This document shows, piece after piece, positions 1 through 64,000 of a DNA stretch of 64,000 bases. The DNA lies in the NCBI GenBank assembly GCA_964483625.1, contig CAZABB010000006.1:2129-66128 (forward strand), given 5' to 3'. Source of the stretch: an uncultured Planctomycetia bacterium (GTDB lineage: Bacteria; Omnitrophota; Gorgyraeia; Duberdicusellales; 4484-171). The position numbers were made by a program, and so were the translations under genes. Each line of letters begins with the position of its first letter. Position 1 is the first letter of the stretch. The notes beneath the pieces were generated by a model. That model made no database searches. It was not told the origin of the DNA and saw only the letters and a program-made list of their open reading frames with translations.

Positions 1-1113
1 ATTGATCGTGGGAGGAAGGTATCCGTTCTTAAAAATCATTCCGCACAGCACGCTTTCCACCGCGTTGGCCGCCGCAAGAGGGTGGCCGATCATCGATTTA
101 ATCGAGCTGATGGGGACTTTATAGGCGTAGTCGCCGAAAACCCCCTTGTAGGCATTGGTTTCAAACACATCGTTCTGGCGGGTGGAAGATCCGTGCGCGT
201 TGATATAGCCGATGTCTTCATTCTCTATCCCCGCCTCCTCGATAGCTTCGCGAATACAGCGTTCCATGGCTTCACCGCTTTCGGGCAAATCGGTCATATG
301 GTAGGCATTACAGCTGGTCCCGTAACCGATGACTTCTCCGTAAATCGGCGCGCCTCTTTTTTTAGCATGCTCGAGTTCTTCCAGAATAAGAATCCCCGCA
401 CCTTCGGAAATCACAAATCCGTTTCGTTTATTATCGAACGGACGGCTTGCTTTATGCGGCTCGTCGTTATTTTTGGCAAGCACATTAACCACATCAAACG
501 CCCCGAAGGTGATCGGACATACCGGCGCCTCAGATGCCCCGGCAATAACCAGATCCTGCCGTCCGTCACGGATCAATTCGTAACTGAACCCCAAAGAATC
601 GGTCCCGGCCGTACACCCGGTTGAAACCGTACAGTTGAATCCTTGCGTACCGTAGAGAGCACTGATTTCGGCACTGGGAGTATTGAACATCGCCGCATCG
701 TAAAGAAAGGGGCGCCCTTTACGGGGATCGATGGGGTTCTTCCCCCACGCCGTCACCCGCAGGAACTCTTCCTCCATAAACCGCGTGCCGCAGATCGCGT
801 TAGCCAGGATGACGCCGCACCGCCTGCGGTCTAATGTGGCAAAATCAATCCGGCTGTCGGCAACCGCCTGAATCGCCGCACCGAGAGCGAACTGCACATA
901 TCGATCCATACGGAAATGGTCTTTAATCCCGAATTTTTCCGGGTCGAAGGCAAGATCCTGGGAAGCAATTTTGGAAACAAAAAGGCTGACGTCGAAATTC
1001 TCAACCCGTTCGATACAGGGCTTTCCCGCGATTAAGTTCTCGTAAAACGTGTCTTTATCCTCTCCGGCACCGCAGATGACGCCGAGCCCGGTAATGACGA
1101 CTTTTCTTTTCAT
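1..1113 (-). CDS. fabF: beta-ketoacyl-ACP synthase II, partial (3' end beyond window start)
   Basis: Minus-strand translation from 1113 reads MKRKVVITGLGVICGAGED (KAS N-terminus). The start ATG overlaps the upstream stop (ATGA). The frame stays open to the window edge, so it is absent from the ORF track; plus-strand ORFs 82..624 and 643..834 are antisense artefacts. Confidence 0.8.
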   Translation of the reverse strand, partial: MKRKVVITGLGVICGAGEDKDTFYENLIAGKPCIERVENFDVSLFVSKIASQDLAFDPEKFGIKDHFRMDRYVQFALGAAIQAVADSRIDFATLDRRRCGVILANAICGTRFMEEEFLRVTAWGKNPIDPRKGRPFLYDAAMFNTPSAEISALYGTQGFNCTVSTGCTAGTDSLGFSYELIRDGRQDLVIAGASEAPVCPITFGAFDVVNVLAKNNDEPHKASRPFDNKRNGFVISEGAGILILEELEHAKKRGAPIYGEVIGYGTSCNAYHMTDLPESGEAMERCIREAIEEAGIENEDIGYINAHGSSTRQNDVFETNAYKGVFGDYAYKVPISSIKSMIGHPLAAANAVESVLCGMIFKNGYLPPTIN

Positions 1114-1712
1114 TCTATTCTCCTTACCTTAAACTTCAAATTCCCGCCGTCGGGACACGCGGTACCGGTCTTACAGTTTTCGTCCTCTTCGAAAGAAAAC
1201 TTCGCCCCGAAATTGAGCGCGAATAAAACCGGAAAGAGCGCACTATAGGCAGCGCCGCAGAAACTATCCGGCGTTTTCAACCCTTTCACCTCCCATTTCT
1301 GTCCCGACACATAGCCAAAGGTACACCGGCCGCAGACCTCCTGGACTTCAATTTCCATATTTTTAGGATTGGGCCCCTTCGGCTTCTCCTTCCGTGGTTC
1401 GACAATGATATTGCCGGCTTGGTCTAAAACCTCGACCTTAAACGTCAGCTTGGCGTTATCGGGACAGGTCACCTTAATCGAACGCATATTCTCCATAAAC
1501 GGGAACTGTGCCCCGAAGGTCAACGCGTACAAGCAGGGAAATGCCGACTGGGAAAGCCCCAGACAAAAATCTTTCGGGGGATGAGTGAAATCATCGAGAA
1601 CAATCTCATCTCCTACGTTATAGTGATGATAACAATATCCTTTCTGCTCAAGGACGGTCATTTTAAGTTTGGGAAATGTTACTTTCTGGGAAGCTTCTTT
1701 GTTCTCATCCAT
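1110..1712 (-). CDS. tandem Cys-rich TIGR04076-like domain protein
   Basis: 200-aa ORF with two internal repeats sharing CxG...AFPCLYALTFGAQFPF and ALFPVLFALNFGAKFSF motifs. The family call is from memory and unverified. Confidence 0.4.
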   Translation of the reverse strand: MDENKEASQKVTFPKLKMTVLEQKGYCYHHYNVGDEIVLDDFTHPPKDFCLGLSQSAFPCLYALTFGAQFPFMENMRSIKVTCPDNAKLTFKVEVLDQAGNIIVEPRKEKPKGPNPKNMEIEVQEVCGRCTFGYVSGQKWEVKGLKTPDSFCGAAYSALFPVLFALNFGAKFSFEEDENCKTGTACPDGGNLKFKVRRIE

Positions 1713-2718
1713 GGATTTCCTCCTTTATCGACATACATTCAGAGATCAGCTCCTCACGGGTAAAAAATTCCTTTTTAGCCTCAACCCTATGGACCAGATC
1801 AACCAGTTTTCTGTTTAAAGAAGCGTCTTTACCGATACTTTTAGCCAACCGTACGATCTCGCCGTTGATATAATCGATCTCAGATGGTTTCCCGCGCTGA
1901 ATGCTCTGCAAGATCGACCCGTAGAGTGGTTCTTTACTTAAAGACATCATGATCTTAGAAAAAAACGCCGCCGCTTTATCAATCGGCATACCGAGGAGTC
2001 CTTCGATGCGCTCTTTGGGATAGCCGGGTAGACTTTCCAACATAATCCCGGCTAAAGACACGATACGGAACGCCTCCCGATTCAGCCGGATCGCACACTC
2101 GGCTACGTTTACGTCAGCAAATGCCTCCTGCATCGAAACCCCCAGGATAGCGGCAATACAATTATTCAGATTAATAAAGAGCTTAAGATATTTCGCTCCC
2201 AGGATATTTTCCGAACGCACCACACCACTGACCGTACGTAATATTTCCGTCAATACCTCTGTCTGGGGAGGAAGCGCGCCGGAAAGAGAACCGATAACAA
2301 AATCCCCTTCAAAATTATGCACTATCCGGTTGGGCGGATAGAACGTCGCTCCAAACATCACGATACCGGTAATGATATTTCGCGAGTCAACATATTCCTG
2401 TACGATCGCATCGGCGGCAATCCCGTTCTGGGTGGTCACAACGACGGCATCTTTCAGGTAGCGATGATTACGGTGCACGATCTCCTTTAGGTCGCCGATT
2501 TTCGTCGCAAGAATCGCGACTTCAACCGGTTGAGACAATTCCGTCACCACCTTAACCGCAGCTCTATGCGCACCCCGAACTCCCTCGATACGCATGCCTT
2601 CTGAAACAACCGCATCAACCTGGTAATCTTTTACCACACACCCCACCTCAAGCCGTTCACTCATATATCCGGCAAATAATCCGCCAATAGCTCCGCACCC
2701 AAGCACCGCAATGTTCAT
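1705..2718 (-). CDS. panE: 2-dehydropantoate 2-reductase (ketopantoate reductase)
   Basis: MNIAVLGCGAIGG Rossmann N-terminus with ApbA/PanE-like length. ATG at 2718 is preferred over the track start at 2733. Confidence 0.75.
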   Translation of the reverse strand: MNIAVLGCGAIGGLFAGYMSERLEVGCVVKDYQVDAVVSEGMRIEGVRGAHRAAVKVVTELSQPVEVAILATKIGDLKEIVHRNHRYLKDAVVVTTQNGIAADAIVQEYVDSRNIITGIVMFGATFYPPNRIVHNFEGDFVIGSLSGALPPQTEVLTEILRTVSGVVRSENILGAKYLKLFINLNNCIAAILGVSMQEAFADVNVAECAIRLNREAFRIVSLAGIMLESLPGYPKERIEGLLGMPIDKAAAFFSKIMMSLSKEPLYGSILQSIQRGKPSEIDYINGEIVRLAKSIGKDASLNRKLVDLVHRVEAKKEFFTREELISECMSIKEEIHG

Positions 2719-3167
2719 GATTTCTTCTCGCAATATTTTTTGAGCGCTCCCAGTACTTTATCCAGCCCCTTGGTGTGCATCTTCTTAAACATAAGCCCCC
2801 AGAGCATTCGTTGCACCGGATTCTTCAATTGGTAACAGAACCGGTAGACGATTTCAACCGCCATGCCGGCACGATGTATGAAAAATTCTTCGTATCCCCC
2901 TTGAAACATTCCGTCCAGAAAGTCACGCCGCAGATACTTTTGCGTCCTGTCAACGATCGCGTTACGTTTATGCCACGCCGGGCCGAAGGGAAATTTTGCC
3001 TTCTGCCAATACAGGGTCCCCGGACCGGTACCGCCGGAGAGGTTCGTAAACCGCATCGCCAGATTCTCCGGCCACCACCGGCTTTCAGACGCCTTTACCA
3101 ATTCTTCGAACACATCGGTATCGGGATCGGCTAAGGCGATATGAATATTCTGTTTAAGCGCCTGCAT
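2715..3167 (-). CDS. hypothetical protein (possible SRPBCC/START-like fold)
   Basis: 150-aa ORF on the same strand, packed between panE and the downstream gene. No diagnostic motif. Confidence 0.35.
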   Translation of the reverse strand: MQALKQNIHIALADPDTDVFEELVKASESRWWPENLAMRFTNLSGGTGPGTLYWQKAKFPFGPAWHKRNAIVDRTQKYLRRDFLDGMFQGGYEEFFIHRAGMAVEIVYRFCYQLKNPVQRMLWGLMFKKMHTKGLDKVLGALKKYCEKKS

Positions 3168-3426
3168 CGTCTACGAACTGTTGATAGTCGATGTGTAAAT
3201 GCTGAAACAACCGGCGCATCATATCCCGAAACGCCGGAGGAACTTCCCGGAAAAAAGCTTCGATCAAATCTTTTTCCTGGACGGATTGCGAGCCGCGGGA
3301 TGCGGCAATCTCTTCAGCGCATTCTTTTACCAGCTGTTCGGCGATGGACCGGTGAAATTGAGGAAGGTTCCCGATCACGGTATCGAAAATGTCTTGTGTC
3401 TTTTTATCCCACGCTATATCTGCCAT
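3154..3426 (-). CDS. hypothetical small protein
   Basis: 90-aa ORF, co-directional and overlapping the neighbouring gene by 14 nt. Confidence 0.35.
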   Translation of the reverse strand: MADIAWDKKTQDIFDTVIGNLPQFHRSIAEQLVKECAEEIAASRGSQSVQEKDLIEAFFREVPPAFRDMMRRLFQHLHIDYQQFVDDAGA

Positions 3427-3436
3427 ACAAGATCCT

Positions 3437-3540
3437 TTCTATTAAAAATTCCAAGCTCCAAGATCCAAATTCCAAATAAATCTCAAACTCCAAATCTCAA
3501 ACAGGTTTTCGTTTAGAACATTGTGATTTTGGTTATTGGA
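3437..3540. repeat. degenerate heptamer array (A/C)TCCAA(A/G), about 7 units
   Basis: Sequence attccaag ctccaag atccaaa ttccaaa ... ctccaaa tctcaaa in the intergenic region between the PNP-family gene and the 90-aa ORF. Confidence 0.5.
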
Positions 3541-3637
3541 GTTTCCCGTACATAAATGCAATTTATTTAACGGGATCCCGCTGAATAATGAAATTATGGA
3601 ACGGGATATTTGGAAATTGTGATTTGTAATTTGTATA

Positions 3638-4378
3638 TCATACATTTCCTATCAATTGAAATGCGCCGTTAATCATTTTCATTTCGGCTTCGAAATACCG
3701 GTAATCGGTGAACCCGAGCTGTCCGGTAATCAGATTGTCGGAAACCGCAAGAACAACGGCAACCCTGCTCTTATAGAGGTTAGCCAGGGTTACAAAGGGA
3801 CTGGTCACCATATCCACCGCAATCGCGCCTTTCTCGATATAGGAATTCACGATATCCTTGGTTTCGCGGAAGATGGCATCGGTCGTCCAGATGCCGCCGC
3901 GATGGGCCCCGCCGATCTGCCGAAACGTCTCCTCAAGCGATGAAGTCAATGCCGTATCGACCAAAGGCGTATAATCGTTATCTACGTAATACTGCGTCGC
4001 TCCGTCGCCGCGAATTATGGTATCGCCGATAATGAAATCGCCGATCGCAATATCTTCCCGCAACGCCCCGCAGGAACCGATACGAATAAGCGTCTTGACT
4101 CCGGCGGCACAGACCAGTTCGGTAACAAAAGCCGAATCCGGCGCGTAGAATCCGCCGTTGCCGACGGTGATTCGTTTCCCGTTATAGGTACCGGTCCAGA
4201 ATGTGTACCCTAAAAACGTAAAATTCTTAACCGGGTCATGGAGCTTATCGACACACATCTTCGCCCGCTGCGGCTGGCCGCTGATGACAGCAACATCGCC
4301 AAAATCTCCTTGGCGAAACTGCAAAGAATCCAGTAAACCTTTAGGCTCCATATGAACATCTCTGGTCATCATAGTCAT
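3638..4378 (-). CDS. nucleoside phosphorylase (PNP/UDP family 1)
   Basis: Core RIGSCGAL...GDFIIGD and VDMVTSPF motifs typical of purine/uridine phosphorylases. Confidence 0.7.
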   Translation of the reverse strand: MTMMTRDVHMEPKGLLDSLQFRQGDFGDVAVISGQPQRAKMCVDKLHDPVKNFTFLGYTFWTGTYNGKRITVGNGGFYAPDSAFVTELVCAAGVKTLIRIGSCGALREDIAIGDFIIGDTIIRGDGATQYYVDNDYTPLVDTALTSSLEETFRQIGGAHRGGIWTTDAIFRETKDIVNSYIEKGAIAVDMVTSPFVTLANLYKSRVAVVLAVSDNLITGQLGFTDYRYFEAEMKMINGAFQLIGNV

Positions 4379-4391
4379 TACTCCTTCAATT

Positions 4392-4479
4392 AGTCACAAA
4401 GTCACACGTAACAATCACAATGCTGTATTCTCTTGACGTGTGTCGTGTGACGTGTGTCGTGTGGCGTGTGTCGTGTGAC
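4392..4479. repeat. GTCACA/TGTGAC inverted-repeat element (locus A)
   Basis: TAGTCACAAAGTCACACG ... CGTGTGTCGTGTGA / CGTGTGTCGTGTGG / CGTGTGTCGTGTGA (three tandem 14-mers), ending in TGTGACTTTTCA. The tandem units encode the odd C-terminal tail of the acyl-CoA ligase ORF. Confidence 0.7.
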
Positions 4480-5977
4480 TTTTCAGCGCTTGTTTATCGA
4501 TTTTTCCCGTCCGGTTCTTCGGCAGAGAGGTCACGAATTCAAAATGATGCGGAATTTTAAAGTGAGCGAGATGTTCTTTTAAAAACCCCCGCAATTCATC
4601 AACTGATAATTGAGCTCCTGGGGCTAACACCATAAATGCTTTCGGCACTTCTCCCCGTAATGAATCAGCAACGCCGATCACAGCGACTTCTTTGATCGCA
4701 GGGTGTCTCTGCATTTTTTCTTCGACTTCAACCGAAAAAACAATTTCTCCCGCCACTTTGATCATATCCTTTTTGCGGCCGACGATATAGAATAGCCCGG
4801 CCTCGTCACAATACGCGATATCTCCGGTTTTCAGCCAACCATCACACGTGAGGACTTCTTTGGTCAACCCCTCTTCCCGGTAGTATCCCTTCATGACCCC
4901 TTTGCCCTTCACCCATAATTCACCGTGTACCCCCATCGGACAACCCTTCCCCTGGTCATCAACAATTTTTGCCTGCATTGCGGGAGAAAACTTTCCGATA
5001 CTGTGGATCTTCGTTATATCGTTGGGAGAATACGTATTGGGGGCTGATGTCTCGGTCATCCCCCAGCCATTTAAAAGAGCCGTCGTGGGGCACATCTTCT
5101 TAAATCGTTGCAGAAGAACCGGGGAGGAAGGCGCGCCAAATACCACCGCCCACCGTAATGAGGAAAGGTCGAACGCATCATGTTCCTTAAGAGAAAGAAT
5201 CGCGATAAACATCGCCGGAACAATACAAAAAATAGTCCCCCGATGCTGTTGAATCATGCGTAAGAACTCCAACGGCTGGAATCGTTCCATCAATACCAGA
5301 GGCGAAGCAAAACGGATCATAAGCAAAATATAATCCAGTCCGGCGATATGAGAGAATGGTATTCCTGCGCAGACAAAAACATCCTGATCGGTTATCTTAA
5401 GAAAGTAATCCATCGTCTCAAGGGGACTCAGAAGATGAGCATAGGTAAGCATGACGCCTTTGGGGTGACCGGTAGACCCGGAGGTATAAAAGACAGCCGC
5501 AAGGCGGCCGGGATCAACTTCACCTTTGGGCAAATGAGCAGGCATCGCGGCCATGATCTCATTCCAGTTGACGGTGGCGCCGGCCTCTTCTCCCTGCACG
5601 ATAACATGTTTTAATCCCGAACATGCCCGCATAATGGAGCCGACATCGATTCCTTTTTTAGGCTGGATAAGCAACACCTCCGCCCCACTGTGATTGATAA
5701 ACTGAATAATTTCATCTTCAGTCAACATGAAGTCTAACGGTATAACGGTACCTTGAGCGCTGAAAACACCCGAAAAGCTTATCAATGTTTCCGGGGTATT
5801 AGGTAAATAGATAGCAATTTTAGGTTCGCTACCGAGATTAAGACCGAGAAGATAATTGGCCAATTTGAACGCAGCTTTGGCGATCTGAGGGAACGTCATT
5901 TTCTTTTCCTTATATATAAGCATCGGACGATCCCGGTAACGATCACATTGTTCGATAAGCAGTTGTTTTATATCCAT
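4415..5977 (-). CDS. long-chain fatty acid--CoA ligase (AMP-binding enzyme)
   Basis: Motifs YTSGSTGHPKGV, TGDIAYCDEAGLFYIVGRKKDMIKVAGE and LPKNRTGKIDKQALK. The last roughly 20 aa (SHTTHATRHTSHDTRQENTAL) are read from the GTGTGAC tandem repeats. Confidence 0.8.
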   Translation of the reverse strand: MDIKQLLIEQCDRYRDRPMLIYKEKKMTFPQIAKAAFKLANYLLGLNLGSEPKIAIYLPNTPETLISFSGVFSAQGTVIPLDFMLTEDEIIQFINHSGAEVLLIQPKKGIDVGSIMRACSGLKHVIVQGEEAGATVNWNEIMAAMPAHLPKGEVDPGRLAAVFYTSGSTGHPKGVMLTYAHLLSPLETMDYFLKITDQDVFVCAGIPFSHIAGLDYILLMIRFASPLVLMERFQPLEFLRMIQQHRGTIFCIVPAMFIAILSLKEHDAFDLSSLRWAVVFGAPSSPVLLQRFKKMCPTTALLNGWGMTETSAPNTYSPNDITKIHSIGKFSPAMQAKIVDDQGKGCPMGVHGELWVKGKGVMKGYYREEGLTKEVLTCDGWLKTGDIAYCDEAGLFYIVGRKKDMIKVAGEIVFSVEVEEKMQRHPAIKEVAVIGVADSLRGEVPKAFMVLAPGAQLSVDELRGFLKEHLAHFKIPHHFEFVTSLPKNRTGKIDKQALKSHTTHATRHTSHDTRQENTAL

Positions 5978-6086
5978 ATCTTCTTTCCTCCTGGGGTTAT
6001 AGTAAAATTTTATTAGTTAAATTTTACTATTTATACCTAAAAAGTCAATGGCATTTTTCCCTGTGTCTCAAGGGATCCGCTAAACC

Positions 6087-6617
6087 CTATACGCCTTGTT
6101 TTAATTGGTTCTTTACCGTGCTCACCATCTCCCGCAAAAATACTTTCTCAGTCGCAACGAGGGCGAGATGGTGTTCTAAGAGTAATTGAATATTGCGGGG
6201 AGAATCCTCTAACTGGTTCTGTTTCTCAATCAACCACTGCTCCACTTCACGTAAAAACCTCATCCTGAGCCGCAAAAGAGGCAAGACTTCTTTTTTATTC
6301 AGAAAAGCAAGAAAATAAAGCGGGATATCGATTTCGATGAAGGGACGCCGCTGTGAACGAAGCGCTTCCTTGGCCAGACGGGAAAACTCTTTTTCTCCCT
6401 TGGCGGTAATACAATAGCGGTATTTACGCAGACGGGCACTCTTGATTTCTTTTTTCTCGACAAGCCCTTCCTTCTCCATCTTCTGAAGAGGATAATAAAT
6501 CGATTTGGTTTCCAGCTGAGAAAACGATCCGAGTTCGTTGGTGATGAATTTTTTAATATCGTAGCCGGTGGCGGGATTTTTTTTTAAAATACCCAGGATA
6601 ATGAATCGTTGAATCAT
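6087..6617 (-). CDS. PadR family transcriptional regulator
   Basis: N-terminal winged helix ILGILKKNPATGYDIKKFI...YYPLQKMEKEGLV. Confidence 0.7.
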   Translation of the reverse strand: MIQRFIILGILKKNPATGYDIKKFITNELGSFSQLETKSIYYPLQKMEKEGLVEKKEIKSARLRKYRYCITAKGEKEFSRLAKEALRSQRRPFIEIDIPLYFLAFLNKKEVLPLLRLRMRFLREVEQWLIEKQNQLEDSPRNIQLLLEHHLALVATEKVFLREMVSTVKNQLKQGV

Positions 6618-7594
6618 TCTTTAAACATTCCCAGTTTTCTGAATTTCTGATAGCGGTTCTCTAAAAGCGTATCGGTATCTATGCTTTTCAATTGGGCAAG
6701 TTGGGCCAAAAGAATATTTTTCAGATTATTCGCTGCCTCAGACGGACTGCGATGAGCCCCTCCTTCGGGTTCGGGGATAACATCATCGATGATCCCCAGT
6801 TCAAGAAGTTCCGGCCCCGTCAGCTTAAGCGTCCGGGCCGCATCGGGAGCCCGCCGGGAATCTTTCCAGAGAATTGCCGCGCATCCTTCCGGAGAAATGA
6901 CCGAATAATACGAATACTCCATAATAAATACCCTATCGCCCACGCCGATGCCAAGCGCGCCGCCGGAACCACCTTCACCGATGACCACAACGATAACGGG
7001 CGTACGGATGCTGAACATATCCCGGATATTCTCGGCAATCGCCAATGCCTGGCCGCGTTCTTCGGCCCCGATCCCCGGATATGCGCCGGGTGTATCGACC
7101 AAGCAGATAACCGGCAGAGAGAACCGCTCTCCCAGCCGCATCAGACGTATCGCCTTACGATATCCTTCCGGATGCGCGCAGCCGAAATTCCGTTCGATAT
7201 TTTCCTTGGTATCCTTCCCTTTCTGATGTCCAATAACAACTACTTTCTCATCTTCTATCGTCGCAAGACCGGAAATAATGGCCTTATCGTCGCCGTAAAG
7301 CCGATCGCCGTGCAGTTCGATAAAATCCTTCATAATCAGATTGATGTAATCCATCGTTGTCGGCCGTTGCGGATGGCGGGATATCTGGACTTTCTGCCAG
7401 GGACTCAGGTGAGAATAGATCTCCCGTTTCAATTCTTTCAGTTTCTTCTGGAGATTATCCAATTCAGAGGAAAGGTTGACCTCTTTATCCTTGGAAAATT
7501 CGGTCAGCTCTCTGATCTTATCCTCCAACCCTTCAATCGGTTTTTCAAAATCCCAGTACTGCATAAAAATCAGGATTCTTAGGTAGTCCCGCAT
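6614..7594 (-). CDS. accA: acetyl-CoA carboxylase carboxyltransferase subunit alpha
   Basis: Motifs PQRPTTMDYI, ICLVDTPGAYPGIGAEERGQ and GEGGSGGAL. The real start is probably the MQYWDFEKP Met at 7564. The 296-aa plus-strand ORF 6692..7582 is antisense. Confidence 0.85.
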   Translation of the reverse strand: MRDYLRILIFMQYWDFEKPIEGLEDKIRELTEFSKDKEVNLSSELDNLQKKLKELKREIYSHLSPWQKVQISRHPQRPTTMDYINLIMKDFIELHGDRLYGDDKAIISGLATIEDEKVVVIGHQKGKDTKENIERNFGCAHPEGYRKAIRLMRLGERFSLPVICLVDTPGAYPGIGAEERGQALAIAENIRDMFSIRTPVIVVVIGEGGSGGALGIGVGDRVFIMEYSYYSVISPEGCAAILWKDSRRAPDAARTLKLTGPELLELGIIDDVIPEPEGGAHRSPSEAANNLKNILLAQLAQLKSIDTDTLLENRYQKFRKLGMFKE

Positions 7595-7658
7595 ACGCGC
7601 TTTGCGCTCTGCGGGATCCCGCCCAGAATAGAATTAGCAGGCGGGACGATTAGTAAAA

Positions 7659-8465
7659 TTATTCGATGACAATAACCTCGGTCCCTACCGGTATAATATC
7701 ATAAAGCTCTTCAACATCGGCATTATGCATCCGCACGCAGCCCAGAGTGACCTGTTCGCCTATCTTGTCCGGAGCCCGGGTTCCGTGGATACCATAGCCT
7801 TTCTCATCAAATCCCATCCAGCGCGACCCGAGAATATTTTCGGGACTATCGGGAGGGATCACCGCTCCGGTACGGAACCAGGTAGGGTTTTTAAGCTTAT
7901 TAATGATCTTAAACGTTCCTACCGGCGTCGATCCGTCACTGCCGGTACTAACCCCGTAGGTTTTTACAACCTCTCCGTTACGTTTTAAAAACAGCACATT
8001 CTGCGATTTATCGACGACAACCGAAAACGGACAGGTATTGACTTTAAGCTTCTGCTTTGGCCGGATAATGTGTGAATTCAGATTATTTGCTCTCTGGATA
8101 AGCGCCACGGTCGTATTATATTTTTTGGCAATCTTGATCAGCATATCATTGGGGTTAACCACATATTCGGTACTGCATTCATCAAGAACCGGCGAGAACA
8201 GGAGCCTGATCGTGGCTGTCTCCAGATAACTCCTGGCTTCTTCGATAACATTGGAATCCTCGGTGCTTTCCAAGACCTGCTTATAGATCTGCCGGGCTTG
8301 CAGGAAATCGCCTTCCGAGAGAGCCTGAGTCCCCTCTTTTATCGAAGCCCCGATTTCCCCTTTGGGGATACTTCGTTGTGAGGATTTCCGGTTTAAGATG
8401 AACACCGAACTGACCAGAAAGATGACAATAATCCCCGCTAGAATAAACACAATCTGTCTACGCAT
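7659..8465 (-). CDS. LysM domain-containing L,D-transpeptidase (YkuD family)
   Basis: N-terminal TM segment, a LysM domain (NPNDMLIKIAKKYNTTVALIQRANNL) and the YkuD catalytic motif HGT...GCVRM. Confidence 0.75.
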   Translation of the reverse strand: MRRQIVFILAGIIVIFLVSSVFILNRKSSQRSIPKGEIGASIKEGTQALSEGDFLQARQIYKQVLESTEDSNVIEEARSYLETATIRLLFSPVLDECSTEYVVNPNDMLIKIAKKYNTTVALIQRANNLNSHIIRPKQKLKVNTCPFSVVVDKSQNVLFLKRNGEVVKTYGVSTGSDGSTPVGTFKIINKLKNPTWFRTGAVIPPDSPENILGSRWMGFDEKGYGIHGTRAPDKIGEQVTLGCVRMHNADVEELYDIIPVGTEVIVIE

Positions 8466-8493
8466 TCTTAAACCTCCCCTTTCATTTCCCTTC

Positions 8494-8973
8494 TTACAAA
8501 TATGCGATGAATGCGACCAGAAATCCGATCAACGCCCCCACGAAAACTTCGATAGGACTGTGGCCGACAAGCTCTCTCAACCTGTCTTCGGTCACCCGGT
8601 TCCCGCGGTGAATATCATCCATCATGTGGTTTAAAATCTTTGCCTGTACTCCGATCGACCGACGCCAGGTCTGGGCATCGAACATCGTAATCAGCGCAAA
8701 CATGACCGCCAGAGCAAACATCGGCGAGAAAAACCCCAATTCACGTCCTACCGCGAACGCCAGGGCGCACACTGCGGCACTATGCGCCGAAGGCATCCCT
8801 CCGGTACGGAGTATCCATACGAAATTGAAGCGTTTCTCCCTGATAAGCCCGCCGCAGATCTTGATTCCCTGAGCAATACCCCAGCTGAGTATCGTCAGCC
8901 AGAGCGGTTTGTTATAGAACAACTCTTCCAGCCAATTTTCCATACTCTTTATTATAAAGAGAAAAAAGATCAT
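8494..8973 (-). CDS. divergent PAP2 family membrane protein
   Basis: GGMPSAHSAAV...GHSPIEV motifs with multiple TM segments. Confidence 0.55.
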   Translation of the reverse strand: MIFFLFIIKSMENWLEELFYNKPLWLTILSWGIAQGIKICGGLIREKRFNFVWILRTGGMPSAHSAAVCALAFAVGRELGFFSPMFALAVMFALITMFDAQTWRRSIGVQAKILNHMMDDIHRGNRVTEDRLRELVGHSPIEVFVGALIGFLVAFIAYL

Positions 8974-9072
8974 CGCAAGCTTTAATTGGTACCTTAAAAA
9001 CCGCGTTTTTTAGGGGGTGTGGATGCCGTAAAACCAAGAAAAATATTGACAGAATAACGATTTAATGATAGC

Positions 9073-9483
9073 TTGCCCTTGATGTCACAAAGCAGTACGA
9101 AAAGAATACTGGTCGTAGACGATGAAAAAGAAGTTGTTGAGTACCTGCGATCAATCCTGCAAAGGGCAAGCTATGAAGTCATATCCACAACGCAAGGGAA
9201 AGAGGCGGTCGATCTCGCGTTCCGTAACAAGCCCGATTTGATCATTCTCGATGTACTCATCCCCGATCTCCGGGGTGAAGAAATTTACCGGCTTCTTTCG
9301 GAGAACCCCGAAACCGCCGGCATTCCCATTATTTTCCTGACCGGGATCATTACCGAGGAAGACGAAAGCTTTATTCAGAATCTCACCGGAAGATCCCGTC
9401 TCCTGGCAAAACCCACCACGAAGGAAAAGATCCTGGATGCGATCCATAAAACCCTGGAAGACCCTGATCTTTCCTTCTCTTAG
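9073..9483 (+). CDS. response regulator (single receiver domain)
   Basis: ILVVDDE...DLIILDVLIPD...IIFLTG...LAKP CheY-like motifs. Confidence 0.75.
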   Translation: MPLMSQSSTKRILVVDDEKEVVEYLRSILQRASYEVISTTQGKEAVDLAFRNKPDLIILDVLIPDLRGEEIYRLLSENPETAGIPIIFLTGIITEEDESFIQNLTGRSRLLAKPTTKEKILDAIHKTLEDPDLSFS

Positions 9484-9652
9484 ACAGAAGAGATAATTTT
9501 TCATAACCCCTTGAATTTGAAGCATAAATGTTTTATATAGGAGTTTGTTCGAGGCAAACAAAACTCGGCACTACCAATATGTAGAGGAGAAGAAAGAAAC
9601 GAAACCCCATATATTGGGAAGTAGAAACGCAGCTTAAAAAAGGAGGAGAACA

Positions 9653-10000
9653 ATGCTTAAAAATGCAGCGAAATGCATGTTGATCTTACTGGTCGCAGCA
9701 GGCCCGATAACGATGGCTTATGCTTCGGTAGAAGAGGAACTTTCGGCGATTGAACGCTACCAGTATACATCCGAGGAATTCAAAGACGTGGTAAACATCA
9801 TCAAGTATTACCATCCACGGTATTCCCGCAAGCAAATCGGCCGGCTGATCGTCATGGCCTATTACGAATTACAGGAACATTTCCGTGACGTTTCCCTGTA
9901 TGAAGTCGCTCAAGGGATAAAAAGCATCTCCCGCCAGCGCCTCGGCATCGATTTAGAAAGCCATATCGTTACCTACATGAACGCCAAGATCAAAAAGTAA
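9653..10000 (+). CDS. hypothetical secreted small protein
   Basis: AGGAGG Shine-Dalgarno 6 nt upstream, a signal-peptide-like N-terminus (LILLVAAGPITMAYASV), followed by a terminator. Confidence 0.45.
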   Translation: MLKNAAKCMLILLVAAGPITMAYASVEEELSAIERYQYTSEEFKDVVNIIKYYHPRYSRKQIGRLIVMAYYELQEHFRDVSLYEVAQGIKSISRQRLGIDLESHIVTYMNAKIKK

Positions 10001-10025
10001 CCATACCTTTATTTTCTGAGAATCT

Positions 10026-10060
10026 CAGGCCCTGTTGGACAAACGTTCCACAGGGCTTTT
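10026..10060 (+). terminator. rho-independent terminator
   Basis: CCCTGTTGGAcaaacgTTCCACAGGG stem-loop followed by CTTTTTTA. Confidence 0.55.
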
Positions 10061-10140
10061 TTATCTGCGCCCACCTGCGTGAATGCGATTGCGGTGGTTA
10101 TTCCGACAGGGATTACAGTGATTTCGTTTTATGTAAAATC

Positions 10141-10629
10141 TCACACCCACAGATTCTTATCCAGAGAACGGTACTGCACCGCCTCAGCCACATGGGCCGG
10201 GAGGATATCTTTACTTTGAGCCAGATCGGCAATGGTGCGGGAAATTTTGAGGATCTTATCGTAGGCCCGGGCGCTGAATCCGAATTCCCGCGCGGCAGCT
10301 TCAATCAATGTTTTTGCCTGAGAACTCAGGACGCAGTACTTCCTGATCTGCTTATGGTTCATCCGGGCGTTAAAGAACGTGCCGCCGTTATAAGACGCAA
10401 ACCTCTCCCGCTGGATCTTCCGGGCAGCTTCAACTCGTTTTTTTATTCGATAAGAGTTTTCACTCACCACTCCGTCAGCCATAACCGCACTCATCTTAAT
10501 ACTCTGCAGTTCGATGTGAATATCGATCCGGTCCAGGAGCGGACCGGATATTTTATTGCGATACCGCTGGATCTGAGAACCGGAACAGTGGCAGGGTTTG
10601 TGGTGGGAGTTGAAATACCCGCAGGGGCA
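10141..10629 (-). pseudogene. comM: comM/yifB Mg-chelatase-family ATPase, C-terminal fragment (island-interrupted)
   Basis: Minus-strand translation ..GCPCGYFNSHHKPCHCSGSQIQRYRNKISGPLLDRIDIHIEL...FSARAYDKILKISRTIADLAQSKDILPAHVAEAVQYR is the ComM C-terminal third. It lacks an N-terminus and is contiguous in sequence logic with the fragment at 44,566-45,624. Confidence 0.8.
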
Positions 10630-12253
10630 TCCCTTCAGCACACTTCGCAAACTCTTCGGGACTGTCAACGTAGATTGTCATGTCCATCTTGAGCTTCCTC
10701 CTGACTTTCTTGGCGAGGACTTCCTTTACGATTACGGCGAGCCTTGACTTCCTTGCTTCTTCTGAAAGGACTGGCCAGGTCTTTGCGAGGTTCTCAAGCT
10801 CTTCAAACGAGGCTTCGAGGGCGAGTATCCTGTTCTGCGATTCTTCTTTGACGGTCTTTACCTTTAGGAGGCTGTTCCTTACTTCTTCAAGCTGTCTGTT
10901 CACCTTTTCAAATCTCGGGGTGAATGTCTCGTCGTCTATTATCCTGCGTTCGAGCTTGCCGAGGAGTGTTTCTCTTATTTCATCAAGTTCCTTCTCATGC
11001 GCCTCGAGCTGGGCTTTTTCCTGTTTTTTGTTCTTGGTGTCGGGCTTTACCGCTTTCTTGAGTTCATTGATGAGCTTTGCCTTCTCTTTCAGGAATTGCT
11101 TGTTTTCTGAGAGCGCAAGGAGTGTCCCGATGACTATCTCTTCGAGTGGCTCTCCGTCTATGGTCTGTCCTTTGCAGGCTGAGGTTCCTTTCCTGCTTGT
11201 GGTGGCGCACCTGTAATACAGGTATTCCTTCTCCGTCCCGTCTGCATAGGTCTTTGTGTGGGTATAGCCGTACATCTTTCCCCCGCAGTGCCAGCATTTC
11301 AGTATTCCCGACAGGAGATAGGTCTTGTCCGATTTGGTGGGCTTTGATGTCTTCTGCATCAGCAGGTCCTGGACTTCATCGAATTTCTTTTTCGCCACTA
11401 TCGGCTTGTGGTCGCCTTTGACTATCTTCCATTTCTCCCTGTCCACGTGCCTGAGCTTTCCAGAGGAGATGTCAGTCTTTCTTTTGCCGTAGGTTATGTA
11501 TCCGAGATAGAAGGGGTTTGTCAGCATCCGTCTTACTGTCGTTGTTGTCCAGTCGCCCTTCCTTGTCTTGAGTCCCCGGAGATTGAAGCCGTTGACCACT
11601 TTGCGGAGGCTTTTCTCTTTGAGGTAGGAGTCATACATCTGCCTGATTATCTGCGCTTCCTCTTCAAGCAGGTAGAGCTTCTTGTTCTCGGGGGTTTCCC
11701 TGTCCGCTTTGTTCAGGGCTTTTGCTTCGCTTGCTCCTTTTGCCCTGAGGCTTTCGATGAGCTTTTCCCTTGTTATGTATCCAAAGGGGATTATCCCTCC
11801 GTTCCATTTGCCTTTTTCCGCCCTGTAGTGCATGTCAGTTGAGACTCTTTCGGAATCAATTTCTCTCTCAAGCTGTGCCAGTGCCCCGAGGAGGTTGAGC
11901 ATGAATCTTCCCATCGGGCCTTCGGTATTTATGTTTTCGTTGAGGGAGAGGAGCTTGATGTCGTGCTTCTCGAAGAACGATACAAGGAACAAAAGGTCTT
12001 GAAGCGACCTTGTGATCCTGTCAAGCCTTGTGAATACGACGATGTTGAACTTCTTGTCTTCTGCATCCTTCAGCAGAGCTTCCAAAGCCGGCCTGTTCTT
12101 GTCCTTTGCAGATATTCCCTCATCCCTGTAGAGCCTGAATACGGAGAATTCCCTTGCGTTACAGTATTGCTTGAGGCGTTCTTCCTGGGTCTTGAGGGAG
12201 TCACGGTCTATCTGCTGGGTGGTTGATACTCTTATGTAGAGTGCAGCTTTCAC
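10553..12253 (-). CDS. large serine recombinase
   Basis: N-terminal resolvase catalytic domain ALYIRVSTTQQ...S-nucleophile, a recombinase domain and a C-terminal zinc-ribbon/coiled-coil. GTG/ATG start at 12253. The 3' end reads across the attL junction into comM-derived DNA. Confidence 0.85.
   Translation of the reverse strand: MKAALYIRVSTTQQIDRDSLKTQEERLKQYCNAREFSVFRLYRDEGISAKDKNRPALEALLKDAEDKKFNIVVFTRLDRITRSLQDLLFLVSFFEKHDIKLLSLNENINTEGPMGRFMLNLLGALAQLEREIDSERVSTDMHYRAEKGKWNGGIIPFGYITREKLIESLRAKGASEAKALNKADRETPENKKLYLLEEEAQIIRQMYDSYLKEKSLRKVVNGFNLRGLKTRKGDWTTTTVRRMLTNPFYLGYITYGKRKTDISSGKLRHVDREKWKIVKGDHKPIVAKKKFDEVQDLLMQKTSKPTKSDKTYLLSGILKCWHCGGKMYGYTHTKTYADGTEKEYLYYRCATTSRKGTSACKGQTIDGEPLEEIVIGTLLALSENKQFLKEKAKLINELKKAVKPDTKNKKQEKAQLEAHEKELDEIRETLLGKLERRIIDDETFTPRFEKVNRQLEEVRNSLLKVKTVKEESQNRILALEASFEELENLAKTWPVLSEEARKSRLAVIVKEVLAKKVRRKLKMDMTIYVDSPEEFAKCAEGMPLRVFQLPPQTLPLFRFSDPAVSQ
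10609..10645. repeat. island left junction (attL-like): gaaataccc-GCAGGGGCA-tcccttcagc
   Basis: comM reading frame ends at the CPC codons. The plus-strand 9-mer GCAGGGGCA matches GCATGGACA at the right junction (GCAnGGnCA, 7/9). Confidence 0.5.
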
Positions 12254-12384
12254 TTATTGGTTTTCCTTTCTTCGAGGAGCTTTTGGAATACCTTGATATC
12301 GGCTTCAAGCAGGATTTCAAGAACTCTCTGAAGCCTGAACCGCTCCCCGCTACCTTCCTTTATTATCCTGCGTTTCTTCTTCAT
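12250..12384 (-). CDS. small basic protein (44 aa), possible recombination directionality factor
   Basis: MKKKRRIIKEGSGERFRLQRVLEILLEADIKVFQKLLEERKTNK. Its stop overlaps the recombinase start (GTGA). Absent from the ORF track (<60 aa). The RDF role is inference only. Confidence 0.25.
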   Translation of the reverse strand: MKKKRRIIKEGSGERFRLQRVLEILLEADIKVFQKLLEERKTNK

Positions 12385-12476
12385 GATTTGCTTTCCGTAA
12401 CATATTCTACTATGGAACACTATGAAGTCAAGAGGAATGTGCCTGCTGCTTATTTCAAAATTAAATGCAAAATCGG

Positions 12477-12505
12477 TTGCGTTACGGTTAGCGTTTGGAT
12501 ATAAT
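12477..12505 (+). promoter_or_regulatory. sigma70-like promoter (TTGCGT-17-TATAAT)
   Basis: -35 at 12477-12482, 17-nt spacer, -10 at 12500-12505, upstream of the RHH/methyltransferase operon. Confidence 0.4.
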
Positions 12506-12607
12506 AAAATCATATTTATACGATTAATATTATTCATATGATAAATAATATAAATAGGGCAAAAAACACAAAAAGTATAAATACCACTTTCTGCAGGAGT
12601 TAGATAA

Positions 12608-12766
12608 ATGCCAAAAAAAGGGAAATCAAAACAATCCATAGGGATAACTATAGATAAAGAAATCCTTAAGAAATTGGACAATTTCTGCAAGAAAAATTTT
12701 AATGCAAAACGGTCAGGCGTAATAGAGCAGGCCACAAAGAAATTCTTAGAGGAGAATTCAAAATGA
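12608..12766 (+). CDS. ribbon-helix-helix (CopG/Arc-like) DNA-binding protein
   Basis: 52 aa: MPKKGKSKQSIGITIDKEILKKLDNFCKKNFNAKRSGVIEQATKKFLEENSK, a beta-strand then two helices. GGAG RBS. Its stop overlaps the methyltransferase start (ATGA). Missing from the ORF track. Confidence 0.5.
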   Translation: MPKKGKSKQSIGITIDKEILKKLDNFCKKNFNAKRSGVIEQATKKFLEENSK

Positions 12767-14892
12767 GCAAATATGATTTTCTTGATGCACGCAAAGAACT
12801 CGAGCAGACGATAAGTGCTGATTTAAAACGGGCTCTTGAAAAGAGAGGGTTTAGCGTTAAACACAATGGCACTAAAGATTCCTCTGCACCGGGGAATAAA
12901 GCTGACATTGAGCTCTATAATTCGACTTACCATATCACTGTAGAGGTAACGAAGACAACAAAATCCAATGCAGACAGGGAATTTTTGGCAATAAAAGACC
13001 ACTTAGAGCAGATTAAAAATACATACACTTCAAAGAAATGTTTTACTATTTATGTATCTCCTGAGACACATTACCGCATGATGAATGCCATTCGAGATCA
13101 TGATATCTTAAATAGCAAGAAAAACGACCTTAAGATATTGCCTTTTTCTTTCGCTTCTTTTGAGCTCTTTATTACCAAGCTAATTCAATCTCACAAGGAA
13201 CAATACAATAAAACTCTGATTATAGGGTTATTTAATGAATATCTTAATTTTCTGGATGATGAGCGTGTCTTGAGGATATTATATGACAAACTATTTTCCG
13301 ACGACGAGCAACTCAAAAGAGAAATTCAAATTAAAGAGGAAAATAGGCATCAGCAGACCGTTGAGAATTTAGTAAAAGATTTACTCAATCTCGAAAATAA
13401 GTTGAGAGAAGAATTGGGAATTACCCATACTGATGCAATCAGAGATATTATATTTCTGGTCTTCATTAAACTTTATGAAGAAAAAAGAGAATTTGAAGGT
13501 AAAGAGAACAGATTTAAAAGGCACACCTTTCCTAAATTTCAAGAGTATATCAATGATGAGAAATTAGCAGGACATGAATTGTTTAAGTTGATAAAGGAAG
13601 ATAAAGAGCTTAAGTCTGCGAAGGTCTTTACTGATTCTGATTTTCTGTCCGATAAACTGGACGACAATTTCATCCTGAAATTCTATATTGAGCCGTTTGA
13701 GAAATATCACTTTTATACTACTAAAGTAGATGGCCTCGGCGCTGCATATGAGGTTTTGGGTATGCGGGCAGGTAAAGATGTTAAGGCAGGGCAGTTTTTT
13801 ACTCCTGAGAATGTCGTGAGATTTATGGTTCATATGGCAGAACTGGATTATGATGATGTAGTATTAGACCCCGCCTGCGGCACAGCAAGATTCCTTATAT
13901 ATTCTATGTATGACATGATTGAAAAAGTTCGAGGACGAAATCAGGATGATAAAGTCAAGAATATTAAGGTTAAACAATTGTATGGCTCAGATTATGACCC
14001 TAATGTGGCAAAGCTGGCAAAAATGAATATGTATATACACGGAGATGGGAAAACAAACATTATGGACCAAGACGGTCTTTTATTATTTCATTTTGATAAT
14101 CAAATTGATGCAATCCTTACAAATCCTCCTTTGGGTGACCAATCATATCAAAAGACAAGCTATGATGATATTTTTAAGAAGGAACGCATGGCTGTAATTC
14201 CAAAGAATAATGTATCCACAGATAATCTGAAGTCTTTGAGGGACAAGCTCAATGCCTTAAAAGAAAGTTTATTGAAGGCAAAAGAGACACAATCTCAGAA
14301 GAATGTCCAAAGGATAAGCAAGAACATTGAGGAATGTGAAAGGAAAATTGTTAATTTAGAAGAAGACATTGCCCGGGGGACTGTTGAACATAAGGTCTCT
14401 GGCACACAAATGAAAGGTGGCGCCTTATTCATAAACGCTGCGTATCATTATTTAAAGACTGTTAGAAATGAGGATGCTTTACCAGAGTGGCGTGGGGGGA
14501 AGCTGCTTCTTATTTTGGATGAGGGCATTTTGAATACAGAGGATTATTCTAATGTTAGAAATTTTGTAAAGGAGCATTTTTATATTAAGGCGGTGATTTC
14601 TCTTACGAGAGATACCTTCATCCCTATTTCTCATACAAGCACAAAGACCTCGATATTGTATTGTATAAAGAAAGAAGATTTAGATGCAGTCCAGCAAGAA
14701 CCTATCTTTTTTGCGCATGTGGATAAAGTCGGTTTGAATACAAAAGGCAAGGTGTGTGAGAATCATTTATTTAGTGGCAACAAGAAAAATATTCTGAAAA
14801 ATTATATGGAATTCAAGAAGAATGTGTTGGATTCATATGATGGTTTAGCCTTTAATAGAAAAAGATTTGTCGGGAAAAAGAAAAATGTTTGA
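12763..14892 (+). CDS. N6-adenine DNA methyltransferase with N-terminal nuclease-like domain (type IIB/BcgI-A-like or HsdM-like)
   Basis: Motif X/I QFFTPENVVRFMV...DPACGTARFL and motif IV NPPLG (gamma-class amino-MTase). The roughly 200-aa N-terminal domain has a D..E.TK arrangement (ADIELYNSTYHITVEVTK), possibly PD-(D/E)xK-like. Confidence 0.8.
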   Translation: MSKYDFLDARKELEQTISADLKRALEKRGFSVKHNGTKDSSAPGNKADIELYNSTYHITVEVTKTTKSNADREFLAIKDHLEQIKNTYTSKKCFTIYVSPETHYRMMNAIRDHDILNSKKNDLKILPFSFASFELFITKLIQSHKEQYNKTLIIGLFNEYLNFLDDERVLRILYDKLFSDDEQLKREIQIKEENRHQQTVENLVKDLLNLENKLREELGITHTDAIRDIIFLVFIKLYEEKREFEGKENRFKRHTFPKFQEYINDEKLAGHELFKLIKEDKELKSAKVFTDSDFLSDKLDDNFILKFYIEPFEKYHFYTTKVDGLGAAYEVLGMRAGKDVKAGQFFTPENVVRFMVHMAELDYDDVVLDPACGTARFLIYSMYDMIEKVRGRNQDDKVKNIKVKQLYGSDYDPNVAKLAKMNMYIHGDGKTNIMDQDGLLLFHFDNQIDAILTNPPLGDQSYQKTSYDDIFKKERMAVIPKNNVSTDNLKSLRDKLNALKESLLKAKETQSQKNVQRISKNIEECERKIVNLEEDIARGTVEHKVSGTQMKGGALFINAAYHYLKTVRNEDALPEWRGGKLLLILDEGILNTEDYSNVRNFVKEHFYIKAVISLTRDTFIPISHTSTKTSILYCIKKEDLDAVQQEPIFFAHVDKVGLNTKGKVCENHLFSGNKKNILKNYMEFKKNVLDSYDGLAFNRKRFVGKKKNV

Positions 14893-16321
14893 CACTTCTA
14901 TTTACTACAGATTTTCAGAAGAGATTGATGACAGGTTTGACGAAAATTATAATCATTTGCGTTATGATGAAATTAATCGGCTACTCAGTAAAAGCAGATT
15001 CGAGAATATCCTTCCTATAGGCGATAAGCAAGTTCTGAAGGAAATTACCAGTGGCAAAACGCCTCGAGGAATTAAGTATCAGGAAGAAGGAGTGCCATTT
15101 TTAGGAGCTTCAAATATCATCAACGGAGAGGTTGATATAGAAAGTTGCCCTAAGATTGAACAAGAAATGCATGAAGGAGTGCTTAAGTCTTCCAAGGTAA
15201 AAAAGGGAGATATTCTAATAACGATGGCGGGAACAATAGGTCGTTGTGCGATTTATTCTTATGAAGAAGAGGCAAATTGTAATCAAGCCGTAGCAATATT
15301 GCGATTGAATGAAGATATAGTAATCCCCCATTATGTCGTAGAATATCTTGATTCAGTTATTGGTGATCTGTTTTTTCAGAAATTCCAGCATATTTCGAGT
15401 CAGCCTAATATTAATCTTAATGAAATTAAAAGAATTAAGGTAATCCTTCCAGATAAGACGCAACAGAAGACCATACTGAATGAAATAAATAAAATTAGAG
15501 CAGAATTACATAATATAATAAAAATGCGTGAAGATAAGCTCATAGAGATTAAGGTTTCTATAATTGACGAGTTAGAATTTAAGTCTCAAATACCCAAAAC
15601 GTACTTTTTTCATAAAGGGAGAGAATCTACGAACTCCTGTTTTTCCTTTTTTGAAGATTTGGATAGGCTTCACTACTTGTTTAATCAACCCAAAGGTAAA
15701 TTATACGAAGAATTAATTAAAATATTTCATACTGTTGAACTTAATGATGCTTGCAGCGAACCCATTAAACGAGGAGAGCAGCCTGTATATATGGAAGAGG
15801 GGGAAGTGAAAGTCATAAAAACTATAGATTTAAAGAATTCTTATATAGATATGGATAATTGCTTAAGAGTATCACAGGAATTTTATGATGAGAAGGTTAC
15901 TGCTCAAATTTTTAAAAAAGATATTTTAATTGCTTCAACAGGCTATGGGTCTTTAGGCAAGGTAGATATATATGAGGATGATGAACCCGCTATGGTGGAT
16001 GGGCATATTTCTATTTTACGCCTTAACTCAGATTATGACCCCTATTTTATACTATACTTTCTTCGTTCTCCTTTGGGGCAGATACAGTTTGAAAAGTGGT
16101 TCTCTGGTTCTTCTGGGCAAATAGAAATTCAACCCGGAGACTTAGGCAAATTCTTGATTCCCTCTGCATCTGATAATGGAATTTCTTTTGTAAGGCAGTG
16201 CCAGATATCAAAGAAAATATCTGGTAAGTTAAAAGAAGCTAATTTGTTAAGAAGTAAAGCGGATTTAGTCAGAGATAAATTGTCTCAGAATTTTCAAGAA
16301 TTAATATTCCGGAACTTTTAA
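14867..16321 (+). CDS. hsdS: restriction-modification specificity subunit (HsdS-like, two TRDs)
   Basis: Two target-recognition domains separated by a conserved helical spacer (TQQKTILNEINKIRAELHNII), typical of HsdS. The likely start is ATG at 14885, overlapping the MTase stop. Confidence 0.8.
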   Translation: MSGKRKMFDTSIYYRFSEEIDDRFDENYNHLRYDEINRLLSKSRFENILPIGDKQVLKEITSGKTPRGIKYQEEGVPFLGASNIINGEVDIESCPKIEQEMHEGVLKSSKVKKGDILITMAGTIGRCAIYSYEEEANCNQAVAILRLNEDIVIPHYVVEYLDSVIGDLFFQKFQHISSQPNINLNEIKRIKVILPDKTQQKTILNEINKIRAELHNIIKMREDKLIEIKVSIIDELEFKSQIPKTYFFHKGRESTNSCFSFFEDLDRLHYLFNQPKGKLYEELIKIFHTVELNDACSEPIKRGEQPVYMEEGEVKVIKTIDLKNSYIDMDNCLRVSQEFYDEKVTAQIFKKDILIASTGYGSLGKVDIYEDDEPAMVDGHISILRLNSDYDPYFILYFLRSPLGQIQFEKWFSGSSGQIEIQPGDLGKFLIPSASDNGISFVRQCQISKKISGKLKEANLLRSKADLVRDKLSQNFQELIFRNF

Positions 16322-16348
16322 TCCCATTCAGAGGATATATCTTTATCT

Positions 16349-16831
16349 CTATTTCCCCATCAATTCCTCTCTAATCCTTTCCCCTTCCTCAGTCAGTACG
16401 TATAGCCTTCCGTTTTTCTGTTCGGGGTTGAGGCATTTGGCTATGCCTTTGTCTATGAATTCCCTGAGTGCGTCGCATATCCTTGCCACCTTTATGTCGT
16501 CGCTTTCCCCGTCCGGATTGATTTTCGAGAAGAGTTCTTTTTCCGTTATCGGGATGATGATGTGCCTGATTATCTCCTCTCGGAGCTTTTTGCCTTCGTC
16601 GGTCAGCTCATACAGTTTTCTTGCTGTCTTGCCTCCGTTTCTGCTTACCGCTATCCCTTTTTTCTCAAATGCCTTGAGCACGTCTGTCGTGTTGTTGCAG
16701 TTCGCCCTGTTGTAGTAGGGCTTGATTTTCTTCTGTATGAGGCTTGCTGTCATCGGGTAATCCATAGCTTTGATAATCGCTATCCTTCTTGGCCCTTTGA
16801 CAACCCATGCTAACAGCTCTATGCTCACCAT
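16349..16831 (-). CDS. tandem winged-helix DNA-binding protein
   Basis: Two wHTH-like repeats (..KGPRRIAIIKAM..GKTARKLYELTDEGKKL.. and ..ICDALREFIDKGIAKCL..GRLYVLTEEGERI..). Paralogous to ORF 22981..23232. Confidence 0.45.
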   Translation of the reverse strand: MVSIELLAWVVKGPRRIAIIKAMDYPMTASLIQKKIKPYYNRANCNNTTDVLKAFEKKGIAVSRNGGKTARKLYELTDEGKKLREEIIRHIIIPITEKELFSKINPDGESDDIKVARICDALREFIDKGIAKCLNPEQKNGRLYVLTEEGERIREELMGK

Positions 16832-17019
16832 CTTTTTACGTTTATAAATGGAAACGCTGTTTTAAATTTATCACTCATTTTATACTTTTTAGGTAAGTAT
16901 TGATTGAGAATTGGTAACTCTCGTCCGATTTCGGATAAATACAGCATGTTTTTTACAGGTTTACTTAGTTAACTTTTTGAAGCATAAGCTTTAAGAATAA
17001 ACTTCCTTGTGTTTTCGAG

Positions 17020-17400
17020 GTGGTCTGTATGAATGGTGTCTATGTGTGTTATAGCGAAGAGAAGCAGGGCGATTTCTCTGAGGTTGTTGAGATGTCGAAT
17101 GATGAATATCTGATTTGGAGGCATAAGACTTCTATCAGGAGGGAAATGAGGTATCCGGCGAAGGTTATCATTAAGATTTCAAAGAAGGATATCTATTACG
17201 TGGGGGATTTGCTTCTGGTTAAGGAATATGAGGCTTTTAATCCTGAGATTTTCATCAAAGATGAGCGTCATCGTCCTGTTGCTTGGAGTGAGTCTTCCGA
17301 TGATACGAAAAGTGTGCTATTCATTGCTAATTTGCAGGAAGTTCCCGAGCCTGAGGAAGTGAAGGATATTCATCCTCCACGGGGGGTCGCTTATTTTTAG
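17020..17400 (+). CDS. hypothetical protein
   Basis: 126-aa ORF with no recognisable motif. Confidence 0.3.
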   Translation: MVCMNGVYVCYSEEKQGDFSEVVEMSNDEYLIWRHKTSIRREMRYPAKVIIKISKKDIYYVGDLLLVKEYEAFNPEIFIKDERHRPVAWSESSDDTKSVLFIANLQEVPEPEEVKDIHPPRGVAYF

Positions 17401-17642
17401 ATACGGTATTTATCGAAAACTTCTTCTAGGTCTCGATACATATTTGTAAGCCAGTCATTTTTCCATCCGCCTTTATCTGTAAGGAGAAGTTTTTTTGCCA
17501 GGAATTCGTTGCTGACTTCGGATTTGCCGAATATTTTATCGGCGTATTCGAGAGCTTTTTCCATGCCTTGTTGTTTGTAGATCATAAAGATGTTAATGCA
17601 CGCTATTTTGTTTGCTTTGTAGTTGCGTCTAAATCCTGTCAT
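17397..17642 (-). CDS. hypothetical protein
   Basis: 81-aa ORF convergent with the previous one. Confidence 0.3.
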   Translation of the reverse strand: MTGFRRNYKANKIACINIFMIYKQQGMEKALEYADKIFGKSEVSNEFLAKKLLLTDKGGWKNDWLTNMYRDLEEVFDKYRI

Positions 17643-17843
17643 TTATGCCTGACTAGGGGTTCTGTTTAATATATTTTTTGTATATTGGATATTTCGGCAC
17701 ACGCAGACCTTCTTTTCTTAAAGCTTTTCCCCTGAATTGCGGGGTCGGATATGTTTATCCTAAAGCTTTAATGAGAGGTCTGCTATACGTGCCTTTCACT
17801 CAGGCCTCCAAAGACCGCTGAAAAATCTTTGGAGGTGTTTACC

Positions 17844-18155
17844 ATGAGTGAAGTAGTAGAAACTATAGTCAGGCAGTTGTCCTGCCAGGGCCTTGACAAG
17901 CTGACTCTTGCTTGCCTCGGCTTCAAGACGTTTGTGAAGATGGATGATGATACTCTCCGCCTTCACTTCAAAGACAGAAGGGGCGTTGTCAATGTGGATG
18001 TGCATTACAACATCGGGTATGACTCGTACGATGTGACATACCAGCGAATCGACAGGGAGACTTACGAGATTAAGTCGAGAATCAGGAAAGATGTTTTCTT
18101 CGATGAGCTCGCCGGCGTCTTCGACGATTTGTTTGCCATTAAGGGGCTCGCCTGA
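17844..18155 (+). CDS. hypothetical protein
   Basis: GGAGG RBS 8 nt upstream of ATG at 17844. Confidence 0.4.
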   Translation: MSEVVETIVRQLSCQGLDKLTLACLGFKTFVKMDDDTLRLHFKDRRGVVNVDVHYNIGYDSYDVTYQRIDRETYEIKSRIRKDVFFDELAGVFDDLFAIKGLA

Positions 18156-18184
18156 GCCTCTTTATTTTTTTTGGCTCGCTGGTT

Positions 18185-18577
18185 TTATGCCGTAGGGATG
18201 AAGTGTTCTCTTAATGACTGTATGAGCTTGTCTTGGCCTTCTTTTGTTTTGTCCGTTGCTATCAGGTGTATGGAGTTTTCGTTGTAGATGACGCTTGCTG
18301 TGGAGTGCTTGCCTGTGTAGGTTTCGCTTTGCCCCTGCCAGTCTTCGTATCTGTGGCTTTTTAGCCTTTCTTCAGAATGAGGTTTTTCCATTTCCAGCTC
18401 TTTCATTATGCCTGTCAGGATTTTTATGCACGTGAAGGGGCATCCTTTGGGAATGTTTATCTTTGCGTGGGTATCGTTCTTCCTGCTTGTATCAATCTCG
18501 ATTTTTGGTTTTAGCATTTTATCGAGAATACAGAGATAACAAGTCTTATTAATATCTTTGCTATTTTTAGTATTCAA
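18185..18577 (-). CDS. hypothetical protein
   Basis: 130-aa ORF. Confidence 0.35.
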   Translation of the reverse strand: MNTKNSKDINKTCYLCILDKMLKPKIEIDTSRKNDTHAKINIPKGCPFTCIKILTGIMKELEMEKPHSEERLKSHRYEDWQGQSETYTGKHSTASVIYNENSIHLIATDKTKEGQDKLIQSLREHFIPTA

Positions 18578-18645
18578 GAATGGTGACAGGAGAGTTGCGG
18601 CACTTTTCGTCAGGTTTAAATAGAAAAGAACAGCTTTGATATTGC

Positions 18646-18858
18646 ATGGCAGAAGGACTGATTGAAGGGGTGCTCGTAACTTTTACAGCCGTGATGATAT
18701 TAATGCTTATGGGCATTACTTATTCTGGTGTTCAGCAGTACTCTAATCCTGCTGTCCATGCTGGCATACTCGGCGGTATCCTTTCTATCCTTTTGCTTAT
18801 CTGTGCTGGCTCTTTGTTATCAATGGAGAATTATGTCTATAATGGAGGAATCCTCTGA
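18646..18858 (+). CDS. small membrane protein
   Basis: Two predicted TM helices. Confidence 0.3.
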   Translation: MAEGLIEGVLVTFTAVMILMLMGITYSGVQQYSNPAVHAGILGGILSILLLICAGSLLSMENYVYNGGIL

Positions 18859-18947
18859 TTATTATTTTACCTTTTCTTTGAGTGTTCTTTTCCCAGACCT
18901 ATCCTTTGAGTGCAAATCTTTTATATCCTTCCCGTTACCATTCTTTC

Positions 18948-19136
18948 ATGGTTAAAAGCAGGCTGATTAATGTGCGGTTGTCGGGGAGACAGTATGATCT
19001 CCTCATCAACCGTATGGAGTGCATGGGCTACCTTAACATGAGCCAGTTCATCAGGGATTGCGCTCTTCGGGATGACCTTGCCACCCTCAAGCTTCTGCGG
19101 GACATTCACGAGAGGGTGGTCGGCAGTGCCTCTTAA
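18948..19136 (+). CDS. MobC-like mobilisation (relaxosome accessory) protein
   Basis: VRLSGRQYDLLINRMECMGYLNMSQFIRDCAL matches the MobC family pattern (VRLTxxExxxLxxxAxxxGxSxSxYIRxxAL). Confidence 0.45.
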   Translation: MVKSRLINVRLSGRQYDLLINRMECMGYLNMSQFIRDCALRDDLATLKLLRDIHERVVGSAS

Positions 19137-20146
19137 CCCTTCATCAGTGCTTGTATCTCGGTTAATTCTTGTCTTTGCCTGCGGTATTCTTCTTCGGTTA
19201 TCCTGCCGTTACGGAATTCGTTGAATAGCTGGATGTATTGCCCTGCAAATATTCCGTTTGTGTCTGCTGGGTGCTGATTGGGTGGAGTCCGGGTGCATGG
19301 ATTATCCCCATTCTCTTGGTGCGTTGGCCGTGCCTCGGCGTATGGGTCTATGTGATCCATTGCCGAAGTCAGGTTCTTCTTGCCAAGCTGTGTATATGTC
19401 CTCGCCGTCAGCTCGACTTTCTCGTGCCTCATCAGCCTTCTTGCGGTCTCGAGATGTGTGCCCGAATTGATGAGCATTGAGCAGAAGAATTTTCTGAAGC
19501 TGTGGAAGCCGTATTTCTTTGCCTTGTAGCCGTTCTCTTTGATGTATAGGGTCTCAAGAAGTCCCGATTTTTGGGTGGCCTTCTCGAGCTCCTTTGACAG
19601 CGTGGTTACTGCTATCGGTTTCTCCGCCGTCTGGTGCGAGGGCAGGAGATACTTGCTGTCTCTCGTGTAGTGTGTCCATTTCTTCAGGAGCGGTATCAGG
19701 GACTTCGGGAAATACACGTCCTGGGGCACTCCTTTCTTCGTGACTATTAGCCTTATCCTGCATTCGTCGAAGTCTATGTTTTCTTTGAGGATTTCGCTTG
19801 TCTCTTCCCGACGGGTTCCCGTCACGCATGATACAAGGCTTGCCATCATGCAGTTGAGGTTATCCATGTGCCTGAACAGAGGGGGGAGGTCTTTTGGTCT
19901 GAACGGCTCCTTGCCTCTGTTCTTCTGAATCCATCTTTTGGGTCTCGGGTTGATTAGGCAGCCTTTTTCCCTGAATGCCCTAATCAGGAATTTCTTTTGA
20001 CGCTGCGTGATTCCTCCCGTCAGTATCTGCTCGTAAAGTTCCTCCGCTGTCAGATTGACCGTTTTCTGTATGTCCTTTTTCCCGTGTTGCTCGGGCTGTT
20101 TATTTGTTTGTTTATTTGGCTGTTTATCGGTTTGCATATTCGCCAC
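19133..20146 (-). CDS. tyrosine recombinase, catalytic-domain ORF (probably frameshifted gene)
   Basis: Catalytic residues in GTRREE...HSFRKFF...LMRHEKVELTARTYTQL (R..HxxR..Y). Low-complexity N-terminus KQPNKQTNKQPEQ encoded by a gtttgtttattt tandem repeat. Confidence 0.7.
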   Translation of the reverse strand: MANMQTDKQPNKQTNKQPEQHGKKDIQKTVNLTAEELYEQILTGGITQRQKKFLIRAFREKGCLINPRPKRWIQKNRGKEPFRPKDLPPLFRHMDNLNCMMASLVSCVTGTRREETSEILKENIDFDECRIRLIVTKKGVPQDVYFPKSLIPLLKKWTHYTRDSKYLLPSHQTAEKPIAVTTLSKELEKATQKSGLLETLYIKENGYKAKKYGFHSFRKFFCSMLINSGTHLETARRLMRHEKVELTARTYTQLGKKNLTSAMDHIDPYAEARPTHQENGDNPCTRTPPNQHPADTNGIFAGQYIQLFNEFRNGRITEEEYRRQRQELTEIQALMKG

Positions 20147-20534
20147 CTCTCAGGAAATCGTTCTGTGCGATTTTCTCTACATAGCCGATTATCTCGGCCC
20201 GAAGCTCCTCGGCCATGACCTCGTTCGGCCTGTTGCGTTGCAGATTCTCAGAAAAAGCCTCAGTCATGGACAGCCTTTTCTCCTGGATTTCCTGCTGAAG
20301 ATACAGGGGGAGATTAAGGACTCTATACCATGTATGGGCTGTGCTTGGCTTGATGTTGTGCCTTAGAAGCAGGGAGTTGATAATCTGCTCCTTCTCGCTC
20401 ATCTCCGATATTTTCTCTCGTCTCATCCTCGCAATCCGTTTCAGGTGATATCTTATTTCTTCCCGGGTTATTTTCGGATACATTGCCTGGACGATTTCCT
20501 TCACGTATCTTATCCGTTCAAATACGTCTATCAT
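20124..20534 (-). CDS. integrase N-terminal SAM-like/core-binding domain ORF (upstream piece of split integrase)
   Basis: IKPSTAHTWYRVLNLPLYLQQ fits the Phage_int_SAM pattern (S..T...Y..L..F). It overlaps the catalytic ORF by 23 nt in a different frame. Confidence 0.45.
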   Translation of the reverse strand: MIDVFERIRYVKEIVQAMYPKITREEIRYHLKRIARMRREKISEMSEKEQIINSLLLRHNIKPSTAHTWYRVLNLPLYLQQEIQEKRLSMTEAFSENLQRNRPNEVMAEELRAEIIGYVEKIAQNDFLRGGEYANR

Positions 20535-20808
20535 GGTTACAACCTCGCTTTACTTTACTCATAGAATTCGATAGCCATTCTTAAAATTTGTAAAGTAAAT
20601 GTAAAGCAAGCCCGTTTAACACCAGAAACAGTCAAATAAGAGCCATACTACAGCGGCATTTATGTATTGGATATGTTTTTGCTGTTTCTGCCGTTTTAAG
20701 CCTTGTATTGGCTGTTTTGGGGCTTTTCGGCAATCGTTTCTATGGTGTATTTTAGAAGTTTGGATAGGTTTTTAAGTCTTTCTTTTCATTCATGTATTGG
20801 ATAGGGTT

Positions 20809-21258
20809 TTACCCTGTCGGATTGAGAATTTTCTCCGCCTTTTCGAGAAGCTTTGTGATCTCTTTTTTGAGAGACACCATCCTTCCGCATATCTTCTCCT
20901 GAATTTCGCCTGTCCGCCTTAGATTGCTTATCTGGTCGTTCATGGCCTGCTGGGTTGCCTTGATGATGTTGGTCTGGATTGAGATATTGTTGAGGTTTCG
21001 GGCGTAATCCTCTTTGTCCTGCGGTCTTATTTTCTTGTGCTCCTCGAGATAGTAGTTGAGGCGGTCGAGATTCTTTTCTATCAGCTCAGCATAATACTTT
21101 GTGCGGTATAGGTCTGTTACTGTTGCGTTCTGGGCTTTTGCGAACGAGTCGATGTTTCGCTTCTGTTCCTCGATTCCGTTCGACATCTTTTTCAGGAGAG
21201 CCTTTATGTCCGGCATGGGAAAAATAAAAGAAAAAGGAGATAAAAACATTTCACTCAA
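20809..21258 (-). CDS. hypothetical coiled-coil protein
   Basis: 149-aa ORF. Confidence 0.35.
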   Translation of the reverse strand: MSEMFLSPFSFIFPMPDIKALLKKMSNGIEEQKRNIDSFAKAQNATVTDLYRTKYYAELIEKNLDRLNYYLEEHKKIRPQDKEDYARNLNNISIQTNIIKATQQAMNDQISNLRRTGEIQEKICGRMVSLKKEITKLLEKAEKILNPTG

Positions 21259-21351
21259 ATATTGCTTCTATTTCGAGTAGTCTTTGAGTGTCTTTTTTAT
21301 TGTTTTAGTCTTTTTTGGGGGTATAATTTAGGTTGTTGAAAGGGAATCATT

Positions 21352-21921
21352 ATGTATAAAAAAATCTTGTTTCTTGGCAAGAAAACATACAAAAAAGACT
21401 ATTCTAAGGCAATTGTTTTAAAAGCAATTAAAGACAAATATTCTTCTATCACAGAACTGCCTGACTCCAAGGCGGCTTACGAGAAGTGCAAAGTATCTCA
21501 CTTTGACATAATCATAGTTGATATGAAGATGCCTGGCCAGGAAGAAAAGCAATGGCTGGAAAAGATTCGCCTTGAGCATGAGGATATTCCGATAGTCATG
21601 GTTGAAGAATTCTCAGGGCAAGCCAAGTTTGTTGCAAAAGAAGCATTTGTCGAATTAGCTTTTTCCGGAGCTGATACCGAAAAGAATAAAAAGAAGGATA
21701 ACAATAATAGAGATATGGATAAGGAATTAGAGGCTATGTTGGAGAAAATACCTATTGAGCAGAGGCAGGAAGCTGAACAGCAGATTAGAAGCATGTATGA
21801 AGAACTTTATAAAATTCGTGAAATAGGTGACAGAATCCACAGTATTTATGAGCATACTCATGCTCAGGTAGAGGCTACTATGGAGAAAGCGAAGGAATAC
21901 GGTTATGTCCCAAGGCCCTAA
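21352..21921 (+). CDS. receiver-like (degenerate CheY-like) domain protein
   Basis: DIIIVDMKMPGQEE...IPIVMV pattern, C-terminal coiled coil. Confidence 0.4.
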   Translation: MYKKILFLGKKTYKKDYSKAIVLKAIKDKYSSITELPDSKAAYEKCKVSHFDIIIVDMKMPGQEEKQWLEKIRLEHEDIPIVMVEEFSGQAKFVAKEAFVELAFSGADTEKNKKKDNNNRDMDKELEAMLEKIPIEQRQEAEQQIRSMYEELYKIREIGDRIHSIYEHTHAQVEATMEKAKEYGYVPRP

Positions 21922-22258
21922 AATCCCATTAACTTCTTATGGTTTTTTTACAGATGCTTTTTTAAAACCTGTTAGGGAGAGTCTCATTCGTATTGAGGCA
22001 GATTTTGAGCATCAGGCAAAAGATATTTCCAGGATAGACAATTTATGCAATGATATGATGAAAGACATAAGCACTTTGAAAGCTGATGTTGAAGGGTTAA
22101 AATCTGAGTGTAAACATGCAAAAGAGGATGTTCTTCAAAAGCTTATTATTATGATTCAGAACCGTAAGATTAGTTTGCAGGATAATCAGATAAAAGATTT
22201 AATTGCACATTTCTCTGCATTGCTCTCCGATAAGCAGGACAATCCAGATAAAAAATAA
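21905..22258 (+). CDS. hypothetical coiled-coil protein
   Basis: Overlaps the upstream gene by 17 nt on the same strand. Confidence 0.3.
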   Translation: MSQGPKIPLTSYGFFTDAFLKPVRESLIRIEADFEHQAKDISRIDNLCNDMMKDISTLKADVEGLKSECKHAKEDVLQKLIIMIQNRKISLQDNQIKDLIAHFSALLSDKQDNPDKK

Positions 22259-22440
22259 ATAAAAAGTTATCACTCATTTATTGCTTTTGCTGTGAGTAAT
22301 CTTTGAGTGTCTTTTTGTAGGCTATGCCGTCGAGTGCGTCGTAATAGTCGCTTCTGTAGTTCTCTATGAAGTGTCCAAGAAGGTCTTTGATCTCTTTGAC
22401 GTCATTCGAGATTTTAAGCACTGCCTGCCTGCATCGTTCC

Positions 22441-22680
22441 TCAAGCGAGTCCTGCGTCATCTTGAATCCTCCTCAGAGGTTTAAGATTAGAAAATCCGCC
22501 TTTTGGATTTTCTTTATCTGAGCCACCTTTTTGAAGAATTGCCTGCAAGTAGTTGGCGTGAACAAAGTCTGTCCTTATGGTCTCTATGATGAGCCAGCTT
22601 CCGTCTTTGCTTGCCCGAATCTTCTTTCTGAAGACAGGCTGCTTCTCCTCGAATTCCTGCTTCTGTTTTTCTTTTGCCAT
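22441..22680 (-). CDS. hypothetical small protein
   Basis: 79-aa ORF. Confidence 0.25.
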   Translation of the reverse strand: MAKEKQKQEFEEKQPVFRKKIRASKDGSWLIIETIRTDFVHANYLQAILQKGGSDKENPKGGFSNLKPLRRIQDDAGLA

Positions 22681-22980
22681 TTTATTCCTCCACTATCACC
22701 CTTACTCAGACGTAGTGATGGACACCCTTAAATGGCTTTCACCCGATATTTACTTACGGGAAAAGTAAATGTCTGTGGCTTTTTGGAACACTGCAAACAA
22801 TGATTATCTTTTTCTCGCCCTCAAGAAAGAGAATTTTGTCTTTATCTGCCAGCCTCAGAGTCCTTTTTACTTCTGGGATGGTTGTTTTATACGTGATTGT
22901 TTCCGGTTTATCCATTCTTAAAGCTCTGTTATTGTTCTGTTATTTACTTTATATAAATGTTTTCATTAAATCAGCTAATC

Positions 22981-23232
22981 ATGGACGCTGACGAATTGCT
23001 CGGTTACGTGCTTTCAAGCAAGAGAAGGAAGCAGGTTTTAAAAGAGCTGCGGAAGGGCCCGAAGAGGCCGATGGAGCTGTGCAAAAAGCTGAAGCTCGAC
23101 ACAGGCAACACGGCGAGACTTCTCTTCCAGCTCGAAAAGAACGGGCTCATTAAGTGCATCACGCCCGACAAGAAAAGCTGGCGGGTCTACAAGATAACAG
23201 ACACGGGAGAAAAGATACTGAAGAGTCTGTGA
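22981..23232 (+). CDS. winged-helix DNA-binding protein
   Basis: KGPKRPMELCKKL...TARLLFQLEKNGLIKCI...WRVYKITDTGEKIL, paralogous to the 16349..16831 protein. Start at ATG 22981. Confidence 0.45.
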   Translation: MDADELLGYVLSSKRRKQVLKELRKGPKRPMELCKKLKLDTGNTARLLFQLEKNGLIKCITPDKKSWRVYKITDTGEKILKSL

Positions 23233-23272
23233 TCCTTGCAGGAAATTCTTGATTAGAAAAGATGAGGGGGCA

Positions 23273-23545
23273 TTACTGCCGCCCTCTCTGGAATTGACAG
23301 CCTTCGCATCTTGAAGGGTCTTTGCATGCCTGGCAGACCTTTGTTGCGTCTATGTGCTTCGTTAGTTCTGCAAAGCACCACTCCATCGCATAAGTCATTG
23401 GTTTGCCGAGCATCCACGCAATCCTTCTCAGTGTTGAGCTGTCGTCGTTGCTTAGTTCGGGTGTGTAGGCCATTGCTTCTCCTTTCTCATTTGTGACAGA
23501 AGGCGTTTTCCTTTCCTGCTGTCGAAGGCCACGAATTCGAGACAC
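23273..23545 (-). CDS. hypothetical protein
   Basis: 90-aa ORF. Confidence 0.3.
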   Translation of the reverse strand: MSRIRGLRQQERKTPSVTNEKGEAMAYTPELSNDDSSTLRRIAWMLGKPMTYAMEWCFAELTKHIDATKVCQACKDPSRCEGCQFQRGRQ

Positions 23546-23837
23546 TTGTCGGGAATTGCTTTTCTGAATTCCCTGAGCCTGTCATCGACGGTGTAGCCTC
23601 TGAACGTCGGTAGCTGTATAGCCATCGTTTACCCCCTTTCTGTTATGTGAGTATAAGACGGGCAGTTTTTTCCGTCATGCCCTGGACGTTTCCCCTTACC
23701 CCTGATAGTGGTAGTAGTGGTGGTGTTTTTGGCTTTTCCCCGCTGTTGTCCTCAATCCTTTAACAGAATGAGTTAGATAGGTTTTTCACCTTCATAGGGG
23801 CCGGTTTAAAGGTTGTCCGGCAACTTCTCTGTGTGTT

Positions 23838-24164
23838 TTACCAGCATTGTGCTTCGGCAATGAGAGATACGTCTTTGGCTGGCTTTGGCTCCCAGTATAG
23901 GTCTCTGTCGACCTCAAGAAACTTGACCCGCAGGTCTGAAAGTTCTTTGAGGCTGAAGTTTCCCCATTCGGCCATTTCGAGGTCGCCGTTGAGCACAGCA
24001 AACCCGAAGAATATCTCGTCTTCGAGGCAATACTCGCAGGCATACCAGTCGCATCCGCCGATGAAAAAGTGCATATAGATCACTTTCTCCTTCAGGGGAG
24101 TGCTTTCGCCTGAATACATTCGCGGGAGCTTTGCAAGTTCTTCCGCTGTGGGCTTATTCCACAT
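23838..24164 (-). CDS. DUF2958-like protein (conjugative-element associated)
   Basis: MHFFIGGCDWYACEY...E motif resembles the DUF2958 family, common on ICEs and plasmids (from memory). Confidence 0.45.
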   Translation of the reverse strand: MWNKPTAEELAKLPRMYSGESTPLKEKVIYMHFFIGGCDWYACEYCLEDEIFFGFAVLNGDLEMAEWGNFSLKELSDLRVKFLEVDRDLYWEPKPAKDVSLIAEAQCW

Positions 24165-24466
24165 AGGTTTTCTCCTTTCTCCGGGACACTTACCCAGATT
24201 TCTCCGTCAAGGTCTACCCAGTCCAGCACTTCCTCAGTGCCATTCATCTGGTCTTTGCGAATCCACACAATTCACCTCCTTTCGTAGCTTTGCGTTTCTG
24301 CACAAAATTGTTTTGATTAAGGAGTGAATACGGGTGAGGTAGAAAAAGATTTCACTCAAGAATTACTCATGGAAAGAGAATGATTGAAGAGGTTTGCACT
24401 CAGGAAGCACTTTTTGTTTAAGAGTATTCGTAGTCTGGGATATCTTTCTGAGGAGAAAATGAGGGA

Positions 24467-24940
24467 TTAATTTTTTGTCGGAATTAGTTTTTGAGAAATG
24501 GTTTTGATTGAGCATTGCTTGTTCTTGTTGTCCCAAATAGCGCAGAATTCTTTTATGCATGGGGCGTGTTGCCAGACGTATGTTCCTCCGCCGTAACCGC
24601 CGATATGAGTTTCTTGGCCTATTGATATTTGTGTGAATGGACACATTTCGCCTTTTAGGTATGTGGGGGCGAGTTCTTCCTGACTGAGGGTTTTGTCTTC
24701 TCTGTGTTTTTCTTCTTCTTTGAGTATTGCCAGAATGGAGTTTTTGTTTTCTTTACAGAATTCGTCCATGCTTTTTTTGCCATCCTTTGGCAGGGTGAAG
24801 GACTTTCCGTTAATGAAGCGAAATATATATTTGCCTTTTTTGTATTGTAGGGTGTGATGAAGCAGTCCACATTTTGTGCATATTCCTGTTAGTGGGATTG
24901 TTTTTTCCCCGCAGAGTATACAGGGTTTTCCTATATTCAT
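24467..24940 (-). CDS. zinc-ribbon hypothetical protein
   Basis: N-terminal CxxC...CxxC (CILCGEK...CTKCG). Confidence 0.4.
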   Translation of the reverse strand: MNIGKPCILCGEKTIPLTGICTKCGLLHHTLQYKKGKYIFRFINGKSFTLPKDGKKSMDEFCKENKNSILAILKEEEKHREDKTLSQEELAPTYLKGEMCPFTQISIGQETHIGGYGGGTYVWQHAPCIKEFCAIWDNKNKQCSIKTISQKLIPTKN

Positions 24941-25038
24941 TTTTTCCCTCAGGTCATTTTAGGCTTTTTGCATGGTTGCGTTTTTAAAATATAAATAACT
25001 ATCGTTATTTATGGGTATCCCCACAGTTTTAAGAATGT

Positions 25039-25392
25039 TCATGAAGCTTTGAAGTATATCGTCGGGCAGAGGTATTTTGTTCCTTGCTGGTTGTTTCTGT
25101 GATTGTATTTTTCTTTCCTGAGCAGGATTATGGGTGCTCGTATCAGAATTTGGGGTTTTCCGTCCTTGTCATCTTTTTCTGCTTTCTTCGCTCCCCATAG
25201 TCTTATCGCTGTGCTTGTTGTCGAAAGAGTGCTTTGCCTTATGTCTTTTGCGAGCCTGCTTATCGGTGTCCATTGGACATATTTCGGGAGTGCCTTGATT
25301 ATCTTTATCGCTCTTGCTTCCTCTGAGCGTTCAAGGTGGAAGAAGCTTTCTTCATTGTGGAAGCTTACGAGCCTCAGTTTTTCTCTTGCCAT
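25039..25392 (-). CDS. hypothetical protein
   Basis: 117-aa ORF abutting the ATPase gene. Confidence 0.35.
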   Translation of the reverse strand: MAREKLRLVSFHNEESFFHLERSEEARAIKIIKALPKYVQWTPISRLAKDIRQSTLSTTSTAIRLWGAKKAEKDDKDGKPQILIRAPIILLRKEKYNHRNNQQGTKYLCPTIYFKAS

Positions 25393-26774
25393 TTTCCTGC
25401 TATCTCTTTGAGTTCTTCATCGCTGACTTTTCTTATCGGGAGCGGTTGCGGTGTCCTTATTAGGCAGTTCTTGGCTCTGCCTTTCACTTTTGCAACTGCC
25501 TGGGCGACCCATATGTAGTCGAGGTATCTTGTCTCGTGGGGTTTGAGGAACAGGGCGTTTGATACTGTCGAGATGTCCTTGTAGGTGTTGTTTGTGAAAT
25601 GGATTTGGGTCTTGCACTGGTAAGCGTAATTGGGAACAGAGCTTGGCTCCTGCAAAATCGAGCATAGCCCGAGGCCCATCTTGCGTCCCTCACGGTAAAG
25701 ATTCTGAAGGATTTCCCCAGCTATCTGTTGTTCGTGCTGGCTTGAGGGGAAGAGGTGCTGGGCTTCCTCGCATATCAGGAAGAGCCGGAGCTTTTCGGAC
25801 TCTCCTCTGCTGAGCATTTCGAGAAGAATATGCAGGAACAAGGCTTCCTGGAAGAGTATCCTCAGGCTGTTGGGGAGTTCTATGTCCATTTCGAGAATGG
25901 TTATTCCCGGCCTTTTCAGCATTTCTGAGACGTCCATCGGGTTTCGTGAGCCGAACAGCTCTTTGGTATTTGAGCGGAGAAGGCTGTTAAGCACTCGAAG
26001 GGCCGAGTCCTTCCAGAGAGCAGACCTGCCCCGCAGGAATTGCCTGTCCACACGCTTCTTGATGTCCTCGATGTTCGGGAGCAGACGGAGCTTTCCCTCC
26101 TCGTAGCCGTCGAGAAGGTTTTCCGCCTCGTTCAGAATGAGGCTTCCTGATCCCTGGCCTGACAGTAGGGATTTGGCGAGAGGTTTTTCCGCTATTATCT
26201 CAATCCAGCTCCTTCTCGATATCCCTTTCGGGCCCGAGAAGAAAAGGTTGTATCTGAACGGAGAGATGTCCCTGCCGATAGTGAAGACCCGCACTTCAAA
26301 AGGATATTTCTCAGGTGGTAGCGAGAGCAATGATTTCCACTGGCGGTTCCAGTCCACAATCCAGACAGGAATGCCCTTCTTTGCCATCTGGACAGCGATA
26401 TTGAAAGAAAGAAGCGTTTTTCCTGTTCCTGTAAGCCCCGAAACCATGATGTGCTGCATGGCATCCTCAAGAGAAATCCGTAGCGGATAAAGCTCTCTGT
26501 CCGTTCCGTCGGAATTCTTCCCGTAACAGACCGTTCCGAGTGTTATATCTCCCTGTCCGCACTCCCGCTCTGTCGAAGGGGGGAGCATCACTTGGTCATT
26601 GAGTAGCCTGTCCTTGAGGAGCTTGTTTGCCGATAGCCTGAGAATCTTATCAAGCCTTTCTTTCCGCTCATCATCGCCTATTGCGTGTATCAGCTTCAGT
26701 TTTTCAGCTTTATCCGAGCCCCACTCAGTCTCGAGCTTCAGAATCAATTCATTTGTGCTTTCTGCTGTGTCCAT
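25374..26774 (-). CDS. FtsK/HerA/VirB4-superfamily P-loop ATPase (DUF87-like)
   Basis: Walker A SGLTGTGKT, Walker B-like LFLICEEAQHLF, length about 466 aa. The likely start is MDTAESTNE at 26774. Confidence 0.6.
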   Translation of the reverse strand: MDTAESTNELILKLETEWGSDKAEKLKLIHAIGDDERKERLDKILRLSANKLLKDRLLNDQVMLPPSTERECGQGDITLGTVCYGKNSDGTDRELYPLRISLEDAMQHIMVSGLTGTGKTLLSFNIAVQMAKKGIPVWIVDWNRQWKSLLSLPPEKYPFEVRVFTIGRDISPFRYNLFFSGPKGISRRSWIEIIAEKPLAKSLLSGQGSGSLILNEAENLLDGYEEGKLRLLPNIEDIKKRVDRQFLRGRSALWKDSALRVLNSLLRSNTKELFGSRNPMDVSEMLKRPGITILEMDIELPNSLRILFQEALFLHILLEMLSRGESEKLRLFLICEEAQHLFPSSQHEQQIAGEILQNLYREGRKMGLGLCSILQEPSSVPNYAYQCKTQIHFTNNTYKDISTVSNALFLKPHETRYLDYIWVAQAVAKVKGRAKNCLIRTPQPLPIRKVSDEELKEIAGKWQEKN

Positions 26775-26776
26775 TT

Positions 26777-27241
26777 TTAACCCAGAATCTTCCTGTCCTG
26801 TTTTAGTTCCTGTCTTTTGTGCCACTCGTTTATGAAGTAGGTGATGGGTTCGTTGAGGTCTTTCCATGTTTCATGCCTGTTTTCGAGCATCCGCATTTCC
26901 AGGCTGTTCTTTTCTTTTTCGAGCATGGATTTCCTTCTCTCGATGTTCATGTTGTAGCCTGTCCTGAAGCCTGAAAGCTCGCCGATCTGTCCAGATAGCT
27001 CGTTCCATTTTGATTCAAGAGCATAGGAAGAAGCCCGATAAAGTTTAAGCCTGTAAGCCACGGAAAGGGCGGTATTCACGACCTTATCGAGAAGCTTGCC
27101 GGAGTCCTGTTCAAGGATTTCCTCGATAGAAAAGCCTGAAGCAGGGCTTCTTTCGGGCTTGCAGGGCTTGCCAGATGAATAGAGATACTGCTGGAAGAAC
27201 GGCGTGTAATAAGCAACTGGTTTATAGTTATTGAAGTTCAT
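26777..27241 (-). CDS. hypothetical protein
   Basis: 154-aa ORF immediately upstream of the ATPase on the same strand. Confidence 0.4.
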   Translation of the reverse strand: MNFNNYKPVAYYTPFFQQYLYSSGKPCKPERSPASGFSIEEILEQDSGKLLDKVVNTALSVAYRLKLYRASSYALESKWNELSGQIGELSGFRTGYNMNIERRKSMLEKEKNSLEMRMLENRHETWKDLNEPITYFINEWHKRQELKQDRKILG

Positions 27242-27517
27242 AGTAATTGATTAGTGAGGACAAGATTGTTTTTAGATTTATCACCCAAAGATTATGTTTA
27301 GTTAGAGTAGCTTTTCCGTTTCGGCCAGAGCTTGCGCTCTTTTCCCCGAAACGGACTGGAAACGGAGGCAGTGCAAAAATATCCCCTTGGGGCCTGTCGG
27401 CATGAGGCATCAAGGTCATTTTCGCTCTTTTTTTCTCTGCTGGATACTTTCTGAACGGATTTTGTCGTGAAATTTTAAGAATTTTTGAATTTTTTTTGAT
27501 TTTGTCATATAATGCCC

Positions 27518-27546
27518 TTGACACTGACAAAATGATATGGTATATT
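27518..27546 (+). promoter_or_regulatory. consensus sigma70 promoter (TTGACA-17-TATATT)
   Basis: TTGACA at 27518-27523, 17-nt spacer, TATATT at 27541-27546, about 115 nt upstream of the 27664 gene. Confidence 0.5.
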
Positions 27547-27663
27547 TACTTTGAAAACGCTTTCCGGGCACTGACCACGGACTCGCTTAATGCGAGGCAG
27601 CTTTGTAAAGCTACTGTTCCTAAAGGACAGTGGCTTTTTTGCTATATGGGAAGAGAATGACGA

Positions 27664-28410
27664 GTGAAAATTCCTAAGAACAGGAAAATGATTAGTGTAG
27701 AGATTTTTGGGGGGGAGACTATTCTTGTCCCTGAGTATGATAATGTTCTTTTACCGGATGGCAGAAAACTGCGACTTTCAAAGATTACTCCATTTAACCA
27801 GCTTCTTTATCTTTGGAAGGATAAAAAGGGTAACCTTTTCATTCATAAAGCAGGCAGTTATGAAGAGGCATTGTATATTTCAGGCGAATCCCGCAGGTGC
27901 TTGTTTTGTAATAGTTCCGGATGCGTTCATCAGGGAATTGCGGCCTTTGGCTCTCGAGATATTTCGCCTTTATTCGGAAGCGGAGCTTATGAGACTGATG
28001 AAAGCCGTTATGTAACGATAGATATCTGGGATAAATATTTGATTTCTGCGCACCGCTGCCAAAGGTATGAAAAACATTTTATTTCGGTTTTTGAAGTCCG
28101 CTCGTTGCTTGAAGGATTAACGGAATGTCCTGCGTGCGGTTCAAAATATGGATTTGAGAATGTTCGCTTGGAAGAACATCGTGAAGAAATACAGACGGAT
28201 TTCCTTCTTTTCATCAAGCATGGATGTTATATGAGTGAAGATTTCCGTAGTAAGCATTATTCGGGACAAAATCTCGACGAGATGCTCGATTGGATGCTTA
28301 ATGGCTATCAGTGCAAAAATTGTAAATGGAAATTCGACAGGTCGTTTCAGACCAAATGGAAACCGATAGAAAAAGGGGGGAATTCGGGACATATGCAGGA
28401 GATATTTTGA
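27664..28410 (+). CDS. Cys-rich hypothetical protein (zinc-ribbon motifs)
   Basis: CLFCNSSGC, CPACGSKYG and CKNCKW motifs. Confidence 0.5.
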   Translation: MKIPKNRKMISVEIFGGETILVPEYDNVLLPDGRKLRLSKITPFNQLLYLWKDKKGNLFIHKAGSYEEALYISGESRRCLFCNSSGCVHQGIAAFGSRDISPLFGSGAYETDESRYVTIDIWDKYLISAHRCQRYEKHFISVFEVRSLLEGLTECPACGSKYGFENVRLEEHREEIQTDFLLFIKHGCYMSEDFRSKHYSGQNLDEMLDWMLNGYQCKNCKWKFDRSFQTKWKPIEKGGNSGHMQEIF

Positions 28411-28491
28411 TGATATCGAGTAAAAAATCTTATTAGCTTAGATTTTAGGTAGCACGCACTACCAGCGATAATTTTATCGCGCCTTAACCAA

Positions 28492-28533
28492 GGGCTATTC
28501 TCAGCAGAAATGCTGGGGGTAGCCCTTTTTTTT
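28492..28533 (+). terminator. rho-independent terminator/attenuator
   Basis: GGGCTA...(inner CAGCAgaaaTGCTG)...TAGCCC followed by T8. Confidence 0.45.
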
Positions 28534-28561
28534 GTTTATACCCATTAACCAAAGGAGAGCC

Positions 28562-29224
28562 ATGAAAAGATTATCAATATTATTATTTCTTATCTTTCTC
28601 TCAGGGTGCGCTTCCATCACGCCCTATCTTAACCAGCCACAGGAGCTTCATGAGGGCGAGGCGGTAATCCTTTCCCGCCTGCTTGATTCAGCATCCCCGC
28701 TCGAGAATTTCGAGGCCGTGAGAGAGATTGCGTTCAGGAACAATCCTGACATGAATGTTCTTGCACTCGAGATAATTTCTTATCACAAGGGGCTCGGCCT
28801 GCTTCGGAATTTCCCCCTGTCCTCCGGCTCAAAAATATACTTCGGTGATTATGCAGGTTCGGCGATGAGTGTCTGCACTTATGTTTCAGACCTGATCAGG
28901 AAGATAAATCCCGAGAGCGACCCGAACATGAAAGTGATGATTGCGAGATTCGAGAGGCTGAGGCTTGAGATTTCCCAGGGGATATCGGATGAGCTTTCTC
29001 TTCTCGAAGACCTGAACGAAGAGGTCAGGGTGCTCAAGTCCCTGCATAAAGACAAGTCCATCGAGGAAAAGATAAACAGGTTCTTTGAAAAGAAAGGCTT
29101 CAGCATAGCTTCGGATGGTGAGAAGCAGGAAGACAAAAATGAGGAGCTTCTGAAGAAAAAGCTCGCTGAAAGGGAAAAGGTAGTCCGCCGGATTTACGAA
29201 CTCTGCGGGCTCGTTAAAAAATAA
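28562..29224 (+). CDS. lipoprotein
   Basis: AAGGAG RBS, MKRLSILLFLIFLSGCAS signal peptide and lipobox, helical C-terminus. Confidence 0.55.
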   Translation: MKRLSILLFLIFLSGCASITPYLNQPQELHEGEAVILSRLLDSASPLENFEAVREIAFRNNPDMNVLALEIISYHKGLGLLRNFPLSSGSKIYFGDYAGSAMSVCTYVSDLIRKINPESDPNMKVMIARFERLRLEISQGISDELSLLEDLNEEVRVLKSLHKDKSIEEKINRFFEKKGFSIASDGEKQEDKNEELLKKKLAEREKVVRRIYELCGLVKK

Positions 29225-29261
29225 TTCTAAAAATCAACCATTCAGGGAGGTGTGAACAGAA

Positions 29262-29705
29262 ATGAAAAGTAACTGGAAGAAAAACAATTTTTCTCAAAGA
29301 GACATGTGTCTTGAACTGCTTGCCGGCAAATTCGGGCTTCCTCTCGAGGAAGATTCGTTCTGGACAAGACGCCCCCGTTTCGTTTATGCCGAAAGCGAGC
29401 TGATGAACTCAAAGACCGAAGCGGTGCTCACCCACAGAAACGGCAGGCTGGTATGGACGGAGAAAATTCAGACTGACAACGGCGAGACCTTCGAGATTTT
29501 GATAGAGACAAACAGGAATCATCCTTACTCTGTCCCGAGAGTTTTCATCACACCGAAGCTTTCGCTGAACGGCAGGGGACGTCCCGACGGAAGTGTGGGG
29601 CTCTGTTCCTGCGATGAATACGTCGAGAAGATGTCGGTGTATGACCTCAGGCAGAAGGCCGTTGATTTCCTCAACGAGCATTTGGCAAATCAATACGGGA
29701 GGTAA
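29262..29705 (+). CDS. UBC/E2-like (ubiquitin-conjugating-enzyme fold) small protein, putative
   Basis: GGAGG RBS. NHPYSVPRVFITPKLSLNGRGRPDGSVGLCSCDEY aligns with the E2 core YPFKPPKVxFTTKIYHPNIxxNGSICLDIL, giving a candidate catalytic Cys. Confidence 0.5.
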   Translation: MKSNWKKNNFSQRDMCLELLAGKFGLPLEEDSFWTRRPRFVYAESELMNSKTEAVLTHRNGRLVWTEKIQTDNGETFEILIETNRNHPYSVPRVFITPKLSLNGRGRPDGSVGLCSCDEYVEKMSVYDLRQKAVDFLNEHLANQYGR

Positions 29706-29711
29706 TCAAAA

Positions 29712-30617
29712 ATGATAATAGACAGGCTATTACAGATTACAGGAAGGATTAAGACTGTCAAAGAGCTTTACCGTCTCGTGAACAAAGGCATCAATACGAT
29801 TATCGAGGGTGCGAAGACTGTCGGCAAGACCTTTGTCCTCGAGAGGGTATTCAAGGCATTCTGCAATTCCGAGCGTGTAAACAGGAAACTTCTTTACGTC
29901 AGGGCGCATGGGACAAGGCGTGATTATGAACAGATTATGTTCGTAATGTCCGAGAAATATGGCGACATCCATGACGAAGACTGCAAAGAGCAGACCTTCA
30001 ATGAATTCCGCAAAGGAAACCAGCAGCAGATTGAGAGACGCATCATCACAGGTATTAAGAATTCAGATTTGCCTTATGTAATCTTCATCGAGGAGATGAA
30101 GAAACTCCCTGACTCAATGCGTATTTTCATTAAAGAGCTTCTTAAGACAGGCAAGGTTTCAATCGTGGCAGAGCCGAAGGATATGTCCGATTCAAAGACA
30201 AGACAATTTTATCAGGGCTTTGACAGGTTTGAAGTGAGGCCGATGAATGACGAGAAGATGGGGATTCTCTTTGATGATTTAATCAAATGTCATTCAGTCA
30301 AAATTAAGCCCGAGGATTACGAGGAGATCAAAAGCAAGCTTCTGATTGAGACGGCAGGCAACCCCGGCAGGATGAAGGCAATAATTGAAAGATGCACCAA
30401 GGAAAAGGAAGTCAATAAAGAAGACATTCTCGAGAAATACGCATCGTCTCACCGCAGGGAATATCCGATAGGCATGAGCATCATGCTCTGTGTGGTTTTC
30501 TTCATGGCTTACAGGTATTTCATGCGGGGGCTCGGCACGGTTACGGACATGGTCTGCGGAGGGATTATCTTCGCCCTGGGGATTCTTCTTTACAGAATCA
30601 GCAATAAATTCAAATAA
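29712..30617 (+). CDS. membrane-anchored AAA-type ATPase
   Basis: Walker A GAKTVGKT, Walker B YVIFIEEM, sensor-like TAGNPG, two C-terminal TM helices. Confidence 0.55.
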   Translation: MIIDRLLQITGRIKTVKELYRLVNKGINTIIEGAKTVGKTFVLERVFKAFCNSERVNRKLLYVRAHGTRRDYEQIMFVMSEKYGDIHDEDCKEQTFNEFRKGNQQQIERRIITGIKNSDLPYVIFIEEMKKLPDSMRIFIKELLKTGKVSIVAEPKDMSDSKTRQFYQGFDRFEVRPMNDEKMGILFDDLIKCHSVKIKPEDYEEIKSKLLIETAGNPGRMKAIIERCTKEKEVNKEDILEKYASSHRREYPIGMSIMLCVVFFMAYRYFMRGLGTVTDMVCGGIIFALGILLYRISNKFK

Positions 30618-30628
30618 GAGGAAAAAAT

Positions 30629-31915
30629 ATGACCACACCTACTCATATCGCAGGAGCTACGGCAGGCATGCTTCTCATAGCAGTCGCCTTCAGGTGCCTG
30701 AACGTATCATGGGCGACAATTCTTTTCACGATGTTTGCGGGACTGCTTCCCGACATAGATAACGTTAAGTCTATAATCGGGTGGCTGTTTCACAGGCTTG
30801 TTTCCATTCTGTCTTTCGGCAAAGTGAATTTCTCGAAGCTTGTTCAGCACAGGGGATTCTTTCATTCACTGCCTTTTGTGGCCCTGCTCTCATTCATACT
30901 TTATTTCATAAGGGCTGATTTGATTCCTTATCTCCTGATTGGAATGCTCTCTCACATTGTCCTTGATTCATTCCAGAAGAGAGGTGTCAAGCTTCTGGGT
31001 TTTGGCAATGCCTGGGGAAGATTCTCCCTTAATTGGAACATGCTCTTGAGGTCTTCGGGAGAATATTCAGTCCTTGCTTCCTGCATCATGATTATTCTTG
31101 TTTCATCGGCGGTAATCTCGAAAGGCGGGACTAATCACATCATCAGGAAAGCGTTAGGCACGCTCAAGGCCACTGTTGAGGATATCAATGACCTGAAGAA
31201 TTATGAGTGCTTCCTTGTCGTGAATGATAGCGGTGTCCAGAGTGAGTATCTTATAATCGGCTCTTTTGGAAAGGATTCAGTCATTGTCCTTGACGGGAAT
31301 TCTCCTCTGTCATTCGGCTACCGCCATAACTGCCAACTGAAAGCGGATAACAAGTCTTACGTCAGGAAAGACAGGAAGATGAAGACTATCGAATACAAGT
31401 TTATCCTGAAGGATAAATCATTCAGGCATCTTTATAACAAGATTGACAGCTCGTATTTCTATTATTTTTCCGGCAGTGCTCTTCTCAAAGATTCAAAGGA
31501 AATCCCGTTTTTTTATAACAGGTATAACACTGTTTCTGCTTCCGGAAAGAGGCTGAATTTTGAATTTGCGAGGCTTGAGGATTTGAAGGTTTATGGGATT
31601 GAGGACTCTGAAATACTGCTCGGCGATTTTGTAATAACTTACAGAATCGCCGAAGGCCAGAATCCTCCTCCGCTTTCGGCAAAGATTACCGAAGCGGTTT
31701 CCGCCGATGTTGAAGCTGTCGAGAAAAGGATTTCGGAATTGAAAGGAATCATAAACAGTCCTGACCTGAAGCGGGAAGTCGAAAACATATTCAATGTCGA
31801 TTCAGAGGAAGCGGAAATCTACCTGCGGGTTTTCAGGAGAAAGGCTGAAAAGCTGTTAAAGGAAGAAGAAACCAACCTTCTGAGGATTCACTCGATAAAA
31901 AAGGATATGCCATGA
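30629..31915 (+). CDS. DUF457/YdjM-like membrane-bound metal-dependent hydrolase fused to a ~250-aa soluble domain
   Basis: About 4 TM helices with conserved HxxxD (HIVLDSF) in the N-terminal 170 aa. The C-terminal domain is unknown. Confidence 0.5.
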   Translation: MTTPTHIAGATAGMLLIAVAFRCLNVSWATILFTMFAGLLPDIDNVKSIIGWLFHRLVSILSFGKVNFSKLVQHRGFFHSLPFVALLSFILYFIRADLIPYLLIGMLSHIVLDSFQKRGVKLLGFGNAWGRFSLNWNMLLRSSGEYSVLASCIMIILVSSAVISKGGTNHIIRKALGTLKATVEDINDLKNYECFLVVNDSGVQSEYLIIGSFGKDSVIVLDGNSPLSFGYRHNCQLKADNKSYVRKDRKMKTIEYKFILKDKSFRHLYNKIDSSYFYYFSGSALLKDSKEIPFFYNRYNTVSASGKRLNFEFARLEDLKVYGIEDSEILLGDFVITYRIAEGQNPPPLSAKITEAVSADVEAVEKRISELKGIINSPDLKREVENIFNVDSEEAEIYLRVFRRKAEKLLKEEETNLLRIHSIKKDMP

Positions 31916-32769
31916 AAATTCTCAAAGAATACGAAAGGCACATGAAGATTTGCAGGAAAAGCCCTGCCACTATCCGGCAGTATGGTAATGACGTGAAGCT
32001 TTTCTGCAATGCTTTCGGTGCGGATATCTTCAAGAGTTCGGGCAAGGACGTTGATGGATTCATTGAGTGGCTCATTGACAGGAAGTGCCAGAACGTAACG
32101 ATTGCGAGAAAGATAGCATCGCTCAGAAGCTTTTACGTCTTTCTCACAGCGAAAGGCTTCGTGAAAAATAATCCATTCCTCAAAGCTCCAAAGCTGAGGA
32201 TCCCCCGGAAAGACCAGAGGGTTCTCACGGGAGAAGAAGTAAATCGGATATTTGAGACCCTGGGGGATTATCCTCCCACTCTTAAAGGCAGGGTGACTGA
32301 TTGCATCCTGCATATCATGTATTTTCTCGGCCTGCGGGTCTTTGAGGTTGCGAGCCTCGATGTCTCAAGCATCTCGGCTCCGCCTGAGAGTTATCTGAAC
32401 TTTATCGGGAAAGGCGGGAAACAAAGAAGCCTTCCGCTTGTCCATGATAAGCTTGTCTGCTCTCTTGATGAATGGATGGAATTTCGGAAAAAGTTTCCCG
32501 GAGTCGAGGCCCTTTTCATCAGCCGTAACCTCAGCAGGATTTCGGTAAGGACTATCCAGAGGTGGATAAAGTGTCTCGGAGTAAATTCCGGCTTGGGGGA
32601 TTGTTTGACGCCTCACGTTCTGAGAAGGACTTTCGCTACCCGGCTTCTTGAGCAGGGGGCTGACCTTTTCTCGGTTGCGGATTTGATGGGGCACGAGAGC
32701 CTCACTACGACAAGGAGGTATGCAGTGGTAACAGACAAAAAGCGGAAGGGCACGCTTCTCTTACTATGA
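31912..32769 (+). CDS. tyrosine recombinase (XerC/D-like)
   Basis: N-terminal SAM-like domain (TIRQYGNDVKLF...IASLRSFYVFL) and catalytic R...HVLRRTFATRLL...GHESLTTTRRY. Its start overlaps the upstream stop (ATGA). Confidence 0.8.
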   Translation: MKILKEYERHMKICRKSPATIRQYGNDVKLFCNAFGADIFKSSGKDVDGFIEWLIDRKCQNVTIARKIASLRSFYVFLTAKGFVKNNPFLKAPKLRIPRKDQRVLTGEEVNRIFETLGDYPPTLKGRVTDCILHIMYFLGLRVFEVASLDVSSISAPPESYLNFIGKGGKQRSLPLVHDKLVCSLDEWMEFRKKFPGVEALFISRNLSRISVRTIQRWIKCLGVNSGLGDCLTPHVLRRTFATRLLEQGADLFSVADLMGHESLTTTRRYAVVTDKKRKGTLLLL

Positions 32770-32836
32770 TTATAACTATATTAGTTGCACATTTAATTAT
32801 GATTAATTTTTCCGGTCAGAATCCGTGTTTTTACGG

Positions 32837-32861
32837 TTTTCTGGCTGGTTCTGCCAGAAAA
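32837..32861. other. candidate recombinase core site (9-7-9 inverted repeat TTTTCTGGC-tggttct-GCCAGAAAA)
   Basis: Perfect 9-bp inverted arms with a 7-bp spacer 68 nt after the Xer-like stop. Additional GCCAGAAAACCG / CGGTTTTCTGGC copies lie at 32832-32846 and 32913-32924. Confidence 0.4.
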
Positions 32862-32971
32862 GAATTTCTTTCACGACTGAAGTCTGGCCGTTTCTTTAAC
32901 TCGCTCTTAACAGCCAGAAAACCGTATTATTTGGCGGTCAGATTTATGTCCTTAATCCGGGAGGTGTCCTG

Positions 32972-33838
32972 ATGATAAAAAAATTATTCAACCGCATCAG
33001 GGATTCCTTTGGAAAAATTAATGAGGAGTCCTATGACGAAAATGCAGTCCTTGATGAATCCCCTCATGTCTCAGATGAGGGCGAAAAGAAGGTCTGCGTT
33101 CTTGAGTTCTACGCTTTCATGCGTAAGCTGTATGAGAAGATTCTTGGCAGGCTGGGGTTCTCGTATTTCATAACAGGGAGCGAAGAAGAATTTTTATCAT
33201 CCCTTGAATGCTGTTCTGTTGCCGTTGTTGATGACAACCAGCCTGACATCAGGGGCTTTCTTCTGGCCTCAAAACTGAAGGCTGAACGCCCTGAGCTTCC
33301 TGTAATTGTATGCACAGCTAACGCTTCGCTTGAAGCTTATGAGGAGTTCAAGGTCTCTAAGGCTGATGCTCTGCTGTTCAAGCCTGTTTCTGAAAGCGAG
33401 CTTGCTGGCTGCATTAATAGGGTTCTTGTCAAGTCCTCTGCCGAGCCTGTTGTTGAAGAAAAAGTAATTCCGAAAAAGCGTGGCAGGAAACCTTTTACTT
33501 TTCTTGATATCGCTGAAAAGCATGTCTGGGAGTTTTCCCAGAGCGGGCTTTCAAAGGCCGAGTTTTCAAGGAAGAACAAGCTGAGCCTTTCATCTCTGAA
33601 AAACGAGTTCAGGATTATTGCACTGCCTGAAAGCGTGAAGAAACTTGTAGGCGAAAACATCGACTGCTTCAAGAAGTCCTTTTTTGAGCACATCACCAAG
33701 CTCAAGGATGAACAGAGCATCCTTGATTTATGCTCTGAAATTATCGAACGTGGTAGCAAGGGGTCTTATTATGATCTCTCTGCCCTGAAGCAGAGAGTCA
33801 ATGAGTATCTTTCATTGGAGAAAAAAGATGAGGTTTGA
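32972..33838 (+). CDS. receiver (REC)-like domain protein
   Basis: VAVVDDNQPDIRGF...LPVIVCTAN...DALLFKPV with a C-terminal helical domain. Confidence 0.5.
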   Translation: MIKKLFNRIRDSFGKINEESYDENAVLDESPHVSDEGEKKVCVLEFYAFMRKLYEKILGRLGFSYFITGSEEEFLSSLECCSVAVVDDNQPDIRGFLLASKLKAERPELPVIVCTANASLEAYEEFKVSKADALLFKPVSESELAGCINRVLVKSSAEPVVEEKVIPKKRGRKPFTFLDIAEKHVWEFSQSGLSKAEFSRKNKLSLSSLKNEFRIIALPESVKKLVGENIDCFKKSFFEHITKLKDEQSILDLCSEIIERGSKGSYYDLSALKQRVNEYLSLEKKDEV

Positions 33839-34769
33839 AGAGCGAATAAAAGTCAGCAATGATTTTGTCCTTGAGGTTGCGAGGAAGGCTTTTCCTTCCT
33901 GTAGCCTGAAGAGCGTCTGCCCTTCGTCTCTTGGCAAAGTCTCGAGCGTTTTCAGGGTTGATATTTCTTCCCCTGATAAGAACATGTGCCTGAGGGTCTC
34001 ACGCAACGGAGAGGTCGGGAAGGAATCTGTCGCTTACGGCCTGCTTGAAGGGATTGTTCCTGTCCCTCCGATAATAATTTCAGGCGAGAAGTTTCTCCTG
34101 TCGGGCTGGCTTCCCGGCATGACTCTGGAAGACGCTTTAAAGACTGTTGATTCCGATGACAGGAGGCTTCTTGCTTTCTCTGCCGGCGAAGTCCTTGCCC
34201 GCATCCATTCGGTCGCTCTTGATTCTTTCGGTTTTATCTTTGACGGTGATGTTGCGTTTCCTTCGGCGAGGTCTTTTATTCTGACGAAGCTTGATTCGCT
34301 TCTTTCTTCTCCTCTTGTCAGGGAAGCTTTCGGGCTAATTACTCTTGAGGAGATTAAGAAATTCTGTTCCCAGTATATTGTTATGTTTGAAGGGAAACCT
34401 TGTCTGCTTGTCGGGGACTACAAGGCAAACAACATCAACGTAATCAATGATCCTTCATGGAGGATTAACGGCGTCTATGATTTCGGGGATGCCTTTGCAG
34501 GACTCAACGAGTGGGATTTCTCCAAGTTCTTCAGGCATGTTGCGGATGTTTACCCTGACATGAAGCGGCCTTTCCTTAGCGGGTATAAGAAATGCGGGAC
34601 TATAAAAAACGGCTTTGAGAAAAGGGTGAGAATCTTCGATGTTTTCCTGATACTCCTCACTGTCGAGAAGATGATGAGGGCTCCCGTCTCTGACGAGGAA
34701 AAGATTGAGGAGCTTCGCAAATACGTTGATGTCCTGAAGGAGAACATCTTTATCGTAAATTCACTATAA
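33828..34769 (+). CDS. phosphotransferase (APH/choline-kinase family) protein kinase-like
   Basis: Brenner-like motif LVGDYKANNINV and DFGDAFAG (DxD). The start overlaps the REC gene stop. Confidence 0.65.
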   Translation: MRFEERIKVSNDFVLEVARKAFPSCSLKSVCPSSLGKVSSVFRVDISSPDKNMCLRVSRNGEVGKESVAYGLLEGIVPVPPIIISGEKFLLSGWLPGMTLEDALKTVDSDDRRLLAFSAGEVLARIHSVALDSFGFIFDGDVAFPSARSFILTKLDSLLSSPLVREAFGLITLEEIKKFCSQYIVMFEGKPCLLVGDYKANNINVINDPSWRINGVYDFGDAFAGLNEWDFSKFFRHVADVYPDMKRPFLSGYKKCGTIKNGFEKRVRIFDVFLILLTVEKMMRAPVSDEEKIEELRKYVDVLKENIFIVNSL

Positions 34770-34974
34770 GAGGTGATTAATTTGAGAAAGAAAAAGCCTG
34801 ACATGAAGTTCAGAGGTAAGTGCGGAAAGTATGATTTTGAGCTTTCCGTCACCTTTGCGCCGTTTCCTTCCTCAAAGGAAAGGGACAGGGCTTATCGTGT
34901 GTGGGCTGAGACATTCGCTGAAAGCTGTAAGAAAGGGAGAAAGGTTTAAGTAATCTTCTTGAATATAAATCTCT

Positions 34975-35487
34975 ATGCAAACTAAAGCACAGTTAAACAG
35001 GCAAAAGGACGGATATCGTAGAGAGAATGAAATGGTGGATTATTATTTGTCTAACGGGTTTAAAGTGCTTGGGTATAAGAATTGCGATGATATGAACATG
35101 ATATCGTTTTTCCTGCCTTTTGAGATTGCGCTAAAGAAAGTCTTTGGTTCTTGGAATTCTCTTGCGGAGCTCGTTCGGTCAAATACTGTTGAAATGTTAA
35201 GGCTATCAAAGGATGGGGAGCTGGAAGTGCTTGAAGTCAAAACTAAAGCCGATATTAAGAAAGATAAAGCATCTCATAAATTTAGATTTGATTGTCAGCC
35301 AGAACAGATAGAAAAATGTGAACGTGTGCTTGAGAAAGGAGTTGCGGTTATTTGGGTTTTTTATATAGAGACTTATAATAAATACATAGAAGTCCCTTTT
35401 GGTGAATTGCATTTTTCACCTAAGCAATGCAAGGTTAAATTACCTGAAAAATATCGAGACCTTAATTTGTGGAATGTTAAAGAATAG
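34975..35487 (+). CDS. PD-(D/E)xK nuclease-like hypothetical protein
   Basis: KDGELEVLEVKTK resembles the DGxLhhhEhK nuclease core. Confidence 0.4.
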   Translation: MQTKAQLNRQKDGYRRENEMVDYYLSNGFKVLGYKNCDDMNMISFFLPFEIALKKVFGSWNSLAELVRSNTVEMLRLSKDGELEVLEVKTKADIKKDKASHKFRFDCQPEQIEKCERVLEKGVAVIWVFYIETYNKYIEVPFGELHFSPKQCKVKLPEKYRDLNLWNVKE

Positions 35488-35622
35488 GCGTCGCTCAGAT
35501 ATCCGGATAATTCCCTATCCATCGCCAAAAGTTTTTCCTGTGTTTGGGGCACATTTCCTTCCTTAGCTCTTTCAGTGGTTTGTCTGACGCTTCGATTTTG
35601 GTTAAGCAGTTGCAGGTTTTCA

Positions 35623-35631
35623 TGATATAAT
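35623..35631 (+). promoter_or_regulatory. possible extended -10 promoter (TGaTATAAT)
   Basis: TGnTATAAT element 120 nt upstream of the mcrB-like start. No good -35. Confidence 0.25.
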
Positions 35632-35751
35632 GTGAGCTATTAATATTTATATTAGTTCTTGACAGTTTGTCGGAAGTTTTTCGGCATTTTGATAAAGTTT
35701 TTATATGAGTAGGGGTTTATGCCCTGTTAATTATTTGGGAGGGGGTCTGTT

Positions 35752-38091
35752 ATGGATAAAGCTGTTCTTGTATCAAAAATTAAGGAGTTGAGCAATCTTG
35801 CTAATAAGCTTCATGGCTTTGAAGATGATGAGGAAAGTTTCCTTGTTGCGATTAAGGGGCTTGACAGGAAGTATCTTGAGGGCGAGCTTGAGAAATTTCG
35901 TGAAGGAAGCATTAGCTGGAATGGCGTTTTGAAGCCTGTTAATTTCCTTAAATTCTTGGTAATAGATAAGGTTCTTGATGACAAGGATGTTTCTCTTGAG
36001 ATTATTGACGAGTTCAAGGATAGGATTCTTAAGCTGGATGTTGATTATTTCAAGGATTATCCTGATTTCAAGGAGGCAATGCTCAAGCTTGAGAAGGGTA
36101 AAAACTTTTTTTGGCAGTGGAACAATATTTTCAAGATTCTTTTTTATGTCTATTATGACCAGCATAAGGACAGCGTCAATTCTTCTCTGACCGAGATTGC
36201 TGACCATTTCAAGACTGTTTTGAATATGAAGGATTCCAAGACAACGATTAACGGGTTTGGGTGGAATAATAATTATGGCTCGAGCGATTGCTGGATTGCT
36301 CTTTATCCTCCTGATAGGGACAGCCATCAGAAGGCTTATCAAATCTTTTTGAGGGTGAATCCTGTAAACGAGCTTGTTTATGGAATGACTAACGGCGCAA
36401 AGATTGCGGAGAACAAGAAGCTTGAGAAGCAGGATGGTTCTAACGTTGATGTAGACAAGCTCGAGAAATTTCTCTTTGAGAAAGCTAAGCCTGAGTATGA
36501 AAAGCTTAACGCCTCTGTTAAACCTGAGCCTGACGAAGAAGAGGTTGACGAAGAATTAAGGGTTGTCGATGAGAAATGCCCCAAGAATGTCATTCTTTAC
36601 GGCCCTCCTGGGACTGGAAAGACTTATATGGCTTACGAGGAGGCTGTTCGCATTGTTGATCCTTCCTTTTCGTGGAAGGACAGGAAGGCTCTCGTTGCTA
36701 AATTTCGTGAGTTTCAGGATAGCGGTTATATCACTTTTGTTACTTTCCATCAGTCTTTCAGCTACGAGGAATTCATTGAGGGTTTCAGGTATGACAAGGA
36801 AGAAAAAATGCCTATGGTTGAGTCTGGCGTGTTCAAGACGCTTGTCGAGAGCGCAAGGTCTGACTATGTAAGTCCTAAGAAGAAGATTGATTTGAACCTT
36901 GCTAAGAGGAATGTATTCAAAATGTCGCTCGGCAACACTCTCAAGGAAGATGAGGATATTTATGATTTCTGTATGCAAGAAGACATCATAGCCATTGGTT
37001 GGGGGCAAGATGTTAACTATACGGGAGCCGATACTAAGGAAAAAGTCGCCAAGAAGTTCAAAGAGCATGAAGGAAGCGATAAAGATTCTGTCTTTAATGT
37101 AACAGCGATTCACTTCTTCAAGAATATCATGAAGAAAGATGACCTTGTATTTGTCTCTAAAGGAAACCGTTCCTTGCGTGCTATTGGTCGTGTTGTGGGG
37201 GAATATTATTATGATGAAAATGTACCTATAAATTATCGCCATTTCAGAAAGGTCGAGTGGCTTCTTACGGACAGCAATATTCCCGTAGAGAAAGTTATGA
37301 AGAAGAATTTCAGCCAGCAGACTATTTATGAGATAAGCAAGAGCTGGCTGCTTGAACAGAACCTTCAGGAGCTTCTTGCTAAACCAGCAGACAATAAGAA
37401 AGAGGTCAGGAATTATGTGCTGATTATCGACGAGATTAACAGGGGGAATATCTCTAAGATTTTCGGGGAGTTAATCACTCTTATTGAGGATGATAAAAGG
37501 CTTGGCATGGAGAACGAGATGGTCGTCAAGCTTCCATACAGCAAGGAGATCGATTTCGGGATTCCTCCCAATATCTATGTTATCGGCACTATGAATACTG
37601 CTGATAGGAGTATAGCTTTGATGGATGTCGCTCTTAGACGAAGGTTTAGTTTTAAGAGGATTGCTCCAGAATCCAAGATTATCTCTGACTTGTTGTCCGA
37701 GAAGGAGGTCGATGGGGATTTTATTGAGATTTTGCAGAAGTCCTTTATTGCCTTGAACAAAAGGATTAAGGTGTTGCTTGATGAAGACCATGTTATAGGG
37801 CATAGTTATTTTCTGAAGATTGGGCCTGAAGATTTCGAGTATGATCTTCATGCTGTCTGGTATGACAAGATTATTCCTCTGCTTCAGGAATATTTCTATA
37901 ATGATTGGGATAAGTTGAGGCTTGTTCTCGGCGAGCATAATTCTCAGAAACGTAGCGGTTTCATTAAGGTTTTAGAGGCTGAATACAAGGGCATTTTCGG
38001 CTCTGAGTTTGATGAGGAGTATCCTTGCGAAATTGTCCGCTATGAGCCTGATTTGTTCTCTCAGGTATTGAAGAACACATTTATCGGATAA
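35752..38091 (+). CDS. mcrB: McrB-family AAA+ GTPase with unknown N-terminal domain and internal PUA/EVE-like insertion
   Basis: Motifs GPPGTGKT, FHQSFSYEEFIEG, LIIDEINRGNISKIFGE, GTMNTADRSIALMDVALRRRF are near-identical to E. coli McrB motifs, but about 175 extra aa lie between FHQS.. and IIDEINR. GGGAGGGGG RBS. Confidence 0.8.
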   Translation: MDKAVLVSKIKELSNLANKLHGFEDDEESFLVAIKGLDRKYLEGELEKFREGSISWNGVLKPVNFLKFLVIDKVLDDKDVSLEIIDEFKDRILKLDVDYFKDYPDFKEAMLKLEKGKNFFWQWNNIFKILFYVYYDQHKDSVNSSLTEIADHFKTVLNMKDSKTTINGFGWNNNYGSSDCWIALYPPDRDSHQKAYQIFLRVNPVNELVYGMTNGAKIAENKKLEKQDGSNVDVDKLEKFLFEKAKPEYEKLNASVKPEPDEEEVDEELRVVDEKCPKNVILYGPPGTGKTYMAYEEAVRIVDPSFSWKDRKALVAKFREFQDSGYITFVTFHQSFSYEEFIEGFRYDKEEKMPMVESGVFKTLVESARSDYVSPKKKIDLNLAKRNVFKMSLGNTLKEDEDIYDFCMQEDIIAIGWGQDVNYTGADTKEKVAKKFKEHEGSDKDSVFNVTAIHFFKNIMKKDDLVFVSKGNRSLRAIGRVVGEYYYDENVPINYRHFRKVEWLLTDSNIPVEKVMKKNFSQQTIYEISKSWLLEQNLQELLAKPADNKKEVRNYVLIIDEINRGNISKIFGELITLIEDDKRLGMENEMVVKLPYSKEIDFGIPPNIYVIGTMNTADRSIALMDVALRRRFSFKRIAPESKIISDLLSEKEVDGDFIEILQKSFIALNKRIKVLLDEDHVIGHSYFLKIGPEDFEYDLHAVWYDKIIPLLQEYFYNDWDKLRLVLGEHNSQKRSGFIKVLEAEYKGIFGSEFDEEYPCEIVRYEPDLFSQVLKNTFIG

Positions 38092-38095
38092 GAAA

Positions 38096-39415
38096 ATGGT
38101 CTTAAAAAATAAAGTTATATCGCTTTCAGAATTTGAAGAAATTCCCCTCTCTGAGCTTGAGGTAAAGATTGGCAAACGAGGCATCAGGCTTTTGAAGAGG
38201 ATTAATTCCCGGAGCGGTTGCGAGATTTTTCGCCTCTTGCATGATAGGGTTAAGGCTTCTCATTATGTGGGTTTTGTCCGTGTTCTTGGTTACACGATTC
38301 AGGTCGTGCCTAAAGTTTTTGGGGAGGACAAGCCGGATAATCTCCATTTCCTTCTTTGCCTTTTGAGATATACAAGGAAGATTCAGGTCAAGGAGCACGA
38401 AATCGGTAATCTGGGGAAGGTCAAGGATGACTTTTTCGAGATATTGATTTTCTTGTTTGCTAAGGCTCTTCGGGAGCTTTTGCGGAGGGATTTTAAAAAG
38501 ACGTATGTTGTCCGTGAAGAAAATAGTCCGTTCTTGAAGGGAAAATTCTTAATCAGTGAGAATGTCAGGCGGAATATTTTTGATGATTCGAGGTATTGTT
38601 GCAGGTTTGATGAATTCACTGAGAATAATTTGATGAATCAGCTCTTTAAGTATGTTGTTTCGATGCTCATAAGGATATCGAGGTCTGTGTCCAATAAGAA
38701 GCTCCTTGAGGATATCCTCATATATTTATGTGATGTTGAATTGGTGAATATTACCTGTGCGGATATTGATAGGATTCACTTTACCCGTCTCAACAATTCA
38801 TATGAGCCGTTGGTAAACCTGTGCAGATTATTCCTTGAAAACATGAGCATCCGTTTCTCAGCTTCCAAGCTCGAGACTTTCGTGTTCATGTTTGACATGA
38901 ACAGGCTGTTTGAGGAATTTGTCTTTGAGTTCGTTAGAAGAAACAGGAGTAAATTGTTTATTGGCGGGGAAAACGAAGTTGTTTTTGTTAAAGACCAGAT
39001 TTATATTGGCAAGCTGTTCGACGAATTCAAGATGCGAGGGGATATTCTCATTAAGGACTCTTCAGGCAGACTTATTTTGTTGGATACGAAGTATAAAACT
39101 CTTGATTCATACGCCCTTCATGGGCGTTTGTCTCAAGCAGACTTTTATCAGATGTTTACTTATTCGACATCGCAAGAACAAAAGTATGAGGATGTAATCT
39201 TGTTGTATCCTTCCAATGAAGAGGTGGCCGAGCCTTTCACTGATAAAGAGCTTAGGCATGTTATAGCTGGAAAAGAGACTGTTAAGATTCATGTCAGAAC
39301 AATCAGTCTTACTAAAATATTCAATGCGGAAAAGAAGTCAATTAATGAGACGGCGATGATTGAAGAGTTAAATAAAGCATTTATGTTGCCTTCTGCTAAT
39401 TTGGTATTGAGGTGA
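38096..39415 (+). CDS. mcrC: McrC-like restriction endonuclease subunit
   Basis: Starts 5 nt after the mcrB-like stop. C-terminal PD-(D/E)xK core LILLDTKYK, McrC-like length. Confidence 0.75.
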   Translation: MVLKNKVISLSEFEEIPLSELEVKIGKRGIRLLKRINSRSGCEIFRLLHDRVKASHYVGFVRVLGYTIQVVPKVFGEDKPDNLHFLLCLLRYTRKIQVKEHEIGNLGKVKDDFFEILIFLFAKALRELLRRDFKKTYVVREENSPFLKGKFLISENVRRNIFDDSRYCCRFDEFTENNLMNQLFKYVVSMLIRISRSVSNKKLLEDILIYLCDVELVNITCADIDRIHFTRLNNSYEPLVNLCRLFLENMSIRFSASKLETFVFMFDMNRLFEEFVFEFVRRNRSKLFIGGENEVVFVKDQIYIGKLFDEFKMRGDILIKDSSGRLILLDTKYKTLDSYALHGRLSQADFYQMFTYSTSQEQKYEDVILLYPSNEEVAEPFTDKELRHVIAGKETVKIHVRTISLTKIFNAEKKSINETAMIEELNKAFMLPSANLVLR

Positions 39416-39447
39416 CAAGGTAGTGACGTTTTGCCGGAGGAATAATA

Positions 39448-40305
39448 ATGAAAAAACCTATGATTTCCAGATATATTTCAGATGAACGAATTTTTGAGGA
39501 TATTATCTGCAAAGATTTTGAGTTCCTTGTGGATAAGATAAAGCAGTCTGGCTTTGAGTATTCGCTCGAAATCAGGGAAGATTACTTTAATCTGTATTAT
39601 CAGGGTAACAGTATAGGCAAGATTACCTTTCGAGCTCGCAACAGGGATTATAAAGTTGGAATCAATAAGAAGTTTGTTGATAAGAAGATGAATGACCGTT
39701 TTGATGGTCAGAAATCAGGTGACTATGTTGATTTCTTCATTTCTCCAAAGAAATTGCAGTCTTTTTTCTCTGAAGCTAATTTAAGGTTTCTCAGCCAGAA
39801 GGTCAGGGACGTGAATTATCAGGAGGAGATTGCTTTTGAGCAGATGATTATGACTGATAACGTCGGCAGACCTGATTTTGTCGTAATTGACAGGCAGGTG
39901 GTTGACCACTCGAGCAGGGAGAAGATAGATTTGCTTGGCCTCAAAAGGGTTTCTGGGGATAATTTTCAGTTTTGCGTGCTTGAAGTAAAGCTGGGAAAGA
40001 ATGAGGAATTGAAAGGCGCAGTGAGCGGTCAGCTAAAGCGATATGTCAGGAGGGTTACAGACCATTTTGAAGAATATAAGCAGTGTTATGAAAAGAATTT
40101 TGAGCAGAAAAAGATATTGGGTTTGATTAATAGCATAGAAAAGGTTTGTATTGTTAAGCCTGTCCTCGGCATTGTTGTTGTAGGTGGCTATGGCGGTTTA
40201 GCAGAACCGAACATAAAAGAACTTAGAGGCAAGGATAAAGATATCAGGATTCTTCACATAAAGAACGAGATAGACTTTAACAAAGTAGAGCCAAAATGCA
40301 ATTAA
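39448..40305 (+). CDS. NucS/DUF91-like PD-(D/E)xK nuclease
   Basis: GRPDFVVID...FCVLEVKLGKN nuclease core in the C-terminal half. Confidence 0.55.
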   Translation: MKKPMISRYISDERIFEDIICKDFEFLVDKIKQSGFEYSLEIREDYFNLYYQGNSIGKITFRARNRDYKVGINKKFVDKKMNDRFDGQKSGDYVDFFISPKKLQSFFSEANLRFLSQKVRDVNYQEEIAFEQMIMTDNVGRPDFVVIDRQVVDHSSREKIDLLGLKRVSGDNFQFCVLEVKLGKNEELKGAVSGQLKRYVRRVTDHFEEYKQCYEKNFEQKKILGLINSIEKVCIVKPVLGIVVVGGYGGLAEPNIKELRGKDKDIRILHIKNEIDFNKVEPKCN

Positions 40306-41561
40306 CTATTTATCGTGGCACTAAGGAAATCGGCGGTTCTTGTGTTGAGCTTCAGACCAGGAATGCAAGGCTTCTTGTCGATTTCGGTCTTCCTTTGAGT
40401 GATGAGACTTTTTCTAAGGACGTTAAGAAGAAGTCCATGAAGGATTTCATAAGGGATGGATTGCTTCCTGACGTTGAGGGATTATATGATAAGCCGGGCT
40501 TTGACGCTGTTCTGCTGAGTCATGCCCATCAGGATCATTACGGCCTTCTTTCCTTTGTGCATCCCGATATTCCAATCTGCATGAGCCGGGGCACGAAGGA
40601 GCTTGTCGAGCTCAGCTATCTTTTTGGCCAGACAAACTGCAACCTTAAGAATGTCAGGGTCGTGGAGGCTTGGAAGACTTTTGAAATAAAGGATGTCAGG
40701 GTGACTCCTTACCTTGTTGACCATTCAGGCTTTGACGCAATGGCTTTTCTCATAGAAGCCGACGGGAAACGAATCTTCTATACTGGCGATTTCAGGGCGC
40801 ATGGAAGAAAATCGGTGCTTTTCCGCTCCATGATAGAAAATCCTCCGAAGGATATTGATTACCTGATTATGGAAGGCACAATGCTTTCAAGGGAAAATGA
40901 GGAACGCAAGACCGAGGATGATGTCGAGAAAGAGCTGGTGTCTCTTTTGAAATCTCAAGGCAATCTCACTTTTTTGTCCTGCTCGTCCCAGAATATCGAC
41001 AGGCTTGTTTCTGCATACAGGGCGTGCATGCAGACGGACACTTTGTTTGTAGTTGACCCCTATACTGCTTATGTTCTTTATGAGCTGAAAGACATCTCGA
41101 AGGGACTCCCTCAATATGATTGGGGCAGGAACATGAGGATATTTTTCATCCCGAACAAATACACGGACAAAGTTCTTAATGGGAAAAAGATGTATCAGTT
41201 TAAGAGGGCGAAAATCACAAAAGAAGAAGTGTTCTCTCTTGAGAAAAAAATGCTTGTTAAGGATTCTTACACCATGAGGAATATCTTCAGGAACAAGCGG
41301 TTGCTCAAAGGCACTTCAGTCATATATTCGCAGTGGGAAGGATATCTTGATGACATAAAGGAATTCTGGGATAAGAATGGGGTTAAGATTATACAGGTGC
41401 ATGTCTCAGGCCACGCTTACGTTGCGGACTTGATTAAGTTCGCACAAGCGGTAAAACCTAAGAACATTATTCCTATACACACTGAGAGGGCAGAAAGATT
41501 TAAGGAATTATTCGATGCAAATATAATCTCTGTCAATGATAGGCAGAGAATAGATTTATAA
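40296..41561 (+). CDS. metallo-beta-lactamase fold beta-CASP nuclease
   Basis: MBL motif SHAHQDHYG, beta-CASP motifs (YTGDF; ...HVSGHA). Overlaps the previous gene by 10 nt. Confidence 0.7.
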   Translation: MQLTIYRGTKEIGGSCVELQTRNARLLVDFGLPLSDETFSKDVKKKSMKDFIRDGLLPDVEGLYDKPGFDAVLLSHAHQDHYGLLSFVHPDIPICMSRGTKELVELSYLFGQTNCNLKNVRVVEAWKTFEIKDVRVTPYLVDHSGFDAMAFLIEADGKRIFYTGDFRAHGRKSVLFRSMIENPPKDIDYLIMEGTMLSRENEERKTEDDVEKELVSLLKSQGNLTFLSCSSQNIDRLVSAYRACMQTDTLFVVDPYTAYVLYELKDISKGLPQYDWGRNMRIFFIPNKYTDKVLNGKKMYQFKRAKITKEEVFSLEKKMLVKDSYTMRNIFRNKRLLKGTSVIYSQWEGYLDDIKEFWDKNGVKIIQVHVSGHAYVADLIKFAQAVKPKNIIPIHTERAERFKELFDANIISVNDRQRIDL

Positions 41562-41777
41562 GGAATTCTGGTGAACTATAAAGAAATACCTATGGATGTC
41601 CGTATTGACCGTATCGGCTCTCTTCTCGCTAAGGCCGTTCATCTGGCTGTCTTGAAGGAGAGGTCTGATTTCTTTGTTGATTCTTCTGGCCGGGACATAT
41701 TCGGGGAGTCTTCGGATTGTTGATTTTCCTCTCTGTGGAAAAGATTTATATAGCTGGATTCTAAGGAAGGTTCGTTT

Positions 41778-42503
41778 ATGAAAAGAAAAAAAGGTTCTTC
41801 TGTCCGCTGGTTCGGCGACTGGGCGAATGAATATGATTCTACCTTAGGCAGTATGGGGTTTCATTGCGGTCTGCTGGATTTGGTCGTTTCGGTCTCGGGC
41901 GTCAGGGATTCTGACAGGGTTCTGGACATCGGGTGTGGGACTGGCCTTCTGAGCCTCAGGTTTTTGAGGGCTTCGGAGTGTTCGGTTGTGGGTGTCGATA
42001 ATTCCCGAGAGATGATTGGGATATTCCGTGAGAAGATTGAGAAGCTTGGCATCGGAGAAAAAATGAGACTCAGCCTGATGGATGCCTCTTCTCTCAGGTT
42101 CGGCAAGGAAAGTTTTGATGTTGTGGCTTCTACTGTTACGCTTCATCACCTAAAAGACAAGCTGAAATCCCTGAAAACTATCCATAAGATTCTCAGACCC
42201 AGCGGTAAACTGGTTATCGGAGATATCGACATGGACACTACCGGAAAGCTTACTGATGAAAGAAGGATGAGAAGGATTCTCGATGTCCTTGCCGATGAGT
42301 GGATTTCTGCCCTGAAAGAGTCGGGAATTGACAGCTTTGAGAGGATGTTTGACAACGGGAAGAAGCATATCCTTAACGACGGGGAATATTGCATCGACTT
42401 TAAGCAGTGGTCGAGATTGTGCAAGAAAGCAGGTTTTAAATCAGTATCAGTAAAATCTGTTCCAGGACACAGCAGGTTTAAGGTTCTGCTCGCAAGAAAG
42501 TAG
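41778..42503 (+). CDS. class I SAM-dependent methyltransferase
   Basis: Motif I VLDIGCGTGLLS, Methyltransf_11/25-like. Confidence 0.65.
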   Translation: MKRKKGSSVRWFGDWANEYDSTLGSMGFHCGLLDLVVSVSGVRDSDRVLDIGCGTGLLSLRFLRASECSVVGVDNSREMIGIFREKIEKLGIGEKMRLSLMDASSLRFGKESFDVVASTVTLHHLKDKLKSLKTIHKILRPSGKLVIGDIDMDTTGKLTDERRMRRILDVLADEWISALKESGIDSFERMFDNGKKHILNDGEYCIDFKQWSRLCKKAGFKSVSVKSVPGHSRFKVLLARK

Positions 42504-42513
42504 AGCTTGCCTT

Positions 42514-42675
42514 ATGAAAAAGAATACGCAAAAAGAAGAGAAGAAAGCCTCTCTCCGCAATGATCTTACTCTGCCTTTGACTGTTCTTGAGATGATTGCC
42601 GACGGGAAAGATGTGCCGAAGAAAGATGTTTTGATTGCATTGAAAGAAATCAGAAAAGCAGCAGATAATCTTTGA
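42514..42675 (+). CDS. hypothetical small protein (53 aa)
   Basis: MKKNTQKEEKKASLRNDLTLPLTVLEMIADGKDVPKKDVLIALKEIRKAADNL. Not in the ORF track. Confidence 0.2.
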   Translation: MKKNTQKEEKKASLRNDLTLPLTVLEMIADGKDVPKKDVLIALKEIRKAADNL

Positions 42676-42730
42676 TTAAAAAGGAAAAAGATTATTAATC
42701 TTGAGAACATGTACTGGAGTAAGGTCGATA

Positions 42731-43621
42731 ATGGCAAAGAAAGAAAAACATGGCTGGATTTGGGATGAACAGGAGAAAGAATTGATTCTTTCTCTTAAAA
42801 GCAAACTGCGAACGAGATGTTTGCAGCTTAATACGCAATTATCACGATTTGAAGAATCTTTACCTGCCTATTCTGAAGAGGCTAATAACACTGCAAAACC
42901 TTATCTAAATCTTGCAGACGAATTGTTATCGCTTGATGGACGAACAGCAGGACGGAAATATCAGCAGATGTCGCCTGAGGATGTACGGGGGGCACTTAAA
43001 AGACTGGAAATCCTGTATCAGGCATGGGTATTGTTTACTAATAGGGCAGACATACAGGAAGCTATTCGAGAGAGAAACAGGGATATGAGAAAAGAAGCAC
43101 GAGGATTTAAGTCTGCCGCTTTGAAAAAGATAGAGAGCGAAGAATACAAAAACCAGCTTGAGATGATAACGGATGCTTTGATAGTTCAGGCCGGTCAAGT
43201 GGTTCCTCTCAGCGGAGGGTTTCTCTCTCCATCTAAATTAGACAAAAAAGACAAAGAAATCCTGCAGCGGCTTCTCCTCGTTCATTTCGTCAGATTCTCA
43301 TACGAATTCCATGCAGACAGAAAAGAACAAATGCGGAAATTCTTAGAAGCGCATCCGGAGGGGACATTAAAGGATGTGATAACCCATGCTGTTTATATAG
43401 TCATTAAGAGCCATATTCTAAAATCTTCCCCCATGATTTCTCCTCAAAAACACATCCAATCCCTGTTTCTTAACTCTTTTGAAGGCCTGACTCGAAGTTT
43501 TGCGGAATGGAGGGATAAGAAACAATCTCTCAAAAAGCTTGATAAGGATTATTTCACCATTTTAGGGGCAGATTTTTCATTAACAGCTAAATCGGAAAAG
43601 GCTAAGCCACGAAAGGGATAG
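42731..43621 (+). CDS. hypothetical protein
   Basis: About 296-aa helical protein. ATG at 42731. Confidence 0.4.
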   Translation: MAKKEKHGWIWDEQEKELILSLKSKLRTRCLQLNTQLSRFEESLPAYSEEANNTAKPYLNLADELLSLDGRTAGRKYQQMSPEDVRGALKRLEILYQAWVLFTNRADIQEAIRERNRDMRKEARGFKSAALKKIESEEYKNQLEMITDALIVQAGQVVPLSGGFLSPSKLDKKDKEILQRLLLVHFVRFSYEFHADRKEQMRKFLEAHPEGTLKDVITHAVYIVIKSHILKSSPMISPQKHIQSLFLNSFEGLTRSFAEWRDKKQSLKKLDKDYFTILGADFSLTAKSEKAKPRKG

Positions 43622-43623
43622 AT

Positions 43624-43854
43624 TTATTCCTTTACGCAGATTATGGTCTTTCCGTCGAATAATGAATTGCAGGATAGACAGAACCAGACACCTTTTAATG
43701 GTATGATTTTCCCTTCCGAAGAATCCTCGCCGAGCAATAAAGAGCAGTTCTCAAACCTTTCATAAGACTTGTCCGCTTCTCGCCAGCCAGCAACCTCAGA
43801 AGTGTTATAACTGCCACAGCCGGGGCATTTTTTATCAGGTGATTTGTCAGGCAC
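43624..43854 (-). CDS. zinc-ribbon small protein
   Basis: CPGCGS...CLSCNS motifs. Confidence 0.35.
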   Translation of the reverse strand: MPDKSPDKKCPGCGSYNTSEVAGWREADKSYERFENCSLLLGEDSSEGKIIPLKGVWFCLSCNSLFDGKTIICVKE

Positions 43855-43993
43855 TAAATATCTCCTTTAAAGAAAATATAGCATATATTTCTGATAGGGG
43901 CATATTAAAGAAAGCTGTATTGATGGGGGTGAGGGAGTTAATGGCTGTTGTTAAGAGGATTTGAATTTTTTTCTGAATGGGTTGTGTTCGAAT

Positions 43994-44569
43994 TTATGCA
44001 CTTTGAATAGGTGGCATTCTTTGCAGAGGGTCATCGTATTTTTTTCCCAGTCTTTCCACCATCCCCTTTCTCATCTCATGCCTTCCATTCTCCCAGTCCA
44101 GCAGTGTAGAAGGGTCTATCCCTAACTCCTCTGCCATCTCCCTGTGGGTCTTCAGCAGGCTCAGGCGTAGTGCTCTCAGAACAATTCCTTTATTAGCTTC
44201 TCCATTCATTAGTCTTTGTTTGATCTCTTCGTGGTTGAAGAGAAGGGACTTTTCTATGCTGTATCTTTTTGACAGGGTTTCTTTGAGGACTTCCTGCGGT
44301 ATCTGTATCTTTTGTAGGATTAGTTTCAGGCTTCTTATCTCTGGTGTCCGTTTGTCCTGTTCCCATGCGAGGAGTATGTCCTGACTGCATCCGATTTGTC
44401 CCGCCATCTGTCCGGCGGTCATTTCCCTGTCTATCCTTTCCTTTCTCAGATACTGCCCGAAAGTCTTTGGTTTTGTGGTGTAATAGCCTCTCTGTTCGAG
44501 CAGGTCTAATTCAAGCTGTATGGTGATGGTAAGTGTTTCCCGTCGGTCGGTTTGCTTTGTGTTACGCAT
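43994..44569 (-). CDS. XRE-family transcriptional regulator (two HTH domains)
   Basis: Two HTH_3-like repeats ([40 protein letters not shown] and [28 protein letters not shown]). The annotated ATG lies in the attR core (cCATGc). Confidence 0.6.
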
Positions 44570-44585
44570 GGACAGGGGTTCATCG
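44553..44585. repeat. island right junction (attR-like): gtgttac-GCATGGACA-ggggttcat
   Basis: The comM N-fragment frame (AAMNPCPC) switches to island sequence after the CPC codons. Repeat partner of the 10,621-10,629 site. Confidence 0.5.
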
Positions 44586-45624
44586 CCGCAATCGATAAAA
44601 ATCGGGCCGGTAGCCGGACGCGGCGTGAAGCCCGGGCGATATGAACCGACCCTTCCTCAATCGGCTGCCGTAACGCCTCCAGAGAACTGCGGGAAAATTC
44701 CGGCAGTTCATCGAGGAACAATACGCCGTAATGAGCCAGAGTAATCTCCCCCGGCTGAACGCGTGTCCCCCCTCCCACCAGCGCCACTCCCGACGCGGTA
44801 TGGTGAGGATTGCGGAACGGTCGCCTTTTAAGAAACGGCCGCTGAGGGTCAAGCTCACCGGCAATGCTGTAAATTCTGGTAACCTCAAGCGCTTCCTCAT
44901 AGGACATATCCGGCAAAATCGTCGGGACCCGGCGAGCCAGCATCGTCTTCCCGACCCCGGGCGGGCCGATGAGAATCATATTATGCATCCCGCTTACGGC
45001 GATCTCCATCGCTCTTTTGGCAAATACCTGCCCTTTTACCTCATCAAAGTCAACGGGATAACGAGGCGTCACTCCTTCAAGTTTATCCTCAAGAGACGGC
45101 CGGACCGGTTCTTTAGGAATCGTCCCCGAAAGAAATCCTACCGCATCTTTCAGACTCCTTACCGGATATACCTCTACCCCTTCAACCAGAGATGCCTCAA
45201 GAGCATTGCCCTGGGGAATAATCAATTTCTTCTTGAGTTCTCTCGCTTTCAGCGCGGCGGGAAACGCACCGGTTATGCCGCGAACACCTCCCTCCAAGGA
45301 AAGTTCACCCAGAATTAGACAATCGGAGAACACGACGGATATCTGCCCTGACGCCTGCAAGATTCCCAATGCGATGGCAAGATCGAAATGAGAACCTTCT
45401 TTTTTCACGTTCGCCGGGGCGACATTCACCGTTATCCGCTGCGCCGGGAAAAGATAGCCGCTGTTTTTTACGCCGGAACGGACCCGATCCCGGCTTTCCT
45501 TAGCCGCGGTATCAAGCATCCCGACCAGAGATACAGCCGGCAGGCCGCGCTGGGAATCGACTTCGACCTCGACCCGATGAAGCTCAAGACCAGAATATGT
45601 GAGAGAAAAAAGCTTGGCGACCAT
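44566..45624 (-). pseudogene. comM: comM/yifB Mg-chelatase-family ATPase, N-terminal fragment (island-interrupted)
   Basis: ChlI/Lon-like N-domain, Walker [17 protein letters not shown], Walker [12 protein letters not shown], ends AAMNPCPC at the junction. The ORF continues 20 codons into island DNA to a stop at 44506. Confidence 0.8.
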
Positions 45625-45864
45625 AATCGGTTCTTCTGTTTTGATCTATTGTATGCCGGAAAGATAGGAGATGACAACAGGAAACTACTGTCCCGGTTCT
45701 CCTTTTTTCTGTCATGGTTCCACCTGGAAAAACCGCATCATACCGGGAAAACCTTTAAAATATTACGCCGTGTGGTAAAATACACCATCCTGGCAGTTCA
45801 CCCGTGCTTCCGTTATCCCGTTGTTATGAACGGGTAAACGCAAAAACGGGCTAACCCGAAACAT

Positions 45865-47808
45865 ATGAAAAAATATTCGTTAGATTCATTCCAGACTCCC
45901 CATACGGTCGAATTCGACGGCAATCTGAATGAACAACAACGCAAAGTCGTCCGGGAAGCTGACGGTCCGGCTCTGGTTTTAGCCGGCGCCGGCAGTGGCA
46001 AAACCCGGGTGCTTATCTACCGTCTGGCACATCTTCTGGAAACAGGCATCCCGCCCCAAGAAATCCTTCTGGTCACCTTCACCAACAAAGCCGCGGCCGA
46101 GATGTCGCACCGGGCCGAAAGCCTCCTGAAACGAACATTGAATGATTTGTGGTCGGGGACATTCCACCATATCGGCAACGTGATTTTACGGAAAGAGGCC
46201 GCGGTCTTAGGCTATACCTCCAATTTTACGATTATCGACCGGGAAGATTCGCTCGATTTTTTCGACGACTGCATCGAAGAACTCGGGCTGGACAAACGGG
46301 ACAAACTATTTCCCAAGAAAAATGTCATAAGCAATATCTGGTCGCTTTCGGTCAGCTCCCTGAAAGAATCCGAAGAAGTCATAAGTTCTTGTTATCCCCA
46401 TCTGGAAGAATTCATCCCGGCGATAAAAAAAGTCATCCATCTCTACGGCAAGAAAAAGAAAGAAGCCAATGTTATGGATTTCTCCGATTTGCTGTCGAGG
46501 TGGCTCCAGCTTATGCAGAATGAATCCCTGGCCGAAAAGTACAGCCGCCTGTTCCGCTATATCCTCGTCGACGAGTATCAGGATACCAACCGTATTCAGT
46601 TCGAACTCCTCCAGAAAATATCTTCTTTCCACAACAACATTCTCGTTGTCGGCGATGACGCCCAGTCCATCTACTCATTCCGCGCCGCCGATATCAATAA
46701 TATCCTTGATTTTCCCAAGACCTTCCCCGGCGCACGGATATTCAAACTGGAAACCAACTACCGTTCCTCACCCCAGATCCTTTACCTGGCAAACCAGATC
46801 ATCAAACATAACATAAACCAGTTCCCCAAAGAATTAAAGGCGGTAAAGAAAGGGGGTGAAATCCCGGTAATCGTAAAAACCAAAGATGTCTACGGTCAGG
46901 CCCGTTTCGTCGCCCAGAGAGTCCTTGACCTCATCCGCGAGGGAATGACGCTGAAAAATATCGCCGTTCTATTCCGTTCCCGGTTTCAAGCGCTGGAGCT
47001 GGAAATGGAACTACTGAAACGGAATATCCCCTACATCGTACGGGGCGGAATGAGATTTTTCGAACAATCGCACATTAAAGACGTCCTTTCTTACCTGCGT
47101 TACCAGATGAACACCCGCGATGAAATTTCATTTAAACGCGCCGTCTGCCTGCATCGGGCCATCGGCCGGGGGTACGCTGCGAAAATATACCATAAATTGA
47201 ACCAGGAGGGGAAGAATTTCGCTGCGGTTACAAAAGAACTGCCGAAACGGCAGCGGGAAGGCTTCAAAGAATTCACCCGACTCATCAGTCAGATCGACAA
47301 GAACTCATCAGCCGAGCAAGCGGTACGCACGATCATGAAATCCTACCAGGATCATTGCTATCTTTCTTTCGATAACCCCCAAGACCGTATTCAGGATCTT
47401 GAAGAACTGGCAAAAATGGCTCACAGTTACGCGGGCGTAAAAGATTTCCTTCTCGATTTAGGCTCATATGAGGAATTTAAAGGGGAAACGGTAGTGTCGC
47501 CGAGAGACTCAAATGAACTTCTCGTCCTTTCAACCATACATCAGGCAAAAGGTCTTGAGTGGAACGTTGTATTTTTTATCGGGTTCTGTGACTATGAATT
47601 CCCTCACCCGAAATCGCTGGGGACACCGGAATCCATCGAGGAGGAACGCCGCCTGTTTTATGTGACGGTAACGCGGGCAAAAGACGAATTATATATTGTG
47701 TACCCGGAAACAAAATATACCTACCGCAACGGTTTGATCATTACCCGTGCTTCTCAATTTTACTGGGAGTTGCCGGGCTCAGCATTTGAAGAATGGGAAG
47801 CAATATAA
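45865..47808 (+). CDS. UvrD/PcrA/Rep-family ATP-dependent DNA helicase
   Basis: Walker A AGAGSGKTRVL, motifs TFTNKAAAEM and VDEYQDTN. Confidence 0.85.
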   Translation: MKKYSLDSFQTPHTVEFDGNLNEQQRKVVREADGPALVLAGAGSGKTRVLIYRLAHLLETGIPPQEILLVTFTNKAAAEMSHRAESLLKRTLNDLWSGTFHHIGNVILRKEAAVLGYTSNFTIIDREDSLDFFDDCIEELGLDKRDKLFPKKNVISNIWSLSVSSLKESEEVISSCYPHLEEFIPAIKKVIHLYGKKKKEANVMDFSDLLSRWLQLMQNESLAEKYSRLFRYILVDEYQDTNRIQFELLQKISSFHNNILVVGDDAQSIYSFRAADINNILDFPKTFPGARIFKLETNYRSSPQILYLANQIIKHNINQFPKELKAVKKGGEIPVIVKTKDVYGQARFVAQRVLDLIREGMTLKNIAVLFRSRFQALELEMELLKRNIPYIVRGGMRFFEQSHIKDVLSYLRYQMNTRDEISFKRAVCLHRAIGRGYAAKIYHKLNQEGKNFAAVTKELPKRQREGFKEFTRLISQIDKNSSAEQAVRTIMKSYQDHCYLSFDNPQDRIQDLEELAKMAHSYAGVKDFLLDLGSYEEFKGETVVSPRDSNELLVLSTIHQAKGLEWNVVFFIGFCDYEFPHPKSLGTPESIEEERRLFYVTVTRAKDELYIVYPETKYTYRNGLIITRASQFYWELPGSAFEEWEAI

Positions 47809-47889
47809 AATATCAAAAATCAAAAACAGGTTTTTTCTTTCTTATTTTTTATGTTTGATATGTATTTTTAATATTTGTTATTTGCTTTT

Positions 47890-48450
47890 TTATTTTTTTG
47901 AGGAAATAAGGCTTAACGCTTCTTCTCTGGTCTTCTGATTGGAACGGAAGATCCCGCGAACCACACTGGTCACGGTCGTTGCCCCCGGTTTTTTCACCCC
48001 CCGCATCGTCATACAGAGATGTTCGGCTTCGATCACCACCATGACGCCTTTGGGTTTGAGTTTTTTCATGATCACATCGGCGACCGAAGTCGTAAGGCGC
48101 TCCTGAACCTGGAGTCGCCGGGCCAGACAATCCACAACCCGGGCAATCTTACTCAAACCCGTAATGCGATTCTGAGGGATATAGGCGACATGCGCGGTTC
48201 CGATAAACGGAAGCAGATGGTGTTCGCAGAGTGAATACAGCGGAATACCCTTGATCAGGATAATCTCATCGTGCTTCTGCTCCAGGAAAATATCCAGTTC
48301 ATCGGCCGGATCTTTATGTTCCCCCGAAAGTATTTCTTCATACATGTCGGCGACTCGACGGGGTGTGGTCGCGATATCTTTACGCTTAAGATCGGCACCG
48401 ATGCCTTCTAAAATGATTTTCGCCCCTTGACCTATTTTTTTCTTATCCAT
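47890..48450 (-). CDS. folE: GTP cyclohydrolase I
   Basis: CEHHLLPF and HLCMTMRGV motifs. Confidence 0.85.
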
Positions 48451-48540
48451 AATGTTTCATCCTTCCTTTTATGCGCAGATGACCACAGAACAACCCTGCG
48501 AGCCCGGCGGATGATCGCTGATTTTTATCTGCGATGATCC

Positions 48541-48558
48541 CTGCCTGCCGGCAGGCAG
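48541..48558. repeat. 18-bp perfect palindrome CTGCCTGCCGGCAGGCAG flanked by ATCTGCGAT direct repeats
   Basis: Lies between the mnmE 3' end and the folE 5' end. Confidence 0.6.
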
Positions 48559-48594
48559 ATACGTCTCCTCATCTGCGATCCTCTGTGTCTCACC

Positions 48595-50040
48595 CTACTT
48601 CCCGATACAGAACCGGGTGAATATTTTATCCATTACCTCATCGTGCAATGTTTTACCCGTAAGCACATTCATTTTCGCGAATAATTCCCGCAAAGAGAAA
48701 TGAATGAAATCAAGCGAATGTCCGGCCCGATGGAATTGAAGAGCCTTCTCCACTTCCCGTTCCATCTGAACGAGAAGTTCCTTCTGCCATTGAGCCAAAA
48801 AGAGAACATCCTGATTTTTCGCGGTCCGGCCGGATGAAACCGCAGCCACAACAGCTTTCTCCAACGCGGCCATCCCTTTGTTTTTCAGAGCACTCATCTT
48901 GACCCGGCGCGCTTTCATTCGGTTTAACCGGTCACTCTTGAGCCGTTGCGGTAAATCGATTTTATTGAAAATGAGAATAACGTTCTTGTCCTGAACGGCA
49001 TCCAGCAAAAACCGGTCATGAGGGCCAAGCGGTTTTGAAGAATCAAGAACGATCAGGACAAGATCGGCTTCTTTGATCTTCCTCTGCGATTTCTCAATCG
49101 CCTTTTTGTCAATCAGATCCCTGGGTTCAAGGATGCCGGCGGTATCATGCATTTTAAGCGCCACACCGCGAATATATATCTCTTCCTGAATAACATCCCG
49201 AGTCGTTCCGGGAGTACGGGTTACAATAACCCGTTCCTGACGTAAGATGCGGTTGAACAGAGTCGACTTACCGACATTCGCTTTGCCGCAAATAACACAA
49301 TGTATATCCCCGCGGGCCAGATCACCCCGCCGGGCGTCTTCAAGAAAAATCTTAACCGTACGCCTTATGCTCTCCAGATGATTCCTGATCTCATCATCCG
49401 AAACGGCCGTTTCTTCTTCGTCTTCGGGGAACTGGAGGGAGGCTTCAACACGCATAACGAATTCGCTTATCTCATCAGACAGACGGCTGATTTTACGTGA
49501 ATACTCACCGCGCAGCTGAGCCGCCGCCTGAGCCAGTGCCGATTCATTTTTTGCCTCAACAATATCAACAATACTTTGCGCCTGAAGCAGATCAATTCTA
49601 CCTGAGATAAACGCCCGGTAGGTAAATTCGCCCGGCAATGCCAGCCGTACCCCGCGCTGGCAGAGCAGTTCCACGATTTTATTCACCGCCAGTGCGCCGC
49701 CGTGAGAAGAAATCTCTACCACATCCTGACGGGTATAGCTTTGGGGCTTGCGCATCATAGTAACCAGCACCTCATCTACCACCTTCGCTTTTTTCCCCAT
49801 CTTTGCTTTTTGATTTTTGATTTTTGATTTATCTACGATCCATCCGTAATGAACCGAAAATCCCCGCGCCCGGCGAATATCTTTCTTTTTTGCCGGCAAG
49901 AACAATGCCGCCACCTGAGAGATCGCGTCCGGACCGGACACTTTAATAACTCCCAGGGCCGCTTTTCCGGCAGAAGTCGCCACGGCGCAGATCGTATCGT
50001 TATGATTATACCGGCTTATACCGGATACCGGTTCAGACAT
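48595..50040 (-). CDS. mnmE: tRNA modification GTPase MnmE
   Basis: N-terminal TICAVATSAGKAAL, G domain GKANVGKSTLFN, C-terminal CIGK. Start at 50040 (MSEPVSG) preferred over 50079. Confidence 0.85.
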   Translation of the reverse strand: MSEPVSGISRYNHNDTICAVATSAGKAALGVIKVSGPDAISQVAALFLPAKKKDIRRARGFSVHYGWIVDKSKIKNQKAKMGKKAKVVDEVLVTMMRKPQSYTRQDVVEISSHGGALAVNKIVELLCQRGVRLALPGEFTYRAFISGRIDLLQAQSIVDIVEAKNESALAQAAAQLRGEYSRKISRLSDEISEFVMRVEASLQFPEDEEETAVSDDEIRNHLESIRRTVKIFLEDARRGDLARGDIHCVICGKANVGKSTLFNRILRQERVIVTRTPGTTRDVIQEEIYIRGVALKMHDTAGILEPRDLIDKKAIEKSQRKIKEADLVLIVLDSSKPLGPHDRFLLDAVQDKNVILIFNKIDLPQRLKSDRLNRMKARRVKMSALKNKGMAALEKAVVAAVSSGRTAKNQDVLFLAQWQKELLVQMEREVEKALQFHRAGHSLDFIHFSLRELFAKMNVLTGKTLHDEVMDKIFTRFCIGK

Positions 50041-51415
50041 ATGTTCTCGGCCTTCGTATCGCCCGTTTGGCATCGGCAACCAGGAAAAGTGATCCGGCCA
50101 CTACGATCATCGTTCCTTTCTTTCTACGGATCAAATCCCGCGCCAGGTCCAATGCCTGCCGGGAATCCCGGGCATAATGAGCCTTTTGTATTTTCGCTTT
50201 TCTCATAATTTCTTCCGGCGGCATACTGCGGGGATTCTGGAAGCGGGTCAAAATGATTTCTGCATAAGGTATCTTATGAATCATCCAGGCAACATCCTTA
50301 TCCGAAGAAGCTCCGAAAATAAAAACGATTTTTTCACCCCCGTAATAATCACATAGATTCTTTGCCAGCACTCCGAAGGCGGCCGGATTATGAGCAACAT
50401 CAAGAACAACCGGCGGATTGGTTCCGGCCAGCTCAAACCGGCCGGAGATAAACGCAGCCTTCATCCCGACACGAAATCCCTCGGACCCGTTGAGGACTCC
50501 CTCATCGTTCAGAACTCCCATCGCCGCAAGAGCTAGAGAAGCGTTCGTGATTTGACAAACTCCTTTCATCCCGATCTTTAGGCCCCGCAGGTGCTCGTCC
50601 TGCCGAGAAAAGTCAAACCGGGACTCCTCACTTCCCAGGATAACATTTTCAAAATCAAAATCGGTTCCCAGAAGAAAGACTTTCGATCGATTTCGTCGGC
50701 CGGCACGTTTGATTTCCCGTAAGACACCGGGGCGCTGATGGGAACTTACGACAGGAACATTCGGCTTGATAATCCCCGCTTTCTCGCGGGCAATCTCCGG
50801 AAGAGTTCCGCCCAGAACCTGCGTATGATCATAGTCGATCGAGGTTAAAATCGAGATGAGCGGTGTTACCACATTGGTCGCATCAAGCCTTCCGCCCAAT
50901 CCGGTTTCCAGAACGACAAAGTCGGGTTTTTTCTTCAGAAAATAACGCAATGCCAGGGCGGTATAGATTTCAAAAAACGTCGGAGTATCGTGCCCTCCGG
51001 CGCTTCTTATATTCTCCAGAACCGGTTTGAATTCAGCGATAATCGCGATAACCTCCGGGCGGGAGATCGAACTTACATGGATTCCTCCTGTTTTGCCTAT
51101 CGCCTTCTGTTTGCACCGACGGTAAAGGGCAATCCGTTCGGTCAGATCAAAAAAATGAGGCGACGTATAGAGTCCTACGCGATACCCCGATGCGGCAAGC
51201 ATTGAAACGCAGAAGGTCGCCGTCGAACCTTTTCCTTTGGTCCCCGCGATATGGATGTATTTCAGTCGAGAGTACTCGATGCCCAATCGCTTAAGCAGCA
51301 GACGCATTCTATCCAGCTTCATCGCCCGGGCGTAAGAATCTGGCGGCTTCTTCTCGTAATTGATAAACGAATCCAGATACGCGACTGTTTCCTTATAGTT
51401 CATGCATCGCTCCAT
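50033..51415 (-). CDS. folC: bifunctional folylpolyglutamate synthase/dihydrofolate synthase
   Basis: Mur-ligase P-loop HIAGTKGKGST. Confidence 0.8.
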   Translation of the reverse strand: MERCMNYKETVAYLDSFINYEKKPPDSYARAMKLDRMRLLLKRLGIEYSRLKYIHIAGTKGKGSTATFCVSMLAASGYRVGLYTSPHFFDLTERIALYRRCKQKAIGKTGGIHVSSISRPEVIAIIAEFKPVLENIRSAGGHDTPTFFEIYTALALRYFLKKKPDFVVLETGLGGRLDATNVVTPLISILTSIDYDHTQVLGGTLPEIAREKAGIIKPNVPVVSSHQRPGVLREIKRAGRRNRSKVFLLGTDFDFENVILGSEESRFDFSRQDEHLRGLKIGMKGVCQITNASLALAAMGVLNDEGVLNGSEGFRVGMKAAFISGRFELAGTNPPVVLDVAHNPAAFGVLAKNLCDYYGGEKIVFIFGASSDKDVAWMIHKIPYAEIILTRFQNPRSMPPEEIMRKAKIQKAHYARDSRQALDLARDLIRRKKGTMIVVAGSLFLVADAKRAIRRPRTYV

Positions 51416-51463
51416 GGTTCTACCGTGCTATCTCGGAACATTTTCGATCATCTGCGTGACGGA

Positions 51464-52978
51464 TCAGTGGCGGAAGTGACGGATACCCGTAAACACCATC
51501 GAAAGTTTGAGTTTATTACATAATTCGATTATCGACTGATCTTTAATCGACCCCCCCGGCTGAATAATCGCTTTGATTCCGTATCTCTTTATCAACTTTA
51601 CCGAATCGGGCTTAGGAAAGAATCCGTCCGATGCCAATACGGCACCTTTAACGGGTTTAGAGGCGTTGGCGATGGCGATTTTTACCGATCCCACCCGGGA
51701 AGGCTGTCCGCCGCCGATGCCCAGCGTCGCCCCACCTTTGGCAACAACAATGGCGTTGGACTTGACGAACTTAACCACCCGCCAGGCGAACAGCAGATCG
51801 GTCATTTCCCGCTGGGTAGGCTTTCTTTTTGTAACCACTTTCATCTGGTTTTTCTCCAGGATCGCCGTATTGTTATCCTGAATCAAGTATCCGAAAATCG
51901 TGCGTTTGATATCTTTATTATTGGCAACCTTAGAAAAATTCATCTCAAGAACACGCAGATTTTTCTTGGCTGAAAAGAGCTTCAAGGCTTCCTTGGAATA
52001 AGACGGGGCGATAATACATTCTTTGAAATCACTCTTTAATATTTTCTGCGCCGTTTTCCCGTCAATCTTGCGGTTTACCCCCACAATCCCTCCGAAACTC
52101 GAAATCGGATCGCACTTATACGCGCTCTCATACGCGCGATTGAGTTTTTTATTGCAGGCGACACCGCAGGGAGAAGAATGCTTCAAGACGGCAACCGCCG
52201 GTTCGTTGAAACTTTTCACGATAGCGAAAGCCGTATCCAGATCGCACAGATTGTTAAAGGAAAGCGGTTTTCCCTGTATCTGGGTATACTCGACACCTTC
52301 TGTCCCCGAAAGTCTATACAACCCGGCTTTCTGATGAGGGTTTTCTCCGTAACGCAAAGAAGCGGATTTCTCCATGTCCCACACCAGCATATCCTGTTTT
52401 TTCAAAAAACTGAAAATCGCCGCATCATATTCTTTGGTCAACCGGAATATCTCACAGGCAAAATCACGGGAAGTCGCCTCATTTAGCATCCCTTTCTGGT
52501 TTTCCAATTCATCGATGATTCTGCGATACTGGGAAGGCGAAGAGACCGGAATGGTATTTTTGAAATTCTTCGCGGCCGCCCGCAACATCGCCGGGCCGCC
52601 GATATCGACATACTCCATCATCTGATCAAAGGTAAGCTTCTCTTTCAGCATCCGCCGGAACGGATAGAAATTCACGATAACCATATCGATCGAGTCGATT
52701 TCGAGATTCCTCATTTCCTCCATATGCAAAGGATTCCGTTTATTAGCCAGAATCCCGCCGAAAATCTTAGGATGAAGGGTCTTCACCCGTCCGGAAAGAA
52801 TTTCCGGGAACTCGGCAAGAGAAGACACCTTTTTGACCGGAACTCCGCCTTTGGTCAATAACGCCGCGGTCTTTCCCGTAGAGATAATTTCGACATTGAA
52901 TTTCTTGAGCTTCCGGGCGAACTCAAGAAGCCCTTTTTTATTCCATACACTGATCAACGCTCTTCTTACTTTAATCAT
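51464..52978 (-). CDS. purH: bifunctional AICAR formyltransferase/IMP cyclohydrolase
   Basis: MGS-like N-domain ALISVWNKKGL and AICARFT C-domain. ATG at 52978 preferred over the TTG at 52984. Confidence 0.85.
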   Translation of the reverse strand: MIKVRRALISVWNKKGLLEFARKLKKFNVEIISTGKTAALLTKGGVPVKKVSSLAEFPEILSGRVKTLHPKIFGGILANKRNPLHMEEMRNLEIDSIDMVIVNFYPFRRMLKEKLTFDQMMEYVDIGGPAMLRAAAKNFKNTIPVSSPSQYRRIIDELENQKGMLNEATSRDFACEIFRLTKEYDAAIFSFLKKQDMLVWDMEKSASLRYGENPHQKAGLYRLSGTEGVEYTQIQGKPLSFNNLCDLDTAFAIVKSFNEPAVAVLKHSSPCGVACNKKLNRAYESAYKCDPISSFGGIVGVNRKIDGKTAQKILKSDFKECIIAPSYSKEALKLFSAKKNLRVLEMNFSKVANNKDIKRTIFGYLIQDNNTAILEKNQMKVVTKRKPTQREMTDLLFAWRVVKFVKSNAIVVAKGGATLGIGGGQPSRVGSVKIAIANASKPVKGAVLASDGFFPKPDSVKLIKRYGIKAIIQPGGSIKDQSIIELCNKLKLSMVFTGIRHFRH

Positions 52979-52986
52979 ATACAAAT

Positions 52987-53075
52987 GATTACGGTGATTA
53001 TCCCGGGATTACGGTGATTAAAAACAAAAATGTTTTTTCATCACTGTAATCATGCTCTTTTAAATCACTGCAATC
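52987..53075. promoter_or_regulatory. operator-like array: GATTACGGTGATTA x2 (direct) + ATCACTGTAATC / ATCACTGCAATC (inverted)
   Basis: Four copies of a 12-14-bp motif in both orientations around an ATCCCGGGAT palindrome, directly upstream of the purH start. Confidence 0.5.
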
Positions 53076-53080
53076 CCTCC

Positions 53081-53776
53081 TTACACATTAAATTTCACCT
53101 CAATAATATCTTCCGCCTGGATGAGGTATTCTTTGCCTACCGTCTGGACCAATCCTTTCGCCCGGGCTTCGGCCATGTTGAAAAACTTATCCAGATCGGC
53201 CGCTTTGGTCACATCAGCCTTGATGAACCCGCGAGCCAGGTCACTGTGAATACGCCCCGCCGCCTCAACAACTGTCGCCCCTTGTTTCACACTCCAGGCG
53301 TGAACTTCTTTTTTCCCGGCGGTAAAAAATAAAAAGACCTGCGCTTTTTTCAGTAGATCGGCGATAAGTTTATCCCGATCCTCTCCTCTCTCAACAGCCA
53401 GAGACGGCTTATAGGTGCCAAAAGAAAGATTCTTTAACAAGCCATGCTCTTCTTCTGTGAATTCACCGTGGGCATCACAGAGAAGCACCTCGCGTTCAAG
53501 CAGTCCCTGCGCTTTCTCCAGTATAGACTGTTCCTTTTGCTCCGGGCCGCGTTGGAGGCGTTTTTCTATTTTTTCCAGATCAAAGAACACATAGTCAAAC
53601 TGTCGAACTTTGGCGTATATGACCGCGTCGGCTTTCTCGAAATCCTCGCCGATAAATTCGACCGTGTACGGTGTTGCTTTTTGAGGAGAAAACTTCTCGA
53701 CGAGCGTATCGAACGTTTGACAATGATATTTATGTTTCCCGGGTTGGACGTCCAAACCAAAGCTGGCAATCTTCAT
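53081..53776 (-). CDS. YchF-like protein lacking the G domain (coiled-coil + TGS domain)
   Basis: The C-terminal 80 aa (FFTAGKKEVHAWSVKQGATVVEAAGRIHSDLARGFIKAD...YLIQAEDIIEVKFNV) match the YchF TGS domain. The N-terminus GLDVQPGKHK is a degenerate P-loop. No G2-G4 region. Confidence 0.5.
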   Translation of the reverse strand: MKIASFGLDVQPGKHKYHCQTFDTLVEKFSPQKATPYTVEFIGEDFEKADAVIYAKVRQFDYVFFDLEKIEKRLQRGPEQKEQSILEKAQGLLEREVLLCDAHGEFTEEEHGLLKNLSFGTYKPSLAVERGEDRDKLIADLLKKAQVFLFFTAGKKEVHAWSVKQGATVVEAAGRIHSDLARGFIKADVTKAADLDKFFNMAEARAKGLVQTVGKEYLIQAEDIIEVKFNV

Positions 53777-55776
53777 CCGTCTTCTTTTTTGGCATCTTTG
53801 GCTTGTTGAATAATCGCCTGGGCAATACGCTGCGGGACAACGTCATAATGAGAAAATTGCATGGTATAACTGCCGCGGCCGCCGGTAACCGAACGTAAAT
53901 CGGAAGCGTACTTAAACATTTCCGCCAGGGGAATCTTTGCCTTCACAATTTCGTTTTTCCCTCGCATCTCCATCCCCATGACCCGGCCCCGGCGGGAATT
54001 GATATCTCCGGTAATCTGCCCCATGAATTCTTCCGGAACGACGATCTCCACGTTCATGATCGGCTCGATAAGAACCGTTTCACTCTGCTCCATCGCTTTT
54101 TTTAAAGCCATCGACCCGGCAATTTGAAAAGACATATCGGATGAATCTACGGGGTGGTATGATCCATCAAAAAGCGTTACCCGGATATCGGATACCGGGA
54201 ATCCGGCAAGAATCCCCGCCTGCATTGCTTTCTTAATTCCTTTTTCCACCGAAGGAATAAAGTTGCGCGGAATTGCGCCGCCGACGATTTTATCGACAAA
54301 TTCAAAATTCTTGCCTCTTTCCAGCGGCTCAACCTCGATAGAAACGTCCCCGTACTGGCCGTGCCCCCCGGTCTGCTTTTTATATTTCGACTGGACTTTT
54401 ACGGGTTTACTCACCGTTTCTCTGTAAGGGACTTTAGGGGTCCCTAAATCGACATTCGCGCCGTATTTGCGTTTCATCCGCTCAATGATGACGTTTAAAT
54501 GCAATTCCCCCATCCCGGAGATAATCAGTTCTTTGGTCTGTTCGTCACGGGAAACACAAAAAGTAGGATCTTCACTGGTCAGACGCGAAAGCGCCGTGGA
54601 TATTTTTTCCTCATCTTTACGCGATTTTGGTTTGACCGATGCCGAATAGACCGGCGAGGGAAATACCAACTCGGGAAAGACGAAATTCTTGCCCGCGGTA
54701 GCCAGAGTATCCTGTGTATGCGTGTCTTTTAACTTTGCCACCGCAACAATATCTCCCGCGGAAACCTGCTCTTTCGCGATCTGCTGTTTGCCCTGCAAGG
54801 CAAATATCTGGCCGACCTTTTCTTTGGTCTGAGTCGTTACGTTATACATGTCCGAACTGGCCGAGAGGGTACCGGAAAATATCCGAAAAATACTCATTTG
54901 CCCCACAAAAGGGTCGATCACCGTCTTAAACACTTGAGCGGCAAATTCTCCGCCAGCGTCAGGCTCAACGGTCATCTCGTTTCCCTCAGACGTTTTTACC
55001 GTACGCGGCAGGGCATCGGAAACCGCCGGCATTTCCTTACGGATAAAATCGATTAAAAACTGAACACCGGTCTCCTCAACCGCCACACCTCCCAATATAG
55101 GAAATACTTTTGAATGCACGATTGCTTTACGTAACGCCGGGACAAATTCGGCTTCCTCCAGCGCTCCGGTTTCAAGGTACTTCTCCAAAAGCGCATCATC
55201 ACTTTCGGCAACTTTTTCCACGATCTGCCCGTAGGCGTCACTGAAAGCATCTTTCTGTTCGATAACTCCCGCGACCTTACCCGACTCAACGACGGCAATA
55301 GGCACGGCGTCTTTGGTAAGCGTTTCTCGGATCTCTTTTACCAGAGAAGCATAATCGCTTGTCGCTTTATCCATTTTATTAATGAAAAACAGACAGGGAA
55401 GATTTTCCCGCCGGGCCAGATCCCAGGCTTTCTCGGTACCCACCTCAACGCCGGCCGCGGCATCAACCACAATGACCACAAAATCGACGGCACGAACGGC
55501 CGCGCAGAGTTCTCCGACAAAGTCAAGATATCCCGGCACGTCGATAAACTGGAAAGAATAGTCCTTTCCTTCGGCATTCACGACCGAAAGGTTGATCGAG
55601 CTCCTCCGGTCCTTCTCATCCTCTTCATGATCGCTGATACTGGTCCCGTCATCGACTTTACCGAACCGGGAAGATGCGCCTAATTTATACAGGATTGCTT
55701 CGATAAGAGAGGTCTTGCCGCTCTGGGCATGCCCACATAACAAGAAGGTAAATTTTTGCGCGAGGTTTGTACTCAT
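53773..55776 (-). CDS. elongation factor G-family GTPase (EF-G paralog)
   Basis: G1 GHAQSGKTSL, G3 DVPGYLDF, G4 NKMD. EF-G domains II-V present. 667 aa. Confidence 0.75.
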   Translation of the reverse strand: MSTNLAQKFTFLLCGHAQSGKTSLIEAILYKLGASSRFGKVDDGTSISDHEEDEKDRRSSINLSVVNAEGKDYSFQFIDVPGYLDFVGELCAAVRAVDFVVIVVDAAAGVEVGTEKAWDLARRENLPCLFFINKMDKATSDYASLVKEIRETLTKDAVPIAVVESGKVAGVIEQKDAFSDAYGQIVEKVAESDDALLEKYLETGALEEAEFVPALRKAIVHSKVFPILGGVAVEETGVQFLIDFIRKEMPAVSDALPRTVKTSEGNEMTVEPDAGGEFAAQVFKTVIDPFVGQMSIFRIFSGTLSASSDMYNVTTQTKEKVGQIFALQGKQQIAKEQVSAGDIVAVAKLKDTHTQDTLATAGKNFVFPELVFPSPVYSASVKPKSRKDEEKISTALSRLTSEDPTFCVSRDEQTKELIISGMGELHLNVIIERMKRKYGANVDLGTPKVPYRETVSKPVKVQSKYKKQTGGHGQYGDVSIEVEPLERGKNFEFVDKIVGGAIPRNFIPSVEKGIKKAMQAGILAGFPVSDIRVTLFDGSYHPVDSSDMSFQIAGSMALKKAMEQSETVLIEPIMNVEIVVPEEFMGQITGDINSRRGRVMGMEMRGKNEIVKAKIPLAEMFKYASDLRSVTGGRGSYTMQFSHYDVVPQRIAQAIIQQAKDAKKEDG

Positions 55777-55916
55777 AATCTACATTTGAACGTAATGGTC
55801 AATTATAGTAAAAATATCGTTCTTCGTCAATGGCGGTTTTATTATTATCCCTAAATTATTACCAATGAATGGGTTAGATGAAATAATCGAGGGGATTTTA
55901 CGGGGATTTTACGGTG

Positions 55917-56159
55917 TTATTTAAGAACGCCGCCGGGAATGATTCCTTTTTGGGCGACCGGGGATGTTACGACTTTCCCCGCGGTATGAGCGATCTTTGC
56001 CGTTGATTCGACGACTTTTCCGGTTGTCGTCACGACTTTCCCCGCGGTATCGATCGCTTCCCCGGGAATTTTAAGCAGAACACAGCCGGTGAAAATGAAT
56101 ATACACCATCCCGCCAAAAACATCCTGTTTATCACCATTAATCGATATTCATTATTCAT
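55917..56159 (-). CDS. small lipoprotein-like repeat protein
   Basis: FIFTGC lipobox-like motif with (TAGKVVT)n repeats. Confidence 0.3.
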   Translation of the reverse strand: MNNEYRLMVINRMFLAGWCIFIFTGCVLLKIPGEAIDTAGKVVTTTGKVVESTAKIAHTAGKVVTSPVAQKGIIPGGVLK

Positions 56160-56171
56160 GATGGATAGGAT

Positions 56172-56678
56172 CTACCGAAATAATCCGGCATAGAGAGAAT
56201 CCCGGTACATACGAATTTTTTTCAGTTTGAGCAGGTGCTTTTCCTCTTCGCCGATGATCAGGCTCAACGTATCCCGAGCCGGTTTCTCTTTAACGTATTC
56301 CCGGACTTTCTGATAAAAAATAAGCGTGTTTATCTCAACATCCATCGCCAGCTTAAGCAATCTCACATGCGCATTCTTTTGCTGGACGGCCGTATCCCGA
56401 ACCTCAGAGACATCGAAAAACGCCATCCCGCGCATAAAGGCATCAAGCAGATCCTCAAACTGGCTGTCGGCTTTAAACGATCCTTTGCGGCGGCGGGTCC
56501 GATTGGCCAGCCGGGTAAACCGCCGGGCATGTTTTATTTCCTGGTCCCGCAAATACACAAACAGTTTCTGCAGCTGTTTATCAGTAGTCAGACGCAGCGC
56601 TTTCTCATAGAATATTTCTCCCTGCTGCTCGATATTCACCGCCCACCTCAGGATATCATCGAACGCATACTTCGCCAT
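56172..56678 (-). CDS. ferritin-like (rubrerythrin-family) domain protein
   Basis: ExxH pairs (EIKHARRF, EEEKHLLKL). Confidence 0.55.
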   Translation of the reverse strand: MAKYAFDDILRWAVNIEQQGEIFYEKALRLTTDKQLQKLFVYLRDQEIKHARRFTRLANRTRRRKGSFKADSQFEDLLDAFMRGMAFFDVSEVRDTAVQQKNAHVRLLKLAMDVEINTLIFYQKVREYVKEKPARDTLSLIIGEEEKHLLKLKKIRMYRDSLYAGLFR

Positions 56679-56685
56679 TGTTCGT

Positions 56686-57189
56686 TTACACCCCCTTCTC
56701 TATCTTGAGGATATTCACAAGGAGTTCTTTATGTTTTTCTTCCTGGGAAATGATCTCATCCAGTTCTTTTCGGGTATCAGCAATGACATGTTCGGCGCAC
56801 GCCCGATAGAACGCTATGGATTTATCTTCAATGATCACCCCCAGATTAAGCGCCCGGCCGACATCGCTGATCACCTCACACATTTCTTTCATCTGATTGT
56901 ACGGTTCATAGATGCCGAAATCCATACTACCCAGGAGATCATTATCCTCGCCGGGATCCGGTTCTTTTTGTCTGAGTTCAGTAAGGGCGTTCTCGAAAAA
57001 CGAAAGATGTTTTCTCTCCTCTTCGATAAGGAATTTCAGCATCGACTGAGCCTTCTCATCGTGAGTACATGCGAGAACTTTTTCGTAAAAACTGATGCCC
57101 TGTTTTTCGACCGCAAGCGCCATCCGATAGGCGTCAAATCCGCTGAAATCGGTAATCACCGGTTTGCCGTCATGTATTTTTATTTGCAT
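56686..57189 (-). CDS. ferritin-like (rubrerythrin-family) domain protein, tandem paralog
   Basis: EEERKHLSFF and EEKHKELL motifs, same architecture as the neighbour. Confidence 0.55.
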   Translation of the reverse strand: MQIKIHDGKPVITDFSGFDAYRMALAVEKQGISFYEKVLACTHDEKAQSMLKFLIEEERKHLSFFENALTELRQKEPDPGEDNDLLGSMDFGIYEPYNQMKEMCEVISDVGRALNLGVIIEDKSIAFYRACAEHVIADTRKELDEIISQEEKHKELLVNILKIEKGV

Positions 57190-57216
57190 CGTTCGTCCTC
57201 CTCTTAGAATTCAGTA

Positions 57217-58536
57217 TTAATAAGTATACATCGCATCGATTATCCCGGCCATAACAAAGTCATTCTCGGTAAGTCCGCCCGCGGCGTGAGTCGTAAGGAT
57301 AACGGTCAACTTATTGTAGCCAAACCGGACCGAAGGATGATGCCCTTCGGCTTTTGCCACTTCCGCGATCAGATGAGCGAAAAGCTGTACATCGCCGTAA
57401 TGTGAAAACGAAAATTGTTTTTTGATTTTGGTCGCCTTGATCGATTCCCAGCAGGAAAGTTCACCTAACCGTTCGGTAACGGCGCTTTCGGATAATGAAG
57501 AAATACCTCCTTCACAGACGACACAATGCCCTGCTTCCGGCGCATCCTGCGCCGGCGACGCGAGGATACTCTTTAATGCTTTCAGGATTTCCTCATAATC
57601 GGGGCTTTGCGTAAGCTCGGGTACGATCTGGATATACCGAATGACATCGTTTTTATCGACGATCACGACCGCCCGGGCAAGCAATTTCAATTCTTTAATG
57701 AGCAATCCGTAATTACTCCCGAACGAAAGCGACTGGTAATCGCTTAATGTAGTCACCTTATCGATACTGTTTGCCTGACAGAACCGCTTCTGAGCGAAAG
57801 GGAGATCACAGCTGATCCCGACGATCACAACGTCATCGGAAAATGTTGCTGCCTTTTTATTGAATTCCTTCACCTGCAGGTCACAGACCGGCGTATCCAG
57901 GGACGGGAAACTGGTCAGGATCTTTACCTTCCCGGCAAAGGCGCCCAATCCTGCGGGCTTTAAACCGGTATCGACCGCGCTGAAACTACTTGCTCTCCGG
58001 CCTAAAACCAGCGGCCGGCCGGCACAATGAAGCGATGCGCCGGAAAACGTCACCACCCCCGGTGCGTGGGCTCCCAGGGTAACCTCCCGCAGTCTCTGGC
58101 GTACCCGTTCGCGATGGTCTTTCGTCATCTTCTTCAAAGCACCCAGTAAGTCTTTAAGCTGATCGGCATCGTTTTCGATAACTTCAAAAAAGTCCTTTTC
58201 TAAAAAGGCGTCTTCGACCTCTAACGCCATCTCAAGCACATTCCGTTCGCTCACCGAAGCCTTTTGAACGCGAACGATAAGATCGTCGATCTTTTGAGCA
58301 AACGCCTCCACCGCCAACATGCTGAATCGTCCTGTATCGACCGCCACGTCTTTACTTTGAACTTTTTTATGGAAATCGGCAAGAACCCGGGCGTGGTCGA
58401 GTTCCTCATCAACCAGTTTGCGGAAGAAATCATCTAAAGCGGGCACTTTTTTGGCGCACCATGCATACAGCCGCCCGGCGGCCTCTTCATTCTGGATCAT
58501 GACCGTTAATTGCGCGAGATTTTCCTTTTCTGACAT
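57217..58536 (-). CDS. three-domain fusion: ferritin-like + Tpx-type thiol peroxidase + pterin-4a-carbinolamine dehydratase
   Basis: N-terminal ferritin-like (DEELDHARVL). Middle Tpx motifs (FPSLDTPVCDLQVKEFNKKAA...ISCDLPFAQKRFC). C-terminal PCD motif (VAKAEGHHPSVRFGYNKLTVILTTHA). Confidence 0.65.
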   Translation of the reverse strand: MSEKENLAQLTVMIQNEEAAGRLYAWCAKKVPALDDFFRKLVDEELDHARVLADFHKKVQSKDVAVDTGRFSMLAVEAFAQKIDDLIVRVQKASVSERNVLEMALEVEDAFLEKDFFEVIENDADQLKDLLGALKKMTKDHRERVRQRLREVTLGAHAPGVVTFSGASLHCAGRPLVLGRRASSFSAVDTGLKPAGLGAFAGKVKILTSFPSLDTPVCDLQVKEFNKKAATFSDDVVIVGISCDLPFAQKRFCQANSIDKVTTLSDYQSLSFGSNYGLLIKELKLLARAVVIVDKNDVIRYIQIVPELTQSPDYEEILKALKSILASPAQDAPEAGHCVVCEGGISSLSESAVTERLGELSCWESIKATKIKKQFSFSHYGDVQLFAHLIAEVAKAEGHHPSVRFGYNKLTVILTTHAAGGLTENDFVMAGIIDAMYTY

Positions 58537-58663
58537 AGCATATCCTCCTTTTATGGACTACCCTGTTTGCATCCCCTACTATACCGCATTATCCCTTTGG
58601 CTTCAACGCTTTTGATCATATTGACTTATCGGGGAGTTCTTCTACAATAAAAAATAAAAGCCT

Positions 58664-59539
58664 ATGCGGCTCATTACCCCCTTCGATCCCTGGCGCAACG
58701 AATTCTGCAGCTGTCCTCCCAAATACAGCCTCTCACCCTACACCGGCTGCGAGCACGGCTGTCTCTATTGTTACGCCTCATCCTACATTGTCCGTTTCGG
58801 CCGGGTACGATCCAAAAAAGATTGCATCTCCCGCCTGAAGAAAGAAATACAAAAGATACCGCCCGGGACTACCCTCACCGCGGCCAACTCATCCGATCCT
58901 TATCCTGTTCAGGAAAAAGAATCCGGACTTACCCGGCAGATGCTTGAGGTACTCCTGCGGCATGATATCGGATTGTTACTTGTTACCAAATCTTCGCTGG
59001 TCGAACGCGATCTGGATGTTCTCAAAAAATTTCGGCGGCTGGTTGTCGCCATCACGATCACCACCGCCGATTGCGAGATTGCCGGGAAACTCGAACCCAA
59101 CGCTCCCTCTCCCGAACAACGCCTTCATACGATAGCACGCCTCTCGCCTCACATACCGGTCATCTACCGGCTTGATCCGCTGATCTTCCCGCTCAATACA
59201 CCGGAGGTCCCGGTTCTCATAGACCGGATACGATCCGCTGGCGCCCGGCAGATTATCACCTCGACGTACAAAACAAAACCGGATAATTTCAAACGGATGT
59301 GTGCCGTCTTCAGGCGGCATAAAGAGCTCTGGGAAGACCTCTATATGAACAGGGGTGAGACGTTCGGGAACTACCGCTATCTGCCGCAAAATTTACGGAA
59401 AAAACTCATCCTGAACGTAAAAAAAGAGGCGGAAAGAGCCGGCCTTCGCTTTTCCTCCTGCCGCGAGGGATTCTCTCCTTACAATACCGCCTCATGTGAC
59501 GGCTCGCATTTTTTACAAAATGACACAGATGACCGCTGA
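58664..59539 (+). CDS. radical SAM protein (SplB/DNA-photolyase-like family)
   Basis: CxxxCxxC cluster GCEHGCLYCYA near the N-terminus. Confidence 0.6.
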   Translation: MRLITPFDPWRNEFCSCPPKYSLSPYTGCEHGCLYCYASSYIVRFGRVRSKKDCISRLKKEIQKIPPGTTLTAANSSDPYPVQEKESGLTRQMLEVLLRHDIGLLLVTKSSLVERDLDVLKKFRRLVVAITITTADCEIAGKLEPNAPSPEQRLHTIARLSPHIPVIYRLDPLIFPLNTPEVPVLIDRIRSAGARQIITSTYKTKPDNFKRMCAVFRRHKELWEDLYMNRGETFGNYRYLPQNLRKKLILNVKKEAERAGLRFSSCREGFSPYNTASCDGSHFLQNDTDDR

Positions 59540-59667
59540 TTGGGAAACCGCAGATGAACACAGATATCTTCTCTGCGATCATCCGTGTTTCTTTTTATCT
59601 GTCCCGTCACCGCAATTTTGATGCAGGCGGGATCCCGCTCATACGGAATATTGAGGTGCGGGACGAT

Positions 59668-59843
59668 CATTTCCCTGCTTTCCGAAGGAAAAACATCATC
59701 GGGCACCAGTTGGTAAACGCCGATTGAAAAAGATTCAGGCCCACAAAGGCGGTAAAGAGATACCAGCGGGGATCGACCCAGTATCCCAGTGCCAAAGACC
59801 CCAGGATGAAAAACCCGGCAATTCCCCGTAATGTCCGTTCCAT
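59668..59843 (-). CDS. DUF2892 (YgaP-like) small membrane protein
   Basis: 58 aa MERTLRGIAGFFILGSLALGYWVDPRWYLFTAFVGLNLFQSAFTNWCPMMFFLRKAGK. GGAGG RBS 7 nt upstream. Missing from the ORF track. Confidence 0.5.
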
Positions 59844-59864
59844 ACTACTCTCCTCCTTATTAAA

Positions 59865-59966
59865 GTCACAAGGTCACATAGTCACAGGTCACACGTAAAA
59901 ACCGAAAACAGATATGTGCTTCTTAGGATCTGAAACGTGTGACTATGTGCCGTGTGACGTGTGACC
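59865..59966. repeat. GTCACA/TGTGAC long imperfect inverted repeat (locus B)
   Basis: AGTCACAAGGTCACATAGTCACAGGTCACACGT ...40 nt... ACGTGTGACTATGTGCCGTGTGACGTGTGACC. The right arm overlaps the OMP stop codon. Confidence 0.65.
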
Positions 59967-61292
59967 TTAAAAAATATATCTCGCCCGGGTATATACGTTC
60001 GTATTGCCTTCCATCTGGCCGAACTCGGTATAATCATCCTCACCGAAGAAGTAGTTGCCGCCGACGGTAAGCGTAAACCGGTCACCGAACTTCCGCGACA
60101 GGCTCATCCGGAAATACCCGTCTAAATCCGACGGGCTGAAATACACGAAATTATCCCAGGTAATCGTCTGGTTCCGGAACTGTTTTACGAGCGAAACCGT
60201 CAGAAGATGCCGGAACTCATCCTGTCTGAGATCCCCGGCAAGAAGATTCCTGCGGTAATCGTGGTAGGCGAGGATCCGTTCGCAGAAATACTGAAACCCC
60301 AGCGACAGGTCTCCGGCAAAATCACGGGAATATCCCGTCATCGCTTTAACCGAAGAATTCGGGATCAGCCGGTTGGTCCCCCCTTCATCGTCACGGGAAT
60401 CGTAATATCCCATCTCGATATTGCCGATCCCGTTTAGAACCGGGGCACGCAGACTTCCCCCGTAGACATTGAGCCGGGGATAGTAATACTCGGCATTGGC
60501 CGGATTCTTATACCCGAGGGGGCTTAAATAAAATCCCCGGTATCCATACACGGCCCATTCCAGAGAACCTTCCTGATGATAGAGCCGGACTGCGTACTGG
60601 ATGTTCTCGGCCTGGTGCGGCGGTTCTCGCCGGAAAAACTCGGAATCCCGCCCCGAATACTGCCGGCGTAAAACATCATAGAAGGATATCCGGTCTCCCG
60701 AAGGCATAACGTTCGGCTCAAAATAAGGGATCATCACCATATCCAGCCAGAATTTCTCTCCGAAATACGACGTTTTGACCGCCCAGGAAGGACTTTTAAG
60801 ATATTCGGTATCCCGGCCGGTAAAAAAAGAAACGTAATCTTTGGGAAATATATCGTTGATAAACAGGTAATCCCCGGTCCCCCACGTCAGTATCTGACGG
60901 CCGATTTTCACATCCCAGGCATCGAGGGGAGAAACGGTCAGGTTCACCTCCCGCAGGTCGAAATCGGTCTTACCCGAATAGTACCCATCGACGGTGAAAT
61001 CGCCTTTGAAGTTAAATACCGCGTTATAATCGTAGAGAATATCCGGTTTCTCCGGAAACGACCTCAGCTTCAACTGAAACCTGTTCTCCAGGACATTATA
61101 GTCGGGACGCTTGGTGTAATCGTCCCCGTGACGGTATCCGAACATTACCTCCTCGAACCCGTGGAAATTCTTTGCGATGCCCTTTAGCGAGCCAAGCATA
61201 TCCGCATATCCCGAAACCCCGACCATCATGACCGCCAGTCCCGCGAGAAGCCCCCTAAACCTCCACTTCCTACTTCTTCTGTATTTTTTCAC
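59967..61292 (-). CDS. outer-membrane beta-barrel protein (porin-like)
   Basis: GTG start at 61292 gives the signal peptide VKKYRRSRKWRFRGLLAGLAVMMVGVSGYA. Aromatic-rich alternating pattern and a C-terminal ...RARYIF (terminal Phe). The track's extra 15 N-terminal codons are translated TGTGAC repeats. Confidence 0.5.
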   Translation of the reverse strand: MKKYRRSRKWRFRGLLAGLAVMMVGVSGYADMLGSLKGIAKNFHGFEEVMFGYRHGDDYTKRPDYNVLENRFQLKLRSFPEKPDILYDYNAVFNFKGDFTVDGYYSGKTDFDLREVNLTVSPLDAWDVKIGRQILTWGTGDYLFINDIFPKDYVSFFTGRDTEYLKSPSWAVKTSYFGEKFWLDMVMIPYFEPNVMPSGDRISFYDVLRRQYSGRDSEFFRREPPHQAENIQYAVRLYHQEGSLEWAVYGYRGFYLSPLGYKNPANAEYYYPRLNVYGGSLRAPVLNGIGNIEMGYYDSRDDEGGTNRLIPNSSVKAMTGYSRDFAGDLSLGFQYFCERILAYHDYRRNLLAGDLRQDEFRHLLTVSLVKQFRNQTITWDNFVYFSPSDLDGYFRMSLSRKFGDRFTLTVGGNYFFGEDDYTEFGQMEGNTNVYTRARYIF

Positions 61293-61326
61293 GTGTGACC
61301 TTGTGTCGTGTGACGTGTGACTTTTC
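61290..61326. repeat. TGTGAC repeat half-element (locus C)
   Basis: CACGTGTGACCTTGTGTCGTGTGACGTGTGACTTTTCA. Shares the 3' end TGTGACTTTTCA with locus A. Confidence 0.6.
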
Positions 61327-62155
61327 ATTTGATCCATTCGCGCGGCGGCCGTCTGAGGTACCGTTCGGTAAAAATATCCTCGGCGATACCCAATTCGTAT
61401 TCGACTTCCTGAAATTCCATCACCGTGTGCGCTCCGGTCTCTGCGTCACGCATAACGCCTTTGGTGATGGTAGGCGTATCCTGGATAGTCTCGATTTCGA
61501 GCGCTTCAAAGACTTTATACAATTCATCGCGCTTATTATAATGCTCGACTTTCAGCGGCAGAACATATTCCTTGTCGACCCAGATAACCCGGTAGGAAAA
61601 TTCAACACCCGCGGTATCCTTCGGTACGGCCTTGATCTTCAACGCCTTGCGTTTATCTAAAAGACCTTCGCTTTCCAATACCATCTCTCCCATATACTCA
61701 TAGGTATCATCATCGAGATGGCGGCCGGAGACGTCTTCATAGGTAAAATCACTCCCGACAAACGAAGAACGCTTATCGTTCGCCGAAATCCGGCGCACCA
61801 GATCGATCGCAGGAAGATACAGCCACCGGTCATCGTCACGGTCGATATGCTTATTCACCAGAAATACCACACCCCGCACATCGGAGGGTTCGTAGAAATA
61901 GACATAATAAAACTGATCGCGGCTATCCGGCACGTTTTTGCGCAGGATCACAAAATCCCGCGTACGGGTCTGCCCCGTGCGGGAGACGATCTCCATCACC
62001 GCGCGCGAACGTCCGTCGGAGTTGGAATAATAATAATTGGTAAGCATCTCCTCGACCGTCGCCCGCGCATCAATATCGGCCGCGTACGAATTCACCGCAC
62101 ATTGAGTCCCCAGCAGCAGCACCGCCATGATAAAGAAAACGATCATCCCTTTCAT
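61325..62155 (-). CDS. outer-membrane lipoprotein-sorting (LolA-like) family protein
   Basis: Signal peptide MKGMIVFFIMAVLLLGTQCAVNSYA, with a fold family often paired with MMPL/HpnN-type exporters. Its start ATG overlaps the MMPL stop (ATGA). Confidence 0.55.
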   Translation of the reverse strand: MKGMIVFFIMAVLLLGTQCAVNSYAADIDARATVEEMLTNYYYSNSDGRSRAVMEIVSRTGQTRTRDFVILRKNVPDSRDQFYYVYFYEPSDVRGVVFLVNKHIDRDDDRWLYLPAIDLVRRISANDKRSSFVGSDFTYEDVSGRHLDDDTYEYMGEMVLESEGLLDKRKALKIKAVPKDTAGVEFSYRVIWVDKEYVLPLKVEHYNKRDELYKVFEALEIETIQDTPTITKGVMRDAETGAHTVMEFQEVEYELGIAEDIFTERYLRRPPREWIK

Positions 62156-64000
62156 ACTTTCCCTCCCTTTTCTCTGAACCCGGCTTTTCGTAATACTATT
62201 TTCAACAGACAGAACCCGGTAAACGCCGACTGGATCAATCCGATGCATAAAAGAAAGGCGATACTCAAAAACCAGCGGTGGACCAGATGCGCTCCCAGGA
62301 AACTTCCCAGAAGCAGTACACCCAGCGCAAGCTGAAACGCCCGCTCGAGCGACAGAAACCGTAACGGCGATTCAAACCATTTTTTCCCCAGTATCGAAAT
62401 CAGAACCGGGATCAGAATAAGGGTGCTGAGCCCGCTTAAAATGGTAATCGCCGACATAAACACCCCCACGGTCTTATAGGGCACAAGCGATGAAAGCATA
62501 AGCGGCAGAAAAGCGATACCGACAATGATCACAACCCGGGTAATGGCGCGGGCCGGTTCGGCAAATACATGCATCAGCGCCTGATTAAGATCGCGATCTT
62601 CGCGGTATTTCGTCCGGCACTGTTCAATAAAATGGATGGCAAAGTCGACCGAGAGCCCCAGGGTCAACGCCGAAAGGACCGCGACCGGCATATCGTAATC
62701 TTTCCCGATCAGGCCGATAAACCCGTAGATGCCCAGCACGGCGATCGTCATCGGGATCATTCCCAGAAACCCCAGCCGCAATGACCGGAACATAAGGCTG
62801 ATCAGCACAAAGACCACGATAAAACTTCCCATAAACGAATGGAACATTCCCTTAACCATCTTTTCCTGCCAGACCACATTAACATAAGTCAACCCCGCCC
62901 AGTTGTAGATGACGTTACCGGGAAGCGGGTGTTCATCGATATAGGAATCGACCCGTTCGATAACCGAAGTCATATCCACGTTATCGCCGCTTTTGAGCTG
63001 CAGCCAGATATTGGTCCGTTTATAGTCATAATCGATAAACTTAAACAGATCGTCGGGAGAACCCGAATTCTGGTATAAAAACAGGTATTGATTCGCCGCC
63101 TGGCGGGAGGCCGGCGGAGCAAAATACTGCGGATCTTCATCCCTGAGTTCATAAGAGATCTTTTTTACGATGTCGACGACCGATGAGGTTTTGCCCACCA
63201 CGGGAATATCGGCCAGATACCTCTGGAGATCGTCAATATAGGTAAGCATCTCGGGCTCGATCATGGCGTTTGTTTCTTCCGACTCAAATACCAGGTACGC
63301 CATATAGGTCCCGCCGAAATACTCATTCAAGATACTGTCGGCAACCCTGATCTTATGCTCGGGGGCAAACCATTTTACCGGATTGTCGTTTACCCGTATC
63401 TGGAATATGCCGAGCACGCTCACAAGCAGTACCAGGAGCGTCAAAACGAGGATCTTGCGGGCATGGCGAAGCGAAAACTCCCCGATCCGCTTTACGATCT
63501 CAGCAAACCGGTCGGTACCTTCCTGATGATGCTCCATCCCGAACTTCTCAAACGCTCTCTCGGGAAGAAGGACGATACAGGCAGGCAGAAGGAACAGGCT
63601 GAATATCCAGGCACAGATCACTCCGAACGCGGTAAAAAGACCGAATACCTGTACCGGAGGGATCGGAGTGGTGGCAAGCGAGGCAAATCCAGCCGATGTC
63701 GTAAGCGAAGTATAGAGAATCGGCGACCAGAGATCTTCCATCACATGCCGCAGGGCTTTCCGCTTATCGTGATGTTTGCGGTAGACATCGTGGAAGGCGC
63801 TTAAAATATGTGTGCCGTCACCGATGGTAATGGGGATAATGAATATGGGAATCATCGAACTCATGATATGGAGAGGAAATCCCAGTCCGATCAATAATCC
63901 CATGCTGTAGAGGATACTGACCAGCGGTACCGCCATCGCGATAAAGCTTAACGACCATTTTCGCAACGAAAGGTAGATCAGGAGGACGACCAGACACATC
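62152..64000 (-). CDS. MMPL/RND-superfamily exporter (partial, 5' end beyond window)
   Basis: More than 10 TM segments in two bundles separated by a periplasmic domain (RND/MMPL topology). The ORF is open at the window end. Confidence 0.7.
   Translation of the reverse strand, partial: MCLVVLLIYLSLRKWSLSFIAMAVPLVSILYSMGLLIGLGFPLHIMSSMIPIFIIPITIGDGTHILSAFHDVYRKHHDKRKALRHVMEDLWSPILYTSLTTSAGFASLATTPIPPVQVFGLFTAFGVICAWIFSLFLLPACIVLLPERAFEKFGMEHHQEGTDRFAEIVKRIGEFSLRHARKILVLTLLVLLVSVLGIFQIRVNDNPVKWFAPEHKIRVADSILNEYFGGTYMAYLVFESEETNAMIEPEMLTYIDDLQRYLADIPVVGKTSSVVDIVKKISYELRDEDPQYFAPPASRQAANQYLFLYQNSGSPDDLFKFIDYDYKRTNIWLQLKSGDNVDMTSVIERVDSYIDEHPLPGNVIYNWAGLTYVNVVWQEKMVKGMFHSFMGSFIVVFVLISLMFRSLRLGFLGMIPMTIAVLGIYGFIGLIGKDYDMPVAVLSALTLGLSVDFAIHFIEQCRTKYREDRDLNQALMHVFAEPARAITRVVIIVGIAFLPLMLSSLVPYKTVGVFMSAITILSGLSTLILIPVLISILGKKWFESPLRFLSLERAFQLALGVLLLGSFLGAHLVHRWFLSIAFLLCIGLIQSAFTGFCLLKIVLRKAGFREKGGKV

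Follow-up and report, generated by a model that had tools for sequence, protein, structure and literature searches.

A three-domain protein of an Omnitrophota bacterium that joins a ferritin-like domain to a thiol peroxidase and a pterin-4a-carbinolamine dehydratase domain

Why should a ferritin-like domain, a thiol peroxidase (Tpx) and a pterin-4a-carbinolamine dehydratase (PCD) domain be carried on one polypeptide? The question is raised by an open reading frame (ORF) in the window, the whole stretch of 64,000 nucleotides of an Omnitrophota genome that was analyzed. An initial annotation described the ORF as an unusual three-domain fusion and added that the description would fall if a frameshift check split it into separate genes, or if the architecture proved to be common and annotated. 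The three motifs it quoted, DTPVCDLQVKEFN, CDLPFAQKRFC and EGHHP, are all found in the encoded protein, which is laid out as follows.

57217..58536, minus strand: three-domain gene (ferritin-like N-domain, Tpx, PCD), from the ORF, domain matches, the orthologs P0002 and P0003, a structural model and purifying selection
58066..58536, minus strand: ferritin-like four-helix-bundle N-domain, amino acids 1-157, from profile matches, its HMMER family, ligand columns and a model
57559..58053, minus strand: Tpx (atypical 2-Cys peroxiredoxin) domain, amino acids 162-326, from NF001808, a PDB profile, Foldseek and invariant residues
57220..57528, minus strand: PCD/DCoH domain with an N-terminal CxxC, amino acids 337-439, from Pfam, PDB matches and invariant residues

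The ORF is uninterrupted, starts with an ATG that is preceded by a strong AGGAGG ribosome-binding site, and encodes 439 amino acids plus a stop codon. Pfam recognizes Redoxin (amino acids 180-318, E=9.6e-23) and AhpC-TSA (E=1.4e-18) within the protein, and an AlphaFold2 model of the whole chain (mean pLDDT 91.4, pTM 0.80) contains three folded domains. Two orthologs have the same architecture: P0002, at a syntenic locus on a Logan contig (L001), aligns along all 439 amino acids with 75% identity, and P0003, from JGI, is 52% identical with a length of 445 amino acids. A codon comparison of the window gene with L001 reveals zero indels over 439 codons and dN/dS values of 0.21 for the N-domain, 0.13 for the junction, 0.07 for Tpx and 0.08 for PCD; purifying selection acts on each domain and on the junction. 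One could suppose that an assembly or frameshift artefact has joined an upstream ferritin-like gene to a 283-amino-acid Tpx-PCD gene, and read-through of this kind is conceivable in L022, from other Omnitrophota, where the ferritin gene lies only ~12 nt upstream of Tpx-PCD and where the tblastn match itself spanned both genes. (L022 was considered as a further three-domain protein on the strength of this apparent match, to amino acids 14-436, and was rejected: it has a separate ferritin gene and a 283-amino-acid Tpx-PCD gene.) For the window gene such an origin is extremely improbable. A frameshift artefact is excluded because the independently assembled ortholog has the same 439 codons without indels; the architecture recurs in three independent assemblies (NCBI, Logan and JGI), the constrained junction offers no internal Met or ribosome-binding site for the Tpx moiety, the model is confident over the junction region, and the N-domain family differs from the classical ferritin located upstream elsewhere. 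The fusion is a genuine single three-domain gene without a frameshift, as first annotated, and passes the check proposed with it.

The middle domain had been called an atypical 2-Cys Tpx, and the assignment is borne out. Over amino acids 162-322 the protein reaches 183.3 bits with the NCBIfam Tpx equivalog NF001808, whose cutoff is 123; Tpx chains in the PDB match with E values down to 1.7e-39, and Foldseek aligns the predicted model of the domain with solved Tpx structures (TMt 0.85-0.93, rmsd 1.6-2.7 Å). The active site, PxxxTxxC, is found as P211-S-L-D-T215-P-V-C218 together with R288, and the codon of the peroxidatic Cys218 occupies 57883-57885. In an alignment of 69 sequences T215, C218, the resolving C253 and R288 are invariant, and FAQxRFC is present in all 69; C253 holds the position equivalent to E. 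coli C95. Homology strongly supports the middle domain as a canonical Tpx with a predicted working peroxidase.

The pairing of Tpx with PCD is very common; what is rare is solely the ferritin-like domain added at the N-terminus. In the top 120 of 1103 matches, all 117 proteins other than the three-domain ones are Tpx+PCD proteins of ~283 amino acids, and the pair is found as well in 40 species-level genomes, mostly Omnitrophota. Its length is very uniform, at 280-291 amino acids, across a deep radiation (~50% identity). The three-domain form is limited to three sequences of one clade (the window protein, P0002 and P0003); a metagenome scan with peptide patterns of the N-domain returned no relatives, and a degenerate DNA pattern for RFSxLAVEAFA gave four chance matches, none with a homologous ORF. 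The word unusual is therefore earned by the ferritin-like addition and not by the Tpx+PCD part, which is the half of the architecture that did prove common and annotated, its members being named merely 'thiol peroxidase' in databases. This label hides ~40% of the two-domain protein and ~60% of the window protein. Literature searches on the Tpx-PCD fusion found no paper, and no experiment on any Tpx-PCD protein.

Several neighboring features bear on the role of the gene.

56686..57189, minus strand: FerA, a predicted 167-amino-acid stand-alone ferritin-like di-iron protein, from a Pfam Rubrerythrin match of 37.2 bits, orthologs and ligands
56172..56678, minus strand: FerB, a predicted 168-amino-acid stand-alone ferritin-like di-iron protein, TM1526-like, from a Pfam Rubrerythrin match of 36.1 bits, a PDB match and an ortholog
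55917..56159, minus strand: 80-amino-acid ORF, possibly the last gene of the operon, from its spacing alone, 12 nt downstream of FerB
58578..58606, minus strand: predicted sigma-70-like promoter, TTGAAG-17-TATAGT, from a consensus scan, with both hexamers conserved in L001
58537..58663, no strand assigned: divergent intergenic region separating the fusion operon from a radical-SAM gene, from alignment with L001
58664..59539, plus strand: divergently transcribed radical-SAM gene (PA0069/DUF1848/SPL-like), from Pfam and NCBIfam matches and as a conserved neighbor

FerA starts 27 nt downstream of the fusion gene and FerB 7 nt downstream of FerA on the same strand, so that both look like members of the same operon. 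The two ferritin-like genes thus do adjoin the fusion and belong with it, as had been noted, but on the minus strand they lie downstream of it and not upstream. Both proteins have the complete ligand set E / ExxH / E / ExxH in their sequences. FerA has orthologs in L001 (75% identity) and, after Tpx-PCD and DJ-1, in the Omnitrophota locus L005 (47%, E=5e-51), where FerB also has one (40%, E=2e-47); FerB in addition matches PDB 1VJX with E=2.4e-11. The 80-amino-acid ORF has zero Pfam or NCBIfam matches, a hydrophobic N-terminus with a Cys (possibly a lipoprotein signal) and short TAGKVVT-like repeats. On the other side, the predicted promoter lies ~40 nt upstream of the start of the fusion gene, in an intergenic region with promoter-like sites on both strands. 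The identity of this region to L001 (87%) greatly exceeds that at the flanking synonymous sites (coding pS ~0.6), and the region is therefore probably a shared regulatory one; the divergent radical-SAM arrangement is also found in L001, L027 and L048. No Rfam family, and neither a THF nor a Moco riboswitch, was found near the operon. The best reading is that a small operon begins with the fusion gene and continues with FerA, FerB and perhaps the 80-amino-acid ORF.

The setting of the related genes is more informative about function. In 31 of 40 genome loci with Tpx-PCD, the fetched flanks contain at least one gene for rubredoxin, flavodiiron protein, superoxide reductase, hybrid-cluster protein, rubrerythrin or Fur, the usual setting being an oxidative-stress island of anaerobes that has these genes and Fur/PerR. 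The order in the Pfam-annotated islands is Fur, FNR-like, rubrerythrin, NifU, desulfoferrodoxin, ferritin, Tpx-PCD, DJ-1, FerA, FerB, prismane, rubredoxin and flavodiiron protein. In L003, L005, L007, L022, L030 and L035 the gene immediately 5' of Tpx-PCD encodes a ferritin. Rubredoxin, flavodiiron protein, superoxide reductase, hybrid-cluster protein and Fur are absent within the 64 kb of the window, and the assignment of this locus to a stress regulon therefore rests on orthology. The gene context of the relatives backs the earlier suggestion of a peroxide-detoxification cluster in an anaerobe, and it is very probable that a working Tpx operates here within an oxygen/peroxide-stress operon. 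In the Omnitrophota sub-clade L052-L064, which is nested inside the Tpx-PCD clade in a Tpx tree, a plain Tpx occupies the same operon slot; the PCD is therefore dispensable for the core function of the island.

The C-terminal domain, proposed to be PCD/DCoH from its EGHHP motif, is indeed of this family. Pfam Pterin_4a (PF01329) matches amino acids 347-435 (E=8.2e-22, 77.6 bits against a gathering score of 26), and PCD/DCoH chains in the PDB match with E=2.7e-9 to 3e-5. The NCBIfam PCD models match from amino acid 336, all under their equivalog cutoffs (NF002019, 75.2 vs 137; NF002017, 70.1 vs 80). The key residues of the domain are C338, C341, H399, H400, P401, Y407, H417 and D426, and C338, C341, H399, H400, P401, H417 and D426 are invariant in 69 fused proteins. 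The PCD catalytic motif, reportedly set out by Naponelli in 2008 as [EDKH]x3H[HN][PCS]x5-6[YWF]x9[HW]x8-15D, reads K-AEG-H-H-P-SVRFG-Y-NKLTVILTT-H-AAGGLTEN-D in the window protein, and the full motif matches 57 of the 69. The sequence HCVPCEGG is common to the fused PCD and to stand-alone PCDs of other, unrelated phyla, and the CxxC at the linker was for this reason rejected as a fusion-specific redox relay. The union of the PCD domain with Tpx dates from early in the Omnitrophota lineage, and the domain has retained both its complete catalytic set (His399, His400, His417 and Asp426) and its ancestral CxxC.

The presence of folE and folC in the window means that pterins should be available. 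No aromatic amino-acid hydroxylase was found among the scanned ORFs of the 64-kb window, and the fused loci have no regular neighbor among pterin, Moco or dihydropteridine-reductase genes. In one published account, COG2154 proteins are described as validated PCDs in eight prokaryotes, many bacteria with PCD homologs are said to have no pterin-dependent hydroxylase, and a Moco-related role outside hydroxylase recycling is proposed (PMC3223725, citing Naponelli 2008). As its catalytic residues are all kept, the fused PCD may handle oxidized pterins or folates, and we give its catalytic activity an even chance. The other view of the domain is as a non-catalytic DCoH-like scaffold, a dimerization/tetramerization or protein-binding module that would alter the oligomeric state of Tpx or dock a partner, with its conserved residues serving binding and not catalysis. 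DCoH is known as a moonlighting protein-binding module, and the scores under the equivalog cutoffs and the loss of PCD from L052-L064 with the operon unchanged would agree with such a function. It is nonetheless unlikely, given a His/His/His/Asp set and an HHP that are invariant in 69 of 69 fused proteins, a dN/dS of 0.08, and motifs indistinguishable from those of stand-alone bacterial PCDs. In PCD-like proteins that do not catalyze the reaction, plant RAF2 among them, the catalytic motif has been lost.

An active PCD could still be joined to Tpx with no mechanistic coupling, if a housekeeping PCD, for example of Moco/pterin metabolism, were fused and co-expressed with the peroxidase and each worked independently, the N-domain being one more antioxidant module that acts by itself. 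All three domains are complete and canonical representatives of stand-alone families, the linkers are short and poorly conserved (linker 327-336), and the Tpx N-terminus appears tolerant of added domains, as there are other accessory N-terminal fusions, for example with rhodanese in P0036. Such independence is a possibility that we consider somewhat doubtful, for the fusion has been kept at uniform length across its deep radiation and its position in the stress island is consistent among loci. The only adjacent split pair seen is L048, with Tpx and PCD in separate frames; it was rejected as a natural split gene, since the MAG has 1.3x coverage and a sequencing frameshift is likely.

The N-terminal domain was first read as a rubrerythrin/ferritin-like di-iron domain, of which the ferritin-like bundle stands and the rubrerythrin does not. 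Pfam Rubrerythrin (PF02915) matches amino acids 11-144 with E=1.5e-4 and 22.6 bits, just under the gathering score of 22.8, and other profile matches are to TM1526/1VJX (E=8e-4) and symerythrin (E=0.016). The model of the domain has a pLDDT of 96.4, and in Foldseek it aligns with MJ0754, ferritins, aldehyde-deformylating oxygenase and TM1526 at TMq 0.6-0.7, with an E of only ~0.2. An exhaustive HMMER search with the domain collects 863 cluster representatives at E<=1e-10, most of them stand-alone proteins of ~155 amino acids. The closest non-fused relatives lie on short contigs or, in the case of P0121, beside Nqr genes. The conserved residues are E17, Y24, E45-x-x-H48, E108, E113, D123 and T138-x-x-H141, with ligand spacings of E17-x27-E45xxH48 and E108-x29-T138xxH141; E17, Y24, H48 and E108 are invariant in the family, and E45 and H141 are found in 115 of 116 members. 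The resulting pattern, E / ExxH / E / TxxH, provides five of six di-iron ligands. Checking ligand conservation, as had been advised, thus reveals an incomplete set, in which Thr138 replaces the bridging Glu of the fourth helix, a hallmark of the family (Thr in 100 of 116 members, Glu in 2). A rubredoxin-like Fe(Cys)4 domain is absent from the fusion, FerA and FerB in a domain scan, and from the fusion model. The sub-threshold Pfam score, the missing rubredoxin domain and the Thr in place of the bridging Glu mark the domain, on its sequence, as a member of an uncharacterized ferritin-like family and not a rubrerythrin. Nor is it a paralogous copy of its two neighbors, as the phrase ferritin-like paralogs had implied: a recent duplication of FerA or FerB was considered and rejected (BLASTP E>0.5).

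These observations can be assembled into a mechanism. The host is most likely an anaerobe, and the best matches, the synteny and the Tpx tree all point to Omnitrophota; in such a host the fusion operon would counter oxygen and peroxide stress. Cys218 would attack H2O2 or an organic hydroperoxide and become a sulfenic acid, Cys253 would resolve this to an intramolecular disulfide, and a thioredoxin-type reductant would re-reduce the Cys218-Cys253 disulfide. The PCD domain is expected to bind a 4a-hydroxy-tetrahydropterin and to dehydrate it. In an anaerobe, the main source of pterin carbinolamines or hydroperoxides would be reduced pterins and folates that are oxidized non-enzymatically upon entry of O2 or H2O2. 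Tpx could then reduce a pterin or folate 4a-hydroperoxide to the 4a-carbinolamine, which PCD would dehydrate to a re-reducible quinonoid dihydropterin, and the coupled step would rescue the cofactor without release of H2O2. The N-domain, a putative lineage-specific addition with a 3-Glu/2-His dinuclear-metal ligand set, would sit in place of the separate ferritin gene of other Omnitrophota and, with FerA and FerB, probably binds Fe or Mn, either for peroxide reduction or to keep iron from peroxide (anti-Fenton). The specific pterin-hydroperoxide coupling of Tpx and PCD, deduced from the chemistry, is a tentative and rather unlikely element. The explanation as a whole, with a stress operon, a working Tpx, an active PCD with pterin coupling and a metal-binding N-domain, we put at slightly better than even.

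The broadest form of the idea would make Tpx-PCD a previously unrecognized bifunctional cofactor-repair enzyme of anaerobes, in which Tpx reduces 4a-hydroperoxy adducts of pterins, folates or Moco precursors and PCD dehydrates the 4a-carbinolamine, with a Mn-catalase-like 3-Glu/2-His domain added in the lineage of the window. We regard this as improbable. If it were true, the window protein would be a three-activity antioxidant protein and PCD would gain a function in the cell that does not depend on aromatic amino-acid hydroxylases, a role said to have been suspected since a COG2154 survey of 2008. A phylum-wide Tpx-PCD fusion in an oxygen-stress island, with the catalytic residues of both halves invariant, is a Rosetta-stone hint of a link, in anaerobes, between PCD chemistry and the damage that peroxide does to reduced pterins or folates. 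The window protein also places the uncharacterized E/ExxH/E/TxxH family, with its hundreds of cluster representatives, in a stress context, and thereby gives a first functional lead.

Each part of the protein can be set beside known systems. Solved Tpx proteins (E. coli, B. subtilis and S. aureus Tpx; PDB 3HVS, 2JSY and 3P7X) are 41-44% identical to the middle domain and agree with it in the peroxidatic Cys, the resolving Cys, the Thr and the Arg. The characterized enzymes are single-domain proteins of ~165 amino acids, whereas the window protein has a further folded domain on either side of Tpx. In hybrid peroxiredoxins such as the Haemophilus influenzae Prx-glutaredoxin protein, a peroxiredoxin is likewise joined covalently to a domain of the same redox pathway. 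The partner in hybrids of that type reduces the peroxiredoxin, which differs from the fusion here; neither PCD nor ferritin-like domains are known to act as reductants. Rubrerythrin, symerythrin (3QHB) and TM1526 (1VJX), of which FerB is a clear relative, have the same four-helix bundle and E...ExxH...E...xxxH spacing as the N-domain, which in comparison with rubrerythrin-type bundles has Thr138 at the second bridging Glu. Its 3-Glu/2-His set presumably matches that of dimanganese catalases in count. The bacterial PhhB-type PCDs (COG2154, PF01329) and DCoH have the HHP...Y...H...D motif and the N-terminal CxxC in common with the fused PCD, and the order of secondary structure in its model matches the PCD/DCoH fold. 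Unlike PhhB-type PCD, the fused domain is joined to a peroxidase and scores below the equivalog cutoffs, and the classical partner of PhhB, an O2-dependent aromatic amino-acid hydroxylase, is not expected in a host that is probably an anaerobe. The closest counterparts are the two-domain Tpx-PCD proteins of Omnitrophota (~283 amino acids, for example in Ca. Velamenicoccus archaeovorus LiM, NZ_CP019384), themselves uncharacterized. They are without the N-terminal ferritin-like domain and are usually encoded within a large Rd/FDP/SOR/HCP island that the window does not have. They are, however, orthologous to amino acids 160-439 of the window protein (47-58% identity) and share its catalytic residues and CxxC, and some of their genes are followed by the FerA/FerB pair, as in the window.

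The 439-residue fusion protein is a variant, carrying an extra ferritin-like domain and known from three sequences, of a common and uncharacterised fusion of thiol peroxidase (Tpx) with pterin-4a-carbinolamine dehydratase (PCD). The fusion gene and the genes that follow it are arranged as below.

57217-58536, minus strand: fusion gene, 439-aa ORF with an ATG start
56686-57189, minus strand: FerA, 27 nt downstream of the fusion gene; passes Pfam Rubrerythrin
56172-56678, minus strand: FerB, 7 nt after FerA; passes Pfam Rubrerythrin
55917-56159, minus strand: 80-aa ORF, 12 nt after FerB; no family match

An AGGAGG ribosome-binding site precedes the fusion gene. In its product, Pfam recognises Redoxin (aa 180-318, E=9.6e-23), AhpC-TSA (E=1.4e-18) and Pterin_4a (aa 347-435, E=8.2e-22), whereas Rubrerythrin (aa 11-144) is marginal, its 22.6 bits falling just short of the 22.8 gathering score. 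With NCBIfam, the middle domain scores 183.3 bits with the Tpx equivalog, whose cutoff is 123, and five PCD models match from aa 336 on, each scoring below its equivalog cutoff. The full-length AlphaFold2 model, calculated from a 116-sequence alignment, is confident along the whole chain (mean pLDDT 91.4, pTM 0.80) and contains, in order, a helical bundle (helices at 3-30, 32-60, 73-92, 97-113 and 125-157), then a domain with the thioredoxin fold and finally a small alpha/beta domain.

The initial annotation had placed all three domains in this single ORF; its position is confirmed, and the frameshift check shows it to be one gene. Apart from the window protein itself (P0001, on a 77.7-kb NCBI contig), the homolog search returned P0002 (439 aa, 75% identity, from an unrelated Logan assembly) and P0003 (445 aa, 52% identity, from a JGI metagenome), both with the same architecture. 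The Logan contig that carries P0002, L001, is syntenic with the window, encoding a 457-aa protein, a YgaP-like membrane protein, a divergent radical-SAM gene, the fusion gene and a 167-aa ferritin-like gene. Compared codon by codon, the two fusion genes have zero indels across 439 codons, synonymous sites are near saturation (pS about 0.6), and dN/dS is 0.21 for the N-terminal domain (N-domain), 0.13 for the junction (codons 150-175), 0.07 for Tpx and 0.08 for PCD. Every part of the gene is under purifying selection; with the independent three-domain homologs and the indel-free codons, this leads us to reject an assembly or frameshift artefact.

The fusion had also been called unusual, a description that suits the ferritin-like addition but not the Tpx-PCD half. 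Besides P0001-P0003, every protein among the best 120 of 1103 homologs carries Redoxin together with Pterin_4a. Nearly all are 280-292 aa long, and they derive mostly from Omnitrophota MAGs; those that have a name at source are called 'thiol peroxidase', 'lipid hydroperoxide peroxidase' or 'thioredoxin-dependent peroxiredoxin'. Scanning species-representative genomes yielded 79 loci, with Tpx-PCD fused in one ORF at 40 (one of them in Ca. Velamenicoccus archaeovorus LiM, whose genome is complete), plain Tpx at 29 and stand-alone PCD at 9. Literature searches found no mention of a Tpx-PCD fusion. Only three three-domain proteins appeared among the 1103 hits, where such proteins would rank top; P0001 was the sole protein of about 440 aa, the length expected with Tpx-PCD, in the best 150 of 1800 matches from an exhaustive HMMER search with the N-domain, and two metagenome scans yielded no others. 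A candidate fourth case, locus L022, proved to be two separate genes. A different three-domain relative, P0036 (399 aa, Logan), joins an N-terminal rhodanese domain (PF00581) to Tpx-PCD, so the Tpx-PCD N-terminus has gained accessory domains on more than one occasion. Tpx and PCD were seen split, in two different reading frames, in just one case, an Omnitrophota MAG of 1.3x coverage (L048, 7971-8800), where a sequencing error has probably shifted the frame.

The middle, Tpx domain is canonical, sharing 41-44% identity with solved Tpx structures, to which the predicted model aligns at a TMt of 0.85-0.93. It contains PxxxTxxC (T215 and peroxidatic C218), a resolving C253 at the position specific to Tpx, within FAQxRFC, and R288; these four residues, and the FAQxRFC motif, are invariant in 69 homologs. 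Homology shows the cycle that the domain would follow, namely C218 sulfenate, C218-C253 disulfide and thiol-dependent re-reduction, very likely in a context of oxygen/peroxide stress.

In the PCD domain H399, H400, P401, H417 and D426 are invariant across the same 69 homologs and Y407 is nearly so. The window domain fits the COG2154 catalytic motif reportedly published by Naponelli et al. in 2008, and the corresponding regular expression is positive in 57 of the 69. The domain retains all features expected of an active enzyme and may well be catalytically competent; a role as a non-catalytic scaffold is a main rival reading, though a less likely one. A conserved CxxC (C338, C341) immediately precedes the domain, and its interpretation as a fusion-specific relay was rejected because unfused PCDs in MAGs labelled Chloroflexota, Gammaproteobacteria, Nanoarchaeia, Dormiibacterota and Zambryskiibacteriota carry the same 'HCVPCEGG'. 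For COG2154 proteins, PCD function has been validated by experiment in eight prokaryotes, and a role in Moco metabolism has been proposed (PMC3223725).

The substrates of PCD would be 4a-adducts of reduced pterins or folates, formed without an enzyme when O2 or H2O2 is present; Tpx would convert the 4a-hydroperoxide to the carbinolamine, which PCD would dehydrate to a re-reducible quinonoid dihydropterin. Such specific coupling is possible though rather unlikely. Reduced pterins and folates are made, since folE and folC are both encoded in the window, 4-9 kb downstream of the operon and on its strand, within a folate-linked run (47890-52984).

51464-52984, minus strand: purH
50033-51415, minus strand: folC (TIGR01499 at 322 bits)
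48595-50079, minus strand: mnmE
47890-48450, minus strand: folE, GTP cyclohydrolase I

Also nearby is a 231-aa ORF (53081-53776, minus strand) that scores 102 bits, against a cutoff of 279, with the 'redox-regulated ATPase YchF' model. The match covers just the last ~100 residues of that model, its N-terminal GTPase part going unrecognised, and the initial ATGA of the ORF overlaps the stop codon that ends an EF-G-like gene (53773-55776). Elsewhere the window holds a mobile/defence island (10553-39415).

10553-12253: large serine recombinase
12763-16321: restriction-modification methylase/endonuclease fusion and specificity subunit
19133-20146 and 31912-32769: two tyrosine integrases
25374-26867: HerA-like ATPase
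35752-39415: McrBC pair

In relatives, Tpx-PCD usually belongs to an oxidative-stress island, which in Pfam-annotated loci runs Fur, FNR-like reductase, rubrerythrin (Rbr), NifU, desulfoferrodoxin, ferritin, Tpx-PCD, DJ-1/PfpI, FerA, FerB, glycosyltransferase, prismane, rubredoxin (Rd), flavodiiron protein (FDP), rubrerythrin-like and glutaredoxin. With the genes of these loci as references, a BLAST census of the fetched flanks found at least one island gene near 31 of the 40 fused loci, and a recurring core of hybrid-cluster protein (HCP), FNR-like, superoxide reductase (SOR), (ferritin), Rd, Tpx with or without PCD, (DJ-1), FNR-like and FDP. The initial interpretation is partly supported. 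In line with the proposed peroxide-detoxification cluster, oxygen/peroxide-stress genes surround the fusion in relatives. Rd, FDP, SOR, HCP, Rbr and Fur are all absent from the 64-kb window. Here Tpx-PCD, FerA and FerB form a module that in this lineage has become separated from the island and sits with a radical-SAM gene, an arrangement shared by L027 and L048. In six loci a classical ferritin gene lies immediately 5' of Tpx-PCD, the place of the N-domain in the window protein. Plain Tpx occupies the island's Tpx slot in the L052-L064 sub-clade, which, in a rough NJ tree built from Tpx domains, nests within the Tpx-PCD radiation, with the three-domain proteins near the base; this implies a secondary loss of PCD, which is not essential to the island. 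As the other main rival to the proposed coupling, Tpx and PCD may be independent, co-expressed activities, though this too is less likely than not. The main interest lies in the conserved link between peroxidase and pterin dehydratase, more than in the rare three-domain form, since this link may point to a role of PCD in anaerobes that is as yet unexplained.

DJ-1/PfpI directly follows Tpx-PCD in 11 loci (L003, L005, L007, L011, L015, L019, L026, L031, L043, L051 and L072) and is in no case found behind the plain Tpx of L049/L052-L064, a sub-clade of Omnitrophota. Two Omnitrophota genomes encode a MetH-like protein (S-methyl_trans, Pterin_bind, B12-binding; L005 1-398, L007 1-357) about 2.5 kb upstream of the island-initial Fur gene, with three opposite-strand genes between.

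Two stand-alone ferritin-like genes do adjoin the fusion gene, although they lie downstream on the same strand and not upstream, as was first thought. Both FerA and FerB have complete E/ExxH/E/ExxH motifs, FerB is a clear relative of TM1526 (E=2.4e-11), and their orthologs (47% and 40% identity) form the gene pair after Tpx-PCD and DJ-1 in Omnitrophota loci L005 and L007. The 80-aa ORF has a hydrophobic N-terminus leading to a lipobox-like ...FTGC, and short TAGKVVT/TGKVVES repeats. Upstream of the fusion gene, a promoter-like TTGAAG-17-TATAGT lies in the divergent intergenic region shared with the radical-SAM gene. This region (58537-58663) is 87% identical to L001, far above the conservation of the near-saturated synonymous sites in the genes, and is therefore probably regulatory. 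It has promoter-like sites on both strands and a block with the sequence GATAAT that overlaps the -10 element, and may be a Fur/PerR-type operator.

The N-domain, described at first as a rubrerythrin/ferritin-like di-iron domain and a paralog of its neighbours, belongs to a sizeable uncharacterised family that appears ferritin-like but is not rubrerythrin, given its sub-threshold Pfam score and the replacement of Glu by Thr138. It is not a recent copy of FerA or FerB (BLASTP E>0.5). Its profile weakly matches TM1526 (1VJX, E=8e-4) and symerythrin. Modelled alone (pLDDT 96.4), its closest folds are MJ0754, symerythrin, ferritins, aldehyde-deformylating oxygenase and TM1526, together with the ferritin-like half of 3FSE, a DJ-1/ferritin-like fusion, all at TMq 0.5-0.7 with weak E-values. 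The family has 863 cluster representatives at E<=1e-10 (exhaustive HMMER), mostly proteins of about 155 aa that stand alone; the scores of most members do not exceed Pfam thresholds. It includes tandem duplications of 310-370 aa with the E/ExxH/E/TxxH domain in two copies (P0121-P0127 and similar; L095 3027-4043), and the P0121 gene is preceded by genes for Nqr/Rnf-type subunits and for a Fer2-FAD-NAD reductase. We infer that the N-domain, FerA and FerB would be dinuclear-metal proteins in peroxide reduction or iron sequestration. E17, Y24, H48 and E108 are invariant in 116/116 family members, E45 and H141 are present in 115/116, and E113 and D123 in 111/116. The ligand spacing, E17-x27-ExxH and E108-x29-TxxH, sets Thr138 in the canonical register, so the family hallmark is E/ExxH/E/TxxH, a predicted 3-Glu/2-His set. 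At the position where di-iron proteins have their second bridging Glu, 100/116 members have Thr and only 2/116 have Glu. A ligand count of 3 Glu and 2 His is that of the dimanganese catalases.
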